Assembly: GCA_015522145.1 (NCBI GenBank) | Contig: WAMV01000007.1 | Span: forward strand, 15,470 to 79,469 | DNA: 64,000 nucleotides | Source: Candidatus Aenigmatarchaeota archaeon | GTDB lineage: Archaea > Aenigmatarchaeota > Aenigmatarchaeia > CG10238-14 > WAMV01 | Direction: 5' to 3' | Shown: positions 1-64,000 of the stretch, piece by piece | How positions within the stretch are numbered: the stretch's first letter is position 1 | How the letters are laid out: each line of letters opens with the position of its first letter | Made by a program: the position numbers and the translations under genes | The notes under the pieces: model-generated | What the model was told of the DNA's origin: nothing | The model's database searches: none | What the model saw: the letters and a program-made list of their open reading frames with translations, nothing else

Positions 1-924
1 ATTTGTTGCTTTCATTTCTATCCCATACTTAAGCCTTTTTAGGTTGGTTGTGTAGAGATCGTCGCCAACAACGAGTTTGCCAGTAAGGTTCTTAGTGAGT
101 ATAGAATGGCTTATAAAATCTTCTTGCTCAAAAGGATCTTCTATATAATGAATTCTAAACTTTTTTGCTAATTCCTGTATGTACTCTAGCTGCTCAATTT
201 TACTCAGTTTTTTGTTACTATAAGAATAGATTTTCTCATCTTCTTTCCAGATATTGCTTGCAGCTACGTCTAGGCCTATCAACATATCTTGTTCTTTTGC
301 TATGCTGTCTAGAATTTCTAATATTGTCTCTTCATCCAGCTTTGTTACCCAACCAGACTCTAGATTCCTGGCAAAGCTAAATGTTGGGTCTTTTTTTCTG
401 AATTCATCTGCTAACTTATAATAAATGTTAGAAACCGATTGTAGTGTTTTAACTATACTTTCTTGTTCTCTAGGGAGAACTAAAAATTCTTGAAAATTGG
501 TTTGTCCTCTCCAGCCACCTGCCATGTTACAAACTGGTTTAGGTATTTTAGGCTTAACCTTGAATAAATCCGATAAATATTGATAAACTTCCAAACCTTC
601 TTCACCAGCAAAAAAGTTTAAAAAAGCATAGGAAATTGCTAAGCTTAGATTGCTTCCTATAAAGCTAAAATCTTCTGTTCCATCTATAATCTTGAGTGTA
701 TCATCTACGTCGCTGATATCCTCAAACTTTTGATTTTTAAAGTGTCTCTTGATTATGTGGAATTTGTTTATCACTCTCTCTAATTCGAGAATTTTTGCTT
801 CATGTTTTCCTCTGCTAGTGCCTATGGGAGCAATACCTTTATACTTTCCATTAATCTCTACCTCTAATCCAAACTTTCCGTTAGTTAGCAAAACCTTTCT
901 TATTTCAATACTCTCTACTTTCAT
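1..924 (-). CDS. eno: Enolase (phosphopyruvate hydratase), N-terminal ~307 aa. The 3' end runs off the window start.
   Basis: Minus-strand translation from the ATG at 924 gives MKVESIEIRKV...GLDVAASNIW...YIEDPFEQEDF...LVVGDDLYTTNLKRLKYGIEMKATN. These match enolase motifs (SIEDPF, GDDLxVTN). Absent from the ORF track because the ORF is open at the edge. Confidence 0.8.
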   Translation of the reverse strand, partial: MKVESIEIRKVLLTNGKFGLEVEINGKYKGIAPIGTSRGKHEAKILELERVINKFHIIKRHFKNQKFEDISDVDDTLKIIDGTEDFSFIGSNLSLAISYAFLNFFAGEEGLEVYQYLSDLFKVKPKIPKPVCNMAGGWRGQTNFQEFLVLPREQESIVKTLQSVSNIYYKLADEFRKKDPTFSFARNLESGWVTKLDEETILEILDSIAKEQDMLIGLDVAASNIWKEDEKIYSYSNKKLSKIEQLEYIQELAKKFRIHYIEDPFEQEDFISHSILTKNLTGKLVVGDDLYTTNLKRLKYGIEMKATN

Positions 925-2102
925 AATTTCACATCAGGATACACAAGCTTCCAAAACTTCTTTCCAGATATGTTTTGATATTTGGTTTTTTGAGCGTTTT
1001 TTTCATGGAAATTTTTAACACCCTTTATTTTTTTCTTTGGATTGTATATCATGAATGGAACTGGGCCATGCATATGCTTTCCTGTTATACTTGATGTTAT
1101 GTGATCTCCTGTTATGACAATCTTTCCGTTGAAATTTTCTAATGTTTGGAGGTATTTGTCAAGTGTTTCGAAGAATTTAATTTTCTGTTTACGTTTTTTA
1201 TCATGACCTAATTCATCACATTTCTTGAGGTGAACTACTACCAGCTCGTTATCTATCATGACTTCTTCTAAAGCCTCAAAACTATTAGCTATGTATTTTT
1301 CTATGTTGTCCTCATGTTTTAACTCATAGATTTTGAAGCCAGCTAACAGAAAAACAGCTTTCACAACACCCCTTTCAGCTATACTCACAGCATTTTTTAT
1401 TTTCAGTCTCCTTAAAAATCTCGGAAAAGCAAATATTTTGTTACCAGGATCTCTCATGAGTAAATAGTTAGCAGGCAACATTCCAAGATCCCTTCTTTCC
1501 TTATTGATTGGATGTTTCGCTAATATTTGCTTTGCCTGCTCTAAAAAATCGTTTAGTAGTTTTGCTGTATGTAAGGCTTCTTTTTTTAGAGCGCTTATCC
1601 TCACAGGCGGCCTGCCTTCTTCCAGAGGATCATTACATCTAACCTCATCATTTAAATTCATTCTTATAACTAAAACTGCTCTGTGTTGAGAAGTATGAAA
1701 GAAGTCAAATGGGGCTTTAATCTTAACTTTTCTGTTTATGTCTTCGGCCATTTCTTTTAATCCATAATCGTCTCTACCAGCTCGACGGTCAACTATTACT
1801 CCGTTTTCTATAGTAGCAAAATTACACCTTACTGCTAGGTGCCCTTCTTTTAAATTATAATCTGATCCTATAGCTTCCAGCACCCCCCGCTTTAAATTTT
1901 TTCTTCTGACATCATAACCCAAAAGAGAAATTGTAGCGTAATGAGACCATACTGGAATTTTTTCGGGCAACAGTTGTAAAGTGCCTACTAAACTTTTAGA
2001 TGCCAACTTATCCCAAAAGGGTTTATTAGCTAGCTCAAGGGGTGTTTCTCCCTCATCAGCCAGACCATCTATGTAGAAAATTATTGTTTTTAATTTTCTC
2101 AT
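921..2102 (-). CDS. apgM: 2,3-bisphosphoglycerate-independent phosphoglycerate mutase, archaeal type (ApgM)
   Basis: 393 aa with N-terminal IIFYIDGLADEG motif. Its stop overlaps the enolase start (ATGA), giving a glycolytic gene pair. Confidence 0.7.
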   Translation of the reverse strand: MRKLKTIIFYIDGLADEGETPLELANKPFWDKLASKSLVGTLQLLPEKIPVWSHYATISLLGYDVRRKNLKRGVLEAIGSDYNLKEGHLAVRCNFATIENGVIVDRRAGRDDYGLKEMAEDINRKVKIKAPFDFFHTSQHRAVLVIRMNLNDEVRCNDPLEEGRPPVRISALKKEALHTAKLLNDFLEQAKQILAKHPINKERRDLGMLPANYLLMRDPGNKIFAFPRFLRRLKIKNAVSIAERGVVKAVFLLAGFKIYELKHEDNIEKYIANSFEALEEVMIDNELVVVHLKKCDELGHDKKRKQKIKFFETLDKYLQTLENFNGKIVITGDHITSSITGKHMHGPVPFMIYNPKKKIKGVKNFHEKNAQKTKYQNISGKKFWKLVYPDVKL

Positions 2103-2122
2103 AAAGAATTTTTTGTGTCAGA

Positions 2123-2458
2123 CTAAATAAAACCCATGTCTTTTAGAATGGATAAACTGTAATCTTTTAGTTTTTTAGATATTGCAAGCTTAGCTTTGAT
2201 TATAGCCTTCTTAGCTTCAGGATTGTTTTTAGCAAACTCTTCCATTGCTTTAATAAAAGCGAACCCAGTCAACACCTCTCCCCAGAAAAATGCTTTTTGC
2301 ATGGCTTTTATTCTTTTTTCTTCTTTAGTTTCGTTCAAAGCTCTAAGTTTCCACTTTTTATAATAATGATATGCAATCTTGAAATGTGTTCCATTCATTA
2401 TTAACCACCTAATAGTGGTTATAGTAAGAACTAGTATATAAAGCTTTCGTTTTGTCAC
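2123..2458 (-). CDS. Hypothetical small membrane-anchored protein
   Basis: 111 aa with an N-terminal hydrophobic segment. No recognisable family. Confidence 0.35.
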   Translation of the reverse strand: MTKRKLYILVLTITTIRWLIMNGTHFKIAYHYYKKWKLRALNETKEEKRIKAMQKAFFWGEVLTGFAFIKAMEEFAKNNPEAKKAIIKAKLAISKKLKDYSLSILKDMGFI

Positions 2459-2468
2459 TACCTATTAG

Positions 2469-3731
2469 TTATAACTTAAATGTTCTGTTGTTGGCTATGG
2501 GCGCAACAGCATCAAATCCCATCTCTTCCTTAAGCTCTGCAGCAAACTCTTGGGTATGATCGCCATGAACGCAAAAAATCTTTTCTGGATTAACATCTTT
2601 AATAAATTGCAAAAGCTCATCTCTACCAGAATGAGCTGAGAAGTCAAATCTAAAGACTTTCATATCAAGCTCCAAATCCACATCTTCTGTTACATATCTT
2701 CCAGTCTCTAACAAAACTCTGCCAGGGGTTCCTTCAACCTGATAACCTGTAAGTATTAAGCTCGATTTCTCATCTTTGTAAAGTTTTCTTATGTAAAAAT
2801 CTATAGGACCTCCGTGAAGCATACCGCTGGTTGTTAAAATAATACATGGTTGTTTTATTATTTTTTTCCTTTGAGTTTTGTTGTTAACATACTCTACATT
2901 TTCTAGCGCATTTTCTAAAGATTTTGGATTTCTTAGCAATTTGTTGTGCCTATTTATTATTGTTGTTGCTTTTTTGGCCATTCCATCCATGTATATTGGG
3001 AAATTGACCTTATACTTTCTAAGTATTAAAAGCACCTCCTGCAATCTACCTACTGCAAAACCACTGACTAAAGCAACACCATCTTCATAAATAGTTTCCT
3101 TGATAACTCTAACAAACTCCTTTTCCTGCTCCTCCCTGTTTGGATGGTTCCTATCGCTATAAGTACTTTCAGTTATTAACACATCTACCTCAGGCAAATC
3201 TTTTTCACATCCCTTAAGGAGTCTTGTATCTATAGCGTTAAAATCTCCCGTATATAAAATGTTTTTTTCACTCTCAACATATACCATAGCAGAACCGGGA
3301 ATATGACCTGCATCGAAAAAAGTTATTGTAGATTTGCCTATCCTAATAGGTTTTTTATAATCCAGGTGAACGAAGTTTCTTATGGTTTGGTCTACATCAT
3401 CCTTATTAAACGGTAAAGGAAAGCCTTCTTCGTTAGAGATTTTTATTGAGTCGTTAAGTAATAACTCTGTTAACTCTTTGGTAACCTCTTGGGCATAAAT
3501 AGGTACATTATCTCCTCTAGCCACAAAAATTGGAAGTCCTCCAGAATGATCAAGATGGGCATGGGTAAGAAATATAGCATCGACATTGCCTTTAATTGGT
3601 ATGGGAAAAATTGGTGGCACCTCTCGAGGTTTGGTTCCATAATCGAAAACAATTTTCTCACTACCAGTATCTAAAAGTATAGCACTTGCTCCTACGCTAG
3701 CCATCCCACCATGAAAGCTTAGTTCAATCAT
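2469..3731 (-). CDS. Metallo-beta-lactamase/beta-CASP ribonuclease (aCPSF2 / RNase J-like)
   Basis: HAHLDHSG motif, about 420 aa with beta-CASP length and layout, no KH domains. Confidence 0.65.
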   Translation of the reverse strand: MIELSFHGGMASVGASAILLDTGSEKIVFDYGTKPREVPPIFPIPIKGNVDAIFLTHAHLDHSGGLPIFVARGDNVPIYAQEVTKELTELLLNDSIKISNEEGFPLPFNKDDVDQTIRNFVHLDYKKPIRIGKSTITFFDAGHIPGSAMVYVESEKNILYTGDFNAIDTRLLKGCEKDLPEVDVLITESTYSDRNHPNREEQEKEFVRVIKETIYEDGVALVSGFAVGRLQEVLLILRKYKVNFPIYMDGMAKKATTIINRHNKLLRNPKSLENALENVEYVNNKTQRKKIIKQPCIILTTSGMLHGGPIDFYIRKLYKDEKSSLILTGYQVEGTPGRVLLETGRYVTEDVDLELDMKVFRFDFSAHSGRDELLQFIKDVNPEKIFCVHGDHTQEFAAELKEEMGFDAVAPIANNRTFKL

Positions 3732-3791
3732 TAAAATTTGTTATGGTAGTTAGGTTATTATTATTAACTTTCCTTTCCAATTGTTTTTTAT

Positions 3792-4724
3792 ATGAGAAAA
3801 TCTCGAAAAATTGAAAAGGTTGTTGAAAAAGTTTTACATCAACATCTTGCCGTAAAACCTTTTGAGAAATTAACAATAGTAAGTGATGATAAAAAAATGA
3901 AAATAGCCAAACACTTCTTCTCTTATGCAAAAAGAATTGCTATAGATGTTTCATGGTTTATGATGGAAGTGAGAAAAGAGGATGGAGAAGAGCCACCAGA
4001 GCAAATAAAGGCTGGTATGCTGGCTAGCGATGTCATAATAGCAATAACCTCTAAATCTCTAACTCACGCAAAATCAACAATAGAAGCAGTATCTAAAGGG
4101 GCCAGAGTTGCAAGCATGCCTGGTATAGAAGAAGAAATGTTGACTAAAGGTGCTATGACAGCAAGTTTTGAAAGTATTAAAGAAACAACACAAAATCTGA
4201 TGAGAAACTTGGAGGGGTCTAATTTTGTTGAAGTTAAAAGCTCCAACGGCACTAACCTATTTTTTAGTGTTAGAGGTAGAGAATGGTATGTTGATGATGG
4301 AGATTTGAGAGAACCTGGAAAAATAGGAAATTTGCCTTGTGGAGAAGTTTTCATAGCTCCCAATGAAAATTCTGTTAATGGAAAAATAGTATTTGATTAC
4401 TTTCCTGGAGTTAAAGGTAAGTTGAAATTGGATGTAGAGAGTGGAAAAATAGTTAAAACAAACAAGAAACTAAAATTGATAGAAGGTTTTGAGAATAAAA
4501 AAATGATAGGAGAATTTGGAATTGGTGCCAATCCAAAAGCAAAAATAATAGGAAACGTGCTAGAGGATGAGAAGGTTTTAGGTACTGTTCATATTGCTCT
4601 AGGGAGGAACATTGGATTTGGGGGAACATTAGATTTACCGTTTCACGTTGATGGAATAATTAAAAAACCGACGCTCAAAGTTGATAACAGAACTATTATA
4701 AAGTCTGGTAAGCTAGTCATATGA
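3792..4724 (+). CDS. Aminopeptidase, M29 (AmpS/AmpT)-like family
   Basis: NLPCGEVFIAP, FGIGANP and HIALG motifs resemble aminopeptidase T family. Shorter than typical members (310 aa). Confidence 0.45.
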   Translation: MRKSRKIEKVVEKVLHQHLAVKPFEKLTIVSDDKKMKIAKHFFSYAKRIAIDVSWFMMEVRKEDGEEPPEQIKAGMLASDVIIAITSKSLTHAKSTIEAVSKGARVASMPGIEEEMLTKGAMTASFESIKETTQNLMRNLEGSNFVEVKSSNGTNLFFSVRGREWYVDDGDLREPGKIGNLPCGEVFIAPNENSVNGKIVFDYFPGVKGKLKLDVESGKIVKTNKKLKLIEGFENKKMIGEFGIGANPKAKIIGNVLEDEKVLGTVHIALGRNIGFGGTLDLPFHVDGIIKKPTLKVDNRTIIKSGKLVI

Positions 4725-4826
4725 TTTTATAAAGTAGTTTTTTCCTATTACAATTTAAGGGGGAATGATATGAACCAATCCCAATAATGAAAACAACTTC
4801 TTTGAGTTTTGGTGAGGTGTTAATCT

Positions 4827-6113
4827 ATGTTTGATATTAATTTGATTCGAAAAAATCCAGAGTTGGTAAGGGAAAATTTAAAAAGAAGACAAGAACCAAA
4901 GTACCTAGAATTATTGGACAGAGCAATAGAGCTTGATAGAAAATGGAGGGAAATAAAAACAAAAGCAAATGAGCTAAGGGCAAAAAGAAACAAACTAAGT
5001 CAAGAAATAGCCAAGCTGAAAAAGCAAGGCATGCCTACAGAAACTTTAATGGAAGAAGCTAGAAAGGTTGCTCAAGAAATAGAAAAGTTGGAAGATGAAG
5101 AAAGAAAGGTGGAGGAGGAATTAAAAACGGTGTTAATGAAAATCCCAAACATGCTTCACGAAAGTGTGCCTTATGGAAAAGATGAAAATGATAACGTGGT
5201 TGTAAAGGTTGTTGGCAAGCCACCAAAATTTAATTTTCAGCCAAAGAGTCACATAGAAATTTTAACCAACTTAGGATTACTTGATTTAGAAAGAGGTTCT
5301 AAAGTAGCTGGCAGCAGATTCTATTACCTTAAACATGAACTGGCTTTGCTGGATTTGGCCTTACAAAGATTTGCTATAGACGAGTTAAGAAAAAAAGGTT
5401 ATATATTAGTTGAACCGCCATTCATGCTGAATAAAAGAGCTTACATGGGGGCTGTCGATTTTGAGTTCTTCCAGGATCAAATCTACAAAATTGAAAATGA
5501 GGATCTCTACATGATAGCTACAGCAGAACATCCTATAGCAGCCATGTTCATGGATGAGGTTTTAAACGCTGAAGATTTGCCATTAAAATTTGTTGGTGTA
5601 AGCCCATGTTTCAGAAAGGAAGTTGGAGCTCATGGAAAGTATACCAAAGGCTTGTTTAGAGTACACCACTTCAACAAAATAGAACAATTTATATTCTGTA
5701 AACCTGAAGAAAGTTGGGACTTGCATGAAGAACTGCAAAGGAATAGCGAAGAACTTTACAAAAAACTTGGCTTGCATTTCAGGGTAGTTAATGTTTGTAC
5801 AGGTGATATTGGGGAGTTTGCTGCAAAGAAGTATGACATTGAAGTATGGATGGCAGATGGAAAGTATAGGGAAGCGGGCTCAAACTCAAACTGTACAGAT
5901 TATCAAGCAAGAAGATTGAATATAAGATATAGAGAAAAGCCTGGTATGCCACCAAAAGGCTTTGTTCATACACTCAACAATACTGCACTGGCAACCAGCA
6001 GAACAATGATAGCTATAGTTGAGCAGTATCAGCAAGAGGACGGAACTGTTAAAATACCTAGAGTTCTATGGAAGTACATGAACGGTATCAAAAAACTAGA
6101 ACCAAGAAAGTAA
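4827..6113 (+). CDS. serS: Seryl-tRNA synthetase
   Basis: N-terminus MFDINLIRKNPELVRENLKRR, coiled-coil arm, class II core. GGTGAGG SD upstream. Confidence 0.9.
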   Translation: MFDINLIRKNPELVRENLKRRQEPKYLELLDRAIELDRKWREIKTKANELRAKRNKLSQEIAKLKKQGMPTETLMEEARKVAQEIEKLEDEERKVEEELKTVLMKIPNMLHESVPYGKDENDNVVVKVVGKPPKFNFQPKSHIEILTNLGLLDLERGSKVAGSRFYYLKHELALLDLALQRFAIDELRKKGYILVEPPFMLNKRAYMGAVDFEFFQDQIYKIENEDLYMIATAEHPIAAMFMDEVLNAEDLPLKFVGVSPCFRKEVGAHGKYTKGLFRVHHFNKIEQFIFCKPEESWDLHEELQRNSEELYKKLGLHFRVVNVCTGDIGEFAAKKYDIEVWMADGKYREAGSNSNCTDYQARRLNIRYREKPGMPPKGFVHTLNNTALATSRTMIAIVEQYQQEDGTVKIPRVLWKYMNGIKKLEPRK

Positions 6114-6857
6114 TGTAAAAATTAAAGCTAATAAAAATGCTGGGGCAAACCTAACACCTTCCTTTACCCAAACATATTTTTTCTTTTTTCTTAACTCTTG
6201 TAACTCTTTCTTTGTGATTCCGCGCCAAAGTCTAGAGTCTGCTATTACATCTCCTACTTTCAATTTTTCTATTGGTATTTTTCTTTTCATAACTATTCTA
6301 TCAACTATTTTAAGGTAAGTCATAAGCAAATAAAGTAAAACAAACAAGCTGGATAGGGCAAATGCCAAAACTAAAGAATATTCATAGCTCAAAACAAAGC
6401 TATAAGGTAAGTAAAATATAATCAACAAAACAAAAAAAGCTAACATAAGTCTGTTTTTGTTTTTAACTACTCTCTCTGAAAAAACTTTTCTAACTTTTTT
6501 GTTTTTGAAAGAAATTACGAAAGAGTATGCTATAATGTACAAAGCACCAAAAACAAAAACGTTAAAGAGATAAAGAAAGGCTTTCTCAAATTCAAAAATA
6601 CTACCTAGAGCAAATCCAACAGTTGTTAAAATAGCTGTGTCGCCATAACCCCACTGTCCAGTTACGTAGAAAATATAGCCTATGGTATAAAAGGTAAGGG
6701 CTATTATCAGTGAGTTGAAAAATGTATTGTTGGTTAATGAGATTAAAATGAAGAGAAATGAGAAAAGGTATGGTAGCTTATCGTCTATCTCTGTTGTTTT
6801 CAGATCCTGGTAAGAGGTTATTATTAAAAACAAAAAAAGTAAGAGTAAGGTTAACAT
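6096..6857 (-). CDS. Type IV prepilin/preflagellin peptidase (A24 family, FlaK/PibD/EppA-like) with C-terminal soluble extension
   Basis: Polytopic membrane protein with SYQDLKTTEIDD (first catalytic Asp region) and GYGD (GxGD) motifs. Extra C-terminal ~70 aa charged domain. Confidence 0.6.
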   Translation of the reverse strand: MLTLLLLFLFLIITSYQDLKTTEIDDKLPYLFSFLFILISLTNNTFFNSLIIALTFYTIGYIFYVTGQWGYGDTAILTTVGFALGSIFEFEKAFLYLFNVFVFGALYIIAYSFVISFKNKKVRKVFSERVVKNKNRLMLAFFVLLIIFYLPYSFVLSYEYSLVLAFALSSLFVLLYLLMTYLKIVDRIVMKRKIPIEKLKVGDVIADSRLWRGITKKELQELRKKKKYVWVKEGVRFAPAFLLALIFTLLSWF

Positions 6858-6862
6858 TTTCC

Positions 6863-7006
6863 CTAGCTGTATTTTTTAAATCCTATGTCCTTATAGACTT
6901 CTCTGATGCATTTTCTACAGTAAAAAAGGTTGTATTTTTTGATGACACCTCTAGTAGAACCACATCTCCTACATGTGTACTTGGCTCTACCATGTGGCTT
7001 TACCAT
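6863..7006 (-). CDS. rps14: 30S ribosomal protein uS14 (type Z, zinc-binding), 47 aa. Not in the ORF track.
   Basis: Minus-strand ORF MVKPHGRAKYTCRRCGSTRGVIKKYNLFYCRKCIREVYKDIGFKKYS. CxxC...CxxC zinc ribbon typical of S14 type Z. Position follows uL5 as in archaeal clusters. Confidence 0.8.
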   Translation of the reverse strand: MVKPHGRAKYTCRRCGSTRGVIKKYNLFYCRKCIREVYKDIGFKKYS

Positions 7007-7185
7007 GCAGCCTCACCTAGTACTGTTATGGGGTCTTTATCCATGAAGAAATTTATTTCGTTAATTTTTTCCATAATGTCCAAATAAAAGTTTTTGTAGT
7101 TTTTTCTTGCCTCTGCTATTTTAAGCAGTATGCCTGAGAGTTTTATTACTTCTTCCATAATTTCCTGATTTTCTTCAAACAACAT
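7000..7185 (-). CDS. Hypothetical small acidic protein inserted between uL5 and uS14
   Basis: 61-aa ORF (MLFEENQEIMEEVIKLSG...) with AAAGGAGGAG SD upstream. Its stop overlaps the uS14 start (ATGGTAA). Alternative TTG/GTG starts extend to 7194. Confidence 0.3.
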   Translation of the reverse strand: MLFEENQEIMEEVIKLSGILLKIAEARKNYKNFYLDIMEKINEINFFMDKDPITVLGEAAW

Positions 7186-7678
7186 TAACACCAAACTCCT
7201 CCTTTAGCCATTTAATTACTTCTTCCTTACTAATTTTATGCTTTTTTCCTATTTTACTTTTTTTAACTTTTCTTCTTTTAACTCTGTAGCCTGGCCTTTC
7301 TAGTGTTATAGCAACATCAAAACCTAACATACCTATTTCTGGATCGTATTTCATTCCTGGAATGTCTATGTACTCTTTTATTCCTATGTTAATATTACCG
7401 TCTTTATCAAGCTGAGAAGCCTTTATGGTGTTATCCAAAGCTTTCAACACCTTTTTAAAAAACTCATAAGCATCCTGTTTCCTCAATGTTACTTTAACGC
7501 CTACAGGTTTGCCTTTAGCTATGCCAAAAGTGCTTCTTTTTCTAGAAAGTGTTATTACAGGTTTCTTGCCTGTCATTCTTTCCAGAATTTTCTTTGCTTT
7601 TTCTATTTTTTGCATATCACCTGCACAACCTACGTTTATAGTTACTTTTTCTATTCTTATCTGCTTCATGGAATTCAT
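7175..7678 (-). CDS. rpl5: 50S ribosomal protein uL5
   Basis: Sequence similarity and position in cluster. Confidence 0.9.
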   Translation of the reverse strand: MNSMKQIRIEKVTINVGCAGDMQKIEKAKKILERMTGKKPVITLSRKRSTFGIAKGKPVGVKVTLRKQDAYEFFKKVLKALDNTIKASQLDKDGNINIGIKEYIDIPGMKYDPEIGMLGFDVAITLERPGYRVKRRKVKKSKIGKKHKISKEEVIKWLKEEFGVNVV

Positions 7679-8373
7679 TCCACCACCGTTATTACGGGCT
7701 TTTCTTTACCTACTATAAACACGTCTCTTTTTAAAGCTTCTACTTCTTCGTTATCTATAACTAGAATTACTTTTGAGGGAACTCTAAACTTCCCTGGTTT
7801 TATCTCTTTAATTTTACCTAGCTTTCCAGAGCTCTTGCCTTTAAGCACCAGACCCAACATTCCTTTTTTGAATTCTAGTTTTTCTTTAATTTTGTTTTCG
7901 GGGATTTGAACTAGTAAGCTATCATGCGTATTATATTCGTTTTTATCAACCACAAAAGTTCTGCCGTCATGAGTTCCAAGTTGTAGTTTACCGCCTTTAA
8001 TTTTTTTCTTAATTTTAATTTTACAAAGTTTTAGGTTAGCTTCTTTTTTGCTAATTTCTACAACACTCAAGAATTTCTTTGATGAAACAACTCTATAACT
8101 TTTATCTAATTTTGGTATGGTTATTACATCAAACAAGCCTACTGGAAAACGATGGTCCTTTCTAACTCGGCCATCAATCAAAATTTCTCCTCTTTTAATT
8201 ATTTTTTTAGCATCTCTGTACTTCTCTGCTAATTGCAAAACATCTCTAACCAAAACAAGCAACGGTATACTTTCAAATTTAGCATGAGGTCCTGGTATTG
8301 GTGCCACTACATATTTTCTAGCCTTTTTGGGAACTCTCCAAAATTCTGGAGCTAATAATCTTTTTAGTTTCAT
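7675..8373 (-). CDS. rps4e: 30S ribosomal protein eS4
   Basis: MKLKRLLAPEFWRVPKK... typical S4e N-terminus. Confidence 0.9.
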   Translation of the reverse strand: MKLKRLLAPEFWRVPKKARKYVVAPIPGPHAKFESIPLLVLVRDVLQLAEKYRDAKKIIKRGEILIDGRVRKDHRFPVGLFDVITIPKLDKSYRVVSSKKFLSVVEISKKEANLKLCKIKIKKKIKGGKLQLGTHDGRTFVVDKNEYNTHDSLLVQIPENKIKEKLEFKKGMLGLVLKGKSSGKLGKIKEIKPGKFRVPSKVILVIDNEEVEALKRDVFIVGKEKPVITVVE

Positions 8374-8738
8374 TCTTTAACCCCCAATTTCTCCTTTCTA
8401 TACTTATCTGAAAGGTCTAAATTTATAACTTTAAGGTTTGATGGATGAATGGGCACGTGATACTCTGTACCTACTGTTCTTTTTCTTTTAACCGTATCTA
8501 TGTAAACCTTGTATTTTTTGGTATCTATCCTTATTATTTTTCCTTTGGTTCCTTTGAAGCTACCTCTCATAACTTCGACTTCATCTCCAACCCTTAAAGG
8601 AACGCTTCTCCTTTTCAATTTTTCCCTTAATTCTTTTGATAAGTGAGCTGAAATGAGTTTTCTTCTTAAATGTAGAAAAGCGTTTATCAAAAATTTTCTT
8701 TGTTTTCTTGGTTTCTTGCTTTTAGGTCTTCTCATCAA
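8370..8738 (-). CDS. rpl24: 50S ribosomal protein uL24
   Basis: KOW motif VGDEVEVMRGSFKGTKGKI. Confidence 0.9.
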   Translation of the reverse strand: MMRRPKSKKPRKQRKFLINAFLHLRRKLISAHLSKELREKLKRRSVPLRVGDEVEVMRGSFKGTKGKIIRIDTKKYKVYIDTVKRKRTVGTEYHVPIHPSNLKVINLDLSDKYRKEKLGVKE

Positions 8739-9133
8739 ACCACCATAGTAGCTATTTTACCTATTGAGCTAAAACGTTCAACCGCTTCTTTAGCAACTGG
8801 GCCTTTAACCTCGCTTCCCATAGGGTCTCCTTTTTCATTTATCAAAACAGCAGCATTATCTTCAAAATAAACTCTTATACCATTTCTACGCCTGTACTCT
8901 TTTTTCTGCCTGACTATTACAGCACTAAAAACTTTTTTCCTAAGTTTAAATTCGCCTTTCTTAACAGTCACCTTAACTACAGAGCCTACACACGCTGACG
9001 GAAGTCTTTTTCTTCTGCCTTTATAACCAACAACGGAAATTATTTGAAGTAGTTTAGCTCCACTATTGTCTGCACAATTTATGTATGCACCTACTGGCAA
9101 GGCTCTTGTTACTTTTGCTTTCATTCCCTTCAT
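8735..9133 (-). CDS. rpl14: 50S ribosomal protein uL14
   Basis: INCADNSGAK motif. Confidence 0.9.
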   Translation of the reverse strand: MKGMKAKVTRALPVGAYINCADNSGAKLLQIISVVGYKGRRKRLPSACVGSVVKVTVKKGEFKLRKKVFSAVIVRQKKEYRRRNGIRVYFEDNAAVLINEKGDPMGSEVKGPVAKEAVERFSSIGKIATMVV

Positions 9134-9489
9134 GATGCTTCACCTCTCTTGACAATTTCGAATATAACAAAATGTTTTGTTTTTGATAAAGGCCTAGTTT
9201 CTCCAATTCTTACTATGTCTCCTTCTTTAGCTCTTATACATTCTGGGTTATGAACAGTTATTTTGCTTCTTCTCCTCTCATATCTTTCATATTTTGGTAC
9301 ATAATGCAAATACTCTATCTCTACAACAGCTGATTTGTAGGCTTTGGCTGAAACAACTTTACCCTGCAATACCTGGCCCCTTATCTTAACGTGCCCATGC
9401 CAAGGACACTTATTATCACTACATGTTTCTTCAGGGGGCTTAGCATCTATGCCTATGTTGTTTACTTTTTGTTGTTTGGCCATTATCAC
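9130..9489 (-). CDS. rps17: 30S ribosomal protein uS17
   Basis: CPWHGHVKIRGQVLQGKVVS motif. Confidence 0.85.
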   Translation of the reverse strand: MIMAKQQKVNNIGIDAKPPEETCSDNKCPWHGHVKIRGQVLQGKVVSAKAYKSAVVEIEYLHYVPKYERYERRRSKITVHNPECIRAKEGDIVRIGETRPLSKTKHFVIFEIVKRGEAS

Positions 9490-9538
9490 ACCTGTAATAA
9501 AAATTTATTTGAGCTTATCCCTTTAAAAATAAAATTGT

Positions 9539-9820
9539 TTACCATCTTGGTATTTTTTTCTTTATTCTATCTTCTGGTCTACCCACTAATAATTTACCAT
9601 CTACCTTTACCTTTGTCCCGTCGGGCAAAGTAAAAATAAAGGTACAGAGCTTCTTGATTACTTTTTTTTCACCTTTTTTGGTTTCTATAGTCAATGTATT
9701 GTAAGTTTCGTCAACCACCTTTCCTCTTATTCCTTTATAAGAGGGGTTTACAGAATCTTTTACCTGAACCCTTAGGCCAATCAACTCATGCCTAACCAGA
9801 TTTTTGGGAGTAATTGGCAT
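9539..9820 (-). CDS. rnp1: Ribonuclease P protein component 1 (Rpp29/Pop4)
   Basis: HELIGLRVQV...GIRGKVVDETYNTL motif. Conserved position between SUI1 and uS17. Confidence 0.75.
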   Translation of the reverse strand: MPITPKNLVRHELIGLRVQVKDSVNPSYKGIRGKVVDETYNTLTIETKKGEKKVIKKLCTFIFTLPDGTKVKVDGKLLVGRPEDRIKKKIPRW

Positions 9821-10140
9821 TAATTCAATATTTCAATCTGTTCACTTTTATAACCTAGCTGTATTAAATATTCTTTGACTTTTTTCTTATGGTCACCCTG
9901 TAGCTCTATTCTATCATTCTTAAATGTGCCGCCACAAGCAAGCTTTGATTTTAAGAAGGAAGCAACTTTCTTTGGGTTCTCTTTAATGCCTTCTATTATG
10001 GTCATGTTTTTACCAAATCTTCTTTTTTCAGTATAAATCTTTATTTTCTCCTCTTCTTTTTTCAAAGTGTCGCAGATGCAAACATCCTTTGGCAGCCCAC
10101 AAACCTGGCAGGTCTCTTGCATCATCTCTCTACTTTCCAC
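9820..10140 (-). CDS. Translation initiation factor SUI1 (aIF1)
   Basis: N-terminal CxxC zinc ribbon, SUI1 domain RRFGKNMTIIEG...ACGGT. Confidence 0.8.
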   Translation of the reverse strand: MESREMMQETCQVCGLPKDVCICDTLKKEEEKIKIYTEKRRFGKNMTIIEGIKENPKKVASFLKSKLACGGTFKNDRIELQGDHKKKVKEYLIQLGYKSEQIEILN

Positions 10141-10333
10141 CTCTTAGCTTTTCATTCCTTATTGTAAGAATTCTGGCAATAGTTTTTTTAATTAACCTTA
10201 TTTTGGCAGGATTTTTTATGGGTCTTCTTGCTTTAACATTAGCAAGTTCTTTCATAAGCTCTAATTTTAATTCTCTCAACTTTTTATTTAAATCTTCTAT
10301 GCCCATCTTTCTAAGCTCATCAACTCTCTTCAT
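10130..10333 (-). CDS. rpl29: 50S ribosomal protein uL29
   Basis: ELRKMGIEDLNKKLRELKLEL motif. Confidence 0.8.
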   Translation of the reverse strand: MKRVDELRKMGIEDLNKKLRELKLELMKELANVKARRPIKNPAKIRLIKKTIARILTIRNEKLRGGK

Positions 10334-10940
10334 TTGAACTCACCTCTTGCAAATTTTTCTCTAATGCTAATTCTGGTGGTGCTTCTTTTAAAATCCTTAC
10401 CTCTATACCAACAATTCCTGGTTTTAGCAAAGCTTGAGCTCTGCCAACATCTACATAACGTTCAGCATACTCACCAGAATGTATAATAAAGCCAGCTCTA
10501 AACTTCTGAGTTCTTGACCTTTGAACTCCAGCAAGTTTACCAGAAAGTCTTATCTCAACGCCTATAGCACCTTCTTGTAATATCCTCCTAACATAATAAT
10601 TACCAACTTTTTTAAAATGAATGCCTCTCTCCAAAGCCTTTTTGATGCGGGAAGCCACTATATTAGCATCTAAAAACGGATTTTCAACAGTCCTTACCTC
10701 TAATATGGGATTCTCAAACCCAAATTTTTCTTTGATTTCTTTGGCTATTTCTGCAGCTCTTCTTCCGGACCTACCAACAACTAATCCTGGTCTGAAAGCA
10801 TAAACAATTATTCTGGTGCCTAAAGGGGTTCTTTGTATTTCTGACCTGCTGTAGCCTGCTCTTTCAAACTTCTTCCTTAGAAATTCCTCTAAATCTGCTT
10901 CTTTAATTCCTTCCTTTACGAACAGCTTTTCTTTACCCAT
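10320..10940 (-). CDS. rps3: 30S ribosomal protein uS3
   Basis: KH domain plus RTPLGTRIIVYA motif. Confidence 0.9.
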   Translation of the reverse strand: MGKEKLFVKEGIKEADLEEFLRKKFERAGYSRSEIQRTPLGTRIIVYAFRPGLVVGRSGRRAAEIAKEIKEKFGFENPILEVRTVENPFLDANIVASRIKKALERGIHFKKVGNYYVRRILQEGAIGVEIRLSGKLAGVQRSRTQKFRAGFIIHSGEYAERYVDVGRAQALLKPGIVGIEVRILKEAPPELALEKNLQEVSSNEES

Positions 10941-11309
10941 TTATCTCTCCTCCAACACAATTGTTATGTTAGTTGACTTTCTTCTTCTTGCGGCAAACTT
11001 TGCTTTCTTAGCTGGATAGCTATATAAGGTTGTACCTTTATCTGCTTTTGCTATTTTAACAAATAGCTTATCTTCTTTCATATTTTTTTGTCTTGCGTTA
11101 GCCTCTGCTGCTTTCAGAACTTCTAAAATAACTTTAACAGTTTTAGTATAGTATTTCCCATCTATGCTCCTTTTTTTATCCAACAAATCTTGCAAAATTT
11201 TCTTTGCTTTTTTTAGTGGTTTATTTCTGATCAAAGAACAAACAACAACTGAATTCTTTAGCGATATAGGTTGATTTCTTGCAAAAGCTCTGGTCTGCAT
11301 GGCTATCAC
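10941..11309 (-). CDS. rpl22: 50S ribosomal protein uL22
   Basis: Similarity and cluster position. Confidence 0.85.
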
Positions 11310-11692
11310 TTCTTAACAGAAATGTGCTTACTGCTTCTGGAAGCACCTATTCCTGGGGCTGAATGCTCAACTTTCTTAACAGGTATTGAAAACTCACCAA
11401 GCCTTCTTCCTATCATCTCTGGCTTAATTTCAACTGTAACAAATTCTTTGCCATTATAAACTCCTATTTTCCTACCTACCATCTCAGGCAAAATAATCAT
11501 GTCTCGCAAATGAGTTTTTATGTACTTATCTGGATGCTTTCTTAGCTTTTCCAAAAATTTTTTCTCTTCTTCAGTTAAACCTCTAAGCAACTTTCTTCTT
11601 GCTCTTGCCTTAAAAAGTCTAGCCAATTCTTTAAGACTCATTTTCTTCAATTCTTCAAGTGTATAGCCTCTGTAGGTAAACTTCTTTGCCAT
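11306..11692 (-). CDS. rps19: 30S ribosomal protein uS19
   Basis: [21 protein letters not shown] motif. Confidence 0.9.
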
Positions 11693-11778
11693 AGTCTCGA
11701 TAAAAAATTGTTAGCAAGGTGATTTATAAATTTTTGAAATTGCTAGCATTTTAAAAATAAAATCATTAAATAAGAGTT

Positions 11779-13215
11779 ATGGAAGAAGAGAACATTAAGC
11801 CTGAGAAAATACCTGAAAAGGAAAATTTTATAGAATGGTATAATGCTGTAATACAGCTTGCTGAAGTTGTTGATAGGCGTTATCCTGTTAAAGGAACTTT
11901 TGTTTGGATGCCCTTTGGTTTAAAATTGATGAAAAAAATAGTAGCTTACTGGGATAAGCTATTTAAAGAGAATGGTATAGAAGAGGTTTACTTTCCTTTA
12001 TTTGTGCCTTTGGGTTATGCCAAAATAAATGAAGAGTGGTTTTCTGGTTTTAAAGATGAATTGTTTTACATTTATGATTCTCAGGGCAATTCTCTAGATT
12101 TGGTTCTAAGACCTACAGGAGAGCCTGCTATGTACCCAATCTTTAGAATGTGGATAAAAGATGGAAAGCTCCCAATAAAGGTTTACCAAACCGTTTCCTC
12201 TTTTAGAAAAGAGGGGAAGACTACACACACAATGATAAGAGACAGGGAAATAACTTTTTGGTATGAAATTCATACAGTGCATAAAACTAAAGAAGAGGCT
12301 GAAGAAGAAGTAAAAAAACATTTGGATATGAACATAAAAATTTGGAAAGAATTGTTAAACATTCCTCCTATAGTTGTTGCTAAGCCAAAATATGAAATAT
12401 TTCCTGGTGCAGTTTCTGCGCTAGAGTTTTACTCTATTTTGCCTAATGGTAGGCTTCTGGAAAACGGAAGCGTTAATAACTTAGGCCAGGCCTATGCAAA
12501 GAAATTTGATTTGTATATTGTGGAAAATGGAAAAAAGGAGTATTGCTGGCAAGTGTGTACGGGCAATGGTGCCAGATACTTGGTAGCTGTTATAGCTTTG
12601 CATGGAGATGAAAGAGGTTTAGTATTGCCTCCAAAAATTGCGCCTATAGAGGTTGTTATAATTCCTATTTACACAAAAGAAAACAAAGAAGGTGTTTTGG
12701 AAGAAGCTAAAAAGCTTGAAAAAAAGCTAAAAGAATTTGGCTTCAAAGCTTATGCTGATTTAAACGAAAAGATTACACCTGGTGAGAAATTCAACATATG
12801 GGATATAAAAGGCATACCTATAAGAATAGAGCTCGGCCCAAAAGAAATAGAAAGCCAAATACTAACTGTGTACAGAAGGGATAGGAAAGAAAGAATGAAA
12901 ATAAAATACAATGAAATAGAAAAAATAAAAGAATTGTTAAACCAAATAAGTGAAGATCTCTACGATAAAGTTCAAAACTTTTATGATGAAGTAATAAAAA
13001 GAGCCAATTCTTGGGAAGAAGTAGAAAAAATAGTTAAAGAGGGTAAAGTAGCTAAAGCAAATTGGTGTGAAAGTAAAGAATGTTATGATGAAATTTCTAT
13101 GCGTATAGAAAGTGTTGAGGCAATAGGAACGTTGATAGATGAAAAAGAAAATGGTAGCTGCGTGATTTGTGGTAAGGAAACTGAGAAGCTTGCGTTAATT
13201 GGTAAGGTTTATTGA
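11779..13215 (+). CDS. proS: Prolyl-tRNA synthetase (archaeal/eukaryotic type)
   Basis: Class II motifs, 478 aa, C-terminal zinc-binding domain (CVICGKE). Sits antisense between rps19 and rpl2. Confidence 0.9.
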   Translation: MEEENIKPEKIPEKENFIEWYNAVIQLAEVVDRRYPVKGTFVWMPFGLKLMKKIVAYWDKLFKENGIEEVYFPLFVPLGYAKINEEWFSGFKDELFYIYDSQGNSLDLVLRPTGEPAMYPIFRMWIKDGKLPIKVYQTVSSFRKEGKTTHTMIRDREITFWYEIHTVHKTKEEAEEEVKKHLDMNIKIWKELLNIPPIVVAKPKYEIFPGAVSALEFYSILPNGRLLENGSVNNLGQAYAKKFDLYIVENGKKEYCWQVCTGNGARYLVAVIALHGDERGLVLPPKIAPIEVVIIPIYTKENKEGVLEEAKKLEKKLKEFGFKAYADLNEKITPGEKFNIWDIKGIPIRIELGPKEIESQILTVYRRDRKERMKIKYNEIEKIKELLNQISEDLYDKVQNFYDEVIKRANSWEEVEKIVKEGKVAKANWCESKECYDEISMRIESVEAIGTLIDEKENGSCVICGKETEKLALIGKVY

Positions 13216-13919
13216 GTTTGTTTTTTCCTTCTTTTCCTGACACCAACTCTTCTTGCTGCTATGCTACCTACTTTAGCTCCTGGTGGGGCATGCCTGCTAA
13301 CAACTTTCTGTCTTGGTCTGTGGCTTTTTCCACCAAATGGATGGTCTACAGGATTCATAACGTTTGCTTTAACCCTAGGATAAAGTTTTCCTCTTGCTTG
13401 CATGGCTATATGCTTCTTTCCAGCCTTAACCCAAGGCTTTTCTTTTATTCCAGCTGCTGCTGGAACTCCTATGGTTGCTAAGCATTTCTCATCAAGCTCT
13501 TTAAGCTTACCACTAGCTAGTTGAATTATTACCTTATCTTTTGTTTTTCCAACAACAGTAGCATAGCTACCTGCACTTCTACAAAGCTTAGGTCCAGAAC
13601 CTGGATAAGTTTCTATACCAAAAATTTTGGTGCCTTCTGGTATGTTCTTGAGCTGAGCTATGCTACCTGTTGTTAGTTGAGAATTGAAATAAACTGTGTC
13701 CCCAACTTTTATTCCCATTGGGGCAATGTTCAAAAATTGCTCTCCCTCATTAGTCTTGATTATCATAACAGGAGCGCTTCTTCCAGGATCATGAAGTATG
13801 TCAACAACCTTGCCTGTGGTAAAAGGTTTATACTCAACTTTACCAACATACCTATGGCTAGGAGCCCTATACCTTGGTCCTCCTTTACCCCTGGCCCTAG
13901 CAATTATTCTCTTACCCAT
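13209..13919 (-). CDS. rpl2: 50S ribosomal protein uL2
   Basis: GRSAPVMIIK and HPFGG motifs. Confidence 0.9.
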   Translation of the reverse strand: MGKRIIARARGKGGPRYRAPSHRYVGKVEYKPFTTGKVVDILHDPGRSAPVMIIKTNEGEQFLNIAPMGIKVGDTVYFNSQLTTGSIAQLKNIPEGTKIFGIETYPGSGPKLCRSAGSYATVVGKTKDKVIIQLASGKLKELDEKCLATIGVPAAAGIKEKPWVKAGKKHIAMQARGKLYPRVKANVMNPVDHPFGGKSHRPRQKVVSRHAPPGAKVGSIAARRVGVRKRRKKQTQ

Positions 13920-13927
13920 AACATCAC

Positions 13928-14206
13928 CTACATTATACCTAGCTTAGTTGCTACATCTATAGCTTTATATTCTGGCTTTAGCTTAATTATTGCTTTCTTT
14001 TCACCTTTAAAAGTTATCATTGTGTTAACCTTATCCACTTTAACCTGGAAAAGTTTTTCAAAAGCCTCCTTTATTTGCTGCTTATTTGCTTTTCGATCCA
14101 CTATAAAGGTTATTTTATTTTCTTTCTCAATTAGGCTAATTGTTTTTTCAGTTACATAAGGGTACTTCAATATTTTAAAAGGGTCTTTTAGCTTAGTTTT
14201 TGCCAT
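13928..14206 (-). CDS. rpl23: 50S ribosomal protein uL23
   Basis: [11 protein letters not shown] motif. Confidence 0.85.
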
Positions 14207-15015
14207 ATTTCTCCCAACCTCTCTATAGCTGATTTTGTAAATATTGTTAGCCTGCCAGGATGTGCTCCTGGTGCAAGATATTCTGCGCTCAAATTCTCAA
14301 CCCTAACAACATGACAGCCAGGCAAGTTTTTAATAGCTTTGCCTATTCCCTCATCTTTATCCACCACAAATAATATGCCTACTCTTTTCCTATATCTTCT
14401 GCCTCTCATCTTGCCTTTGCCAGCCCTAACTTTCTTTTTCTTAATTCTTTTTAGCTCTTCTTCCAAGCCAATCTTCTTTAAAAACTCTACAAGCTCTTTG
14501 GTTTTAGAGATTTTTTGAATATCGTCCTCTACCACTATAGGCAAAGAAGATAAGTTTTGAACTTTGTGGCCTCTGGCTTGTACAAGCTCTTTGACTGCAG
14601 TGGCTGCTATCGCTGAAGCTATGGCAAGCCTTCTCTCTTTTTTGTTTATTTTTTGCTCCCAGACTTTCTCAACTTTTGGTGGATGGGCACGCATACCTTT
14701 CCTTACATTACTAGACCTTCTAGCAACGAACATCATATGGGGTGGTGCATTACCATGAATTCTTGCATGCCTTGCCATTTCCCTATCCATCATTAAGTAC
14801 TCTGCCCTTAGCCTTCTTCTGCCATGATAATGAGCTGAAGTTCTCTTGCCTGCATAAACATCTGTACCATAAGGTTGCCTTTTCTTGCTTTGCGTAGCTA
14901 GAAATGCTCTTTTTATCAAATCCTCCCTAATAGGAGTGGAAAAAACTTTTGGTAGCTTTACTTTGCCTACTACTTCACCATTTATCGAGTAAAGGTTAGC
15001 CTCTTTCATAAACAA
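14188..15015 (-). CDS. rpl4: 50S ribosomal protein uL4
   Basis: Similarity and position. Confidence 0.9.
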
Positions 15016-15976
15016 CCTCCTTTATTGGATAAATTACTTTTTTAAGTTTATGAGGTCTTATAGCTTCCCTTAAAATTATCAACCTCTTTTTTGGGCCGGG
15101 TACAGAGCCGTGAATTAATACATACTTAGTTCTTACTAAACCATATTTGTGATGACCTGATTTTGGATTTATCTCTTGACCATTACCTATCTTGAGAATT
15201 CTTTTATTATATTCTGTTCTTTGTTGAAAGCCTAGCTGTCCAGCTTGGGGAACTGTATAAAGCACTTTCGCAGGATTCTCTGATCCTAGAGTACCAACAT
15301 GTCTTCTTTTCTTTTTTGCTTTTCTTGTCTGGATTTTAACGCCAAACCTCTTGACAGGGCCTGCTGTACCTTTACCTTTGGTTATTCCTATAACATCAAC
15401 CAGAACACCTTCTTCAAAAACCTCGCTTATATCAAGCTCCTTGCCTAGTTTTTGTTTTGCGTATTCCCAAGCATCTTTAGCATTGCCTCCAACTTCGATT
15501 TCAAAAACTTCTGGTTTCTTTTTTCTTACGCCTGAGATTTTTGGCTGAGTAGCTACAATCAGCCTGACTTTCTCTATTTTATCCAAACTGTTTTCTATTT
15601 CCTTAAGTTTTTTGTCTATATCGTGTGGGTTTAATGTTTTTATCTTCCTCTTTATTTCTGGCGGCAAATTTTTGGTCCAAACTTCAGAAAAAACCTTTAA
15701 GCCTTTTGTTGTTTTTTCATACACTCTTATACCCACAACAAGTAGGGGTGGGACCTCTATTATAGTTGCTGGCAAAGCTATATCTTCGTTATAGCTTAAT
15801 GAAGTTTGGACAGGGTCCTTAGCTATTACGTGAACCATACCGACTTTGTAGCCTGCGAAAGCTAATGGCTTTACTTTTTCGCTTTTAGGAAAGTTTATTC
15901 TTGGATAGATTCTTCTAGCTCTAACTCTAGGATAAAAAGCCATGCTTCCTGCTCTTGGCTTGCTATCTTTTACCAT
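14996..15976 (-). CDS. rpl3: 50S ribosomal protein uL3
   Basis: FAGYKVGMVHV motif. First gene of the minus-strand half-cluster. Confidence 0.9.
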   Translation of the reverse strand: MVKDSKPRAGSMAFYPRVRARRIYPRINFPKSEKVKPLAFAGYKVGMVHVIAKDPVQTSLSYNEDIALPATIIEVPPLLVVGIRVYEKTTKGLKVFSEVWTKNLPPEIKRKIKTLNPHDIDKKLKEIENSLDKIEKVRLIVATQPKISGVRKKKPEVFEIEVGGNAKDAWEYAKQKLGKELDISEVFEEGVLVDVIGITKGKGTAGPVKRFGVKIQTRKAKKKRRHVGTLGSENPAKVLYTVPQAGQLGFQQRTEYNKRILKIGNGQEINPKSGHHKYGLVRTKYVLIHGSVPGPKKRLIILREAIRPHKLKKVIYPIKEVVYERG

Positions 15977-15996
15977 ATTCTAGCCTCTTTTTTGGT

Positions 15997-16007
15997 ATAT
16001 TATTAAT
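15997..16007. promoter_or_regulatory. Near-palindromic AT-rich element (TATATTATTAA), candidate shared TATA box for divergent leaderless rpl3 and HIT-like transcripts
   Basis: Only 54 bp separate the rpl3 ATG (15976) and the HIT ATG (16031). The element lies about 21-31 nt upstream of each start. Confidence 0.3.
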
Positions 16008-16030
16008 TTTTGGATAAGGTTAATATAGTT

Positions 16031-16504
16031 ATGGTAGATTGTGTAATTTGTTCTATAGCTCAAAAGAAAATTAAATCCTTTATTATCTATGAGAGCTCTG
16101 ACTTTATAGCATTTTTAGACATAATGCCTAGAGTTAAAGGCATGACAATTGTTGCTCCAAAAGAGCATGTAACTAGCTTAGTAGATTATGATAAAGCATT
16201 TGAGCTAATGAAAACAGTTTTGAAAGTTGCTAAACAAATTAAGGTCGAATTAAATGCAAAATCTGTAATAATTAGCAATTTACCCACACAATCCGGCCAT
16301 TTAATAATTAAACTGTACCCTATAAAAGAAGATACAGAATTCCCCTTATTTGAAAAAGATCCCATAAGGTTAGATGAAAAAGATCTAATGGATCTTTTAG
16401 AAAAATTGAAAATAGAAGAAATTGAAGAGTATGAAAAAAAGAAAATTCAAGAAAGGGATGTAGAATATATGGAAAAATTAAAACGGGAGTGGGAGTTTAC
16501 TTAA
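16031..16504 (+). CDS. HIT-family-like protein with degenerate histidine triad and acidic coiled-coil C-terminal tail
   Basis: MVDCVICSI...FLDIMPRVKGMTIVAPKEH matches the HIT fold. The triad position reads GHLIIKL rather than HxHxH. The ORF track's start at 16010 is a TTG. The ATG at 16031 fits HIT N-termini better. Confidence 0.45.
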   Translation: MVDCVICSIAQKKIKSFIIYESSDFIAFLDIMPRVKGMTIVAPKEHVTSLVDYDKAFELMKTVLKVAKQIKVELNAKSVIISNLPTQSGHLIIKLYPIKEDTEFPLFEKDPIRLDEKDLMDLLEKLKIEEIEEYEKKKIQERDVEYMEKLKREWEFT

Positions 16505-16536
16505 TTTTTTAAACCCCGTTTAAAAACTAAATTATT

Positions 16537-17028
16537 ATGGTTAAACTAGAGACTGTTAAAATAGAAGCTAGGGAAGGAGTTAATGTTATAATTGGTACAT
16601 CTCATTTCATAAAAACCGTAGAAGATTTATATGAGGCTTTAGTTAATAGCGTACCAGATATAAAGTTTGGTTTAGCATTTTGTGAAGCCTCTGGAGACAG
16701 GCTAGTAAGGTATGATGGAAATGATGAAGAGCTTATAGAATTAGCAAAACAAAAAGCTTTAGAGATTGGAGCTGGGCATAGCTTCATAATCTTCATAAAA
16801 AATGCTTTTCCCATAAACGTGCTTGATAGAATAAAAGCTGTACCCGAAGTTGTCAATATACTTGCAGCTACTGGCAATCCTGTAGAAATTATAATAGCTG
16901 AGACTGAGCAAGGGAGAGCTATTATTGGTATAGTAGACGGGCAAAAACCTTTAGGTATAGAAGATGAAAACAAAATAAAAGAAAGAAAAGAGTTCTTAAG
17001 AAAAATTGGTTATAAACAACAACCTTAG
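16537..17028 (+). CDS. Conserved archaeal protein, possibly PF04008 (adenosine-specific kinase-like) family
   Basis: 163 aa. Family assignment from memory of motifs ([17 protein letters not shown]), not verified. Confidence 0.3.
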
Positions 17029-17046
17029 CAAATAGTAAGATTTAAA

Positions 17047-17457
17047 TTGAAACCTTCTAAATTCATTAGTATGAGACACAATTTGCTGGCAGATGCGTTA
17101 TCAATGATAAAGAATGCTGAAAGAGTGGGAAAGAAAGAAGTAGTTATACCCGCTAGCAAACTAATAGGTAATGTGCTAGAAGTTATGAAAAAATACAATT
17201 ATATAGAGGGTTATGAATTTGTTGACGACGGCAAATCAGGCAAGTTTAAAGTTAAGCTCATAGGTAAGATTAACAACTGTAATGTTATATCACCAAGGTT
17301 TTCCACAAAGATTGATGAGTTTGAAAAGTGGGAAAAAAGATTTTTGCCAGCAGTTAACTTTGGTATTTTAATTTTAACTACCCCCAAAGGTGTTATGAGT
17401 CATCATGAAGCAAAAAAACTTGGTATAGGTGGTCAGCTTTTAGCTTATGTTTATTAA
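17047..17457 (+). CDS. rps8: 30S ribosomal protein uS8
   Basis: [19 protein letters not shown] motif. Confidence 0.9.
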
Positions 17458-17466
17458 GGTGAAACC

Positions 17467-18009
17467 ATGCCTTTCAAAAAAGTTATAGAAGTGCCAGAAG
17501 ATGTAAGCGTAGAAATTGAAAATTATAAAATAAAAGCTTCTGGTCCCTTAGGTGCGCTAGAAAAGGAACTTAAAGAGCTTGAACGTTTTGATGAAATAAA
17601 GATAGAGAAACAAGACAACAAAATAATTGTTAGAATAGAGGGAAAGGAAAGAAGAAAAGTAAAAGCAATGGCTGGTAAAATAGCTGCTTTAATCAGAAAT
17701 GCTATAAAAGGCGTAAAAGAAGGATTCACTTACAAAATGAGAATTGTTTATTCTCACTTCCCCATAAAAGTTGAAATAAAAGACAATGAAGTAATAATAA
17801 ACAACTTCCTGGGTGAAAGAACGCCAAGAATTGCTAAGATTGTTGGCAACACTAAGGTAGAAATTAAAGGTCAGGATATAATAGTGACATCTGTAGATAA
17901 AGAGGAGGCAGGACAAACAGCAGGAAATATAGAGCAAGCAACCAGAATAACAGGAAAGGACAGAAGAGTGTTTCAGGATGGAATTTTTATAGTGGAGAAG
18001 CCAAAATGA
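17467..18009 (+). CDS. rpl6: 50S ribosomal protein uL6
   Basis: Similarity and position. Confidence 0.9.
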   Translation: MPFKKVIEVPEDVSVEIENYKIKASGPLGALEKELKELERFDEIKIEKQDNKIIVRIEGKERRKVKAMAGKIAALIRNAIKGVKEGFTYKMRIVYSHFPIKVEIKDNEVIINNFLGERTPRIAKIVGNTKVEIKGQDIIVTSVDKEEAGQTAGNIEQATRITGKDRRVFQDGIFIVEKPK

Positions 18010-18482
18010 TGGCGAAAATAGTAAGTTTTGTCTTTTCTCTTTTATCCTATTTTTTCAAAAAACCTACCATAGCCACCGATGTGGTTGTTGAGAAGAATGG
18101 TAAAATTTTGCTTATAAAAAGAACTTTCTGGCCATATGATAATTACTATAGCTTACCAGGGGGCATGGTGGAATATGGAGAAAGAGTTGAAGATGCTGCT
18201 AAACGAGAGCTTTACGAAGAAACTGGTTTAAAAGCTAAGGAATTAAAACTGTTGGGTGTTTTCTCTGACCCCAAAAGAGACCCTAGATGGCATGCTATAA
18301 CTATAGCATTTGCTGTTACTAAATTCAGTGGTCAAATAAGACCTAGCATAGAAAGCAAAGAAGTTGTCTGGATGGACATTAGAAAAGTAAAAAAACTTAA
18401 ATTAGCATTTGACCATAACAAAATCATTAACACTTATTTAAGGTGGAAATATGGTCAATCCAAAGAAAAAAATAAGGTTTAG
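18006..18482 (+). CDS. NUDIX hydrolase
   Basis: Nudix box GGMVEYGERVEDAAKRELYEETGL. Overlaps rpl6 (ATGA) and rpl32e. Confidence 0.75.
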   Translation: MMAKIVSFVFSLLSYFFKKPTIATDVVVEKNGKILLIKRTFWPYDNYYSLPGGMVEYGERVEDAAKRELYEETGLKAKELKLLGVFSDPKRDPRWHAITIAFAVTKFSGQIRPSIESKEVVWMDIRKVKKLKLAFDHNKIINTYLRWKYGQSKEKNKV

Positions 18483-18798
18483 AAGACAGATGAGCGAAGC
18501 TTATGTTAGAGTTAAAGAAAGTTGGCGCAGGCCTAGAGGTCAAACCAATAAAGTTAGAAAAGAGTATAAGGGTAAAATCGCTAAAGTAAAGATTGGTTAT
18601 AAAGCTGATGCCAATCTTAGATTTTTACATCCTTCTGGCTACAAAGAAGTACTAGTTCATAACTTAAAAGAACTGGAAAAGGTGGATCCAAAAACTCAAG
18701 CTGTAAGAATTGCCAGCACTGTTGGTAAAAAGAAGAGAATGAAAATAATCAAAAAAGCCGAAGAGCTTGGAATAAAAGTTTTAAATCCTCAGCTATAA
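18451..18798 (+). CDS. rpl32e: 50S ribosomal protein eL32
   Basis: WRRPRGQTNKVR motif. Confidence 0.85.
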   Translation: MVNPKKKIRFRRQMSEAYVRVKESWRRPRGQTNKVRKEYKGKIAKVKIGYKADANLRFLHPSGYKEVLVHNLKELEKVDPKTQAVRIASTVGKKKRMKIIKKAEELGIKVLNPQL

Positions 18799-19574
18799 GC
18801 TAAGGCTCTTAACAAATCTTTTTTTGTTATTATGCCTACCAAGCTTCCATTTTCTATTACTGGCAGGCCAGAAATGTCATGCTCTAACATTATTTTGGCT
18901 GCCTTGCTCAGAGTATCTTCTGGACTTATTGTTATAACATTTTTGCTCATTATGTCTTGAACTGTATATTGTCTCAATTTTTCATTCCAGTGTTTTCCTT
19001 CTGCTCTTTGCCTAAACTTTTGCAGAAAGTTTGAAATATCAGAATAACAAAGCATGCCTACTAGCTCATTGCCCCTAACAACCGGCAAGCGAGAAATTTT
19101 TTTGTTAATGAGTATTTTTCTTGCCTCTAAAATTCTTGTGGTTGGTGCAACAGTAGTAACTTTTCTATGCATAAATTCCCTAACCTTTCTTTTATCTTGT
19201 ATCAGAGCTTTTATTAAATCCGTTTTTGTAATTATGCCTACTATTTTCTCATTATCAATAACAATTAAGCTAGATATATCATTTTTTAACATTAACTTTG
19301 CGGCTTCCTTTATGTCAGCATTTGCTTTTATAGTTACTAGTTTTTTTGAATAACAAGAAGAAACGTATACGTGAGCGTCTGATATGCTTCTTTCTTTTTC
19401 ATGTCCGAGTCTCCTAGCCAAATCTTTAAAAGTTACTATACCAACAATTTCTTTGTTTTTAGTAACTAAAAGACGAGAAATATTGTGTTTATTCATTAAT
19501 TTTACCGCATTACGCACTGGTGAGTTTGCATCTATAGTAATTAAGTTCTTGTTAGCAAGTTCTATAACCTTCAC
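18789..19574 (-). CDS. CBS-domain protein (four CBS repeats)
   Basis: Repeated hxxPxVxxxGxLVGIITxxDL motifs. Confidence 0.7.
   Translation of the reverse strand: MKVIELANKNLITIDANSPVRNAVKLMNKHNISRLLVTKNKEIVGIVTFKDLARRLGHEKERSISDAHVYVSSCYSKKLVTIKANADIKEAAKLMLKNDISSLIVIDNEKIVGIITKTDLIKALIQDKRKVREFMHRKVTTVAPTTRILEARKILINKKISRLPVVRGNELVGMLCYSDISNFLQKFRQRAEGKHWNEKLRQYTVQDIMSKNVITISPEDTLSKAAKIMLEHDISGLPVIENGSLVGIITKKDLLRALAYS
18819..18825 (+). terminator. Oligo-T tract, candidate archaeal terminator after rpl32e
   Basis: T7 run 21 nt past the rpl32e stop. Confidence 0.3.
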
Positions 19575-19612
19575 AAATATAGTTTTTTGTTTTCCAATTA
19601 AATTTTTATTTT

Positions 19613-20683
19613 ATGAAAAAATCAGGCATCTGTGATTTGCCTTTACATTACGGAAGAGCTCCGGCTTGGCTCTTCAAAAAAATGAAAATCTTGGCTAGAG
19701 AAATTTCCCAAATAATTATAGCTGAATATGGAACCAAGGAATTTTTGAAAAGAATTTCTAACCTTTATTTCTTTCAGTCTTTTGGTTGTGTGATTGGATT
19801 TGACTGGCATAGCTCCGGTCTAACAACAACGGTTTGTGGAGCTTTGAAAGAAAGCAAGTTAGAGGAGTTAGGAATATTTATTACTGGAGGGAAAGGCAGA
19901 ACAAGTACTAAGACACCTGAGGAAATTGTTAAAATAGGACACAAATTTGGAATAAATGATAAAAAAATAGAAAAAATGGTCTATGCGAGCAAAATTACAG
20001 CAAAAATTGATAATAGCGTACTGCAAGATAATTATACTTTATATCACCATACCTTTATTTTCGATGAAAACGGAAATTGGGCTGTTATTCAGCAGGGAAT
20101 GAATGAAAATTCTGGATTTGCCAGAAGATATCACTGGCTATCCTTTAACCTAAAAAATTTTGTAATGGAACCTCATGAAGCAATATGTGCAGAAAAAACT
20201 GAACCCAAAGTTTTAAATTTGGTGTCTAGAAAGAGCAAAGAAACTCAAAACTGCATAGTTGATTTAATAAATGAAAAGAACCTTGGTAAATGGTTGGCAC
20301 CTAAAAACTCACTAATAAAGTACTTAAGAATGCCTGCTAAGCACGAAATAGACAAATTTGTTTATCAAAAAATTTTAGAGCTTCAAAACTTCTCTCCTAG
20401 TAATTTTGAAGAGCTTATTGGCATAAGGGGGGTTGGAGCCAAAACAATAAGAGCCTTAGCTTTAATAAGCAAACTGGTTTATGGTAGTGAGATTGACTGG
20501 AAAGATCCTGCTAAATATTCTTTTGCCCATGGTGGTAAAGATGGTATACCATATCCTGTCGATATCAAAAATTATGAAAAAACCATAAAGTTTTTGGAAG
20601 ACATTGTTCAAGATTCTAGCATAAACAGAAAGGAAAAGCAAGAGGCTTTGAAAAGACTTTATACTAAAACTAAGTTTATATAA
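19613..20683 (+). CDS. Conserved hypothetical protein with C-terminal helix-hairpin-helix (HhH-GPD-like) motif. Possibly DUF763.
   Basis: LIGIRGVGAKTIRALALIS then GIPYPVD resembles the LPGVGxKTA...PVDTHV HhH-GPD signature. N-terminal 260 aa of unknown fold. Confidence 0.4.
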   Translation: MKKSGICDLPLHYGRAPAWLFKKMKILAREISQIIIAEYGTKEFLKRISNLYFFQSFGCVIGFDWHSSGLTTTVCGALKESKLEELGIFITGGKGRTSTKTPEEIVKIGHKFGINDKKIEKMVYASKITAKIDNSVLQDNYTLYHHTFIFDENGNWAVIQQGMNENSGFARRYHWLSFNLKNFVMEPHEAICAEKTEPKVLNLVSRKSKETQNCIVDLINEKNLGKWLAPKNSLIKYLRMPAKHEIDKFVYQKILELQNFSPSNFEELIGIRGVGAKTIRALALISKLVYGSEIDWKDPAKYSFAHGGKDGIPYPVDIKNYEKTIKFLEDIVQDSSINRKEKQEALKRLYTKTKFI

Positions 20684-20704
20684 GTAACCTGCAAATTTAA
20701 TTCT

Positions 20705-21136
20705 ATGACAAATTTAAGGTTGCAAAAAAGGTTAGCAGCACAAATACTCAAAGTGGGAGTAAGCAAAGTTTGGATAGACCCAACTAAAATTGAAGAAGTA
20801 AAAGAAGCTATTACTAAAAATGATGTCAGAAGGTTGATAGAAAAGGGTTATATCAAGAAATTGCCAGATAAACCAAAAATGCCTAAGAAAAGGAGGAAGA
20901 GAAGGGGTCCGGGGAGCAAAAAAGGAGCAAAACATTCTATTGTTGATAAGAAAAGAAGGTGGATAAACACTGTAAGACCATTACGCAAGCTTGCTAAACA
21001 GCTTAAAGAAGAAGGTAAGATTGATCAAAAAACTTTTAAGCAATTGTATAGATGGATAAAGGGTAATATGTTTAGGAGCAGAAGACACATGCTACTTTTC
21101 TTAAAGCAAAGAAAGCTTATTAAGGAAGAGAAATAG
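20705..21136 (+). CDS. rpl19e: 50S ribosomal protein eL19
   Basis: LRLQKRLAAQILKVG motif. Confidence 0.9.
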   Translation: MTNLRLQKRLAAQILKVGVSKVWIDPTKIEEVKEAITKNDVRRLIEKGYIKKLPDKPKMPKKRRKRRGPGSKKGAKHSIVDKKRRWINTVRPLRKLAKQLKEEGKIDQKTFKQLYRWIKGNMFRSRRHMLLFLKQRKLIKEEK

Positions 21137-21180
21137 TTTTGTTTTTATAATAATTTAGGAAAAAATTTAAGTGTGATAGC

Positions 21181-21708
21181 ATGCCAAAATTGAGCCCTAC
21201 CTATAAAATGCCTTTCAGAAGGAGGAGAGAAGGAAAAACTAACTATAGGAAAAGATTAAAGCTATTGCTGTCTGGCAAGCCTAGGCTTGTTGTTAGAAAA
21301 AGTAATCGTTACCTTATAGCTCAAGTAGTTACATACAATCCGAAAGGTGATGTTACAGTAGCTAGCGTTAACAGCAAATTTTTAAAGAAACTTGGCTGGG
21401 AATATTCTTGCAAAAATACGCCCGCTGCCTACTTAACTGGACTGATGATAGGTAAAAAAGCTTTGGAAAAGGGTGTAAAAGAAGCTATTTTGGATATGGG
21501 TCTTTATCCTTCTACCAGGGGCAATAGAATTTATGCTTTAGTTAAGGGTGCCATAGATGCTGGAATGCAAATTCCTGTTAGCGGGGAAATGTTCCCTAAT
21601 GAAGAAAGAATAAAAGGTTTGCACATAGAAGCTTACTTAGAAAAGGCTAAAGGAATGTCAAAAAAATTTGAAGAGATAAAGAAAATTATATTGGGTGATG
21701 CTCAATGA
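21181..21708 (+). CDS. rpl18: 50S ribosomal protein uL18
   Basis: RRRREGKTNYRKR motif. Confidence 0.9.
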   Translation: MPKLSPTYKMPFRRRREGKTNYRKRLKLLLSGKPRLVVRKSNRYLIAQVVTYNPKGDVTVASVNSKFLKKLGWEYSCKNTPAAYLTGLMIGKKALEKGVKEAILDMGLYPSTRGNRIYALVKGAIDAGMQIPVSGEMFPNEERIKGLHIEAYLEKAKGMSKKFEEIKKIILGDAQ

Positions 21709-22421
21709 CAGAAGAAAACAAGCAAGAACAGGAAGAAAAACCTGAACAAATGAAAATTGAAGAAGAAAATCCTCTAGAGAAATGGGAGCCAAAAACAAAA
21801 TTAGGTAAAATGGTTAAAGAAGGTAAGATTAAAAACTTGGATGAAATTCTTGAAAGAGGCTGGAAGATAAGAGAACCTGAAATTGTTGATTGGCTTGAAC
21901 CTAATATGAAAAGTGAGCTTATCTTAATTGGAGGAAGAACTGGAAAGGGTGGAGGTCAGCAAAGAATACCTATCAGAATAACAGCTGTTGTTAAAAAATC
22001 CGGAAAAAGGTTCAGGATGAGCGCAATGGCCGTTGTGGGTAATGAGAAAGGTATAGTTGGTGTAGGATTTGGTAAAGCTAAAGAAGCAAGATTAGCTGTA
22101 GAAAAAGCTATAAGAAAAGCTAAACTCAACTTGATAAAAGTTAAGATGGGTTGTGGAAGCTGGGAATGTAATTGTGGAGAGCCTCATTCCATACCTTATA
22201 AATCAGAAGGCAAGAGTGGTTCTGTAAGAGCTATAATTATGCCCGCTCCTAAGGGCGTGGGTTTGGTAGTGGATGACGAAACAAAGAAGCTAATGAGATT
22301 AGCTGGCATAAAGGACATATGGTCAAAAACGTTTGGTTCAACAACAACAAGGTTTAACTTGATTAAAGCTTATTTCAATGCTCTAAAGAATTTGCATGCT
22401 TATCAAAGGGGTAAGAAATGA
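21705..22421 (+). CDS. rps5: 30S ribosomal protein uS5
   Basis: Similarity and position. Confidence 0.9.
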   Translation: MTEENKQEQEEKPEQMKIEEENPLEKWEPKTKLGKMVKEGKIKNLDEILERGWKIREPEIVDWLEPNMKSELILIGGRTGKGGGQQRIPIRITAVVKKSGKRFRMSAMAVVGNEKGIVGVGFGKAKEARLAVEKAIRKAKLNLIKVKMGCGSWECNCGEPHSIPYKSEGKSGSVRAIIMPAPKGVGLVVDDETKKLMRLAGIKDIWSKTFGSTTTRFNLIKAYFNALKNLHAYQRGKK

Positions 22422-22873
22422 TAGCAGTCATAAGAATTAGGGGTAGGGTGGGAGTAAGGAGAGACATAGAAGATACTCTAAAGCTTTTAAGATTGAAAAG
22501 AGTTAACCATTGTGTCGTTGTGCCAGAAACACCTTCTTATCTAGGTATGATAAAAAAAGTCAAAGACTATGTTGCTTATGGAAAGATAAATTTTGAAACT
22601 TTTTTGGAATTGCTAAAGTGGCGCGGAAGGCTAGAAGGAGATAAAAGACTTACAGCAGAAGAAGTCAAAAAATTGGGTTTTGATAGCATAGAAGATCTTG
22701 CAAGAAAACTTTACAATGGGGAAATAAAGTTTAAAGATGTACCAAAACTTAAGCCTGTATTCAGATTAAGACCCCCAAAAGGCGGTCATAAATCCATAAA
22801 AGAACACTACCCTAGAGGTTCTTTAGGGAATTGGGGAGAAGATATAAACAAATTGCTTGAAAAAATGATTTAA
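22418..22873 (+). CDS. rpl30: 50S ribosomal protein uL30
   Basis: IAVIRIRG motif. Confidence 0.85.
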   Translation: MIAVIRIRGRVGVRRDIEDTLKLLRLKRVNHCVVVPETPSYLGMIKKVKDYVAYGKINFETFLELLKWRGRLEGDKRLTAEEVKKLGFDSIEDLARKLYNGEIKFKDVPKLKPVFRLRPPKGGHKSIKEHYPRGSLGNWGEDINKLLEKMI

Positions 22874-22882
22874 GGTGAAAAT

Positions 22883-23311
22883 ATGGTTGTTAGGAGAAGA
22901 AAAAAGGTAAGGAAGCAAAGAGGCTCCAGAACTTATGGTTGGGGAAGTCAAAAAAAGCACAGAGGTAAAGGTAGCAAGGGGGGTAAAGGCAAAGCTGGAA
23001 TGCACAAACATAAATGGACTTACACAGTAAAATATGAACCAGAGCATTTTGGAAAAAGAGGTTTTAAAAGGCCTATAAAAAACGTTGTTAAAGCTATAAA
23101 TTTGGGTGAGATAGAAAAATTAGTTTCTAAAAATCCCGATGTTGTGAAAAAGGAAAATGGTTCGCAAATAATAGATTTAACAAAACTTGGTTATGAAAAA
23201 GTTTTGGGGAAAGGTAAAATTAGCAAGCCATACGTTATTATAGCAAAGAAGTTTAGTGAAAAAGCAAAGCAAAAAATAGAGGTTGTTGGCGGTAAGGTAA
23301 TAGAATCATGA
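22883..23311 (+). CDS. rpl15: 50S ribosomal protein uL15
   Basis: Gly/Lys-rich N-terminus. Confidence 0.85.
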   Translation: MVVRRRKKVRKQRGSRTYGWGSQKKHRGKGSKGGKGKAGMHKHKWTYTVKYEPEHFGKRGFKRPIKNVVKAINLGEIEKLVSKNPDVVKKENGSQIIDLTKLGYEKVLGKGKISKPYVIIAKKFSEKAKQKIEVVGGKVIES

Positions 23312-24741
23312 AAGAAAACAATGAAAAATCACTGATAGAGAAAATAATCAAATATTTGCCTACTGTTGAAACTCCAAAATACCAAATTTCCACTAAGGAA
23401 AAAATAAAATGGACTGCATTGGTTTTGGGAATATACTTCTTACTTTCCTACACGACCCTTTTTGGTATAGAGCCAAGGGCTTATGAGCAATTCAGATTTT
23501 TTGAAATTGTGTTAGGTTCCAGATTTGGAACTTTAACTACTTTAGGTATCGCACCAATAGTCACTGCAGGTATAATAATGCAATTGCTTGTTGGATCAAA
23601 AATAATAAATTGGGATTTAACAGAGCCTGAAAATAGAAAAAAATTTCAAGCTTGGAATAAATTCTTAGCAATAGTTTTTGCGTTTTTAGAAGGCTTTGTT
23701 TATGTTATTAGCAATACAGTCCCAGCTAGCTCAGCAGCTCTAGTGCCTATAGTGGCTTTACAACTTGCTGCAGGGGCAATCATAATAATACTTCTAGACG
23801 AAATTGTTAGTAAATACGGTATTGGATCTGGTGTGAGTCTATTCATAGCAGCTGGTGTTGCAAGCCAAATTGTTATCAGAATGTTCTCACCATTTCCTTC
23901 AACTTGTACGGTACCAAGCTTGGAGTTATGCATTCCTACTTTAGCTAATCCACCAACAGGATTGTTCTGGGAAGTTATTATTGGATTGTTAACTTCCAAC
24001 TTAAGTCTTGTTATAACCACATTAATACCAATAATTTCTACAATAGTTGTTTTTGCTGTAGTAGCTTATACACAATCTATAAGGGTTGAAATACCTCTTG
24101 AGTTTGGAGCTGCTCGAGGCTTTGGAAGAGTATGGCCTTTAAATTTGTTCTATACAAGCAACATCCCAGTTATATTGGCAGCAGCCCTAATAGCTAACCT
24201 ACAATTGTTTGGCCGTGTTGGATTGGTAGAAACTGAACCTGGTGTGTTCTGTAACTTGCTTGGTTGCTACGATGCTGCTGGCAATGCAATTAGTGGATTG
24301 GCATATTATCTAACCGTGCCTACTAACTTTTTAATTAACTTATTTTCCGGAATTGTTACTGTTAATGAGATAATTAGAGCAATTTTTTACCTTTTCTTCT
24401 TTACGGCTCTTTGTATCATATTCTCAATATTCTGGGTTAATACTAGTGGTATGGATGCCACTAGCGTAGCTGAGCAAATAGAAGCTATAGGCTTTCATAT
24501 ACCTGGCTTCAGATCCCACAGAAAAGTTATAGAAAATATGTTAAACAAATATATACCTGCATTAACCTTTTTAGGTGGTTTGTTGGTTGGCTTGCTTGCT
24601 GTATTTGCTGACTTTACTGGAGCAATAGGCACGGGCACGGGAATACTTTTAACTGTTATGATACTCTATAATTTTTATGAAGTGCTTAAACAAGAACCTG
24701 AAGATCAGCTGCCCACATGGTTAAAAAAGGTGATGTATTAA
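23308..24741 (+). CDS. secY: Preprotein translocase subunit SecY
   Basis: 10-TM protein with SecY motifs. Confidence 0.9.
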   Translation: MKENNEKSLIEKIIKYLPTVETPKYQISTKEKIKWTALVLGIYFLLSYTTLFGIEPRAYEQFRFFEIVLGSRFGTLTTLGIAPIVTAGIIMQLLVGSKIINWDLTEPENRKKFQAWNKFLAIVFAFLEGFVYVISNTVPASSAALVPIVALQLAAGAIIIILLDEIVSKYGIGSGVSLFIAAGVASQIVIRMFSPFPSTCTVPSLELCIPTLANPPTGLFWEVIIGLLTSNLSLVITTLIPIISTIVVFAVVAYTQSIRVEIPLEFGAARGFGRVWPLNLFYTSNIPVILAAALIANLQLFGRVGLVETEPGVFCNLLGCYDAAGNAISGLAYYLTVPTNFLINLFSGIVTVNEIIRAIFYLFFFTALCIIFSIFWVNTSGMDATSVAEQIEAIGFHIPGFRSHRKVIENMLNKYIPALTFLGGLLVGLLAVFADFTGAIGTGTGILLTVMILYNFYEVLKQEPEDQLPTWLKKVMY

Positions 24742-25229
24742 TGGCTCTACCAATAACAGCAATGGTTGGAAAGGCTATGGACAGCGTACTTTATCCTTTG
24801 GCAAGCTTCAATCCAGTCCTTTCTTTAACTATAAGCTCATTGATTATGACTACGTTGCTTTTATCTTTATATCAGTACTTTTACAGGAAGAACAACTTAA
24901 AGGAGCTAAGGCAAAAATTAGAGTTCCTAAAAGAAGAGTTAATTAAAGTTCAAGTAAACAAGAGAAAAGAAGAAATGGAAAAAACGCTGAATGAGTACAT
25001 ACAGCTAAATAACAAGTTCATTAAATTCACTCTCCAAATAATGGTTATAAGCATAATAGTGGGCTTGCTTTTCTTTTCCTGGATGGAATTTAGATTTGAA
25101 AAAACAGCAAAGGTTATTTTACCTGTAAAACTGCCTATAGTAGGAAACCAATTAAATTGGTTTGGTTGGTATCTAATATTATCATTTACTATAGCTTGGG
25201 TAATCAGGAGGTTACTAGAATGGGAGTAA
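24717..25229 (+). CDS. DUF106-family membrane protein (archaeal YidC/Oxa1/EMC3-like)
   Basis: Three TM segments plus a coiled-coil. Sits downstream of secY as in other archaea, here with no adk between them. Confidence 0.5.
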   Translation: MVKKGDVLMALPITAMVGKAMDSVLYPLASFNPVLSLTISSLIMTTLLLSLYQYFYRKNNLKELRQKLEFLKEELIKVQVNKRKEEMEKTLNEYIQLNNKFIKFTLQIMVISIIVGLLFFSWMEFRFEKTAKVILPVKLPIVGNQLNWFGWYLILSFTIAWVIRRLLEWE

Positions 25230-25456
25230 GAAAAAAAAGAGTAAGAACAGCAACTAAAGTAGTAATAAGAAAAGTCAAGAAAAAACCTAAAATTGCTAAG
25301 TGTGCAGTATGTAAAAAGCCGTTGCATGGAGTACCAAGAGAAATACCTTCCCGTATGAGAAAACTGGCAAAAACTGAGAAAAGGCCAGAGAGACCTTTTG
25401 GTGGTTATTTATGTTCAGAATGCATGAGAGATTATTTTAGGAAGGTGATAGCATGA
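25220..25456 (+). CDS. rpl34e: 50S ribosomal protein eL34
   Basis: MGVRKKRVRTATKV...KCAVCKK motif. The AGGAGG SD precedes the internal ATG at 25220. The track ORF begins earlier, at 25157. Confidence 0.8.
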   Translation: MGVRKKRVRTATKVVIRKVKKKPKIAKCAVCKKPLHGVPREIPSRMRKLAKTEKRPERPFGGYLCSECMRDYFRKVIA

Positions 25457-25749
25457 TAGAAGTAGGCAGGATTTGCTACAAAGTTGCTGGCAGAGAAGCT
25501 GGAAGGTATTGTGTCGTTGTAAAAGTAATTAACAGCAATTTTGTTTTAGTGACTGGTCCAAAAAACGTTACTGGAGTTAGGAGAAGAAAAGTTAATATAA
25601 TGCATATTGAGCCAACAAAACACAAGCTTGATATTAAAGAGAATGCTAGCGATGAAGAAGTAGCAAAAGCTTGGCAAAAATCAAAACTTTTAAGCAAACT
25701 AGGCATAAAAGTTGAAAAGAAAACTAAGAAAAAACAAAAGGAAGTTTAG
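25453..25749 (+). CDS. rpl14e: 50S ribosomal protein eL14
   Basis: KOW motif IEVGRICYKVAGREAGRYCVVV. Confidence 0.8.
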   Translation: MIEVGRICYKVAGREAGRYCVVVKVINSNFVLVTGPKNVTGVRRRKVNIMHIEPTKHKLDIKENASDEEVAKAWQKSKLLSKLGIKVEKKTKKKQKEV

Positions 25750-26743
25750 CTCCGCAGGCTTTGCATTTATTCTTTTCTAAATTGACTATTCTTATGTTGT
25801 AAGCAAACCTCTCTATTAGCAAAGAGTTGCATTCATGACAATAGCTATTTTCTTTAAAACCTGGAACATTACCTATGTAAACATAATTTAAATGTTTTTT
25901 AGCTATGTTGTACAATTTTTCCAAAGTTTCTATAGGTGTTGGTGGTAAGTTTGATAATTTATAATGAGGAAAGAATCTTAGCAAGTGAAATGGGGTGTTT
26001 GGACTTAAATTGTCCGCTATCCATTTAACTAATCTTTCTAACTCTTTAGCATCATCTCCTATTTTTGGTATTACTAAATTCGTTATCTCTATGTGAATTT
26101 TCTTCTTCTTCATCTCAAGCAAAGTATCGAAAATTGGAGAAATTTCTGGCACTAACATGTGTTTAACATGCAATTCTTTATTGCCTGCTCCTTTGAAATC
26201 AACAGTGCACGCATGCAAATATTTAGCTATTTTGCCTAAAGCTTCTACTGTTATATAGCCATTCGTTACGAAAGTATTTTTCAAACCTTTTTTAACTGCT
26301 AACCTTGCTGTATCATACGCAAACTCAAAAAATATGGTTGGTTCTGTGTAAGTATAGCTTATAACTCTACATTCATGTTTTAAAGCCTGATCAACAATCT
26401 CTTTTGGGGTTTCATCTTGACCAACAACAACACCTAATTTCTTATCTCTAAAAATTTGACTTATTTCCCAATTTTGACAAAATGCACAAGCAAAATTACA
26501 ACCTGGACATGCTATAGAATAAGCAAATACACCAGGCAAAAAATGGAATAATGGTTTTTTCTCTATAGGATCTACATGCTCAGCAATAATTTTGCCGTAG
26601 TTCAAAGAGTATAGCTTGCCGTTAATGTTTTTTCTAACTAAACAAAAACCTAAGCCATTATTAGGTATTTTACATTTTCTATAGCAAAGATTACACTCCA
26701 CTAAATTTCCGTTAAGCTTTTTCCATAGCATTGCTTCTTTCAT
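25724..26743 (-). CDS. AmmeMemoRadiSam system radical SAM enzyme
   Basis: CPGCNFACAFCQNWEIS radical SAM motif and family-typical N-terminus. Confidence 0.7.
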   Translation of the reverse strand: MKEAMLWKKLNGNLVECNLCYRKCKIPNNGLGFCLVRKNINGKLYSLNYGKIIAEHVDPIEKKPLFHFLPGVFAYSIACPGCNFACAFCQNWEISQIFRDKKLGVVVGQDETPKEIVDQALKHECRVISYTYTEPTIFFEFAYDTARLAVKKGLKNTFVTNGYITVEALGKIAKYLHACTVDFKGAGNKELHVKHMLVPEISPIFDTLLEMKKKKIHIEITNLVIPKIGDDAKELERLVKWIADNLSPNTPFHLLRFFPHYKLSNLPPTPIETLEKLYNIAKKHLNYVYIGNVPGFKENSYCHECNSLLIERFAYNIRIVNLEKNKCKACGAKLPFVFS

Positions 26744-26773
26744 GATTAAAAAATATTTAACGTAAATTAAATT

Positions 26774-27541
26774 ATGAAAAGAAAACCTTTTGTTGCTGGC
26801 TATTTTTATCCAGAAAATAAGAAAATACTTGAGAAAGTTGTGAAAGAGTTGTTAAAATCTCAGAAAAGAAAAGTTAAAGAAAGAGTTAAGGCTTTAATAG
26901 TACCTCATGCAGCTTACGAATACTCTGGCCAAGTAGCCGCTATGGGTTACAAACAAATAGAGAATCAAAGTTATGAAAAGGTTATAATAATGGCAACAAA
27001 TCACAGCTACACATTTCTAGAAGGAATTTCTATTGGGCTTTATGACTGTTATGAAACTCCTTTGGGTTGTGTTGATGTTCATAAAGATGCAAAAAAATTA
27101 AAGTTTAATTTTGTGGAAGATGTGCATACTACGCATGTTATAGAAGTTCAGCTTCCCTTCTTGCAAGTAATGTTAAAGAATTTTAAGATAGTTCCGTTGA
27201 TTTTTGGTAAGGTTGATTGGAATTATTTAAGAAATGTTGCAAACAAGCTATTAGAAATAATTGACGAGAAAACTCTTTTAATAGCTAGCTCTGACTTATC
27301 CCATTATTACGATTATAGTACTGCTAAAAGATTGGATGAAGAAACAATAAAATCTATAGTAGAAATGAACCTAAACGATTTAGCTACAAAAGAAGCTTGT
27401 TCTCTAGAGGCTTTGATTGTTTTGGTCATGATTGCTAAAAAGCTTAAATGGAAAGCAAAATTTTTGGGATACATGAATAGTGGAGATGTATCAGACAATA
27501 AATACAGTGTTGTTGGTTATGCTAGCATAGTTTTTTATTGA
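26774..27541 (+). CDS. AmmeMemoRadiSam system protein B (Memo1-like)
   Basis: VAGYFYPE N-terminus. Divergent from the radical SAM partner. Confidence 0.7.
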   Translation: MKRKPFVAGYFYPENKKILEKVVKELLKSQKRKVKERVKALIVPHAAYEYSGQVAAMGYKQIENQSYEKVIIMATNHSYTFLEGISIGLYDCYETPLGCVDVHKDAKKLKFNFVEDVHTTHVIEVQLPFLQVMLKNFKIVPLIFGKVDWNYLRNVANKLLEIIDEKTLLIASSDLSHYYDYSTAKRLDEETIKSIVEMNLNDLATKEACSLEALIVLVMIAKKLKWKAKFLGYMNSGDVSDNKYSVVGYASIVFY

Positions 27542-27562
27542 ATTCGTTAAGATATTCTTAAT

Positions 27563-27757
27563 ATGAAAACTTGGGTTGACAAAGAAAAATGTATAGGTTG
27601 TAGCTTATGCTCTGCTTTAGTGCCAGATGTTTTCGAGCTAGAGGAAGATGGAAAGGCAAGAGCCAAAGTTGAAAAAGTTCCAGAAAATTTAGAAAAATTG
27701 GTTGAGCAGGCTAAAGACATGTGCCCAGTTTTTGCAATAATTGTTGAAAAAGATTAA
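27563..27757 (+). CDS. Ferredoxin (single Fe-S cluster)
   Basis: CIGCSLCSAL...CP motif, 64 aa. Confidence 0.65.
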   Translation: MKTWVDKEKCIGCSLCSALVPDVFELEEDGKARAKVEKVPENLEKLVEQAKDMCPVFAIIVEKD

Positions 27758-28908
27758 ACTATATGCCTGTACCATTTTCTCAAAAAGTAAGATAGTAATA
27801 AGGGTGATGTTATCGTTAATATTGTTATCGAGGAAATTATAGAGCTGAATAAAAGAGAATCAATAACATTATTTAAGTATAAAAATTGAGCCACAACTAT
27901 ACCTGTTGAAAACCTAACGGAGAGAGCAATTCCAAGCAAAATGGAATTTTTATAACCTAGCTCTTTTTTACTTCCTAAAATGCTTCCAGCTACTTTAGCA
28001 AAATAGCTGAGAAAAATTATAAGAAAAGTTAGCAATGGGTTTGCTATAACACTTGTTAAATTAACAGAATAGCCGACATCAAAAAAGAAAATGGGAGCTA
28101 GAAGGCCATAACCAACAAACTTTATCCCCTCTTCTATTACTTCGCTAGTTTTCTTACTCAAAAGATTTTTTAAAACTATGCCTGCCACAAAAGCAGAAAG
28201 TATTTCTGCAGAAGCCAAACTACCAAAGCTCATGAACACAAACAAAACAAATAAAGAAAAAAGGAACGCTTCTTCAATTTTCGGCACTTTAACAAGCCTC
28301 CTTTCTATGTTTTTGAATTTGATTAAAATTACGGAAAATGCTAAGATAGCTAATAAGGCTAGAGAAGCGTTGGCTAGAAACTCATAGCTCTGCCCAGCTA
28401 TTAAAATGGAAGCTAAAAGTATTGCGACAATCTCAAACAAATCGTCAAAAACGCCTATACCAATAATAGTGGTACCTAGCTTGCTTTTGAACAGTTTGAA
28501 CTCATCTAATATGGGCACCAAAACAGCTTCTCCAATTGTGGCTATGCTTAATGCTGTGATGAATGCTACAATTAGCGTATATCCAAAGCTTGATATTAGA
28601 AAAGTGCCTGCTAAAATATCTAGCAGGATTATAATGAATGTTGTGGCTATTATTGCTTTTCTTAATTTTTTGAATTTTTTCCAGTCAAACTCAAAACCTA
28701 TTAAAAAAAGTAAAAATATCATACCTAAGTTAGACAAAAATTGAAAATCGGGCGAGCTAGTAACCTGAGTTAAATCTACTGAAGTTATAGAAAAAAACAT
28801 TCCTAAAAACAAAGCCATAAAAAGCCAGGGTATTTTTATTTTTTCAATTTGTTTACCAAGAAAAAAAGTTACAGCATATATTATTGCTAGAAGGGCAAAA
28901 ATTTCCAT
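27754..28908 (-). CDS. Cation:proton antiporter (CPA / Na+/H+ exchanger family)
   Basis: Polytopic, about 12 TM, typical CPA composition. Confidence 0.65.
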   Translation of the reverse strand: MEIFALLAIIYAVTFFLGKQIEKIKIPWLFMALFLGMFFSITSVDLTQVTSSPDFQFLSNLGMIFLLFLIGFEFDWKKFKKLRKAIIATTFIIILLDILAGTFLISSFGYTLIVAFITALSIATIGEAVLVPILDEFKLFKSKLGTTIIGIGVFDDLFEIVAILLASILIAGQSYEFLANASLALLAILAFSVILIKFKNIERRLVKVPKIEEAFLFSLFVLFVFMSFGSLASAEILSAFVAGIVLKNLLSKKTSEVIEEGIKFVGYGLLAPIFFFDVGYSVNLTSVIANPLLTFLIIFLSYFAKVAGSILGSKKELGYKNSILLGIALSVRFSTGIVVAQFLYLNNVIDSLLFSSIISSITILTITSPLLLSYFLRKWYRHIV

Positions 28909-28948
28909 AATAATTTTTTAAGAGTTATGAAAATAAGCTTTTTATTAA

Positions 28949-29905
28949 ATGTGGTATATTAAGGCTAGAGAAGAAACTTTAGAAGAATTTGGAAAATCTC
29001 CTGAAGAAAGGAGTATAGGGGAGCTTATAGAATCTGCTGTAGTTATTGTTGATAAGCATGCAGGCCCCACAAGCCACCAAATAACGCAATGGACAAAAGA
29101 AATTTTTAACGCTAAAAAAGCTGGTCATGCTGGAACGCTGGACCCACAGGTAACAGGAGTTTTGCCTGTAGCTTTAAATGATGCAACAAAAGCTATGATA
29201 GTTTTGATGGGTCTGGATAAAGAGTATGTTGGAGTAATGCATCTACATAAAGAAGTTAGCGAAGGTGTTTTAAGGCAAGCCATGCAGAAATTTGTTGGAG
29301 AAATAATTCAAGTACCTCCAAAAAGGTCTGCTGTAGCAAGAAGACCTAGGAGAAAAAGAGTTTATGTATTTGATATAGTAGAAATGGAAGGAAAAGATGT
29401 TTTATTTTATGTTAAATGTGAAGCAGGCGTATATGTAAGGAAGTTAGTGCATGATTTGGGCCAAGCTCTAGGCATAGGTGCTCATATGACAGAGTTGAGA
29501 AGAACTAAAGCTGGTCATTTTGATGAAAAGCAAGCTAAGCCTTTAATCGAAATTAGAGATGCTTACGAAATTTGGAAAAGTGAAGGTGATGAAAGCATGT
29601 TAAAAGAAATTTTAATACCTATAGAGCATGCTATACCACATGTGAAAAAAGTGTTTGTTAAAGATACTGCTATAGCGCAAATATGTAATGGTGCCCCTGT
29701 TTACGCTAGTGGGCTCGTAAGAATACAAAAAGATATAAAGCCTGGTGAAATAGTCGGAATTTTTAGCTTAAAAAATGAATTGATTGCATTAGGCATAGCT
29801 AAAATGAGTGCAAAGGAAATGTACAATAAAAGTAGGGGAATTGCTGTAAGAACTGACAGGGTTATAATGAAAAAAGATGTTTACCCTGATTTCAGAAAAA
29901 AATAA
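28949..29905 (+). CDS. cbf5: tRNA/rRNA pseudouridine synthase Cbf5 (H/ACA RNP catalytic subunit)
   Basis: HAGTLDPQVTGVLPV TruB motif and C-terminal PUA domain. Confidence 0.85.
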   Translation: MWYIKAREETLEEFGKSPEERSIGELIESAVVIVDKHAGPTSHQITQWTKEIFNAKKAGHAGTLDPQVTGVLPVALNDATKAMIVLMGLDKEYVGVMHLHKEVSEGVLRQAMQKFVGEIIQVPPKRSAVARRPRRKRVYVFDIVEMEGKDVLFYVKCEAGVYVRKLVHDLGQALGIGAHMTELRRTKAGHFDEKQAKPLIEIRDAYEIWKSEGDESMLKEILIPIEHAIPHVKKVFVKDTAIAQICNGAPVYASGLVRIQKDIKPGEIVGIFSLKNELIALGIAKMSAKEMYNKSRGIAVRTDRVIMKKDVYPDFRKK

Positions 29906-29937
29906 AGTTTAAAAAATCAACCAAAGCAAATTAAAAT

Positions 29938-29967
29938 TAGTCTCAAGGTCTGATAGCAAGATGATGA
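29938..29967 (+). ncRNA. Box C/D-like guide element in the tRNA-Ser 5' leader: 12-nt guide, CUGA (D'), 7-nt spacer, AUGAUGA (C') K-loop
   Basis: 29938-29950 is a 13-bp complement (11 Watson-Crick, one G-U, one C-G) of 30013-30025, which covers anticodon stem, loop and intron start. The D'-N7-C' arrangement matches a K-loop. Confidence 0.35.
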
Positions 29968-29982
29968 GCACTGGCTTTGCAT

Positions 29983-30130
29983 GCCCGGGTGGCGGAACCA
30001 GGCTAACGCGCCGGCCTTGAGACTACCATGAGAATGTTGGCTTGACCCTGAAAAACATGATGATAAGGAGGTGAGTCGAGAAAGCCGGTGCCCCTTACGG
30101 GGCGTGTGGGTTCAAATCCCACCCCGGGCG
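29983..30130 (+). tRNA. tRNA-Ser (anticodon UGA) with ~61-nt intron at the canonical 37/38 position (30022-30082)
   Basis: The acceptor stem GCCCGGG/CCCGGGC, the T-arm GUGGG-UUCAAAU-CCCAC, the long variable arm and the anticodon loop CUUGAG^A were folded by hand. Discriminator G. No CCA encoded. Confidence 0.85.
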
Positions 30131-30171
30131 TAGAAATTTTAGCTATCTAAAGAAAGTTAAATTTAAATCTC

Positions 30172-30753
30172 GTGGAATTATATTTAATGGAAAAAATAAC
30201 CTGCAGCTATTGTGGCAGAAAGTTTGATAATGAAAATTCTTTAAAACAACATAAACAAGCCAAACACCCCAGCGAGTTCCAAAAAGAAATAGAAAACAAA
30301 ATTAAAGAGCATACACAAAGAAGGCAATTAATCAGCATAGCTAAGTATTCTGTAGCTCTTTTAATTCTAGCTATAGCAGCTTTTTACTTACCAACACTTA
30401 TCCAAATTAAGTATTACCCACCAACAACTATTGAGGGACATGTGGAAGCTTATCCTCCAGCTAGAGTTGTAAAAGAACCTATACCAGAACCTATACAAAA
30501 ACATATTCTGGAGCATGTACCGACTAGCTTTGGAAACAGACCTGGCGTTCTAATACAATATAATTGTGAAAAGTTTGATTGTGCTCCTGATTTAATTGTT
30601 AAACTGGAAAACTTGACAAGATTTTATGAGTATTTGTACGTTGCTCCCAATCCTAAGATAGATGCTAAAATTGCTCTAACAAAATTTGGACAGATATTAA
30701 TTTTGGATGATTATGACGAACAAAGAATAAGGGAATTTATAGAAAGTTTTTAA
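30172..30753 (+). CDS. Membrane-anchored protein with N-terminal cytoplasmic C2H2 zinc finger and His-rich extracytoplasmic domain
   Basis: CSYCGRKFDNENSLKQHKQAKH C2H2 finger, one TM, then EGHVEAY...QKHILEHV. 24 nt upstream of copB. Confidence 0.4.
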   Translation: MELYLMEKITCSYCGRKFDNENSLKQHKQAKHPSEFQKEIENKIKEHTQRRQLISIAKYSVALLILAIAAFYLPTLIQIKYYPPTTIEGHVEAYPPARVVKEPIPEPIQKHILEHVPTSFGNRPGVLIQYNCEKFDCAPDLIVKLENLTRFYEYLYVAPNPKIDAKIALTKFGQILILDDYDEQRIREFIESF

Positions 30754-30777
30754 GCAAATAAACTAAACTAATTTTAC

Positions 30778-32922
30778 ATGGAACATTCCCATCATGACCA
30801 TGCTCATCATATGGAAGAATTTAAGAAAAAATTCATTATAGCAACTATACTAACGATACCAGTTCTTTTACTTTCAGAAACTATACAGCTTTGGCTGGGC
30901 TTTAGCTTTCAAATTCCTTATCAAAAATATGTTGTTCTTGCTTTAAGCTCTATTATTTATTTCTACGCAGGAATGCCTTTCTTGAAAGGTAGTTATAATG
31001 AATTGAAGGCAAGACAGCCAGGCATGATGACACTTGTTGCAAGCGCTATAAGCGTAGCTTATTTTTACTCTGTTTTTGTTGTGTTTACTGGTAGAGGTAG
31101 GGAATTTTTCTGGGAGCTAGCAACGCTTATAGATGTGATGCTTCTAGGTCATTGGATTGAGGCTAAAAGTGTTTTAGGAGCAAGTAAAGCTTTAGAAGAA
31201 TTAGCAAAGTTGATGCCAACCTACGCTCATCTAATCAAAAATGGCGAAGTTGTGGATGTAAGTGTAGAAGAGTTAAAGGTTGGTGATATAGTTTTGGTTA
31301 AGCCTGGGGAAAAAATACCTAGCGATGGTGTTATCATAGAAGGTTCTTCTTTTGTAAATGAAGCTTTACTAACTGGCGAGTCCAAACCTGTTAGCAAAAA
31401 GGAAGGTGATAAAGTTATAGCTGGTTCTATTAATGGTGAAGGAAGTTTAAAAGTTAAGGTAGAAAAAACTGGAAAGGATATTTACCTTGCCCAAGTAATG
31501 GAACTTGTTAAGCAAGCTCAGCAAAGCAAAAGCAGAACGCAAGATTTAGCTAATAAAGCAGCTTCCCTGTTGTTTTATGTTGCATTAATTTCTGGTATTA
31601 TTACTTATTCTGTTTGGAGTTTCTACGGCATGCCAGATGCAGCATTGGAAAGGACAGTAACAGTTTTAGTAATTGCATGCCCTCATGCTCTTGGCCTGGC
31701 TATTCCTCTTGTCGTTGCAATTTCTACAGCTATAACAGCTAAGCAAGGAATACTAATAAGGAATAGAAAAGCATTTGAGGAAGTTAAGGATGTTGATGTT
31801 GTTGTTTTTGATAAAACTGGTACGCTAACTCTTGGAGAGCTAGAAGTTAGCGATGTCTGGAGTAAGATTGATGAGAAAGAATTGCTTAGCTATGCTGCAA
31901 GCCTAGAAGTTCATTCTGAGCATATTATCGGAAGGGCAATAGTTGATTATGCTAAGAAAAAAGGCATAGAAATTAAACAAGTTAATGAATTTAAAGCCAT
32001 TCCTGGAAAGGGAGTCTTTGGCATCATAGATGGTAAAGAGATTTATGTGGGAAGTGAGGAATTGTTAAAAGACCTGGAGCTCCAAGAAACAAACGAAAAA
32101 ATAAAAGAATGGCAGAGCAAAGGAAAATCTATAATTTTTGTTGTTGTTAATAAAGAAGTAGTTGGGGCATTTGCTTTGGAAGACAAAATAAGAGAAGAGT
32201 CTTTGCAAGCAGTTGAAAAACTTAAGGAAATAGGAATAAAAGTTTACATGATAACAGGAGATGCTGAGGAAGTTGCTAAAGATGTGGCTACAAGGCTAGG
32301 AATAGACAATTTCTTCGCTAGAGTATTACCAGATCAAAAAGCAAACAAAATAAAAGAACTTCAAGAAAAAGGCTATAAAGTTGCCATGGTTGGTGATGGT
32401 ATAAATGATGCTCCAGCCTTAATGCAGGCTGATGTTGGTATAGCTATTGGCGCTGGCACAGATGTGGCTATAGAAAGTGCCGACATAATATTAGTAAGAA
32501 ATAATCCTCTGGATGTTGTTAAAATAATTAAAATAGCTAGAAGTGTTTACTCTAAGATGGTTCAGAATTTATGGTGGGCAGCAGGCTATAACATTATTGC
32601 AATACCTTTAGCTGCAGGAATACTAGCTAATTATGGAATAATAATTTCTCCAGCCATAGGAGCTATTTTAATGTCTCTAAGCACCATAATAGTTGCAATA
32701 AATGCGCAAACATTAAGAAAATTGGAGCCAAAAACTGAGGTAAAGGAAGTGGTTTATAGGGATGTTGTGTGTGGTATGAATGCAGAAAACTCTGACATTA
32801 AGTTTGAGTATGAAAACATAGTTTACCACTTCTGTTCTGAAAACTGCTTAAAAGAATTTAAGAAAAATCCTAAAAAATACTTAAAGGGTGGTTCTGAGCA
32901 TATGCACGCCCATCATCATTGA
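30778..32922 (+). CDS. copB: Copper-exporting P1B-type ATPase (CopB-like) with N-terminal His-rich stretch and C-terminal YHS/TRASH domain
   Basis: MEHSHHDHAHHM, CPH transmembrane motif, DKTGTLT, GDGINDAPAL. C-terminal CGM...HFCSENC TRASH/YHS. Confidence 0.85.
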   Translation: MEHSHHDHAHHMEEFKKKFIIATILTIPVLLLSETIQLWLGFSFQIPYQKYVVLALSSIIYFYAGMPFLKGSYNELKARQPGMMTLVASAISVAYFYSVFVVFTGRGREFFWELATLIDVMLLGHWIEAKSVLGASKALEELAKLMPTYAHLIKNGEVVDVSVEELKVGDIVLVKPGEKIPSDGVIIEGSSFVNEALLTGESKPVSKKEGDKVIAGSINGEGSLKVKVEKTGKDIYLAQVMELVKQAQQSKSRTQDLANKAASLLFYVALISGIITYSVWSFYGMPDAALERTVTVLVIACPHALGLAIPLVVAISTAITAKQGILIRNRKAFEEVKDVDVVVFDKTGTLTLGELEVSDVWSKIDEKELLSYAASLEVHSEHIIGRAIVDYAKKKGIEIKQVNEFKAIPGKGVFGIIDGKEIYVGSEELLKDLELQETNEKIKEWQSKGKSIIFVVVNKEVVGAFALEDKIREESLQAVEKLKEIGIKVYMITGDAEEVAKDVATRLGIDNFFARVLPDQKANKIKELQEKGYKVAMVGDGINDAPALMQADVGIAIGAGTDVAIESADIILVRNNPLDVVKIIKIARSVYSKMVQNLWWAAGYNIIAIPLAAGILANYGIIISPAIGAILMSLSTIIVAINAQTLRKLEPKTEVKEVVYRDVVCGMNAENSDIKFEYENIVYHFCSENCLKEFKKNPKKYLKGGSEHMHAHHH

Positions 32923-33605
32923 AGGAACTGATTAATTACAGTCTCAAACGTTTGGTAAGGTTGAGCTCCAACTATTTTTACACCATTTATGAAGAATGTT
33001 GGTGTTCCTTGGACACCGTAGCTTACACCATCTTGATAATCTTTTTGTACTTCTTGAGCATATTTGCCAGAATCTAAGCAGGAGCTAAATTGCTCCAAAT
33101 CCAAACCAAGTTCTGCAGCGTAGTCTTTGAATTTTTGAACTCCCTGAGTTGACCATTCAGATTGTCTTTCAAACAATATGTCGTGGTATTCCCAATACTT
33201 ACCCTGCTCTCCAGCACACTCTGCTGCCTCAGCAGCTTTTTGAGCATATTGGTGGAAGTTTAAAGGAAAGTCTCTATAAACAAGTTTGACCTTGCCTGTA
33301 TCTATGAAATTTTGTTTGATTAAAGGCAATGTTTGTTGCCAGAATCTCCTACAGAATGGGCATTGGTAATCGCTAAACTCTATGATGGTTACAGGAGCGT
33401 TTGGATCGCCTAGCACAGGATCGTCATCAGCACTAACTTGAACTCGAGTAGGCTGTTGTTTAGGCACTTCTTTAGGAATCGCTTGATCTGCTGTGTCTGT
33501 GGGTGTTTCTGTGGGTGTTAATTGAGAGTATATACTAAAAGTCGCAACTAGATTAATAGCCACTAATATTGTTAAGACTATTAACAAAGTTTCATAGCGT
33601 CTCAT
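32916..33605 (-). CDS. DsbA-like thioredoxin-fold thiol:disulfide oxidoreductase (membrane-anchored)
   Basis: CPFC active site, N-terminal TM anchor. Confidence 0.7.
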   Translation of the reverse strand: MRRYETLLIVLTILVAINLVATFSIYSQLTPTETPTDTADQAIPKEVPKQQPTRVQVSADDDPVLGDPNAPVTIIEFSDYQCPFCRRFWQQTLPLIKQNFIDTGKVKLVYRDFPLNFHQYAQKAAEAAECAGEQGKYWEYHDILFERQSEWSTQGVQKFKDYAAELGLDLEQFSSCLDSGKYAQEVQKDYQDGVSYGVQGTPTFFINGVKIVGAQPYQTFETVINQFLQ

Positions 33606-33642
33606 AAATTAAATATGGGGAAGGATTTATAATTGTTATTTA

Positions 33643-34332
33643 ATGTTCAACAAACACAACTTGTTAAAAATATTATTTGTAACCATATTACTAATGGTTT
33701 TTCCTTTGTACGTCCAGAATGCTATATGGTTATGGCAAAACACAGATTTGCTGATAGTGAATAACTGGCTTCTTGTTGTTTTTTACGTTTTTCTATTTTT
33801 GTTAATATTGATGTTTTTAAGACCGGATAAAAATAAGGGCATGTGGAAAAAGGTCAAGGGAGTTTATGTTGCCTACATAGTTGCTTTGTTTACAGAAATG
33901 TTTGGAATACCTCTAACTTTATACTTCTTTTCTTTTTCTTTCGCGAATTTTGAGCCTGTTGAAACTCTGTTTGCGTTAGAGTTTGAATTTATGGGTAGTA
34001 AGATGAGATTATTAGCAACCAGTGCCATAGCTGGTGTAATTAGCTTGCTATCTGCTATAATCATAGCTATTGCATGGAAGCAAATTTATAACGCTAAAGG
34101 AAAGTTAGTTACTGATGGTATTTACCGATTTTCCAGACATCCTCAATACTTCGCTCTTATTCTAATCATTGCCTTCTGGACAATGGCATGGCCGACTGTT
34201 TTAACTATAACCTTGGGTACGATTTTGATTGTAAGCTATGTATGGTTAGCAAAGCAAGAAGAAAAGGAGCTTGAAAAGATTTTTGGTAAGAAATATTTAA
34301 GGTATAAAAAAACTGTTCCAATGTTTATTTAA
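33643..34332 (+). CDS. Isoprenylcysteine carboxyl methyltransferase (ICMT/PEMT) family membrane methyltransferase
   Basis: LVTDGIYRFSRHPQYFA and EEKELEKIFGKKYLRYKKTVPMFI motifs. Confidence 0.6.
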   Translation: MFNKHNLLKILFVTILLMVFPLYVQNAIWLWQNTDLLIVNNWLLVVFYVFLFLLILMFLRPDKNKGMWKKVKGVYVAYIVALFTEMFGIPLTLYFFSFSFANFEPVETLFALEFEFMGSKMRLLATSAIAGVISLLSAIIIAIAWKQIYNAKGKLVTDGIYRFSRHPQYFALILIIAFWTMAWPTVLTITLGTILIVSYVWLAKQEEKELEKIFGKKYLRYKKTVPMFI

Positions 34333-34452
34333 TGGCATGCTTTATTATCTCTAAATTGCAGGAATTGTGTTCTCTACACCATTCTTCACATTTCTGAGCT
34401 AACTCAAAAGATTTATATTTATTAGAACATTCTTCACAAACAAATATGCCAT

Positions 34453-34962
34453 TTATCTCCTTGACCGTTTTATCCTCCTCTTTCTCCTAACCACCTTAGT
34501 TGTTCTAGCAGGCTTGGAACTGCTCATTGCAACAATTAGTATGAGGAGTAATAAAAATAAGAAGAAAAACATTCCAAAATACCAGAATCCCATACCCCAG
34601 CCCCAATATGGATACATCATCATACCACCCATCATGCCATAAGTTCCATAGTTGTTTACTCCTTCAAAAGTATATTGATTTTCCCCACAATATATTCTCC
34701 TAGCCATCAGTATATGCATTTGTCTTAAGCTTTCAGAGCCTTCGCCTCCCATCATCTGATCCATTATTTCATGAGCTTGGCCGGGATGCATTAATTCCAT
34801 GTAATAATCGCCTATAGCCTCAAGCTGCTCATCTGTAAGCTGAGAGCAGGGTACTTGCTGATTTATTATTTGTTCTATCTCAGTTACGTTCGCATCCGTA
34901 TGAGCAAAAACACTAGGTAGAATAGTTAAAAGTACCACCAATGTTATTGCGATTCTTTTCAT
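34453..34962 (-). CDS. Secreted Met/His-rich protein with C-terminal TM anchor, putative metal (Cu) binding
   Basis: Signal peptide, then HPGQAHEIMDQMMGG and MMGGMMMY Met clusters. C-terminal TM plus basic tail. Confidence 0.4.
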   Translation of the reverse strand: MKRIAITLVVLLTILPSVFAHTDANVTEIEQIINQQVPCSQLTDEQLEAIGDYYMELMHPGQAHEIMDQMMGGEGSESLRQMHILMARRIYCGENQYTFEGVNNYGTYGMMGGMMMYPYWGWGMGFWYFGMFFFLFLLLLILIVAMSSSKPARTTKVVRRKRRIKRSRR

Positions 34963-34994
34963 TTTAACATCACCTTGATGCTTAATACTTTATT

Positions 34995-35459
34995 TTAGGC
35001 CCTTATAAAGGTAAATATGTTGCTGCCATCATAAGCATATATGGTAAACAAAGAGGTTTTAATTCCGGACATTCCTGGTGAGCCAGGAGGCATTCCAGGC
35101 AATGCTATTCCTTTTATGTTTGGTTTTTCCTCAAGTAATTTATTTATGGCTTCTATAGGCACATGACCCTCAACAAAATAATTGCCTATTTTAACAGTGT
35201 GACATGACCAAAGATTTTGGGGAATTCCTAGTTCTGTTTTTATTTGGACTAGTTGTGCTTCATTAACCTCTACAGAGTTTACTTGCAATCCAAAACCTCT
35301 TAAATAATTTTCATAAAGCTTGCAACATCCACATGTTGGCGAATAATATATCGTAATCGTATCAGAATAATTTGCTACAGGTCTAAAGAATTGAAATGAA
35401 AACATTACAGCCAAAAATATCAAGATTCCTAATGCTGCATATAGGGTTTTGTCTTTCAT
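34995..35459 (-). CDS. CopG/DUF411-like periplasmic metal-binding protein
   Basis: YYSPTCGCC motif matching the CxCC signature I recall for CopG/DUF411. Signal anchor. Confidence 0.5.
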   Translation of the reverse strand: MKDKTLYAALGILIFLAVMFSFQFFRPVANYSDTITIYYSPTCGCCKLYENYLRGFGLQVNSVEVNEAQLVQIKTELGIPQNLWSCHTVKIGNYFVEGHVPIEAINKLLEEKPNIKGIALPGMPPGSPGMSGIKTSLFTIYAYDGSNIFTFIRA

Positions 35460-35932
35460 TCTTTACAGCACTCCAGCATCTTTTTCAGTATTTTTACAAA
35501 ATTTCTGTTTGAAAATCCTATTTTTTCTGATTTAAATTTCTTCAGGTTTAACTGCCAAAACAATGAATAAAGGTAAAATGCGTCCTCAAAAGCCTCTTTG
35601 GCCATTTTCTCATTTCCTTTGGAAAGGTACTTGTTACCTGTTTCTATTAGACGCATAGATGCTGCTAAAAGATGTTTAGAAATACACCAAACCTCGCCTT
35701 CTGGATCTTTTACTATTTCTTTCATAAACTTCTTTCTTATCTTTCTAACATTTTCTATAAGGTCTAAGTAAATTTTCTTATTTGTTTTTATGGCGGTAAA
35801 GAAAAGATGTTCCTCTATAGATATCAAATTCATTAACCCAATGCTTAAGTCTTCTTCTAGCGATAGGTCTTTCATCTCTTTCATTTTGTTAACTTTTTCA
35901 AGCAATTCCTTAGCGTTTTTAGCTCTTTTCAT
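35456..35932 (-). CDS. Hypothetical cytoplasmic protein
   Basis: 158 aa, no family recognised. Confidence 0.35.
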   Translation of the reverse strand: MKRAKNAKELLEKVNKMKEMKDLSLEEDLSIGLMNLISIEEHLFFTAIKTNKKIYLDLIENVRKIRKKFMKEIVKDPEGEVWCISKHLLAASMRLIETGNKYLSKGNEKMAKEAFEDAFYLYSLFWQLNLKKFKSEKIGFSNRNFVKILKKMLECCKE

Positions 35933-35935
35933 TTT

Positions 35936-36406
35936 TCACCACCAAAACAAAAACAATATGCTAACCAAGGTTAGTGTTAAAAGTGTTATAACAATAGATT
36001 GGTAGCCTATTTTTTTGGGAAGTGATTTTGCAACATTAAGCACTAATAAAGTTAGAATAGCACCTATCAGGATGGATAAAGTAAGCCTGTCTATCCCAAA
36101 AATCATATGATAAGAAACTATACCCGCATAATAGAATGGAATTATTGTCAAGCCCAAAGCTAGGAAAACTAATAAAACTGTTAATCCTGGATTTTCGTTT
36201 TTGTTTATTACTCTGTCCATCCATAATGCCGTTGAAATTATAAAAGCTCCTAACCACAAACCAACTATAGAATCATTAACACCATAAAATCTTGCAACCA
36301 TTACAGCTGTGCCAGTAGCAGCTGTGCACAATGGACAGTGAGCTAAGCTTGGTTGAGCTAAAAGCGTGCTCATCATTATTGCAAAAACAATTAAAGCAAT
36401 TTTCAT
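35936..36406 (-). CDS. Membrane protein with signal peptide and N-terminal HCPLC motif
   Basis: Likely start at the internal ATG at 36406 (MKIALIVF...LAQPSLA|HCPLC). Three to four TM segments. Confidence 0.4.
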   Translation of the reverse strand: MKIALIVFAIMMSTLLAQPSLAHCPLCTAATGTAVMVARFYGVNDSIVGLWLGAFIISTALWMDRVINKNENPGLTVLLVFLALGLTIIPFYYAGIVSYHMIFGIDRLTLSILIGAILTLLVLNVAKSLPKKIGYQSIVITLLTLTLVSILFLFWW

Positions 36407-36456
36407 GATAAAAAAGTGGTGTGAAACAACTTTTAAGGGTTGGTGTGAAACTAGTT

Positions 36457-36912
36457 TCACTTGGCTATTATTAGATTTGTCATACCTCTCCTTTTTCTTT
36501 CTATGAGGCCTTTTGCTTCCAAGCTGTCAAGGATTCTGGTAACTTTAGATTTGGAAAACCCTGTTTCTTTTATAATTTCGGATTGAAAAATTGCATTGCC
36601 AGACTTTTTTATTAGCCCAAAAACCTTTTTCTCATCTGGATTGAGCTTTGCTAGCTGCTTCTTCAGCTTTAAGGAAGGTGAGGTAAGAAGCAAATAAAAG
36701 CCTAAAGCTCCCAAAAGTGTGGAGATTGTTATACCTAAGTAAGTTTGTGGTGGAATGTAATCTTCATGAGGACAAGCACTTGCATTTGCATTGCAAACAT
36801 CTTCACAAATTTGAGAGGAGTAATAAACAATGCTACTGGTTGTAACATAAGTAAAGTAAAGAGTTATTAGGGCCATTACCATTAAAGTGTAGCCCAAAAT
36901 TGTGTTTTTCAT
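36457..36912 (-). CDS. Membrane-tethered winged-helix transcriptional regulator with Cys-rich extracytoplasmic loop
   Basis: TM1, then CEDVCNANASACPHEDY, then TM2, then a wHTH (IFQSEIIKETGFSKSKVTRILDSLEAKGLIERKRRG). Confidence 0.5.
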   Translation of the reverse strand: MKNTILGYTLMVMALITLYFTYVTTSSIVYYSSQICEDVCNANASACPHEDYIPPQTYLGITISTLLGALGFYLLLTSPSLKLKKQLAKLNPDEKKVFGLIKKSGNAIFQSEIIKETGFSKSKVTRILDSLEAKGLIERKRRGMTNLIIAK

Positions 36913-36934
36913 AATGTGTATTTTAAGGTTTGAT

Positions 36935-37258
36935 TTAAATTTTTTTCCAAACTGCTACTATTCCAGCTATTAAGAATGTGATAGCTAAAGGAAGAATGAT
37001 GAAGCCTGTGAATGGAGAAATTATTAGGAGGAATAAGGCGTAGATTAGTGTTATAGCTCCAACTACCCTCATCCACTTCTGCAAATAAAGCAAAACAACA
37101 AAAATTATGCCTATGCCTGTAAACAAATAGCTTATTAGCGCAATACCAGCAAAAATAACACCTATTAAGCCTAGATCCTTAAAAGCAAAGAAAAAGGTTG
37201 AAAGCGCTAATTGAATTATTATTCCTATAGCAGCTATTATCCAGCTGCCTTTTTTCAT
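36935..37258 (-). CDS. Small polytopic membrane protein
   Basis: 107 aa, three TM. Confidence 0.4.
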   Translation of the reverse strand: MKKGSWIIAAIGIIIQLALSTFFFAFKDLGLIGVIFAGIALISYLFTGIGIIFVVLLYLQKWMRVVGAITLIYALFLLIISPFTGFIILPLAITFLIAGIVAVWKKI

Positions 37259-37343
37259 TAAAGGAAATTTAAAATTGGGGTATATTTAACTTTTACGGAA
37301 ATTTTTATATCTTGCTAATTTGCCTATTAAATAAGGTGAAACT

Positions 37344-37928
37344 GTGAAAAGATTTGAATTGCCTCCTTTGCCTTATAGCTACGACGCTTTGGAACCAGTA
37401 ATATCTAGAAAAATAATGGAATTACATCATGACAAGCATCATGCAGCATACGTTAAAGGAGCTAATGTAGCCCTAGAAAAATTGGAAAAGGCTAGAAAAG
37501 GAGAAATGGAGATTAATGTAAGAGAGGTACTAAGAGATCTAAGCTTCAACCTAAATGGTCATATACTACATTCAATATTCTGGAACAATATGCGTCCTCC
37601 ACAAGAAAACAACAGGCCTGGTGGTGAAATAGAAGACCTAATAGTAAAGAATTTTGGCTCATTCGAAGCTTTCCAACAAGAATTTAGCAAAGCTGCTACA
37701 AGCGTAGAAGGTGTGGGCTGGACAATACTAGCTAAAGATGAAGAAAATAATCTGTACGTAGTACAAATAGAGAAACATAATTTAATGCACATAGCTGGCT
37801 TGAAGCCAATACTGGTAATAGACGTTTGGGAACATGCATACTACCTAGATTACTTGAACAAAAGAGCAGAGTACGTAAACAATTGGTGGCAAGTGGTTAA
37901 CTGGGATGATGTAGAGAAAAGGCTTTAG
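37344..37928 (+). CDS. sod: Superoxide dismutase (Fe/Mn family)
   Basis: LPYSYDALEP, HHDKHH and DVWEHAYY motifs. GTG start with AAGGTGA SD. Confidence 0.9.
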   Translation: MKRFELPPLPYSYDALEPVISRKIMELHHDKHHAAYVKGANVALEKLEKARKGEMEINVREVLRDLSFNLNGHILHSIFWNNMRPPQENNRPGGEIEDLIVKNFGSFEAFQQEFSKAATSVEGVGWTILAKDEENNLYVVQIEKHNLMHIAGLKPILVIDVWEHAYYLDYLNKRAEYVNNWWQVVNWDDVEKRL

Positions 37929-37930
37929 CC

Positions 37931-37943
37931 CTTTTTATTTTTT
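37931..37943 (+). terminator. T-rich tract (CTTTTTATTTTTT) after sod, in the convergent gap with nfo
   Basis: Oligo-T immediately after the stop codon. Confidence 0.3.
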
Positions 37944-38780
37944 GAATTTGTAGCCTAGCTTTTCAAAGATTTTTTTCATTTTTATGCTGTCTTTTTCAAG
38001 TATAGGAGTTTCTGAAATAATGGTTATGTTAACTTTTCTTTTCAAAATTTCTTTAGCCAAAGGTTCAAATTTTGGATGGGAATTCATTGGCTCATGAATA
38101 TCAACAAATTGTTTTTTGTTCAAATTATACCTCACGTTTGTGAAATGAGTGTGTATATGCTTAAGTTTTAACTTCTTTAGCTTATCGAAAATTTCTCCAT
38201 AATTTATTTTGCCATTACCTAAGCAGTACATATGGCCCCAATCAACACACACAGTTAGTTGTTTATGATCAATCTCTCTAACAAATTTTATTAGAGTATC
38301 TAAATCTGCAAACTGACTTTGTTTGGCCATTGTCTCCAAGGCTATTTGTGTATTAACAATTTTCTTTTTTTCCATTTCTTCAAGAATTTTTTCTATCTGT
38401 TGTTTGACTATTTCATAAGTCTTTTCTCTATCGTTTTTTAGGTAATAGGCTGTATGTACAACAACAGGGCTTGCGTTCATAACTTCTCCTATCTTAGCGG
38501 ATGCTAAAATGAATTGGATACTTTTTTTAATAACTTCTTTTTTCTCTGAAGCCAAATTGATGTAGTATGGGGCATGAATAGAGAGTTTTATGTCTAGCTC
38601 TTCAGCAAGCCTGCCCAGTTTTTTCGCTTTATCTTCTTTCAGGTAAATGCTTCTAACAAACTCTATTTCTTGTGCGTTTAAGCCAAGTTCAACTATTCTT
38701 TCAAAAGAAGCCTCTGTACCTGGTTTTTTAGCTGTAATACAATTGCCAGCTGGCCCAAGCCTTATTTCAAATTTAGTCAT
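37935..38780 (-). CDS. nfo: Endonuclease IV (AP endonuclease, Nfo family)
   Basis: IHAPYYINLAS, IALETMA and CVDWGH motifs parallel the E. coli Nfo metal-binding motifs. Confidence 0.65.
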   Translation of the reverse strand: MTKFEIRLGPAGNCITAKKPGTEASFERIVELGLNAQEIEFVRSIYLKEDKAKKLGRLAEELDIKLSIHAPYYINLASEKKEVIKKSIQFILASAKIGEVMNASPVVVHTAYYLKNDREKTYEIVKQQIEKILEEMEKKKIVNTQIALETMAKQSQFADLDTLIKFVREIDHKQLTVCVDWGHMYCLGNGKINYGEIFDKLKKLKLKHIHTHFTNVRYNLNKKQFVDIHEPMNSHPKFEPLAKEILKRKVNITIISETPILEKDSIKMKKIFEKLGYKFKK

Positions 38781-38813
38781 AATTTAATAATCATTAGTTA
38801 AAAAAATAATTTA

Positions 38814-40985
38814 ATGAGATTGTTGGGAATTATTCTGATTTTGATTTCTACAGGATTGTTTTTAGTTAATGCTGCAAGTTTTAACGCAAACGTCAGTCCT
38901 AGCAGTATAGAAGCAGACCAATCAGAAATTTTCAATTTTACTGTAACAAACACAAATACATTAAACATAACTAAAGTAGAAATAAAGTTACCAACTTACA
39001 TAGATTATGTAGGCTCGCAGGGAAACTCTAAAGGAGCAACTTTTTCTTACGAGTCTAGTACAAAAACTTTGACATGGCAATCAAACAATCTAGTGCAACC
39101 TGGTGAAACAGTTTATTTTTGGTTTGAAGGAAAGGCGTTAGCTTATTCTGGAAGTCAAGACTTTCTTTTAATAACAACGGATGAAAACGCAACAACATCC
39201 AACACAACGCTTACCATAACTATAACTGATACAACGCCTCCAAGCTGGAGCAATGTTGCTTCTTATCCTTCATCACCAAAAAAATATGATGAAACTTCTG
39301 TTTATTTCAATGTTACTTGGAATGATAACGTTAATGTAAGTGAAGTAGTGTTTGAAACGAATGTAACTGGAAGTGCTCAAAATCAAACAGCTAACAAAAA
39401 CAATAATGTTTATTACATTAAAATTTCAAACCTTACTCCCGGAACCTATTACTGGATTAGTTATGCAAGAGATAGTAGTGGAAACTGGAACAAAACTAAT
39501 AAAATCATTTATGTGGTGGAAAAAGGTAATAACATAGTAGAGATTTACGTAAATGGCCAACCAGTAAACCAGAAAATTAAAGTAAGCAATGAGTCGAAGA
39601 TAAACATAACTGGTTTCGGTAAAGGCAATGTTTTTATTTATTTAAATAATGTTCAGGTAGCTTCTGGAACAGATAAAGCTACTTACAACGATTATCTAAG
39701 CGTGAATAATTATACTGTTAAAGTTAACGCTAGTGGAAATAGCTTATACGTTTCCAACGCTAGTGGAAAAAGCATTACTCTACAAGTCAGCTATCCTGCC
39801 CCATACGTCGTCAGCGTAAATACGGACATACCTAGCTATTATGAAAACAGGAGCTCTGTTTTTGAGGTTGTATGGGGAGATTATTATGATCCTGACGTGT
39901 TTAGTGTTAGTTATATTGAGGCTAACTTTTCTGGGTCAGCTAAAAATTACACAATGAATAAAGATGGTAATAAAAGTACATATTCGATAGTTTTAGATGC
40001 TGGTAGCTACTACTGGAGAGCTTATGCTAAAAACAAATTTGGAGAATGGGGTAAAACTCAGAAATATTACTTTACCATAAAAAAAGCTTCGCCAAATTTG
40101 GCCATATCTGTCTTTCCTAAATCAATTGTTTACGAAGGCACACAATTAACTGTTGTCTGCTTGGGGGAAGGCAGTCTAATATTGAAACTTTACAGAAACG
40201 GAACTTTAGTGGATAACCCAGATTATGCTAATTTGAGCTATGGTACTTACCTTTACACATGTGAAACTTCGGGAAACAAGAATTACAATGCAGAAAATGT
40301 TAGCAAAATAGTCCAAGTTTTAAGATATACGGCCAAGCTTGATATAACTAAGTATCCAGAAAAGATAATAGCAGAAAAGAATGAAACTGTGAGTTTTGAA
40401 GTAGAAGTTCAAAATTCAGGAGAAAAGCCTCAACTTGTCAGTGTTGTGGTAGAAGGAATAGATGATTATGATATTTCAAGAAAATCTGTAAGGTTGGAGT
40501 ATAAAGACAAGGCCAGATTTGAAATCAAAATTAATACCACAACACTAAATATTGGTGAATATAGTTTGGTTATTAAAGCAGTGGGTAACGAATCGGAAGA
40601 TTCAGCTAGCGTTACGCTTGTTATCTTGTTGCCGGAGTATCAGCTAAGAGCTTATAATCAGACTCTAACGAATCTTAGTAAAACTCTTGAGACTCTGGAA
40701 AATAAAGCTAAAGAATTTAACAATGAAAATCTTACTTTGCTTATCAATCAAACAAAAAACTTGATTGAATTGGGCAACTCTTATATTAACAGTGAGAAGC
40801 ATGATAAACTGGTTGAGTTAGTAAATAAGGTTAAAAGCAACGTTGAAAAAATCGATAACTTAATTAATGATATGGAAAGAGCTAAGCAAACTGAAAGATT
40901 CAGAAGAATTATTACCTATGTTGCAATAGTTGTAGTAGCTATTGTGACCATGTTCTTCATTTATTTGCTTTGGCCTACGCCTTAA
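38814..40985 (+). CDS. Large secreted surface protein (S-layer/glycoprotein-like) with internal ~95-aa repeats, C-terminal coiled-coil and TM anchor
   Basis: Signal peptide, more than 40 N-x-S/T sequons, duplicated W..D..V..FE.N.SG.A.N.T......Y.I.L..G.YYW..A.D..G.W.KT.K modules. Confidence 0.55.
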   Translation: MRLLGIILILISTGLFLVNAASFNANVSPSSIEADQSEIFNFTVTNTNTLNITKVEIKLPTYIDYVGSQGNSKGATFSYESSTKTLTWQSNNLVQPGETVYFWFEGKALAYSGSQDFLLITTDENATTSNTTLTITITDTTPPSWSNVASYPSSPKKYDETSVYFNVTWNDNVNVSEVVFETNVTGSAQNQTANKNNNVYYIKISNLTPGTYYWISYARDSSGNWNKTNKIIYVVEKGNNIVEIYVNGQPVNQKIKVSNESKINITGFGKGNVFIYLNNVQVASGTDKATYNDYLSVNNYTVKVNASGNSLYVSNASGKSITLQVSYPAPYVVSVNTDIPSYYENRSSVFEVVWGDYYDPDVFSVSYIEANFSGSAKNYTMNKDGNKSTYSIVLDAGSYYWRAYAKNKFGEWGKTQKYYFTIKKASPNLAISVFPKSIVYEGTQLTVVCLGEGSLILKLYRNGTLVDNPDYANLSYGTYLYTCETSGNKNYNAENVSKIVQVLRYTAKLDITKYPEKIIAEKNETVSFEVEVQNSGEKPQLVSVVVEGIDDYDISRKSVRLEYKDKARFEIKINTTTLNIGEYSLVIKAVGNESEDSASVTLVILLPEYQLRAYNQTLTNLSKTLETLENKAKEFNNENLTLLINQTKNLIELGNSYINSEKHDKLVELVNKVKSNVEKIDNLINDMERAKQTERFRRIITYVAIVVVAIVTMFFIYLLWPTP

Positions 40986-41142
40986 GCAAATCTTGTAAAG
41001 TTTTTATTTGTTTTTCTATTATTTCTATTTCCTTTTCTAAAAGTTCTTTTTCTTCTGGATCTGTTGTTATGCTTAACTTGCTTGCGATTTCCAGCTTTTT
41101 TTCTCTTAGCTTTTCTATCTCTTCCAAAATCCTATCTCTCAT
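40975..41142 (-). CDS. Possible small coiled-coil protein (55 aa)
   Basis: MRDRILEEIEKLREKKLEI... lies in the infB upstream gap. Could equally be noncoding. Confidence 0.2.
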   Translation of the reverse strand: MRDRILEEIEKLREKKLEIASKLSITTDPEEKELLEKEIEIIEKQIKTLQDLLKA

Positions 41143-41175
41143 CGATATTAAATTGTGAAAAATGAATAAAAATAT

Positions 41176-42921
41176 ATGGCTGAAATTAGAGCTCCTATAA
41201 TAGTAACGCTTGGTCACATAGATGCTGGAAAAACAACTTTGCTAGACGCTATAAGAGGTACATCTGTGGCTAAATCAGAAGCTGGAGGCATAACTCAACA
41301 TGTTGGTGCTAGTTTTGTGCCCAGTGATATAATAATAAAAATATGTAAACCTCTGTTAGAGAAATATAAAATTAAGTTGGAAATTCCTGGATTGCTTTTT
41401 ATAGATACGCCCGGGCATCATGCATTTTTTACGCTAAGAAAAAGGGGAGGGGCTGTAGCAGACCTAGCCATTCTAGTTGTAGATATTAACAAGGGTTTTG
41501 AGCAGCAAACAGATGAAAGTTTAGCCATATTAAAAGAATTTAAAGTTCCTTTTGTAGTTGCGGCAACAAAAATTGATAGAATACATGGCTGGTTCGCAAC
41601 GAACACAACATCATTCTTGGAAAGCTTTGAAAGACAGAGAGATTTTGTAAAGGAAGAGTTGGAAGAAAAAGTTTATCAGCTAGTTGCTCAGTTTGCAGAA
41701 AGAGGGTTTAATGCTGAAAGGTTTGACAGAGTTGAAGACTTTACCAAGACGCTTGCTATAGTTCCCTGCTCAGGTGTTACAAAAGAGGGGGTGTCTGAGC
41801 TTTTAATGGTGCTCAGCGGGCTTGCACAAGTTTACTTGAAAGGCAAACTAGAACTTGGCAAAATAGCTAGAGGTAACATACTTGAGGTCAAAGAAATGAC
41901 GGGTTTGGGTACAACTGTTGATGCTATCCTTTATGATGGTAAGATGAGAAGAGGTGATTTTATTGTTATAGGGGGTAAAGAACTTGTTGTTACTAAAATA
42001 AGAGCTTTGCTTCGTCCAAAGCCACTTAAAGAGTTAAGAACAGAAAGAAAGTTCGAAAGTGTAGAAGAGGTTAAGGCTGCTGCTGGAATAAAAATAGTTG
42101 CGCCTGAATTGGATAAGGTTGTAGCTGGCAGCCCATTCATTGCTGTTAAATCAGAAAAAGAAATAGATTGGGCCAAAGAAATTCTACAAAAAGAGGTTGA
42201 AGAAGTTGAAATAAGTAAAGAAACTGAGGGCATTGCGTTAAAGGCAGACACGCTGGGTAGTTTAGAAGCATTGATAAAACTAGTTTCTGAGAAAAAATTC
42301 CCCATAAAACTGGCTAGCGTTGGTAGCATTACCAAGAAAGATTTGGTTGAAATGGATACCGTAAAAGATGAAAAATTGAGAGTATTCCTTTGCTTTAACG
42401 TTAAAGTTTCTGAAGAGATTGAGAAGCTTGCCAAAGACCTGAACATAAAGATATTCAAAGGCAATATAATTTACAGACTTATCGAAGATTTTGAAAACTG
42501 GTATAAGGAGATGAAGCAGAACGAAATAAAAAGAAAGCTTGAATCTTTGGTGTGGCCTGGAAAAATAAAAATACTTCCTGGATTTGTGTTTAGGCAGAGT
42601 AAACCTGCTGTTGTGGGTATAGAAGTTTTAATTGGAAAGATTAGACCTGGGGTTAAGCTTATGAGAAAAGACAGTAAAGAAGTTGGGGAAGTGTTGCAGA
42701 TACAGAAAGAAGGTAGGAACGTTAAAGAAGCGTCTAAAGGGGATAAAGTTGCCATATCTATAGAAGGTGCTGTCATAGGCAGGAACGTTAAAGAAGGTGA
42801 TACACTTTATACTGCTGTTCCCGACAAGCATTATGAGGTTTGGATTAATGAGATGGGTTGGAATTTGAGCGAAGAGGAATTGGAGCTTTTAAAAGAAATT
42901 AAATCGATAAAAAGTGCTTAA
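41176..42921 (+). CDS. infB: Translation initiation factor aIF5B (IF-2 homologue)
   Basis: G-domain GHIDAGKTTLLD and DTPGH motifs, 581 aa. Confidence 0.9.
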   Translation: MAEIRAPIIVTLGHIDAGKTTLLDAIRGTSVAKSEAGGITQHVGASFVPSDIIIKICKPLLEKYKIKLEIPGLLFIDTPGHHAFFTLRKRGGAVADLAILVVDINKGFEQQTDESLAILKEFKVPFVVAATKIDRIHGWFATNTTSFLESFERQRDFVKEELEEKVYQLVAQFAERGFNAERFDRVEDFTKTLAIVPCSGVTKEGVSELLMVLSGLAQVYLKGKLELGKIARGNILEVKEMTGLGTTVDAILYDGKMRRGDFIVIGGKELVVTKIRALLRPKPLKELRTERKFESVEEVKAAAGIKIVAPELDKVVAGSPFIAVKSEKEIDWAKEILQKEVEEVEISKETEGIALKADTLGSLEALIKLVSEKKFPIKLASVGSITKKDLVEMDTVKDEKLRVFLCFNVKVSEEIEKLAKDLNIKIFKGNIIYRLIEDFENWYKEMKQNEIKRKLESLVWPGKIKILPGFVFRQSKPAVVGIEVLIGKIRPGVKLMRKDSKEVGEVLQIQKEGRNVKEASKGDKVAISIEGAVIGRNVKEGDTLYTAVPDKHYEVWINEMGWNLSEEELELLKEIKSIKSA

Positions 42922-43723
42922 GCTTACCTAAGTATATTCCATCGAGCGAATAAATTTCTGCTTCATTCAAATCCAAGAAGTCTTTAGAGACAAAAAAGAA
43001 ATTTTCTATACTATCTCTGTTTAAAACCAAACTACCAAGTAATGAATTGAATGCTGGTAAAATTATTATCTCTAAATTTCCCAGCTTTCTTAATCTTAGT
43101 GCATCTTTTATTTTTTGTTTGTTCAGTTTTGATTTAACCCAAACTCTTATCCTTCTAGTATACCCCATTTCATCTTTTATTTCAATGCCTGGCTGCAAGT
43201 GACCACAAAAAATAATATCGCAAAAATATGCTCTCAAATCTGGTGATGAGCTTCCGTGAAAAAAATAGTATTTGCTTAAAACAAATCCTTTTTGATCAAA
43301 GATTTTAAACTCTGGTAATATGTTTTCTAGTTTCCCGTCATGATTTCCTTTTACTATAAAAATGTCTTCAAAATGTTTTTTTAAATCTAAAAAGAAAGAA
43401 CGAATAAATTTTTCCTCTTTGTATGTTGCTATACCTATGCTATGCTTAACATCCCCTAAAACTATCAGCTTGTTTGCCTTGGTTTTTTGAGCTAGCTCTA
43501 TTAGGGTTTTTTTCATTTTTTCGTGAACTGGCTTTATGTTAACCCCCTTCTCTCTATACTCTTCTTCTATACCTAAATGTAAATCAGAAATTACCAGAGA
43601 GTTTAGAGGTTTGACATAGCAAGCTGGATATCCTTTCAGGAATTTTACTTTCATTAATTTTTTATTTAACACAACAACTTTAATTTTATGAGAATACTTG
43701 GAGAGGTAGTTTCTGAACCCCAT
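42899..43723 (-). CDS. Calcineurin-like metallophosphoesterase (SbcD/Mre11-related small phosphoesterase)
   Basis: ISDLHLG, VLGDVKH and GNHDG motifs. Confidence 0.6.
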   Translation of the reverse strand: MGFRNYLSKYSHKIKVVVLNKKLMKVKFLKGYPACYVKPLNSLVISDLHLGIEEEYREKGVNIKPVHEKMKKTLIELAQKTKANKLIVLGDVKHSIGIATYKEEKFIRSFFLDLKKHFEDIFIVKGNHDGKLENILPEFKIFDQKGFVLSKYYFFHGSSSPDLRAYFCDIIFCGHLQPGIEIKDEMGYTRRIRVWVKSKLNKQKIKDALRLRKLGNLEIIILPAFNSLLGSLVLNRDSIENFFFVSKDFLDLNEAEIYSLDGIYLGKLKHFLSI

Positions 43724-45118
43724 GCTCCCAATACCATGGAATTTTGGTTTTTAGTAAAAGAAAGTGTTAATAAAAACCAATTTGTAAAAGTAAACAATCT
43801 TGTAGCTAGAGTTATCGAAATTTTCAACGAAAATGATATCTACAGAAATTTGCAACAGATTTCGCAAGTGATGAAGAGGAATAACAGATTTAGCGATTTC
43901 GTAAAAAGAGAGGAGTATAGCTATACTTTAGCTAAGGCCGAAATTCTGGATAGTTTAGATGGAAGCTACGTTAAGCCACCTTCGCCAGGTGATGTGGTGG
44001 AAGAAATTTCTAATGAAGAGTTATCAAAATTCTTAGGTTTAGAAGAGGGTGAATTAATGATTGGTACCTTAGAGTTTCATGAATTGCCCATCAGGCTAGA
44101 TGTTGAAAGATTGCTTAAAAAACATTTAGCAATTCTTGCCATGAGCGGTGCTGGTAAAAGTCATCTAGCTAGCGTAATAATGGAGGAATTGCTAAAATTG
44201 GAAAACAAGCCTATAATCATTGTTTTCGATGTTCATGGCGAATACATTGGGTTTGCAAAAGACTCAAATTTCGCTAAGGATGTGTTGCTTATAGATAGGA
44301 GCCAATTAAAAGTGCCTGTATGGGGTTTAAGCGTTTATGATTTTTCTAACCTGTTTCCTGAAATTTCTGGTCCGCAGAGAAGATTGCTAGATGATGCTAT
44401 ATCTGAGCTGAAGGATAGCATTTATGATTTAGAGGATATAATTAAGGTTGTAGAAGAGAAAGATGCTAAAGCAAACACAAAAGATTCTTTATTAGGTAAG
44501 CTTAAGTACATGCAAAGATTCTACTCTTTGAGTAAAGAAGAGTATCCAACAACAAATCTGTTAAATAACTATGGTTTAGTTATAATTGACCTATCCGAAA
44601 TCTTAGATGTTGAGGAGAAACAGCTAATCGTTTATTACTTAATGAAAAAACTTTTTGAAGCCAGGAGAATGAAGCAGGTCAAGCCAGTTGTGTTTTTTGT
44701 AGAAGAGGCCCATCAATTCGCACCCCAAAGATCAGAAGTTTCAACAATAACAAAAAACATTATAGAGAAAATTGCTAGAGAAGGAAGGAAATTCAACACA
44801 TCTATTGTTTTAATAAGCCAAAGGCCTGTAAATTTATCCACAACTGCTTTAAGCCAATGCAACACTCAAATAATAATGAGAATAACCAACCCAAATGATC
44901 TGGATCAAGTAAGCAAAAGTTCAGAAAAGATATCCAGAGAATTCATTAACCAGTTACCGGGGTTAAAAGTAGGACAGGCATTGATAGTTGGAGAGGCTGT
45001 TGATTATCCTATTTTAATAAGAGTTAGACCAAGGGAAAGTAGAAAAGAAGAGAAGTGGCTAAGTTTTAAGGAAGAGCTAAAAGCTTTTTCCAAACCAAAA
45101 GAAGAGCTTATGTTATAA
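43688..45118 (+). CDS. herA: HerA-like ATPase (FtsK-HerA superfamily, DUF87)
   Basis: Walker A GMSGAGKSH, Walker B VFFVEEAHQF, ISQRP...IMRITNPND. Start may be at the downstream ATG (43736). Confidence 0.7.
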   Translation: MRILGEVVSEPHAPNTMEFWFLVKESVNKNQFVKVNNLVARVIEIFNENDIYRNLQQISQVMKRNNRFSDFVKREEYSYTLAKAEILDSLDGSYVKPPSPGDVVEEISNEELSKFLGLEEGELMIGTLEFHELPIRLDVERLLKKHLAILAMSGAGKSHLASVIMEELLKLENKPIIIVFDVHGEYIGFAKDSNFAKDVLLIDRSQLKVPVWGLSVYDFSNLFPEISGPQRRLLDDAISELKDSIYDLEDIIKVVEEKDAKANTKDSLLGKLKYMQRFYSLSKEEYPTTNLLNNYGLVIIDLSEILDVEEKQLIVYYLMKKLFEARRMKQVKPVVFFVEEAHQFAPQRSEVSTITKNIIEKIAREGRKFNTSIVLISQRPVNLSTTALSQCNTQIIMRITNPNDLDQVSKSSEKISREFINQLPGLKVGQALIVGEAVDYPILIRVRPRESRKEEKWLSFKEELKAFSKPKEELML

Positions 45119-47470
45119 TTTTACTATTTTTGTGGGTTCATCTACAGCCTTATTTCTGCTTAACAAATAAGCATGGCCTGTGATAGCGTCCTCCATTTTT
45201 TCATCATGAGTAATTATTAAAACTTGTTCCAAAAACTCTGATACTCTTTCTCTTAGAGCTCTTGCTAACTCCTCAACAGCCTTCTTGTCGAGGTTATGTG
45301 TTGGTTCATCTAAGACTAAAAGCTTTAGCTGTGGCGCCAAAACCAAAGCCAAAGCTATTCTTAATGCTAAAACCGCTAAGCTTCTTTCACCACCAGAAAC
45401 AAAACCATCAACACTTACCCACCTACCAGCTTTATCTTGTAGCTGCAAAACATAATCGCCCTCTTCAACATTCAGCCTTATAGCAACATAATCCCCATAT
45501 GGGTAAAGCGTTTCCCATACTCTATTCATTTCTAAATTTATAGAAGTCACGAATTCCTGTCTTAATTGAGTTTGTGTAAGCTTTAATGCTTTTTCCATTA
45601 TTTTTAGGTTGGAGTATATTTTATCTAACTTTTCAATTTCTTCTTTGAGTTTCTTGATGTTTTCTAGTTGAGAATTTAGTTTTTCTACGCTGACATTTTT
45701 CTCCCTTTTCTCTCTCTCCAAAGACTCTAGCTCTTTTTCTAAAGATGCCTTCTTAGCTATAATTTTCTGTATTGTTTTTTCTATCTGTGTTAGCTTAGCT
45801 TCGTCAACTTCTCGAGAAATTTCCTCATGCTGCCTTAACAGGCTTGCTAGCTTGGCTTTTATACCGTTTACTTCATCTTCTAATTTAACATACTCTTCTA
45901 TTTTTTCTATTAAAGAATCGTAAGCATCTATTTCCTTTTCTAATTCTCTTAGATGAACTTCTTTCTTTTCTATAAGAGCTTCTTTTTCTTGCAGAGCTTT
46001 GCTTAGAGAGTTTAGCATTGACTCTCTTTTTCTTAATTCAAAAGTTAGGGTATCTGACTTTTTCTTAAGTTCGTCTAAGTCTGAAATTTCCTGATTCAAC
46101 AATCTAATTTTCTCGTCTATTTTCTCTAATGTTTCTAACTCTTTCTTCTCTAACTCTAAGTTTCTGATGAGCGTTGCAAGTTCGCTCTCTGTTTCTTTCA
46201 ATTCTTTGTTTTTTTTCTGAGAAATTTCAAAAATGTGTTCTGGCGTCAATGGAGAATTGCAAATTGGGCACTTTTCTTTAGCTTCTCTTAACTTTTCTAG
46301 ACTTTCTTTTATTTCACTTGCCTTCATTTCCAAAAACTTTATCTTGGCTAATTTGCTCTCAACTTCTATTTTTTTATTTTTCAAAATTTCGTCAATGTTT
46401 GGATAGGTTTTGAGTAAACTATCTAATTGTTTTTTACTTTCTTCTTTTTCGGAAATTTTTAATTTTAAGTCAGCTATTTCGTTTTCTAGGGATTTTTTAG
46501 TGGATGTGTGGTGTATGATTTCCTCTCTTAACTTTGCTAACTCATTCTTTTCTTTTTCCAACTCGTTTTTTAAGGTTTCTAATTTCGTCAAGAGCTCTTG
46601 TTTTTTATTTTCAAGGATTTCTTTAGACCTTCCCTCAACTTCCATCTTTAGTTGGGAAAGTCTTTTTGTTTTCTCCTCAAGCAAAGCCCTAGTTTTTTCC
46701 AGCTCTATAACAATATCATCAAGCTCTTTTTTCCTATTTCTTAAATATTCATAGTTGCTAGAAATTTGGGTTAGTTCTGTCTCAAGCGCATTTAGTTGTT
46801 GGGTGATTTCATGTATGTGTTTATTAATTTCATCCAATCTACTTTCTAACTCAGAAATTTCTTTCTCTAACTCCTCTACATTGTAGGATTCATAAGCTTT
46901 TGCTATAGAATTTCTTTGATCTCTTATTCTGTTAGCCAAAGTAACGAGGTTTGATCTAATCTTTTCAAGTCTTTCAATCATTAACAACTCATCAACTTTC
47001 TTTATTCTCTGCCCTTTAGGCAATCTCAAAAAGTAGTCTAGGGAGTTTTGCTCTGAATAAATAACTTTGGAAAATAATTCATAGCTTGTTTTTAATATTT
47101 TCTCAATAAGTTCGCTAACCCTAGAGGGTTGAGCTTCTATTATTTTTCCGTTCTCAACAAGTTCTGCCTTTGTAGTACCTTTGCCCCTTTCTATTCTTCT
47201 ACGAACAATGTATTCATTGTTTCTAAAACTGAAATGAAGCTCGACTTCTGCGTAATCTTTTAGCATTGGTTTTCTCATTATTATATCCTCAAGCTTTATT
47301 TTCTTCGAGCTCAGCGCAGGAAAAGTACCGTACAAGGCAAAACAAATAGCATCTAGCACAGAGCTTTTACCACTACCTATTATGCCTATTAAGGCATTCG
47401 TGCCCAAACCAAACTCTAAGCTAGAGTTAAGATGGGATTTCCAGTTTTTGAGCACCACTTTTTTTATCAT
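45113..47470 (-). CDS. rad50: DNA double-strand break repair ATPase Rad50
   Basis: Walker A GIIGSGKSS, long coiled coils, zinc hook CPICNSPL, signature and D-loop motifs. Confidence 0.9.
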   Translation of the reverse strand: MIKKVVLKNWKSHLNSSLEFGLGTNALIGIIGSGKSSVLDAICFALYGTFPALSSKKIKLEDIIMRKPMLKDYAEVELHFSFRNNEYIVRRRIERGKGTTKAELVENGKIIEAQPSRVSELIEKILKTSYELFSKVIYSEQNSLDYFLRLPKGQRIKKVDELLMIERLEKIRSNLVTLANRIRDQRNSIAKAYESYNVEELEKEISELESRLDEINKHIHEITQQLNALETELTQISSNYEYLRNRKKELDDIVIELEKTRALLEEKTKRLSQLKMEVEGRSKEILENKKQELLTKLETLKNELEKEKNELAKLREEIIHHTSTKKSLENEIADLKLKISEKEESKKQLDSLLKTYPNIDEILKNKKIEVESKLAKIKFLEMKASEIKESLEKLREAKEKCPICNSPLTPEHIFEISQKKNKELKETESELATLIRNLELEKKELETLEKIDEKIRLLNQEISDLDELKKKSDTLTFELRKRESMLNSLSKALQEKEALIEKKEVHLRELEKEIDAYDSLIEKIEEYVKLEDEVNGIKAKLASLLRQHEEISREVDEAKLTQIEKTIQKIIAKKASLEKELESLEREKREKNVSVEKLNSQLENIKKLKEEIEKLDKIYSNLKIMEKALKLTQTQLRQEFVTSINLEMNRVWETLYPYGDYVAIRLNVEEGDYVLQLQDKAGRWVSVDGFVSGGERSLAVLALRIALALVLAPQLKLLVLDEPTHNLDKKAVEELARALRERVSEFLEQVLIITHDEKMEDAITGHAYLLSRNKAVDEPTKIVKL

Positions 47471-48702
47471 ACAAATCTACCAAGAGTTTTTTGTTTGTTG
47501 GTTAAAATGTTTAATGCTTTATCAACATCTTCTTCCAAAATCCTCATTATTTCTTCGTAGTCAATCAAATTAAAGTCAAACCCCATAGCTTCTAGATTCT
47601 TCCTTAGAATATTTGCGGAAATTTCCTCTATTGATAAAGATTTGTCCCTTATCTCCCTTAATAGCTCAATACTTTTCCTGTATTCCTCAGAAATTATTTC
47701 TTTAGAAATTTTGACTATGGCTTTTTCTTTGAATTGATTTTCTATCTTTTTTATATTAGCTTCCCATGTTTGGTTAGCTTTTGTAATTACTTTAACCTTT
47801 ATTATGGGTTTTTTAGAAAATTGCTGAGAAAGTGCTTTAGATATTTTCTCCTTTATATCATCTTCGCTTACAACATCCTTTCTAATCTCTAGATAAATGA
47901 ACTTTCTTTGATTTTTAAAGGGTATGAATTGAATATCAAAATTATTTTCGTTGATAGTTATTTTGTAGTACCCCTTTTCTTCCTCAGATTCGTTTTTTTC
48001 AAATTGAGTGACTATGGAGCTTCCTGTTATGAGTAGGGTTGTGTTCCCTATTTTATCAATAGCTTTTTTATGAACATGTCCATTTATAATCAAATCAAAA
48101 CCTTTTGGTAAATCCCCAATTCTAATGCTTGGTATGTCTAGGGGCGAATATACATAGGGGTGTACATTCTGATGAAGCATTAATATATTAAAAGCGTTCT
48201 CCAAAGGCTTTGGATTCCAATTTTGAAGCATTTGTAACGCATAAGCTTCTGGTACATTGCTCATACCAAATATAGCCACTTTCATGTCATCTTTCTCAAA
48301 AACCAATCTGTTTTGATGTAGATGGATTAAAAATCCTCCCCTCTCTAAAGCTTGAACGGGATTTATTTCACTTCTTGTTCTTCTTTCATGATTTCCATGC
48401 AAAGCAATAACAGGAATTGAGCTAAGAGTTTTTGATGAAGAATCGAGTAGCTCTTTATCTGCATCTATAAGCTTAATTTTGGATTTTCCTTTTAAAGGAA
48501 CTGAAAATACTTGCAAAGCTTTACCCCAAGTTGCTGTTCTTGGACTTCTGCTATCAAATATATCACCAGCTACCAGAATCAAATCACAATCCAGCATATT
48601 TTCAAAAGCTTCTCGAGCTAACTCAAAGCTATCGTTTTCATACTCTGTATTGTAACCAAAACCCAGGTGCAAATCTGAAATTACTCCAATCTTTATAGAC
48701 AT
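47467..48702 (-). CDS. mre11: DNA double-strand break repair nuclease Mre11
   Basis: ISDLHLG, GDIFDSR and HGNHE phosphoesterase motifs. Confidence 0.9.
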   Translation of the reverse strand: MSIKIGVISDLHLGFGYNTEYENDSFELAREAFENMLDCDLILVAGDIFDSRSPRTATWGKALQVFSVPLKGKSKIKLIDADKELLDSSSKTLSSIPVIALHGNHERRTRSEINPVQALERGGFLIHLHQNRLVFEKDDMKVAIFGMSNVPEAYALQMLQNWNPKPLENAFNILMLHQNVHPYVYSPLDIPSIRIGDLPKGFDLIINGHVHKKAIDKIGNTTLLITGSSIVTQFEKNESEEEKGYYKITINENNFDIQFIPFKNQRKFIYLEIRKDVVSEDDIKEKISKALSQQFSKKPIIKVKVITKANQTWEANIKKIENQFKEKAIVKISKEIISEEYRKSIELLREIRDKSLSIEEISANILRKNLEAMGFDFNLIDYEEIMRILEEDVDKALNILTNKQKTLGRFV

Positions 48703-48740
48703 AATTAACTTTTTATAAGAAACTAATTAATCTTAAGTAT

Positions 48741-50132
48741 ATGCGCAGCCTCAGTTTATCTAATATCTTGTTTTACGGTAGCGCTCTAACAATTTCCTTT
48801 CTGATATTGACTTTCATTTCACCCTTTAATCTAACTCTATTTGTCCAATATTATTTATCAAGTAGACCTGACATAGTCCTCATGGGATTAATTGTAATAG
48901 TGGCATTTTCTTACTCCTTATCGTATTTCATGGAATATTTAGCAAAGAGATTTGAATTCTTGTTAAAACCTTATAAAAATTTGTTTGTTGTCAGCTCTGT
49001 TGTGTTTTACATAATTTCATTTGTTTTAATGTTAGGCAACACATCTTACAACATTTTTTCTTATGTTGAGATGAACAACTTCATTTATACACTTCTCAAC
49101 TTTATTCTTTTAGCTCCTATTATAGCATATACATCCCTCTTTCTAGTCAACATTTTTGCATCAATAAAAGACAATACCATCAGGACATTTGGATCAGGCG
49201 GTCTACTAGCAGGCTTATTTTCAATGGGTTGTCCTACATGTGGTGCATTACTCTACTCACTAATAGGATTGAGTGCGGGCTTAACCTTATTTCCATTAAA
49301 CGGGCTAGAGATAAGGCTTGTCTCTCTTGGTCTCTTAGTTTATGCTTCCACAAAAATAACTCCTAAATTGTGTAAAGAATGTTTAGCTCCTAGAAGAAAA
49401 AACCAATTTGAAATAGTCGGCACAAGACCTTTGTTTGATAGTATAACAGACAAAATAATTCTAATTTCCTTTGTTGCCATGATTGGTTTAATAGGTTTTA
49501 ACCAACTACAAATACAAATGATAAACTCTTCTATTACATCACTTTCTTTAGCAGCTTTCGGAAGAGTTTCGGGAGCAAATTTAGATAATGTTGATGTTTA
49601 TAAAGTAAGTTCAACGGCTATGGCTATAGCTACGGTATTTCCAGAAATAAAGTCTGTATCTAGTATAGATGAAATAGCAAGTATTTTAATTCCAACCGGG
49701 ACCCCAGAATATAGTGAAGCTTTAGGAGGCATCACTTTTGATGATATTCCAAATTCATTAACATATTTATCCCGATGGTATTTCCAATTGAAAGATGAAG
49801 TAAAGAATAACGATCCCGAAACATGGCAGAGATACTTGAAGTTGGCAGCAGCTCCAAGAGGCATTAGCTGTGAGTTTTGTTGTGGTGTAGGACCTCAAGG
49901 TATAACTAGTGATGGAAACTTGAGATGTGGATGCTCGCATAATATTGCGTTACAAGCTTTAACATTAGGATTAATGAAGTACACGGATTATAGTGATGCT
50001 GAAATATTAAGAGAAGTGTTAAGATGGAAGGCGGCTTTCTTCCCAAGAGGAATGGTTAATCTAGCTGCCCAGACAATAGGCCAAGATCCCTCCCAGTTGG
50101 GTTCTCTTCCTGGAATGGTTGGTGGTTGCTAA
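48741..50132 (+). CDS. Polytopic membrane protein with intramembrane GCPTCG motif, Cys-rich C-terminal domain and ...LPGMVGGC* terminus
   Basis: About 8 TM. CPTC sits in a TM segment. CEFCCGVGP and CGCSHN clusters. The terminal motif is shared with the next ORF. Confidence 0.45.
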   Translation: MRSLSLSNILFYGSALTISFLILTFISPFNLTLFVQYYLSSRPDIVLMGLIVIVAFSYSLSYFMEYLAKRFEFLLKPYKNLFVVSSVVFYIISFVLMLGNTSYNIFSYVEMNNFIYTLLNFILLAPIIAYTSLFLVNIFASIKDNTIRTFGSGGLLAGLFSMGCPTCGALLYSLIGLSAGLTLFPLNGLEIRLVSLGLLVYASTKITPKLCKECLAPRRKNQFEIVGTRPLFDSITDKIILISFVAMIGLIGFNQLQIQMINSSITSLSLAAFGRVSGANLDNVDVYKVSSTAMAIATVFPEIKSVSSIDEIASILIPTGTPEYSEALGGITFDDIPNSLTYLSRWYFQLKDEVKNNDPETWQRYLKLAAAPRGISCEFCCGVGPQGITSDGNLRCGCSHNIALQALTLGLMKYTDYSDAEILREVLRWKAAFFPRGMVNLAAQTIGQDPSQLGSLPGMVGGC

Positions 50133-50166
50133 AAATTTAAAAGGTATATAAACCATTTATATTGTT

Positions 50167-50406
50167 ATGAAAAGCAGGCAGAAGTTTGTTAGTGGCTGGG
50201 TTTTAATTCTAATTACATTAGTAATGATAACAATAACAGCTGTACAAGCTTATCAGTTAATGAACCTTCAGTCTCAAATTTTAACACTGTCCGAATCTTT
50301 AAAAGAATATAAGCCAGTCACGTCAACTTTATCTTCACCAGGTTCAAGCACTTCTCTCCTTCAGCAAAATTTACAAAATTTACCATCTATGGTAGGCGGT
50401 TGTTAG
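50167..50406 (+). CDS. Small single-pass membrane protein ending ...LPSMVGGC*
   Basis: 79 aa with N-terminal TM. The last 12 residues align with the C-terminus of the upstream protein. Confidence 0.4.
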   Translation: MKSRQKFVSGWVLILITLVMITITAVQAYQLMNLQSQILTLSESLKEYKPVTSTLSSPGSSTSLLQQNLQNLPSMVGGC

Positions 50407-50420
50407 AGAGGTGAATTAAG

Positions 50421-51800
50421 TTGAAAATGAAAAAACAAAAACTCTACTTTATATTTTTCGTTTCTATTCTTTTTGTTTTAGTCGTTTATAATTATTATTT
50501 GGCTCAACACACACAAACTCTAATTAATTTGGTTAATAGCCAAATCGAGGAGTTAAAAAAGCCCGTTAACTTAAAAATGATTATAATAGATGCCAATTGT
50601 GATGTTTGTTTCGATATAAAAGAGGTTGTAGATAACATTAGAAGTAATGAAAGAATAAACGTAACAGAAGTCGAAGTTTATTCTTTAACTGACAGTGATG
50701 TTAGAGCTCTAGTTTTATCATATTCCATAGATAGGCTTCCAACCGTGATACTAGAGGGTGAAATAGATAAAGTTCAGCTAGCAGGTTTTGAGAATAAAGG
50801 AAGCGCTTTAGTATTTACTGCTATAAACCCTCCCTACTACGATACTAAAAGTAAGAAAGTAGTTGGTTTAGTTAAAGCCATATACATAAATGCCAGTTAC
50901 TGTGATTTGTGTCGAGAAAATTATCAGACCATAGAATTTCTAGAGCAAAATGGTGTTGTTTTTGAATCTAAGCTTTTCTTAGATATAAACTCTTCACAGG
51001 CCCAACAAATAATAAACACATATAATTTAAAGAGTATTCCGGTGTTATTGTTATCTCAAGACATAGAAGCTTATAACATACAATTATCTGACTTAGGCCT
51101 AAATAAAGTGAATGATTTCTATATTGTCTATTCAGCACCACCTTATGTAGATTCTGAAAGTGGTGAGATTAGAGGCTTAGCTGAGCTTATTCTTTTGAGA
51201 AACAGTTCTTGCGACCAATGTTATGATGTTTCAATACATTCGGAGATTTTAAGAAATAGGTTTGGTGTAGCTATTATTAACGAAACTTATGTTGAAGTAG
51301 ATTCGGAATTTGGTCAACAACTCATTTCTAAGTATAATATAACAAAGATTCCAACGATCATAATTTTGGGTGATTTAGAACCATACACAGCTCTTAATAA
51401 TATATGGCCTAATGTGGGAAGCATTGAAAATGATGGAGCTTATGTTTTTAGAAATATGGATGCTTTGGGTAATGCTGTTTATATAGATCTAACGTTAAAC
51501 AAAATTGTTGGAGCTGAAGAAGTTAGAGAAATAGTAATAGCAGGTTCCGACTTCAACTTTACTCCCAACGAGATTAGAGTAAAAGTAGGTGAAAAGGTTA
51601 GAATAGTGTTTAGAAATGAAGGTGAAGTTGGACATAATTTGGTCATAGAAGGTTATAATATAGGAACTAATGTCATTCCGTCTGGGGCGACACAACCAAT
51701 AGAGTTTGTAGCAGACCAAGTAGGAGAGTTTGCATTCTACTGTAGTGTACCGGGTCACAGAGATTTAGGGATGGAAGGTTTGCTAATAGTTGAAGAGTAA
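50421..51800 (+). CDS. Secreted multidomain redox protein: three thioredoxin-like domains (CDVC, CDLC, CDQC) plus a C-terminal type-1 copper cupredoxin domain
   Basis: Each repeat has CDxC followed by a cis-Pro loop (RLPTVIL, SIPVLLL, KIPTIIIL). The C-terminal HNLVIE...FYCSVPGHRDLGM matches plastocyanin/azurin ligands. Confidence 0.6.
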   Translation: MKMKKQKLYFIFFVSILFVLVVYNYYLAQHTQTLINLVNSQIEELKKPVNLKMIIIDANCDVCFDIKEVVDNIRSNERINVTEVEVYSLTDSDVRALVLSYSIDRLPTVILEGEIDKVQLAGFENKGSALVFTAINPPYYDTKSKKVVGLVKAIYINASYCDLCRENYQTIEFLEQNGVVFESKLFLDINSSQAQQIINTYNLKSIPVLLLSQDIEAYNIQLSDLGLNKVNDFYIVYSAPPYVDSESGEIRGLAELILLRNSSCDQCYDVSIHSEILRNRFGVAIINETYVEVDSEFGQQLISKYNITKIPTIIILGDLEPYTALNNIWPNVGSIENDGAYVFRNMDALGNAVYIDLTLNKIVGAEEVREIVIAGSDFNFTPNEIRVKVGEKVRIVFRNEGEVGHNLVIEGYNIGTNVIPSGATQPIEFVADQVGEFAFYCSVPGHRDLGMEGLLIVEE

Positions 51801-51853
51801 GCAAAGCTTTTATAAATCATACTACAATATTTTATCAATACTTTTTAAGGTGG

Positions 51854-52486
51854 TTGCTCCTTATGGAAATGAAAAATTTGGTTAAGAAAACTGGTACAAC
51901 AACAGTGGGTATTGTATGCAAGGATGGTGTAGTGGTGGCTGCAGAAAAAAAAGCTACTATGGGTCATCTAGTAGCTTCTAAAGAGGCAAAGAAAATATTT
52001 GCCCTAAACGATAGAATAATGCTCACAACAGCTGGACTATCTGCAGATAATGATTCATTGGTTAGAGTACTTAGAGCAGAAATAAAGCTCTATGAATTGC
52101 AACATAAGAAAAGAATAAGCGTTGGTGCTGCAGCAACTTTGCTTTCAAACATACTTTACTCTGGTAGGTGGACATTCATACCTTACATGGTTCAACTGAT
52201 AATAGCTGGTATTGATGAAAAACCAAGGCTATATGATTTAGATGCTTATGGAGCCAAAGAAGAACAAACAACGTTTTTTGCTACAGGCTCTGGTTCACCT
52301 TTTGCTCTTGGCGTTTTGGAAGCTGGTTATAGTAGGGATATAAGCGTGAAGGAAGCTGAAGAGTTGGCAATAAAAGCAATAAAATCTGCTGTTGAAAGAG
52401 ATATAGGCTCTGGAGGAAATGCTATAGATATTGGTATAGTAACTGAGAGAGGTATAGAGATTAAGACAATTCCTTTGCAGAAATAA
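51854..52486 (+). CDS. psmB: Proteasome subunit beta
   Basis: Propeptide, then TTTVGIVCKDGVVVA, the Thr1 nucleophile context. Confidence 0.9.
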   Translation: MLLMEMKNLVKKTGTTTVGIVCKDGVVVAAEKKATMGHLVASKEAKKIFALNDRIMLTTAGLSADNDSLVRVLRAEIKLYELQHKKRISVGAAATLLSNILYSGRWTFIPYMVQLIIAGIDEKPRLYDLDAYGAKEEQTTFFATGSGSPFALGVLEAGYSRDISVKEAEELAIKAIKSAVERDIGSGGNAIDIGIVTERGIEIKTIPLQK

Positions 52487-52517
52487 AAATTAATTTTCCT
52501 TTTGGAGGTGAAGAATT

Positions 52518-54389
52518 TTGGAAATTCTAGAGAAGCTTAAGGAAATTTTCCCAAAGGGAAGTATAAGCAAGATTGAGTTAGAGGCATCTGAAATTATAGT
52601 CTACACAAAAAACAAAGAGTTTTTCTTAAATTATGAGCCTTACGTTAAGGAAGCCGTAAGTCAGTTAAAGAAGAGAATTGAAGTCAGAGCTGAAAAAGAG
52701 TTGCTTATGGAAAAATCTGAAACTAAAAAGAAAATACAGGAAATTGTGCCTAAAGAGGCTCAGATAAACAAAATATATTTTGAGCCTGAGAGAAGCATAG
52801 TAATAATCTCTGCTGTAAAACCTGGCTTAGTTATAGGCAAAGGAGCAGAGAACCTTAAGAAAATAAAAAAATCCACTTTCTGGACGCCACGTGTAGAGAG
52901 AATTCCGCCAATAAAGTCTGATGTGGTAGCTGCTATAAGAAAGATGATGCACACAGAAATTAGATTCAGAAAAAAGTTTTTGAACAATGTTGGTAAGAGA
53001 ATTTTTGAAAAAAGAGAAACGAATAGGAAGTGGGTAAGGATAATTGGCTTAGGTGGGTGGGGGGAAGTTGGCAGAAGTTGTACGCTTGTAGAAACTCCTA
53101 AATCCAAGGTGCTTATAGATTGTGGTATAAGTGTTGGTGGCAAAGATCCAAACACAATGTATCCTTATCTTTACACAAAAGAGTTTGATCCTAATGAAAT
53201 AGATGCCATAATTTTAAGCCATGCCCACTTAGACCATTGTGGAATGATACCTTATTTGTATGAGATGGGTTATGACGGGCCTCTTTATGCAACTACACCA
53301 ACAATAGATTTGTTTGCTTTGCTATCATTGGATTATATAGACGTGTTGCAAAAAAGTGGTAAAAATCCTATCTACACAGCTAAAGGTGTTAAGGAAGCGG
53401 TTAGACATGCTATAATGCTTGAGTATAATGAAGTTACAGATATAAGCCCAGACATAAGATTAACTTTCCAAAATGCTGGCCATATATTGGGCTCAGCTTT
53501 GGTTCATTTGCACATAGGTAATGGGTTGCACAACATACTTTACGCTTTAGACCAGAAATTTGGAAGGAGTAATTTGCTAGAGCCTGCTTCAACAAATTTC
53601 CAAAGAGTTGAGACCTTGATAATAGAATCAACTTACGGTGCTAAAGAAGATGTGATGCCTCCTAGAGCTGAAGTAGAAAAACAATTAATGGAAGTTGTCA
53701 ACAGAACGATGGAAAGGAATGGTATTGTGCTCATTCCAAGCTTTTCCGTAGAAAGGGCTCAGGAAGTTATGGTAATACTGGCTAAGCATGGTTTTAGCTA
53801 TCCTGTTTACTTAGATGGTATGATTTGGGATGCTAACGGTATATTTACCGCATACCCAGAATATTTGTCAAAGTATATGCAAAAGCTTATTTTTAGTGGC
53901 AATGACCCATTCACAAACCCAATTTTTAAGAGAATAACAACAAGGCAAGAAAGAGAAAAGGTTTGGGAAGATAGACCTTGTGTAATAATTTCTACCAGCG
54001 GAATGCTTGTTGGAGGCCCAGCAATAGAGCACTTAAAGCATTTAGGTGGAGATGAAAGAAACACATTAGTTTTTGTAGGATTCCAAGCAGAAGGTACTTT
54101 AGGTAGGAGAATACAACGTGGCTTAAGGGAAATTCCTTTTGAAAACGATGAAGGTAAAACTGAAGTGCTCGAGCTAAAAATGGAGGTTGTTAGCATAGAA
54201 GGTTTGTCTGGCCACTCTGACAGAAGGCAACTGCTTGCATATGTTAATAATTTGCCTGTTAAGCCAAGAAAAATAATTTTGGTGCACGGAGATTACAGAA
54301 AAATGATAAGCTTGCAAGCCGCTTACCAAAAACTTTTTGGAATAGAAACTTACAGGCCAATAAATCTTGAAAGCATAAGAGTTGTTTAG
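52518..54389 (+). CDS. aCPSF1 / FttA (KH-KH-MBL-beta-CASP ribonuclease, transcription termination factor)
   Basis: Two N-terminal KH domains, HAHLDHCG motif, beta-CASP domain, 623 aa. Confidence 0.85.
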   Translation: MEILEKLKEIFPKGSISKIELEASEIIVYTKNKEFFLNYEPYVKEAVSQLKKRIEVRAEKELLMEKSETKKKIQEIVPKEAQINKIYFEPERSIVIISAVKPGLVIGKGAENLKKIKKSTFWTPRVERIPPIKSDVVAAIRKMMHTEIRFRKKFLNNVGKRIFEKRETNRKWVRIIGLGGWGEVGRSCTLVETPKSKVLIDCGISVGGKDPNTMYPYLYTKEFDPNEIDAIILSHAHLDHCGMIPYLYEMGYDGPLYATTPTIDLFALLSLDYIDVLQKSGKNPIYTAKGVKEAVRHAIMLEYNEVTDISPDIRLTFQNAGHILGSALVHLHIGNGLHNILYALDQKFGRSNLLEPASTNFQRVETLIIESTYGAKEDVMPPRAEVEKQLMEVVNRTMERNGIVLIPSFSVERAQEVMVILAKHGFSYPVYLDGMIWDANGIFTAYPEYLSKYMQKLIFSGNDPFTNPIFKRITTRQEREKVWEDRPCVIISTSGMLVGGPAIEHLKHLGGDERNTLVFVGFQAEGTLGRRIQRGLREIPFENDEGKTEVLELKMEVVSIEGLSGHSDRRQLLAYVNNLPVKPRKIILVHGDYRKMISLQAAYQKLFGIETYRPINLESIRVV

Positions 54390-55651
54390 AAAGGATAGGA
54401 AAGAGCAAGAGTAAATCTGAAAACTTCAAACATGTCTTGGTTGTAGGTTATAATGTAATCCTGAAAAACTCCATACTTCAAATAAGTTGGTATTTGCTCT
54501 TTTTTGTTGCTTGCCCAAATGATTAAAGCTTTAACTAAGTTAGCTTCAGCGTCATCTAATCCGTTTTTGAAAATGTTGAATGTCCAGGCTACTCTTTCTT
54601 GATTTCTCTCGTCTACTATAACTACAGGATATTCATGCGTTTGGTTTTTTGCAACAATTAAAATTCTTGTTTCATCATTATCGCTAGGTTGCATGAAAGC
54701 AAAACTATTTGGTAAGTAATTTTGGTATGAGAAATTTCTGTAGCTCAGTGTAACGAAGGTTTTGTTATAGCCAATATAGTTTAAGAACATGGTTTGAGAT
54801 TCTATAGAGAAAAGGCTACCTAGGGTTGTGTTTGCATCCAGGTCACCATTTCCGTCAGAATCATAATAAACAAACGTTGAATTACAGATTAAAAATCTAT
54901 GAGACCTAGAATAAAAGTCCAGAAAGAATTCTCTAGTTTCTGGATCACAGCCAGCTAGAGAAAAGGATGGTGTAGTGTTAAAGAATAAAGGCAAGTAAAC
55001 CAGATACTTATAAGCTTTGTAAGATTCGTAGCTAACATTTTTTGGTTTTATGATTGTTAGGTTAAGGTTGTTGTTTGCAATAGTTCCTGAATAGTTAAAA
55101 TTAAAGATTAATTTGTGTGTTTCATCTGGCTCTTGAATAATATCACTGAATTCAACTATACCATTTCCAGATGAAAGATATCTTTGCAATTCCTTTCTAT
55201 AGGGCGTTAAATTTTTGTATCCTATAATAACCAAAACGTCTGAAGACGGAATTTTGTCCAGATTTGTTTGGACAAAATTCAGAGTTACTGTTCGATTGTT
55301 GAAAAATAAAGTTTGTGTTTTGGAGAGTTCATTTATTTGAGCCTCGCTACAATTGCATGCTACTATTATCGTTTTTTTCAAAGCTCCTTGTGTGGAGCTG
55401 GCTGGAAGTAATGTAAAATTCTCATACTTAAGGTAAGAAAGAATATAGTTTTCCAGAGATATTTTGTCAAAAGCATAATGATAGCTAAGATTTTTCGCTT
55501 CAAGGGTCGAAAGAATATCCCTAGCAAAAATAACTAGCTTGGCTTGCTCCCAATAATTCTCAAAACTGAGATCTGGTAGAATATATGAAATGGCTATGAA
55601 TAAAATTACGCTGGCTGTAATCAGTTCTAGTACGGAAACTATGCCCTTCAT
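54386..55651 (-). CDS. Large pilin-like/pilus-associated secreted protein with class III-type signal (MKG|IVSVLEL...)
   Basis: Short basic N-terminus plus about 22 hydrophobic residues. 421 aa with many N-x-S/T sequons. Last gene of the pilus operon. Confidence 0.4.
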   Translation of the reverse strand: MKGIVSVLELITASVILFIAISYILPDLSFENYWEQAKLVIFARDILSTLEAKNLSYHYAFDKISLENYILSYLKYENFTLLPASSTQGALKKTIIVACNCSEAQINELSKTQTLFFNNRTVTLNFVQTNLDKIPSSDVLVIIGYKNLTPYRKELQRYLSSGNGIVEFSDIIQEPDETHKLIFNFNYSGTIANNNLNLTIIKPKNVSYESYKAYKYLVYLPLFFNTTPSFSLAGCDPETREFFLDFYSRSHRFLICNSTFVYYDSDGNGDLDANTTLGSLFSIESQTMFLNYIGYNKTFVTLSYRNFSYQNYLPNSFAFMQPSDNDETRILIVAKNQTHEYPVVIVDERNQERVAWTFNIFKNGLDDAEANLVKALIIWASNKKEQIPTYLKYGVFQDYIITYNQDMFEVFRFTLALSYPF

Positions 55652-56149
55652 TCAATCACCTACTGAAACTATGAGCGTTGCTTCTGTATTATTAACTATT
55701 ACAAATCTTGTTAAGCTAGCTTTTTCCCTTAACTTGCCAAGACAGCTCAGATACAGTATTTTTTTATCAGAAGAAAAAATTGTTAAAGAAAAATTGTAAT
55801 TAGAGGCTAGAAGGTTTTTAACAAGAGAGTAATTGGACTGACATGTCTGATTTAACTGTGTTATTTTCTCTATAGATAGATAGTTTGACATATTATAGTT
55901 TTCGTCCATTAACCCAATGTAAATTATTTGTGAAGCTGGTAAGGTTTGCCAATTTGCAGGCTTGCCTGGTGTTGCAACTAGCAATTGGGAAATTCTGTAA
56001 GCTTCTGTGTTGAAGATTTGAAGCTCTTCGGCTTGTGAAAAATATATGTGATAAGGCAAAAGTTGTATGAATAAATAAGATATTAGGATTATGAAAACTC
56101 CCAGAGCTAGATAAAAGTCATAGCTGATTTGGGATTTATAGTAAGACAC
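55652..56149 (-). CDS. Pilin-like protein (KS|Q-hydrophobic N-terminus)
   Basis: MSYYKSQISYDFYLALGVFIILI... The Q at +1 resembles DUF361-type archaeal pilins. Confidence 0.35.
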   Translation of the reverse strand: MSYYKSQISYDFYLALGVFIILISYLFIQLLPYHIYFSQAEELQIFNTEAYRISQLLVATPGKPANWQTLPASQIIYIGLMDENYNMSNYLSIEKITQLNQTCQSNYSLVKNLLASNYNFSLTIFSSDKKILYLSCLGKLREKASLTRFVIVNNTEATLIVSVGD

Positions 56150-57059
56150 CCAACCTCACCATAACACTAAACGTTGCTATAGTTATGCCCAACATAATTG
56201 TGCTATGCTTTAAGCCAGCTATGTAAGAGTTTTCTGTTATCTGACCCACAACCAAACCTGCAAAGAAAGCCTGTATGACAGCCATGTAAAAGAATAAGGA
56301 TAAATAGTAGGATGAGGGGGAGGCAGGATCTACAGAGAATAGGTTTGATGAGGTTGATTCATAAAGAGAGCAGATGTAGCAACTTAAGTCTACACAGGTA
56401 TTACATGGATTCTGTATTCCTAGTTCTGGAACCTCTACTAACGTTGAGAGAAACATGGGCATGATAAGCCTGTTTATGCTTACTATGATTACTATAAAAA
56501 TCAGAGTTATTGCATAGATTACTAAAACATATTGGTTTATGATACTTCTCTTCTCCTTTTCCGCTTCTTCAAGCATCCTTAGATTGTTTACAACAGAGTC
56601 TAGAGTAGAAACTAGATCTCCGCCAAGCAGGTAAGCTTCTTTGATTATTTCAACGCTTCCCGCAATTCTTCTAGATTTTACTTTTTTGGCAAACTCTGTT
56701 AAAACTTTTTCTACCGGTATCCCCCAGCTAATTTTGTTGGCCATGCTTTCTACTTCTTTGGAAAGTCTTCCATAATTTATCTTCTTTAGGTTGTATATTG
56801 CTTCCGACAAAGACATGCCAGACCTTATGTTTTCTTGCAAGTCCCTAACAAAAACTGGAAACTTTTCTTCCATTTCTCTTATTTCTTTATGAGCTTGGTA
56901 TCTGAGAAAAACCGCAACTATAAAAAGCTCTACGCTGGCAAACAATATCATATTGCCTAAAACTCCTACATCAGAACTTAAATAACCAAAGAAAATCATT
57001 ATGCTGGCTAATAAAATTGCTATTAATATTATTTGCGTGTTTTTGCTTATTTTCATCAT
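56136..57059 (-). CDS. Type II/IV secretion system membrane platform protein (TadC/FlaJ C-terminal-half-like, one T2SSF domain)
   Basis: TM, cytoplasmic helical domain, then 2-3 TM. Overlaps the upstream partner by 4 nt. Confidence 0.6.
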   Translation of the reverse strand: MMKISKNTQIILIAILLASIMIFFGYLSSDVGVLGNMILFASVELFIVAVFLRYQAHKEIREMEEKFPVFVRDLQENIRSGMSLSEAIYNLKKINYGRLSKEVESMANKISWGIPVEKVLTEFAKKVKSRRIAGSVEIIKEAYLLGGDLVSTLDSVVNNLRMLEEAEKEKRSIINQYVLVIYAITLIFIVIIVSINRLIMPMFLSTLVEVPELGIQNPCNTCVDLSCYICSLYESTSSNLFSVDPASPSSYYLSLFFYMAVIQAFFAGLVVGQITENSYIAGLKHSTIMLGITIATFSVMVRLGVLL

Positions 57060-57919
57060 TCTCCCTTCGGCGTGCTAGCTTTTACTAAATATAAAAATGC
57101 CAAAGATACTGCTGGAAGGAAAACAAACATAAGGATGAACTGGAATATAACTATATCAGTTATGACGCCTCCTATAATTGAGATTATGGATGTTAATATG
57201 GTAAAGAATATTGCTCCTAAAACTATTGCTGTCAGATAAATTTCTATGTAAATGGTTAGGTTTTTAGAAAATTCATAAAGTTCACGTCTGTAATCATCCA
57301 TCAAACTTCTTGATTTTTGCTCCAAAAATTCTCCTAGGTCTGCACCACTTTTCAAAACACTAAGTATACCAACCAGAACATCTGATAACTGCTTAGATGG
57401 TGAGCGCTTTATAGCATTTTCCAATGCAGTATTTATATCCAAACCAAAAAATTCTATATCATTAATGATATCTTCAAATTCCTCGACTATTTCTTCGTAC
57501 CTTCCGAACTTTGTAAAAATTTTTATGCCTTCGACAAAAGAAATTCTGCTCTTCATTATGGCTGATAGGTAAAGCATGGCAAAAGGTAATGATTGATTTA
57601 TCTTTCTAGATCTCATAGAAACCAGTATTTTTGGATAGTTCAGAAAAAAGAAAAATATTAGAACGGCAAAAACAATGCTAGTAGTTATAGAAAAAATGAA
57701 AGAGAACAAAAAAGTAGCAAAAAACAATCCATAGAAAAATGAGAAAACCGGTAAGCTGAGCAAGAATGCTACGAAAGATACGAAAATCGCTATGCTCAAA
57801 TATTCAGAAGGTGAATACCTTAATTTGCTCTTAACTAAATCATCCTTTATTTCTGGAAATAGCTTTATCAGAGGCTCGGTATACGCACTAAACATTTTAA
57901 ATGCAATGCTTTTTATCAT
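57056..57919 (-). CDS. Type II/IV secretion system membrane platform protein (TadB/FlaJ N-terminal-half-like)
   Basis: T2SSF-like topology. Split from the partner above. Confidence 0.6.
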   Translation of the reverse strand: MIKSIAFKMFSAYTEPLIKLFPEIKDDLVKSKLRYSPSEYLSIAIFVSFVAFLLSLPVFSFFYGLFFATFLFSFIFSITTSIVFAVLIFFFFLNYPKILVSMRSRKINQSLPFAMLYLSAIMKSRISFVEGIKIFTKFGRYEEIVEEFEDIINDIEFFGLDINTALENAIKRSPSKQLSDVLVGILSVLKSGADLGEFLEQKSRSLMDDYRRELYEFSKNLTIYIEIYLTAIVLGAIFFTILTSIISIIGGVITDIVIFQFILMFVFLPAVSLAFLYLVKASTPKGE

Positions 57920-57920
57920 T

Positions 57921-59642
57921 TCAACTACCTCTTATAGCTGCCAACAGCCTAGATGGGTAAGCGTAATACATTTTGAAGACTTTGTAAACATCTCTGTAGT
58001 CTGTTATGTTTTTGTCTTTCATCCACTTTAGTATCATAACCCTTCTTTTAAACTCTTCCATTATTTCCTCTTTGCTTAGACCAAAGTCTTCCGCTATTTT
58101 TTCCAGAACATGGCTTTTGGATATTATGTTGAAGGTATCCTGGCTTGCGTCCCATTTGAAAAGTAAATTAAATGTTGGTTCTTCTTTTTCTTTGTCATAG
58201 CCTGTAATCTCTAGCACTTCTCTAACCTTTCTTACAAATTTATTTCTATACAAGGTTCTGGAAACAAATACAACGCAATCAAGAGCTTCTATCAAGCTAG
58301 GTGGTAGAGATATTGGTGGTGTGGTAAGCCTGTCTATAAGCCTGTATAAATTTTCAGCATGTATGGTAGCTAGGGATGGATGGCCAGTAGCCATCTGCTG
58401 GAAAAGTATGTAAGCCTCTTTACCCCTAACTTCTCCAAGAATTATATAGTCAGGTCTTTGTCTGAAGCTTGCCTTCAACAAATCAAATAAATCTATCTCT
58501 CCTTTTTTGCCAGAAGATATTGGCGTCCTTGCTACCATTGGGACCCAGTGTGTATGGGGTAGTTGTAGTTCAGCTGTATCTTCTATAGACACAATTTTTC
58601 TGTCCGGTCTTATGAATAAAGATAGTACATTCAACAAAGTGGTTTTGCCTGATGCTGTACCTCCAGCAATCAAAACGTTTCTTCCATAATCAACTATAAG
58701 CCATAGATAAGCCAAAACCTTTTCATCAAGCGTTCTGTACTTCAATAAATGTATTGGCGTTAAAGGTGTTTTAGTAAACTTTCTTATGGTAAAATTGCTC
58801 CCTTTTCTAGCAATATCTGTTGCTAACGTGGCTTGTAGTCTGCTACCATCTGGTAAAGTGCCATCAACAAGGGGCTCGGCAACAGATATGGATTTGCCGC
58901 ATAATTGAGCAAGTCTAACCACAAAAGCATCAAGCTCATCCCTATCTTTAAATACAACATTGGTCTCCACTGTGCCTATCATTGGATTTCTGTGAAATAC
59001 GTGAATTGGTATGTTGACGCCATCGCAGCTTATATCCTCTATTTCCTCATCCTGCATTAAAGGTTCTATTTTACCCAACCCTACAAAATCTCTAGTTATG
59101 TAATACATTAAGATATCTTTTTCTTCACTAGTTAAGTTGAATCCGAACTGCTTTATTATGTCGCTAGCCTCTTTCTTTAAATATTCTATTGCTTCTTCCC
59201 TCTTTATTTTTCTGAAATCTACGTTAAGCCTGGTTTCCAAAATTTCTTTAACTTTGTTCATAGCATAACTTATTTTTTTGTCTATAGCAGGTTCTATAAC
59301 ATTATAAACGTACTTCTGCTCCTCTTTATTCCAGATTATTTCTGCATAAGCAAAAACTTTCTCTCCTTTTTTGGGTTTTTTAGGTATGAGGGGATATTTT
59401 ATCCTTAATTTTTGTATTGGTTTTGGCTCTGGAGGAGATACGACATCAATCATTTCTGGTAGCTCAATACCTTCAGCTTTTACAATTTTGATTTCTTTCT
59501 TTTTCTGCTGAGTGGGTTGTTGAACAAATGGGATAAAAATTTGCTGTGCTATTTGAGGTTGTTGAATCATAACTTCTTTTTTCTTTTCTGATAGTTTTTT
59601 GTAACCTTCTACAAATTTATTGAAAATTTTTTTGGCTTTCAT
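57921..59642 (-). CDS. Type IV pilus/archaellum assembly ATPase (FlaI/PilB/GspE family) with Gln/Pro/Lys-rich N-terminal extension
   Basis: Walker A GGTASGKTT, ...SIEDTAELQLPH, Asp/His boxes. N-terminal ~90 aa of low complexity. Confidence 0.85.
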   Translation of the reverse strand: MKAKKIFNKFVEGYKKLSEKKKEVMIQQPQIAQQIFIPFVQQPTQQKKKEIKIVKAEGIELPEMIDVVSPPEPKPIQKLRIKYPLIPKKPKKGEKVFAYAEIIWNKEEQKYVYNVIEPAIDKKISYAMNKVKEILETRLNVDFRKIKREEAIEYLKKEASDIIKQFGFNLTSEEKDILMYYITRDFVGLGKIEPLMQDEEIEDISCDGVNIPIHVFHRNPMIGTVETNVVFKDRDELDAFVVRLAQLCGKSISVAEPLVDGTLPDGSRLQATLATDIARKGSNFTIRKFTKTPLTPIHLLKYRTLDEKVLAYLWLIVDYGRNVLIAGGTASGKTTLLNVLSLFIRPDRKIVSIEDTAELQLPHTHWVPMVARTPISSGKKGEIDLFDLLKASFRQRPDYIILGEVRGKEAYILFQQMATGHPSLATIHAENLYRLIDRLTTPPISLPPSLIEALDCVVFVSRTLYRNKFVRKVREVLEITGYDKEKEEPTFNLLFKWDASQDTFNIISKSHVLEKIAEDFGLSKEEIMEEFKRRVMILKWMKDKNITDYRDVYKVFKMYYAYPSRLLAAIRGS

Positions 59643-60064
59643 GCAACAACTACCCTTAAATAATTTTGTATTTTATCAATACTAAAGATTTTGTTTTTTG
59701 CCACAGAGTAAATATTAGAAGAAATTGTATAGATTTTGTTCAGGTTGTTTATTTTATCGTTAACGCTTACAATTCTTAGGCTTTCACATACTAACTCGTT
59801 ATTTACGCTAGAAAGTTTGTAAGCATTTCCAAGCATCTTTTCAGGCAAAGTTATAGATAAGTTAGCTACTTGGCAAATACTACAGGATTCAAAGTTAATT
59901 GCTTCGACAGCCAAATAATTACAAACTATTCTCATCGCATTTTCCTGGTTGGTTTTTCTAAAATTATTGGCATAAAAATCAAAAACGCCCGTAACAAGAG
60001 AAAAAACGCTTAACCCTATAACAAAGAACAATAAAAATTGTAGCACTAAAGCTTGGCTTTTCAT
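59639..60064 (-). CDS. Pilin-like protein (MKS|QALVLQFLLFF...)
   Basis: Class III signal-like N-terminus with Q at +1. Confidence 0.4.
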   Translation of the reverse strand: MKSQALVLQFLLFFVIGLSVFSLVTGVFDFYANNFRKTNQENAMRIVCNYLAVEAINFESCSICQVANLSITLPEKMLGNAYKLSSVNNELVCESLRIVSVNDKINNLNKIYTISSNIYSVAKNKIFSIDKIQNYLRVVVA

Positions 60065-60672
60065 GATAATAAAACTATAACCTCAGTTTCTATTAATTGT
60101 TGGGTTTGGAAAGTGTTGCCCCTGTTCAAAATTATTAAATTGCCAGAACTTTTAGAAGGTCCTCCAGGATTTCGTACTAGCTTTATCCTGTAAGTTTTGT
60201 CTGTTGCTTGGTCTACCAAATCTCTAAGATAAACCCTGTAGCTTATTTCATAACCATCTGTAACGTTTTTAGATTGGACGCAAACAACAGTAGCCCTATC
60301 TTTACCAACTATACCGCTTGCTGGTGGACAAGAGGCACCTGGCGTTAATGCAATCCAGCCTAAATCTGGTGCATAGGGCGTTGTTTTCGAGAAAAAGGAA
60401 AATTCTATGTAATTTTCGGTTTCGTTTAATCGCCAAACTCCCTTTGTTTCAAGTCTAAAAGTTTCCTCTCCTCCAAGATTGGCAACGTTTTCTATTTTAG
60501 AAGGTAAAGATAGTTCGCTTTGTTGATCAAAGAAACTTTTAACTTGATTTATTTGTGAAGAGTATTGTCTTTTTTCAATAAGCGGTCTGCCCCATAAATA
60601 AACAGCTGAAAATAAAGAAAGAGAAATGCCTACAATAATTAGAACTGCTATTATTTCGTTAACGGCTTTCAT
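60061..60672 (-). CDS. Type IV pilin-like protein (MKA|VNEIIAVLIIVG...)
   Basis: Class III signal peptide-like N-terminus, 203 aa. Confidence 0.45.
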   Translation of the reverse strand: MKAVNEIIAVLIIVGISLSLFSAVYLWGRPLIEKRQYSSQINQVKSFFDQQSELSLPSKIENVANLGGEETFRLETKGVWRLNETENYIEFSFFSKTTPYAPDLGWIALTPGASCPPASGIVGKDRATVVCVQSKNVTDGYEISYRVYLRDLVDQATDKTYRIKLVRNPGGPSKSSGNLIILNRGNTFQTQQLIETEVIVLLS

Positions 60673-60681
60673 AAATTAAAT

Positions 60682-61110
60682 TTATTTGATTTGCTTCTTT
60701 AAAATTGGGTAAATTGGTCTTCTTAAACTTTTTTCTATTGATTGAAGCAAGGATATGATGGTTCTGTTTGCTTCAAGAAGCTTTTTGTTTGTTTCTAAGA
60801 CTTTATCTAGCTTGCTTTCTCCTTCTTGGGAAATTTCGCCCTCCTCGCTAGCAGCAGCCTTTATGTAATTTATAAGCTCTTGTATGTTTTTAATCAAATT
60901 TTCTATCTGTGGAACTAGTCTAGCAATCTCAAGCCTTAATGCATCATTAGACTTTGCAAGCTCGTCAACAATTTCCTGGTTTAATCTTATGACGCTAACC
61001 AATTCTTTGTAGAATTCTTTTGTTTCTTCATCTAGCTTTCTTTCAAGAATAGACAATTTATCTTCCAATCTTTTGAGTGGTGTTTTGGATACTATTTCAT
61101 AATCTGTCAT
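60682..61110 (-). CDS. Hypothetical coiled-coil protein, first gene of the pilus operon
   Basis: 142 aa, charged alpha-helical, no TM. Confidence 0.35.
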   Translation of the reverse strand: MTDYEIVSKTPLKRLEDKLSILERKLDEETKEFYKELVSVIRLNQEIVDELAKSNDALRLEIARLVPQIENLIKNIQELINYIKAAASEEGEISQEGESKLDKVLETNKKLLEANRTIISLLQSIEKSLRRPIYPILKKQIK

Positions 61111-61142
61111 TAAATAATTTTTGGATTAGCATAAATAAAAAT

Positions 61143-61571
61143 ATGAAAAAGGAAAGGTCTGCGGGCGTTGTTATATTCAGGAAAGAAGGGAAGGTGTTGA
61201 AATTTTTGTTGCTTCACTATAAGTTCAAATCTGTATACTGGGATTTTCCTAAAGGTCATATAGAGCAAGGAGAAACAGAGCTGCAAGCTGCTAAAAGAGA
61301 AGTTTATGAGGAAACTGGTATAAGAGAATTAAACTTTTTACTTGGATTTAGAACTGAATCGAGGTATTTCTTCAGAAACAACAATCAGCTTGTTGAAAAA
61401 ACTGTGGTTTATTTTCTGGCTCAGACCACGCAGAAAGAGGTTAAGATTTCTTATGAGCACATAGGCTATGGTTGGTTTAGTTATGAAGAAGCTATGAAAT
61501 TGCTTAAGCCTGAGTCGCAAAAAGTTTTGAAGAAGGCAATGGAATTTTTAGTTAAAACGGGTTTGGTTTAA
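61143..61571 (+). CDS. NUDIX hydrolase (Ap4A hydrolase-like)
   Basis: Nudix box [23 protein letters not shown]. Start taken at the ATG at 61143 (MKKERSAG). Confidence 0.7.
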
Positions 61572-63202
61572 ATTTCCTCACTTTCTCCTTTTTCTGAGCC
61601 ACCTTTACTAACCTTGGTTGCTGCTATTACGTCATCTATGCGTAATATCATCTCTGCAGCTTCTGCAGCGCTCTTGATTGCTTGGGACTTTACTTTTAAT
61701 GGTTCTACTATTCCTTTTTCTACTGCATCAACAATCTTGCCTTCAAAAACATCGACGCCTGCATTCTTATTGCCTTTGTCGTGTTCTGCTCTTAAGCTAA
61801 CCAAGATGTCTATAGAATCAAGGCCAGCATTCTCTGCCAGGCTTCTAGGTATAATCTCCAGAGCGTCTGCAAAAGCCATTACAGCAAGCTGCTCCTTGCC
61901 TGGCAAGGATTCAGCAAATTCCCTAAGCTTTCTAGCTACCTCTACCTCTGGAGCACCTGCACCAGGCACAACCTTGCCTAGCTCTAAGCTTGAGGCAACT
62001 GCACCTATTGCATCCTCTATAGCTCTGTCAACCTCATCAGTTACGTGCTCTGTTGAACCTCTTACCAAGATACTTACTGCTTTAGGATCTTTGCAACCCC
62101 TAACAAAAATTATTTCTTCACCAGCTATTCTTTTCTCCTCAACCAAAGCTGCATAGCCTAAAGCGTCTTGGCTCAAATCATCTAAGTTAGAAACGATTTT
62201 GGCGCCGGTTGCCTTTGCTAATGCTTCCATGTCGCTCTTCTTGACTCTTCTAGCTGCCAGTATGCCGTTTTTAGCAAGGTAATGCTGAGCTAAGTCATCA
62301 ATTCCTTTTTGGCAGAAAACTACGTTTGCTCCAGACTTAACGATTTTGTTGACCATTTCCATTAGCATTTTTTCTTCTTGCTCTATGAATGCCTGCAACT
62401 GTTCTGGACTTGTTATTCTTATTTGAGCGTCTGTTTCAGTTTCCTTAACCTCTAAAGGTGTGTCTATAAGGGCTATTTTAGCATCTTTAACAGCTTTAGG
62501 CATGCCTGGATGAACAACTTCTTTATCAATAACTATGCCTTCAATAAGTTCAGTTTCTTCAGCAGAAGCACCGTGTTTTTTAACACGCTTTATGTCTTCT
62601 TTGTCTATGATAACTTTACCATTCTCTATTTTAGCAACTTTCCTTACTGCATCTACAACAATTTTTGCAAGCTTGTCAGATGCTCTTTCAGCTGATTTAC
62701 CTGTCATTGCTGTCTTAGCTATTTTAATTAACATTTCTTCGTCTTCTAAACTGACTGGTATTGCCATCTCCTCCAGAACTTTCAAAGCTTCCTGCTTTGC
62801 CAAATTATAGCCATAGGTTATGACTGTTGGATGAATATCTTGATCTAGCAGTTCTTCAGCTTTCTTTAATAGTTCGCCTGCAATAACCACGCTAGTAGTT
62901 GTTCCATCTCCAACTTCCTCATTTTGAGTTTTAGCAACCTCAACAAGCATTTTTGCTGCTGGATGCTCAATTTCCATTTCTTCCAGAATAGTTACGCCAT
63001 CGTTAGTTATAACAATGTCACCAACAGAATCTACAAGCATTTTGTCCATTCCTTTTGGACCAAGAGTAGTTCTTACAGCATCTGCTATAGCCTTAGCTGC
63101 AGCTATGTTGTTGCGCTGAGCATCTCTACCAATTTGTCTAAGCGTACCTTCTGGTAAAATTAAGATTGGTTGGCCTGACAATTGTGGTTGAATCTGTGCC
63201 AT
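61568..63202 (-). CDS. thsA: Thermosome subunit (group II chaperonin)
   Basis: [24 protein letters not shown] and C-terminal Gly/Ser/Glu tail. Confidence 0.9.
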
Positions 63203-63236
63203 ATTAATTGTATACGTACAAACACATTTAAATTTT

Positions 63237-63968
63237 TTACGCCTCTTCTTGCAATAAATTGTGCGGTCTTTGCTTATTCAAAAAATAGAATCGCATTTCA
63301 AAGAAATTTGCGAGTTTTTCTGCTTCCTTAATTCTATCTTTATTAAGTTTAAAAGCAACAACCTCTTTCATCTTAGAAATTAGTTGTATGGGCATGTTTA
63401 TCAAAGCACTTACTTCATAGCCAAGTTCTTCAAGCATTCTGTAAAGCTCTAGCTCTTCTTTGCTTTTGGGCATTATTTTTTCAAACCTTGGCTTCATAAC
63501 TTCTTCTTTTGTTAGGGTTTTGACAAGCTTCGTATTTAAGGCTTTTTCTATTTTTCTTGCTGTCTGTATTCTTGGCCTGATTTTTCCTGACTCTATTTCG
63601 TAAAGGCATTTCTTGCTTATTCCTGTTTTATAAGAAAGTTTGGCTAGAGAAATTTTCTTTTCTTGTCTAACCCTTTTCATTTTTTCGCAATCTAACTGGA
63701 CTACATGAGCGCCTCTTACAGAATAGCTTAAAAATTCATTACGTCTTATCATCTTCTTGAATAAATTGAAGTGTAAAACAGCAACTTCGTGCCTATGATA
63801 AACCGATTTATCGCTTAACTCTTTCCTGTTATCTTTTTTGGCTACTATCAAAGGTTTTGCGTTTAAAAAATAGGAAAGTACTTTAATGTTGTTGGCTTGC
63901 CATTCTTTCAAAGCGTCTATGTTGAAAAGGGTTTTAATAATAAACTTTTCTTCTCCTTTTGTTGCCAC
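63237..63968 (-). CDS. XRE-family helix-turn-helix domain protein
   Basis: Central HTH_3-like motif [27 protein letters not shown]. Flanking domains are unknown. Confidence 0.5.
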
Positions 63969-64000
63969 ATCAAAGCTACCAAAATAATCAAGAGTTTCAT

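What the first reader, a model, noticed from the sequence alone, without database searches (positions are those of the whole stretch)
48741..51800. Candidate extracytoplasmic thiol-redox/copper module: CPTC membrane protein, small tagged protein and a triple-thioredoxin-cupredoxin fusion
Three co-directional genes sit 34 and 14 nt apart. The first is an ~8-TM protein with an intramembrane GCPTCG and a Cys-rich soluble domain (CEFCCGVGP, CGCSHN). The second is the 79-aa MVGGC-tailed protein. The third is a 459-aa secreted protein with three thioredoxin-fold repeats, each with a CDxC active site and a cis-Pro loop. It is fused to a type-1 blue-copper domain with His, Cys, His, Met ligands in FYCSVPGHRDLGM.

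I have not seen a Trx x3 + cupredoxin architecture described. The membrane CxxC protein could be a DsbD/CcdA-like electron conduit feeding it.
Basis: partly seen in the sequence, partly recalled or inferred. Interest (0 to 1): 0.58.

Follow-up and report, generated by a model that had tools for sequence, protein, structure and literature searches.

The report
DPANN cysteine-arm, thioredoxin and copper module
These three genes are one copy of a module found in hundreds of tiny DPANN archaea: two unannotated surface proteins ending in the same invariant ...[M/Q]VGGC cysteine tail, plus a membrane-anchored triple thioredoxin, usually beside copper-handling genes; its chemistry is unknown.

Summary
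Three co-directional genes encode:
- a 7-TM protein with an intramembrane GCPTCG and a Cys-cluster ectodomain (g1);
- a 79-aa protein (g2);
- a membrane-anchored triple thioredoxin fused to a type-1 cupredoxin (g3).

The trio is not a one-off. A scan of species-representative genomes found g1 relatives in 222 genomes. All but one of the 80 loci fetched are labelled archaeal, mostly DPANN lineages. In the 82 loci analysed:
- 67 carry the small partner, 66 the triple thioredoxin, and 51 a true CcdA/DsbD_TM gene;
- 50 carry copper-linked genes (CopG/DUF411, cupredoxins, CopA/B, YHS permease).

g1 and g2 share a nearly invariant C-terminal LPx[M/Q]VGGC-COOH. The M/Q position always matches between partners (75 M/M, 3 Q/Q, no mixed pairs).

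The g1 family has no Pfam, NCBIfam or PDB match. Its N-terminal membrane domain is not a detectable CcdA homologue. However, loci with that domain mostly lack CcdA (1 of 10, against 50 of 73).

Best reading, by inference: a CcdA/thioredoxin-type reducing relay outside the cell keeps two cysteine "swinging arms" reduced for copper handling. The relay logic is known; the client proteins are new. Function is untested.

The parts
48741..50132 (+). g1 ('G1', long form): 7-TM N-terminal domain, membrane stalk, Cys-cluster ectodomain and C-terminal arm
   Evidence: ORF. 108 homologues. 295 clusters at 50 % identity in a library-wide profile search. AF2 pLDDT 85.8. No Pfam, NCBIfam or PDB match.
48741..49445 (+). 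g1 N-terminal 7-TM domain (residues 1-235). It is present in only about 28 of the 108 homologues and in 10 of 83 loci.
   Evidence: Topology from the AF2 helices and the positive-inside rule. Not homologous to CcdA, c14 or c10.
49041..49079 (+). Conserved outer loop TSxxxFSYxEMNG (residues 101-113)
   Evidence: Conservation over 37 long forms.
49227..49244 (+). Invariant intramembrane GCPxCG (residues 163-168) in the middle of TM5
49371..49382 (+). Cytoplasmic-face CKEC (residues 211-214) after TM6. A CxxC is present here in only about 40 % of long forms.
49869..49943 (+). Cys cluster CEFCCG...CGCSHN. C377, C380, C381, C396, C398 and H400 are invariant.
   Evidence: Alignment A1 invariant columns. 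Conserved in distant representatives.
50106..50129 (+). C-terminal arm LPGMVGGC-COOH of g1
   Evidence: Near-invariant in 103 sequences. Disordered in the AF2 model, pLDDT about 40.
50167..50406 (+). g2 ('SMALL'): signal/anchor helix, Ser/Thr/Gly-rich linker, and the arm NLPSMVGGC-COOH
   Evidence: A partner of this kind was found in 67-77 of the related loci, depending on the detection method, mostly immediately downstream of G1. Its TM and juxtamembrane region is homologous to that of G1 (hhalign 95.6 %).
50380..50403 (+). C-terminal arm LPSMVGGC-COOH of g2
   Evidence: Its M/Q state co-varies with the G1 arm.
50421..51800 (+). g3 ('TRX3-Cup'): N-terminal anchor, three thioredoxin-fold units, and a T1 cupredoxin. 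The start could be the ATG at 50427.
50598..50609 (+). CxxC of Trx unit 1 (CDVC, residues 60-63)
50901..50912 (+). CxxC of Trx unit 2 (CDLC, residues 161-164)
51210..51221 (+). CxxC of Trx unit 3 (CDQC, residues 264-267)
51495..51797 (+). Cupredoxin domain (residues 359-459) with T1 ligands H405, C441, H446 and M451
   Evidence: Pfam Cupredoxin_1 and Copper-bind. Foldseek. Ligand-by-ligand alignment to 6tfd and 2dv6.
36457..36912 (-). Membrane-anchored MarR-type regulator with a Cys motif. It is the first gene of a cassette that lies directly upstream of G1 in L001 and L005-L007.
   Evidence: Pfam MarR_2/DUF7343. Present in 25 loci.
35936..36460 (-). 'c14' membrane protein with HCPLCT just after its signal-like helix
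   Evidence: Present in 13 loci. No Pfam match.
35456..35932 (-). 'c25' protein ending in ...ECCKE
   Evidence: Present in 9 loci. No Pfam match.
34995..35459 (-). DUF411/CopG homologue (CGCC, H, PGMPPGSPGM motifs)
   Evidence: HMM built from locus homologues, E = 3.6e-56. DUF411 (Pfam-confirmed in L001 and L085) sits beside G1: between G1 and SMALL in L001, upstream of G1 in L085. DUF411 found in 28 of 82 loci.
34453..34962 (-). 'c29' secreted or anchored Met/His-rich protein
   Evidence: Present in 8 loci.
30778..32922 (+). CopB-like P1B-ATPase: His-rich N-terminus, CPH motif, C-terminal TRASH/YHS-like Cys motif
   Evidence: Read from the translation. Homologues in 13 loci. Not scanned against Pfam.

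Best explanation
The three genes are the local copy of a module conserved among DPANN archaea. Its core has four parts:
1. **G1**: a surface-exposed helical domain with an invariant CxxCC...CxCxH cluster and a flexible C-terminal LPG[M/Q]VGGC-COOH arm.
2. **SMALL**: essentially G1's membrane helix and arm without the domain.
3. **TRX3**: a membrane-anchored, PDO-like protein with three CxxC thioredoxin units.
4. **CcdA**: present in most genomes.

**Proposed mechanism.** Every step is inferred, not shown.
- Reducing equivalents cross the membrane through CcdA. In 'long' G1 proteins such as this one, they may instead cross through the fused 7-TM domain, which has a mid-membrane GCPxCG.
- They reach TRX3 on the outside.
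- TRX3 keeps the terminal cysteines of the two arms and the G1 Cys cluster reduced.
- The two arms act as swinging thiolate carriers that bind the same partner site.
- Their cargo is most likely copper, handled between CopA/B exporters, CopG and cupredoxins.
- In this genome the cupredoxin (an electron-transfer T1 site) is fused to TRX3, coupling thiol chemistry and copper redox chemistry in one polypeptide.
For: **Shown here.**
- Conservation and gene order G1-SMALL-TRX3(-CcdA) hold in most of the 82 loci analysed, drawn from 222 species-level genomes with a relative. SMALL is in 67, TRX3 in 66 and CcdA in 51.
- CcdA is confirmed as Pfam DsbD_TM.
- TRX3 relates to two-unit PDO proteins, and all three CxxC motifs and cis-Pro residues are at least 90 % conserved.
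- N-in/C-out anchors place G1's domain, SMALL's arm and TRX3 outside the cell.
- The arm is conserved in about 250 family members. Tail counts among the 142 further representatives: 74 MVGGC and 24 QVGGC.
- G1 and SMALL arms co-vary perfectly: 75 M/M, 3 Q/Q, no mixed pairs.
- M<->Q switches at least 18 times on a rough tree. Together with the co-variation, this implies a shared binding partner.
- Copper context: 50 of 82 loci hold DUF411, a cupredoxin, CopA/B or a YHS permease.
  - DUF411 sits between G1 and SMALL in several loci.
  - L085 reads G1-SMALL-TRX3-CopZ-CopA.
  - TRX3 is fused independently to T1-type (window, L008) and CuA-type (L059) cupredoxins.
- The window itself carries the partner cassette and a CopB-like ATPase at 30-37 kb.
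- Long-form loci rarely have CcdA: 1 of 10 against 50 of 73.

**From the literature.**
- CcdA homologue SoxV reduces thioredoxin SoxW, and thiol-disulfide oxidoreductase SoxS rescues the carrier SoxYZ (PMC10451225 and its refs 11-15).
- TlpA reduces ScoI and CoxB before Cu insertion (PMC6669012).
- CopG/DUF411 is a copper-induced Cu oxidoreductase (PMC12341060; PMC8872213 ref 71).

**From my own knowledge.** Met/Gln is the classical natural alternation of the axial ligand in blue copper sites (plastocyanin versus stellacyanin).
Against: - No biochemical datum exists for any component.
- The G1 ectodomain has no homologue or structural analogue of known function, so metal binding is only guessed from its Cys/His pattern.
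- AF2 does not dock the arm anywhere; the tail pLDDT is about 40.
- Copper genes are absent from the +/-7 kb flanks of 32 of 82 loci, and there is no background control for how often they occur near random DPANN genes.
- The M->Q replacement could equally mean that Met is a recognition residue rather than a ligand.
- CcdA and long-form G1 co-exist in L021, and the cytoplasmic CxxC is present in only about 40 % of long forms. This weakens the conduit idea.
- The complementary distribution is based on flanks only, not whole genomes, and is not corrected for phylogeny.
Confidence: 0.42

Rival explanations
1. Dedicated cupredoxin maturation system, analogous to TlpA/ScoI/PcuC. TRX3 reduces the Cys ligands of CuA- or T1-type cupredoxins. 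G1 and SMALL are the metallochaperones that insert copper with their arms.
For: - 25 of 82 loci hold a cupredoxin. 17 of these carry the CuA motif CxxxCxxxHxxM, whose Cys pair must be reduced before metallation (PMC6669012).
- Cupredoxins sit directly beside TRX3 or G1 (L003, L006, L007, L036, L065-67) or are fused to TRX3.
- PcuC also uses a flexible C-terminal extension to carry a second Cu (PMC6669012).
- CuA-only 'nosZ-like' cupredoxins are known in DPANN (PMC10936187).
Against: - The module is found far more often than a neighbouring cupredoxin: 57 of 82 loci have none within 7 kb.
- A maturation factor permanently fused to its one-time client would be unusual.
- G1 shows no similarity to Sco or PCuAC; no Pfam or NCBIfam hit of any kind.
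Confidence: 0.2
2. Oxidative pathway. TRX3 is a surface DsbA/PDI-like disulfide donor. G1 is a new sulfhydryl oxidase (a helical domain with CxxC plus a shuttle cysteine on a flexible tail, as in Erv2/Ero1). It passes electrons to a cupredoxin instead of a quinone, which DPANN lack.
For: - G1's domain is all-alpha with a CxxC(C) motif and a mobile Cys arm.
- Cupredoxins are high-potential acceptors and are fused to, or adjacent to, TRX3.
- No DsbB or VKOR was recognised among the neighbours.
- The Erv2/Ero1 comparison is from my own knowledge.
Against: - The commonest fourth gene is CcdA, which in known systems delivers electrons outward, i.e. a reductive pathway.
- The window has a separate DsbA-like gene.
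- There is no flavin or other cofactor motif.
- No terminal oxidase is found in the loci.
Confidence: 0.12
3. The LPx[M/Q]VGGC-COOH tail is a processing or anchoring signal. Examples would be C-terminal Cys lipidation with carboxyl-methylation, or a sortase-like LPx...G transpeptidation. In that case G1 and SMALL are substrates of, or enzyme plus substrate for, a dedicated sorting system.
For: - An eight-residue invariant C-terminal motif is typical of sorting signals.
- It resembles LPXTG, by my own reading.
- An ICMT/PEMT-family methyltransferase lies at 33643-34332.
- Lgt-like genes occur in 9 loci.
- SMALL has a cleavable-looking VQA|xQL site.
Against: - In about 1 Mb of related loci plus the window, the tail occurs only on G1 and SMALL, so it is not a general signal.
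- No hydrophobic segment or basic tail follows it, unlike known sortase and exosortase signals.
- The ICMT-like gene is in only 2 loci.
- No transpeptidase-like fold was recognised.
Confidence: 0.1
4. The g1 N-terminal 7-TM domain is a thiophilic-metal transporter of the MerC/MerT or CPx type rather than an electron conduit. Metal captured by the ectodomain and arm is handed to the mid-membrane CPxC and on to the cytoplasmic CxxC.
For: - A mid-membrane G-C-P-x-C-G sits in a kinked helix, with a cytoplasmic-face CxxC in about 40 % of members.
- By my own knowledge, this resembles MerC's TM1 'GCAAC' plus a cytoplasmic Cys pair, and the CPx motif of P1B-ATPases.
- The neighbouring 'c14' and 'c10' membrane proteins have similar motifs (HCPLCT, ACC).
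- The context is metal-related.
Against: - There is no Pfam MerC/MerT hit.
- The complementary distribution with CcdA points to redox substitution.
- No cytoplasmic acceptor is identified.
Confidence: 0.12
5. Sulfur-carrier system. The GGC-COOH arms carry persulfide or thiosulfonate like SoxY's GGCGG arm, with TRX3 and CcdA as the SoxS/W and SoxV equivalents.
For: - The C-terminal Gly-Gly-Cys arm; a few members end in ...GGCG.
- The architecture carrier + periplasmic Trx + CcdA matches SoxYZ/SoxS/SoxW/SoxV (PMC10451225).
- A rhodanese lies in L085 and DoxX in about 10 loci.
Against: - No Sox or other sulfur-oxidation enzymes occur in any locus, whereas copper genes dominate.
- G1 is alpha-helical, whereas SoxY is, by my own knowledge, an Ig-like beta protein.
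Confidence: 0.04

Closest known systems
SoxV (CcdA) - SoxW/SoxS (periplasmic thioredoxins) - SoxYZ (carrier with a C-terminal GGCGG swinging arm)
   Same: - A CcdA-family membrane protein, an extracytoplasmic Trx-fold reductant and a protein whose functional residue is a cysteine on a Gly-rich flexible C-terminal arm.
- All are encoded together.
   Different: - G1 and SMALL are unrelated to SoxY in sequence and predicted fold.
- There are two arm proteins instead of one.
- The Trx is a three-unit PDO-like protein.
- The neighbours are copper genes, not sulfur genes.
- The hosts are archaea.
TlpA - ScoI - PcuC - CoxB (CuA assembly in Bradyrhizobium)
   Same: - A membrane-anchored extracytoplasmic thioredoxin keeps the Cys ligands of Cu chaperones and a cupredoxin reduced.
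- One chaperone uses a flexible C-terminal extension.
- CuA-type cupredoxins are nearby in many loci.
   Different: - No Sco or PCuAC homologues are present.
- There is no cytochrome oxidase.
- The thioredoxin is triplicated and sometimes fused to the cupredoxin.
- The module occurs in many loci without a cupredoxin.
Protein disulfide oxidoreductase (PDO) of thermophilic archaea and Aquifex (1A8L, 1J08, 2YWM)
   Same: Tandem Trx-fold units, each with its own CxxC. This is the best profile match of TRX3: E = 3e-8, two units aligned.
   Different: - PDO has two units and is, by my own knowledge, cytoplasmic.
- TRX3 has three units and an N-terminal membrane anchor, and is predicted to face outward.
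- Its CxxC motifs are C-[DEK]-x-C.
DsbD/CcdA/ScsB transmembrane thiol-disulfide conduits
   Same: - A polytopic membrane domain with essential-looking intramembrane cysteines, feeding an extracytoplasmic thiol system.
- It is nearly mutually exclusive with CcdA in the loci.
   Different: - There is no sequence or profile similarity.
- It has one CPxC in a single helix instead of one Cys in each of two pseudo-symmetric helices.
- It has 7 TM helices.
- It is covalently fused to its putative client.
CopG (DUF411) and cupredoxin-type copper resistance proteins (CopI, CupA, CusF context)
   Same: - Cys-rich extracytoplasmic proteins encoded beside Cu exporters.
- A CxCC-type motif plus His/Met.
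- A real DUF411 gene is interleaved with the module.
   Different: - G1 is not homologous to DUF411 (hhalign 0.4 %).
- G1 is helical, not Trx-fold.

Membership tests
Thioredoxin-fold / PDO-like (g3 units 1-3) | CxxC at the N-terminus of helix 1 in each unit | tested here: met
   CDVC 60-63, CDLC 161-164, CDQC 264-267. All six Cys are at least 90 % conserved in 34 homologues.
Thioredoxin-fold / PDO-like (g3 units 1-3) | Conserved cis-Pro loop before strand 3 | tested here: met
   P107, P207 and P311 are near-invariant or invariant. The cis conformation itself is not testable.
Thioredoxin-fold / PDO-like (g3 units 1-3) | Profile and structure similarity to Trx-fold proteins | tested here: met
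   - Pfam Thioredoxin_3 scores 25.5 bits against a cut-off of 24.8.
- NCBIfam hits: PDO 5e-11, thioredoxin 6.9e-8, TrxC 1.9e-6.
- The family profile matches 1j08, 1a8l and 2ywm.
- AF2 gives a beta-alpha-beta-alpha-beta pattern at pLDDT 93.
- Foldseek's top list was filled by cupredoxin hits, so Trx hits were not inspected.
Type-1 (blue) cupredoxin (g3 C-terminal domain) | Cupredoxin beta-sandwich fold | tested here: met
   Pfam Cupredoxin_1 44.4 bits (cut-off 27) and Copper-bind 37.7 bits (cut-off 21.2). Foldseek 4hcf, 2cua and 1ibz: TM 0.63-0.90, rmsd 1.4-2.0 A.
Type-1 (blue) cupredoxin (g3 C-terminal domain) | His...Cys-x4-His-x4-Met ligand set at the canonical positions | tested here: met
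   H405, C441, H446 and M451 align with the His/Cys/His/Met of the N-terminal cupredoxin (plastocyanin-like) domain of nitrite reductase 6tfd/2dv6. The 3-D geometry of the model could not be inspected because no coordinates were returned.
Type-1 (blue) cupredoxin (g3 C-terminal domain) | About 600 nm charge-transfer band and small A-parallel in EPR | not testable with these tools
   Needs expressed protein.
DsbD/CcdA (g1 N-terminal membrane domain) | Match to DsbD_TM / DsbD_2 profiles | tested here: not met
   No Pfam or NCBIfam hit at E <= 1. hhalign against 45 DPANN CcdA sequences gives probability 2.9 %.
DsbD/CcdA (g1 N-terminal membrane domain) | Two essential Cys, one in each of two pseudo-symmetric TM helices (PCxxP-type motifs) | tested here: not met
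   A single GCPxCG in one helix (TM5). No second conserved TM cysteine.
DsbD/CcdA (g1 N-terminal membrane domain) | Transfers electrons from cytoplasmic thioredoxin to extracytoplasmic Trx-like proteins | not testable with these tools
   Only indirect evidence: CcdA is present in 1 of 10 long-form loci against 50 of 73 short-form loci.
VKOR / DsbB (g1) | Profile match; 4-TM bundle with loop Cys pair plus CxxC | tested here: not met
   No Pfam hit. No Foldseek PDB hit better than E = 0.1.
MerC / MerT (g1 N-terminal domain) | Profile match to the MerC/MerT families | tested here: not met
   No Pfam hit. The resemblance of GCPxCG to MerC's TM1 motif is recalled from memory only.
SoxY-type carrier (g1 and g2 arms) | C-terminal GGCGG on an Ig-like SoxY fold, paired with SoxZ | tested here: not met
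   The tail is [M/Q]VGGC-COOH. G1's domain is alpha-helical. No SoxY or SoxZ hit. Functional analogy only.
CopG / DUF411 (g1 ectodomain) | Profile similarity to DUF411 | tested here: not met
   hhalign probability 0.4 %. A true DUF411 gene exists separately at 34995-35459.
Sortase / exosortase-type sorting signal (tails) | Motif followed by a hydrophobic helix and a basic tail; present on many different cargo proteins | tested here: not met
   The Cys is the last residue. The tail is found only on G1 and SMALL in the window and the related loci fetched (83, incl. duplicate L002).

The most novel reading that the evidence does not exclude
G1 and SMALL define a previously unrecognised class of paired, extracytoplasmic 'C-terminal cysteine arm' proteins in archaea. 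They would work like SoxY or DsrC but be unrelated to them, and would be serviced by a surface triple thioredoxin. The 7-TM GCPxCG domain fused to G1 in this genome would be a new kind of transmembrane thiol (or Cu) conduit that can stand in for CcdA.
Probability: 0.3. Interest if true: 0.85.

Novelty: new variant of a known kind. Interest (0 to 1): 0.68.

Why it matters
DPANN archaea have tiny genomes and live attached to hosts. A module kept in hundreds of their species, with residues invariant down to the last amino acid, is likely to matter for their cell-surface chemistry.

- It involves two protein families with no annotation and no structural analogue.
- If the model is right, it shows how organisms without quinones, cytochromes or low-molecular-weight thiols manage thiol and copper redox chemistry outside the membrane.
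- It would add a new swinging-arm carrier.
- It may add a new transmembrane redox or metal conduit to the short list of known ones (DsbD/CcdA, DsbB, VKOR, MerT/C).
- It gives a concrete context for the enigmatic CuA-only 'nosZ-like' cupredoxins reported in DPANN.

Tried and rejected
- **Homologue search with the g1 N-domain alone** returned nothing, not even the 96 %-identical P0001. I treat this as a tool artefact, not as evidence.
- **Homology tests for G1.** hhalign of the g1 N-domain against CcdA, c14 and c10, and of the G1 ectodomain against DUF411, cupredoxin and c14, were all negative.
- **Literature.** A search for 'MVGGC' found nothing relevant. The CopG structure paper (PMC7415965) is not held, so it is cited second-hand.
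- **Prenyl-Cys/ICMT idea.** Prompted by the ICMT/PEMT-like gene at 33643-34332, but downgraded because that gene is in only 2 loci.
- **Read-through or selenocysteine after the tail.** Considered and dropped. The stops are TAA and TAG, followed by unrelated sequence.
- **Recent duplication of the tail.** Rejected. The two tail-coding stretches differ at synonymous sites (ATGGTTGGTGGTTGC against ATGGTAGGCGGTTGT).
- **Scanning metagenomes for the back-translated tail.** Considered and not run, because too many chance matches are expected.

Full report
**1. What is in the window**

The ORF list and the raw sequence confirm three co-directional genes:
- g1: 48741-50132, 463 aa
- g2: 50167-50406, 79 aa
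- g3: 50421-51800, 459 aa, TTG start. An ATG at 50427 would give the 457-aa form found in databases.

The gaps are 34 and 14 nt. From my reading of the translations, the neighbours are archaeal housekeeping genes: HerA-like, Rad50 and Mre11 upstream, and proteasome beta and an aCPSF1-like beta-CASP nuclease downstream. GC content is about 34 %. The names attached to homologues point to DPANN archaea.

**2. g3: triple thioredoxin plus cupredoxin**

Thioredoxin units:
- Pfam and NCBIfam place Trx-type models on each of three units. These are Thioredoxin_3 and PDO on unit 1, thioredoxin on unit 2, and TrxC and Thioredoxin_8 on unit 3.
- In 34 homologues all six CxxC cysteines and the three loop prolines are at least 90 % conserved.
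- A family profile hits the solved two-unit protein disulfide oxidoreductases 1J08, 1A8L, 2YWM and 2HLS, with two units aligned at once.
- AlphaFold2 gives pLDDT 93.1, an N-terminal helix (residues 2-46) and three beta-alpha-beta-alpha-beta units.

Cupredoxin domain (residues 359-459):
- Pfam hits Cupredoxin_1 (1.8e-11) and Copper-bind (2.9e-9).
- Foldseek finds cupredoxins at rmsd 1.4-2.0 A: 4HCF, the CuA domain 2CUA, nitrosocyanin and CupA.
- H405, C441, H446 and M451 align exactly with the ligands of the N-terminal cupredoxin (plastocyanin-like) domain of Hyphomicrobium nitrite reductase.

The one exception is that the protein is anchored by a Lys-rich N-terminus and a TM helix, so it is not free.

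**3. g1: a new family**

- g1 has no Pfam or NCBIfam hit, and nor do any of 103 relatives.
- A family profile finds nothing in the PDB sequences.
- The confident AF2 model (pLDDT 85.8, pTM 0.81) has no Foldseek match in the PDB.

Topology, from the model's helices and from K+R counts over 37 homologues, is 7 TM with N-in and C-out:
- inside loops average 1.6-4.9 K+R per sequence;
- outside loops average 0.35-0.84.

The invariant GCPxCG (residues 163-168) lies in the middle of TM5. A conserved outer loop reads TSxxxFSYxEMNG. A cytoplasmic CxxC after TM6 (CKEC here) is present in only about 40 % of members.

After a seventh helix and a stalk comes an all-alpha ectodomain:
- C377, C380, C381, C396, C398 and H400 are invariant, and so are G320, P322, Y324, R364, E425, W429, K430, P435 and M438.
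- The last eight residues, LPGMVGGC, are at least 90 % conserved.

**4. The tail and the small partner**

- Nearly every one of 108 homologues ends in LPGMVGGC.
- A profile search of 1.84 billion representative proteins finds 295 clusters. CxxCC, CGCxH and the tail are kept even in remote members. Among the 142 further representatives the tail reads MVGGC in 74 and QVGGC in 24.
- g2 ends in NLPSMVGGC. Nothing else in the 64-kb window carries this tail.
- SMALL proteins share a consensus: signal/anchor helix ending ...VQA|xQL, a Ser/Gly/Thr-rich linker, then lPxsIxNLPxMVGGC.
- Their helix and juxtamembrane segment is homologous to that of G1 (hhalign 95.6 %). SMALL therefore looks like G1 without its globular domain.
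- The two tail-coding stretches in the window differ at synonymous sites. Their identity is maintained at the protein level.

**5. Conservation across genomes**

A scan of species-representative genomes with the G1 alignment found relatives in 222 genomes. The 80 loci fetched carry labels such as Woese-, Pace-, Micr-, Iain-, Aenigm- and Altiarchaeota and Nanoarchaeia. Some are labelled Methanosarcinales and one is labelled a bacterium (L044); I suspect these labels are wrong but did not check.

In the 82 loci analysed:

| Neighbour | Loci |
|---|---|
| SMALL | 67 by clustering; 77 of 84 loci examined by tail detection (that count includes the window and duplicate locus L002) |
| TRX3 | 66 |
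| CcdA-like membrane protein | 51 |

- The commonest gene order is G1-SMALL-TRX3-CcdA.
- The CcdA-like protein carries ...SPC...P and ...WSPCVGP motifs, and Pfam confirms it as DsbD_TM (7.7e-14).
- Many missing genes are explained by contig ends.

**6. Two forms of G1, and CcdA**

- Most G1 proteins are 'short': one TM helix plus the ectodomain.
- The 7-TM domain is an add-on found in about 28 of 108 proteins and in 10 of 83 loci.
- hhalign finds no relationship of this domain to DPANN CcdA (2.9 %), nor to two other Cys-motif membrane proteins of the neighbourhood.
- CcdA is present in 1 of 10 long-form loci against 50 of 73 short-form loci (Fisher p = 6e-4).
- No CcdA is detectable anywhere in the 64-kb window.

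Its limits are as follows:
- it rests on +/-7 kb flanks;
- it is not phylogenetically corrected;
- it is contradicted by L021, which has both.

A metal-transport role, like MerC/MerT or a CPx-type site, fits the same features.

**7. Copper context**

- 50 of 82 loci contain at least one copper-linked gene. These are DUF411/CopG (28), cupredoxin (25: 17 with the CuA motif CxxxCxxxHxxM, 4 T1-like, 5 CxMxM), CopA/B ATPase (12) and YHS/TRASH permease (9).
- DUF411 sits between G1 and SMALL in L001, L005, L007, L009-L011 and L026.
- L003 reads MarR-cupredoxin(CuA)-x-G1-SMALL-TRX3-PadR/TRASH.
- L085 reads DUF411-c29-rhodanese-MarR-G1-SMALL-TRX3-CopZ-CopA.
- TRX3 is fused to a T1-type cupredoxin in the window and in L008. 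It is fused to a CuA-type cupredoxin in L059 and to a truncated, probably CuA-type one in L050. P0113 is a two-Trx-plus-cupredoxin form.
- Independent fusions to two cupredoxin types argue for a direct functional link.

The window itself carries the other half of the system on the minus strand at 34.4-36.9 kb:
- MarR-with-TM, c14 (HCPLCT membrane protein), c25 (...ECCKE), DUF411 and c29. This is the cassette that lies immediately upstream of G1 in L001 and L005-L007.
- Beside it are a CopB-like ATPase with a His-rich N-terminus and a TRASH-like C-terminus, and a DsbA-like protein.

Literature:
- CopG/DUF411 is copper-induced and described as a Cu(I)/Cu(II) oxidoreductase (PMC12341060; PMC8872213 citing Hausrath 2020).
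- CuA-only 'nosZ-like' cupredoxins have been noted in DPANN (PMC10936187).

**8. Co-variation of the two arms**

- Where G1 ends in QVGGC, its SMALL partner also ends in QVGGC. This holds in L077, L084 and L085.
- All 75 other pairs are M/M, and there are no mixed pairs.
- On a rough NJ tree of 202 ectodomains with the tail removed, the M/Q state changes at least 18 times.

The two arms are therefore read by the same partner (a pocket, an enzyme, or each other), and only Met or Gln is tolerated. From my own knowledge, Met/Gln is the natural alternation of the axial ligand in blue copper sites, which fits a Cys plus Met/Gln copper-binding arm. The pattern fits a pure recognition role equally well.

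**9. Mechanism**

The best-supported model is a reductive extracytoplasmic thiol relay:

CcdA (or the fused 7-TM domain) -> TRX3 -> Cys arms and Cys cluster of G1/SMALL

The arms would act as swinging carriers in copper handling.

Shown here:
- gene association;
- domain identities of TRX3, the cupredoxin and CcdA;
- predicted outward topology;
- conservation and co-variation of the arms.

Inferred:
- the direction of electron flow, from CcdA's known role (SoxV->SoxW and TlpA precedents; PMC10451225, PMC6669012);
- the arm cysteine as TRX3's target;
- copper as cargo;
- the N-domain as a conduit.

Rivals, each given in its own section with a refuting test:
- dedicated cupredoxin maturation;
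- an oxidative Erv/DsbB-like pathway that uses a cupredoxin as its electron sink;
- the tail as a sorting or lipidation signal;
- a Mer-like metal importer;
- a SoxY-like sulfur carrier.

**10. Comparison and novelty**

- In its logic the module works like SoxV/SoxW/SoxS-SoxY or CcdA/TlpA-Sco/PcuC-CuA.
- By membership, only TRX3 (Trx fold, PDO-like), the cupredoxin and the CcdA of other loci belong to known families.
- G1, its 7-TM domain and SMALL fail every membership test I could run.
- I found no description of the tail or of the Trx x3-cupredoxin architecture in the searchable literature. That library is incomplete.
- I rate it a new variant of a known kind of system, built around new protein families, and of above-average interest.
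- The function remains a hypothesis.

Noticed in passing
window 30172-37928: A metal/oxidative-stress island: DUF3105 protein with a C2H2 finger, CopB-like ATPase (CPH motif, His-rich N-terminus, TRASH-like C-terminus), DsbA-like CPFC protein, ICMT/PEMT-family methyltransferase, c29, DUF411/CopG, c25, c14, MarR-with-TM, and Fe/Mn SOD. Part of it is contiguous with G1 in other genomes.
   Followed up: partly
window 33643-34332: An ICMT/PEMT-family membrane methyltransferase lies near proteins that end in a C-terminal cysteine. This is tempting for prenyl-Cys methylation. However, the gene is found in only 2 of 83 loci, so it is probably unrelated.
   Followed up: yes
window 50409-50429: The g3 start is ambiguous. 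The candidates are TTG at 50421 (459 aa) and ATG at 50427 (457 aa, as in database entry P0109). A GAGGTGA Shine-Dalgarno-like motif at 50409-50415 fits either.
   Followed up: partly
window 48703-48740 and 50133-50166: AT-rich TATA-like boxes (TTTTTATAAG; TTTAAAAGGTATATAA) lie about 20-30 nt upstream of the g1 and g2 ATGs. This suggests leaderless transcripts and possibly a separate promoter for the small gene.
   Followed up: no
window 43688-48702: A HerA-like ATPase (+), Rad50 (-) and Mre11 (-) DNA-repair cluster lies directly upstream, divergent from g1. Proteasome beta and an aCPSF1-like nuclease lie downstream (51854-54389). These assignments come from reading the translations only.
   Followed up: no
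L003:712-1152, L036:9694-10134, L059:8065-9534 and others: Small lipobox-bearing cupredoxins with a full CuA motif (CxxxCxxxHxxM) but no oxidase or NosZ catalytic domain sit next to the module. They match the 'nosZ-like' DPANN proteins of PMC10936187. Lgt-like genes occur in 9 loci.
   Followed up: partly
L001:1847-2784: A second, divergent G1/SMALL pair lies in the same locus: a 257-aa protein ending LPAMRGGC followed by a 54-aa protein ending LPDMVGGC. The pair can therefore be duplicated as a unit.
   Followed up: no
G1, SMALL and TRX3 membrane helices (e.g. window 49455-49530, 50200-50260, 50440-50520): All three anchors carry a conserved Asn/Gln at the outer end of the helix (FNQxQI, VQAxQL, N in TRX3). 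hhalign links G1 to SMALL at 95.6 % and G1 to TRX3 at 42 %. This may drive assembly of a membrane complex.
   Followed up: partly
L035, L045, L053: In some loci a CuA-type cupredoxin occupies the position after SMALL where TRX3 normally sits. A small single-Trx-like 'c6' protein is nearby in L053 (none was clustered in L035 or L045).
   Followed up: no
(tool behaviour): A homologue search with g1 residues 1-235 alone returned no hit, although P0001 is 96 % identical over this region. This is probably a filter artefact on hydrophobic sequence, so the absence of stand-alone N-domain homologues is not established.
   Followed up: no
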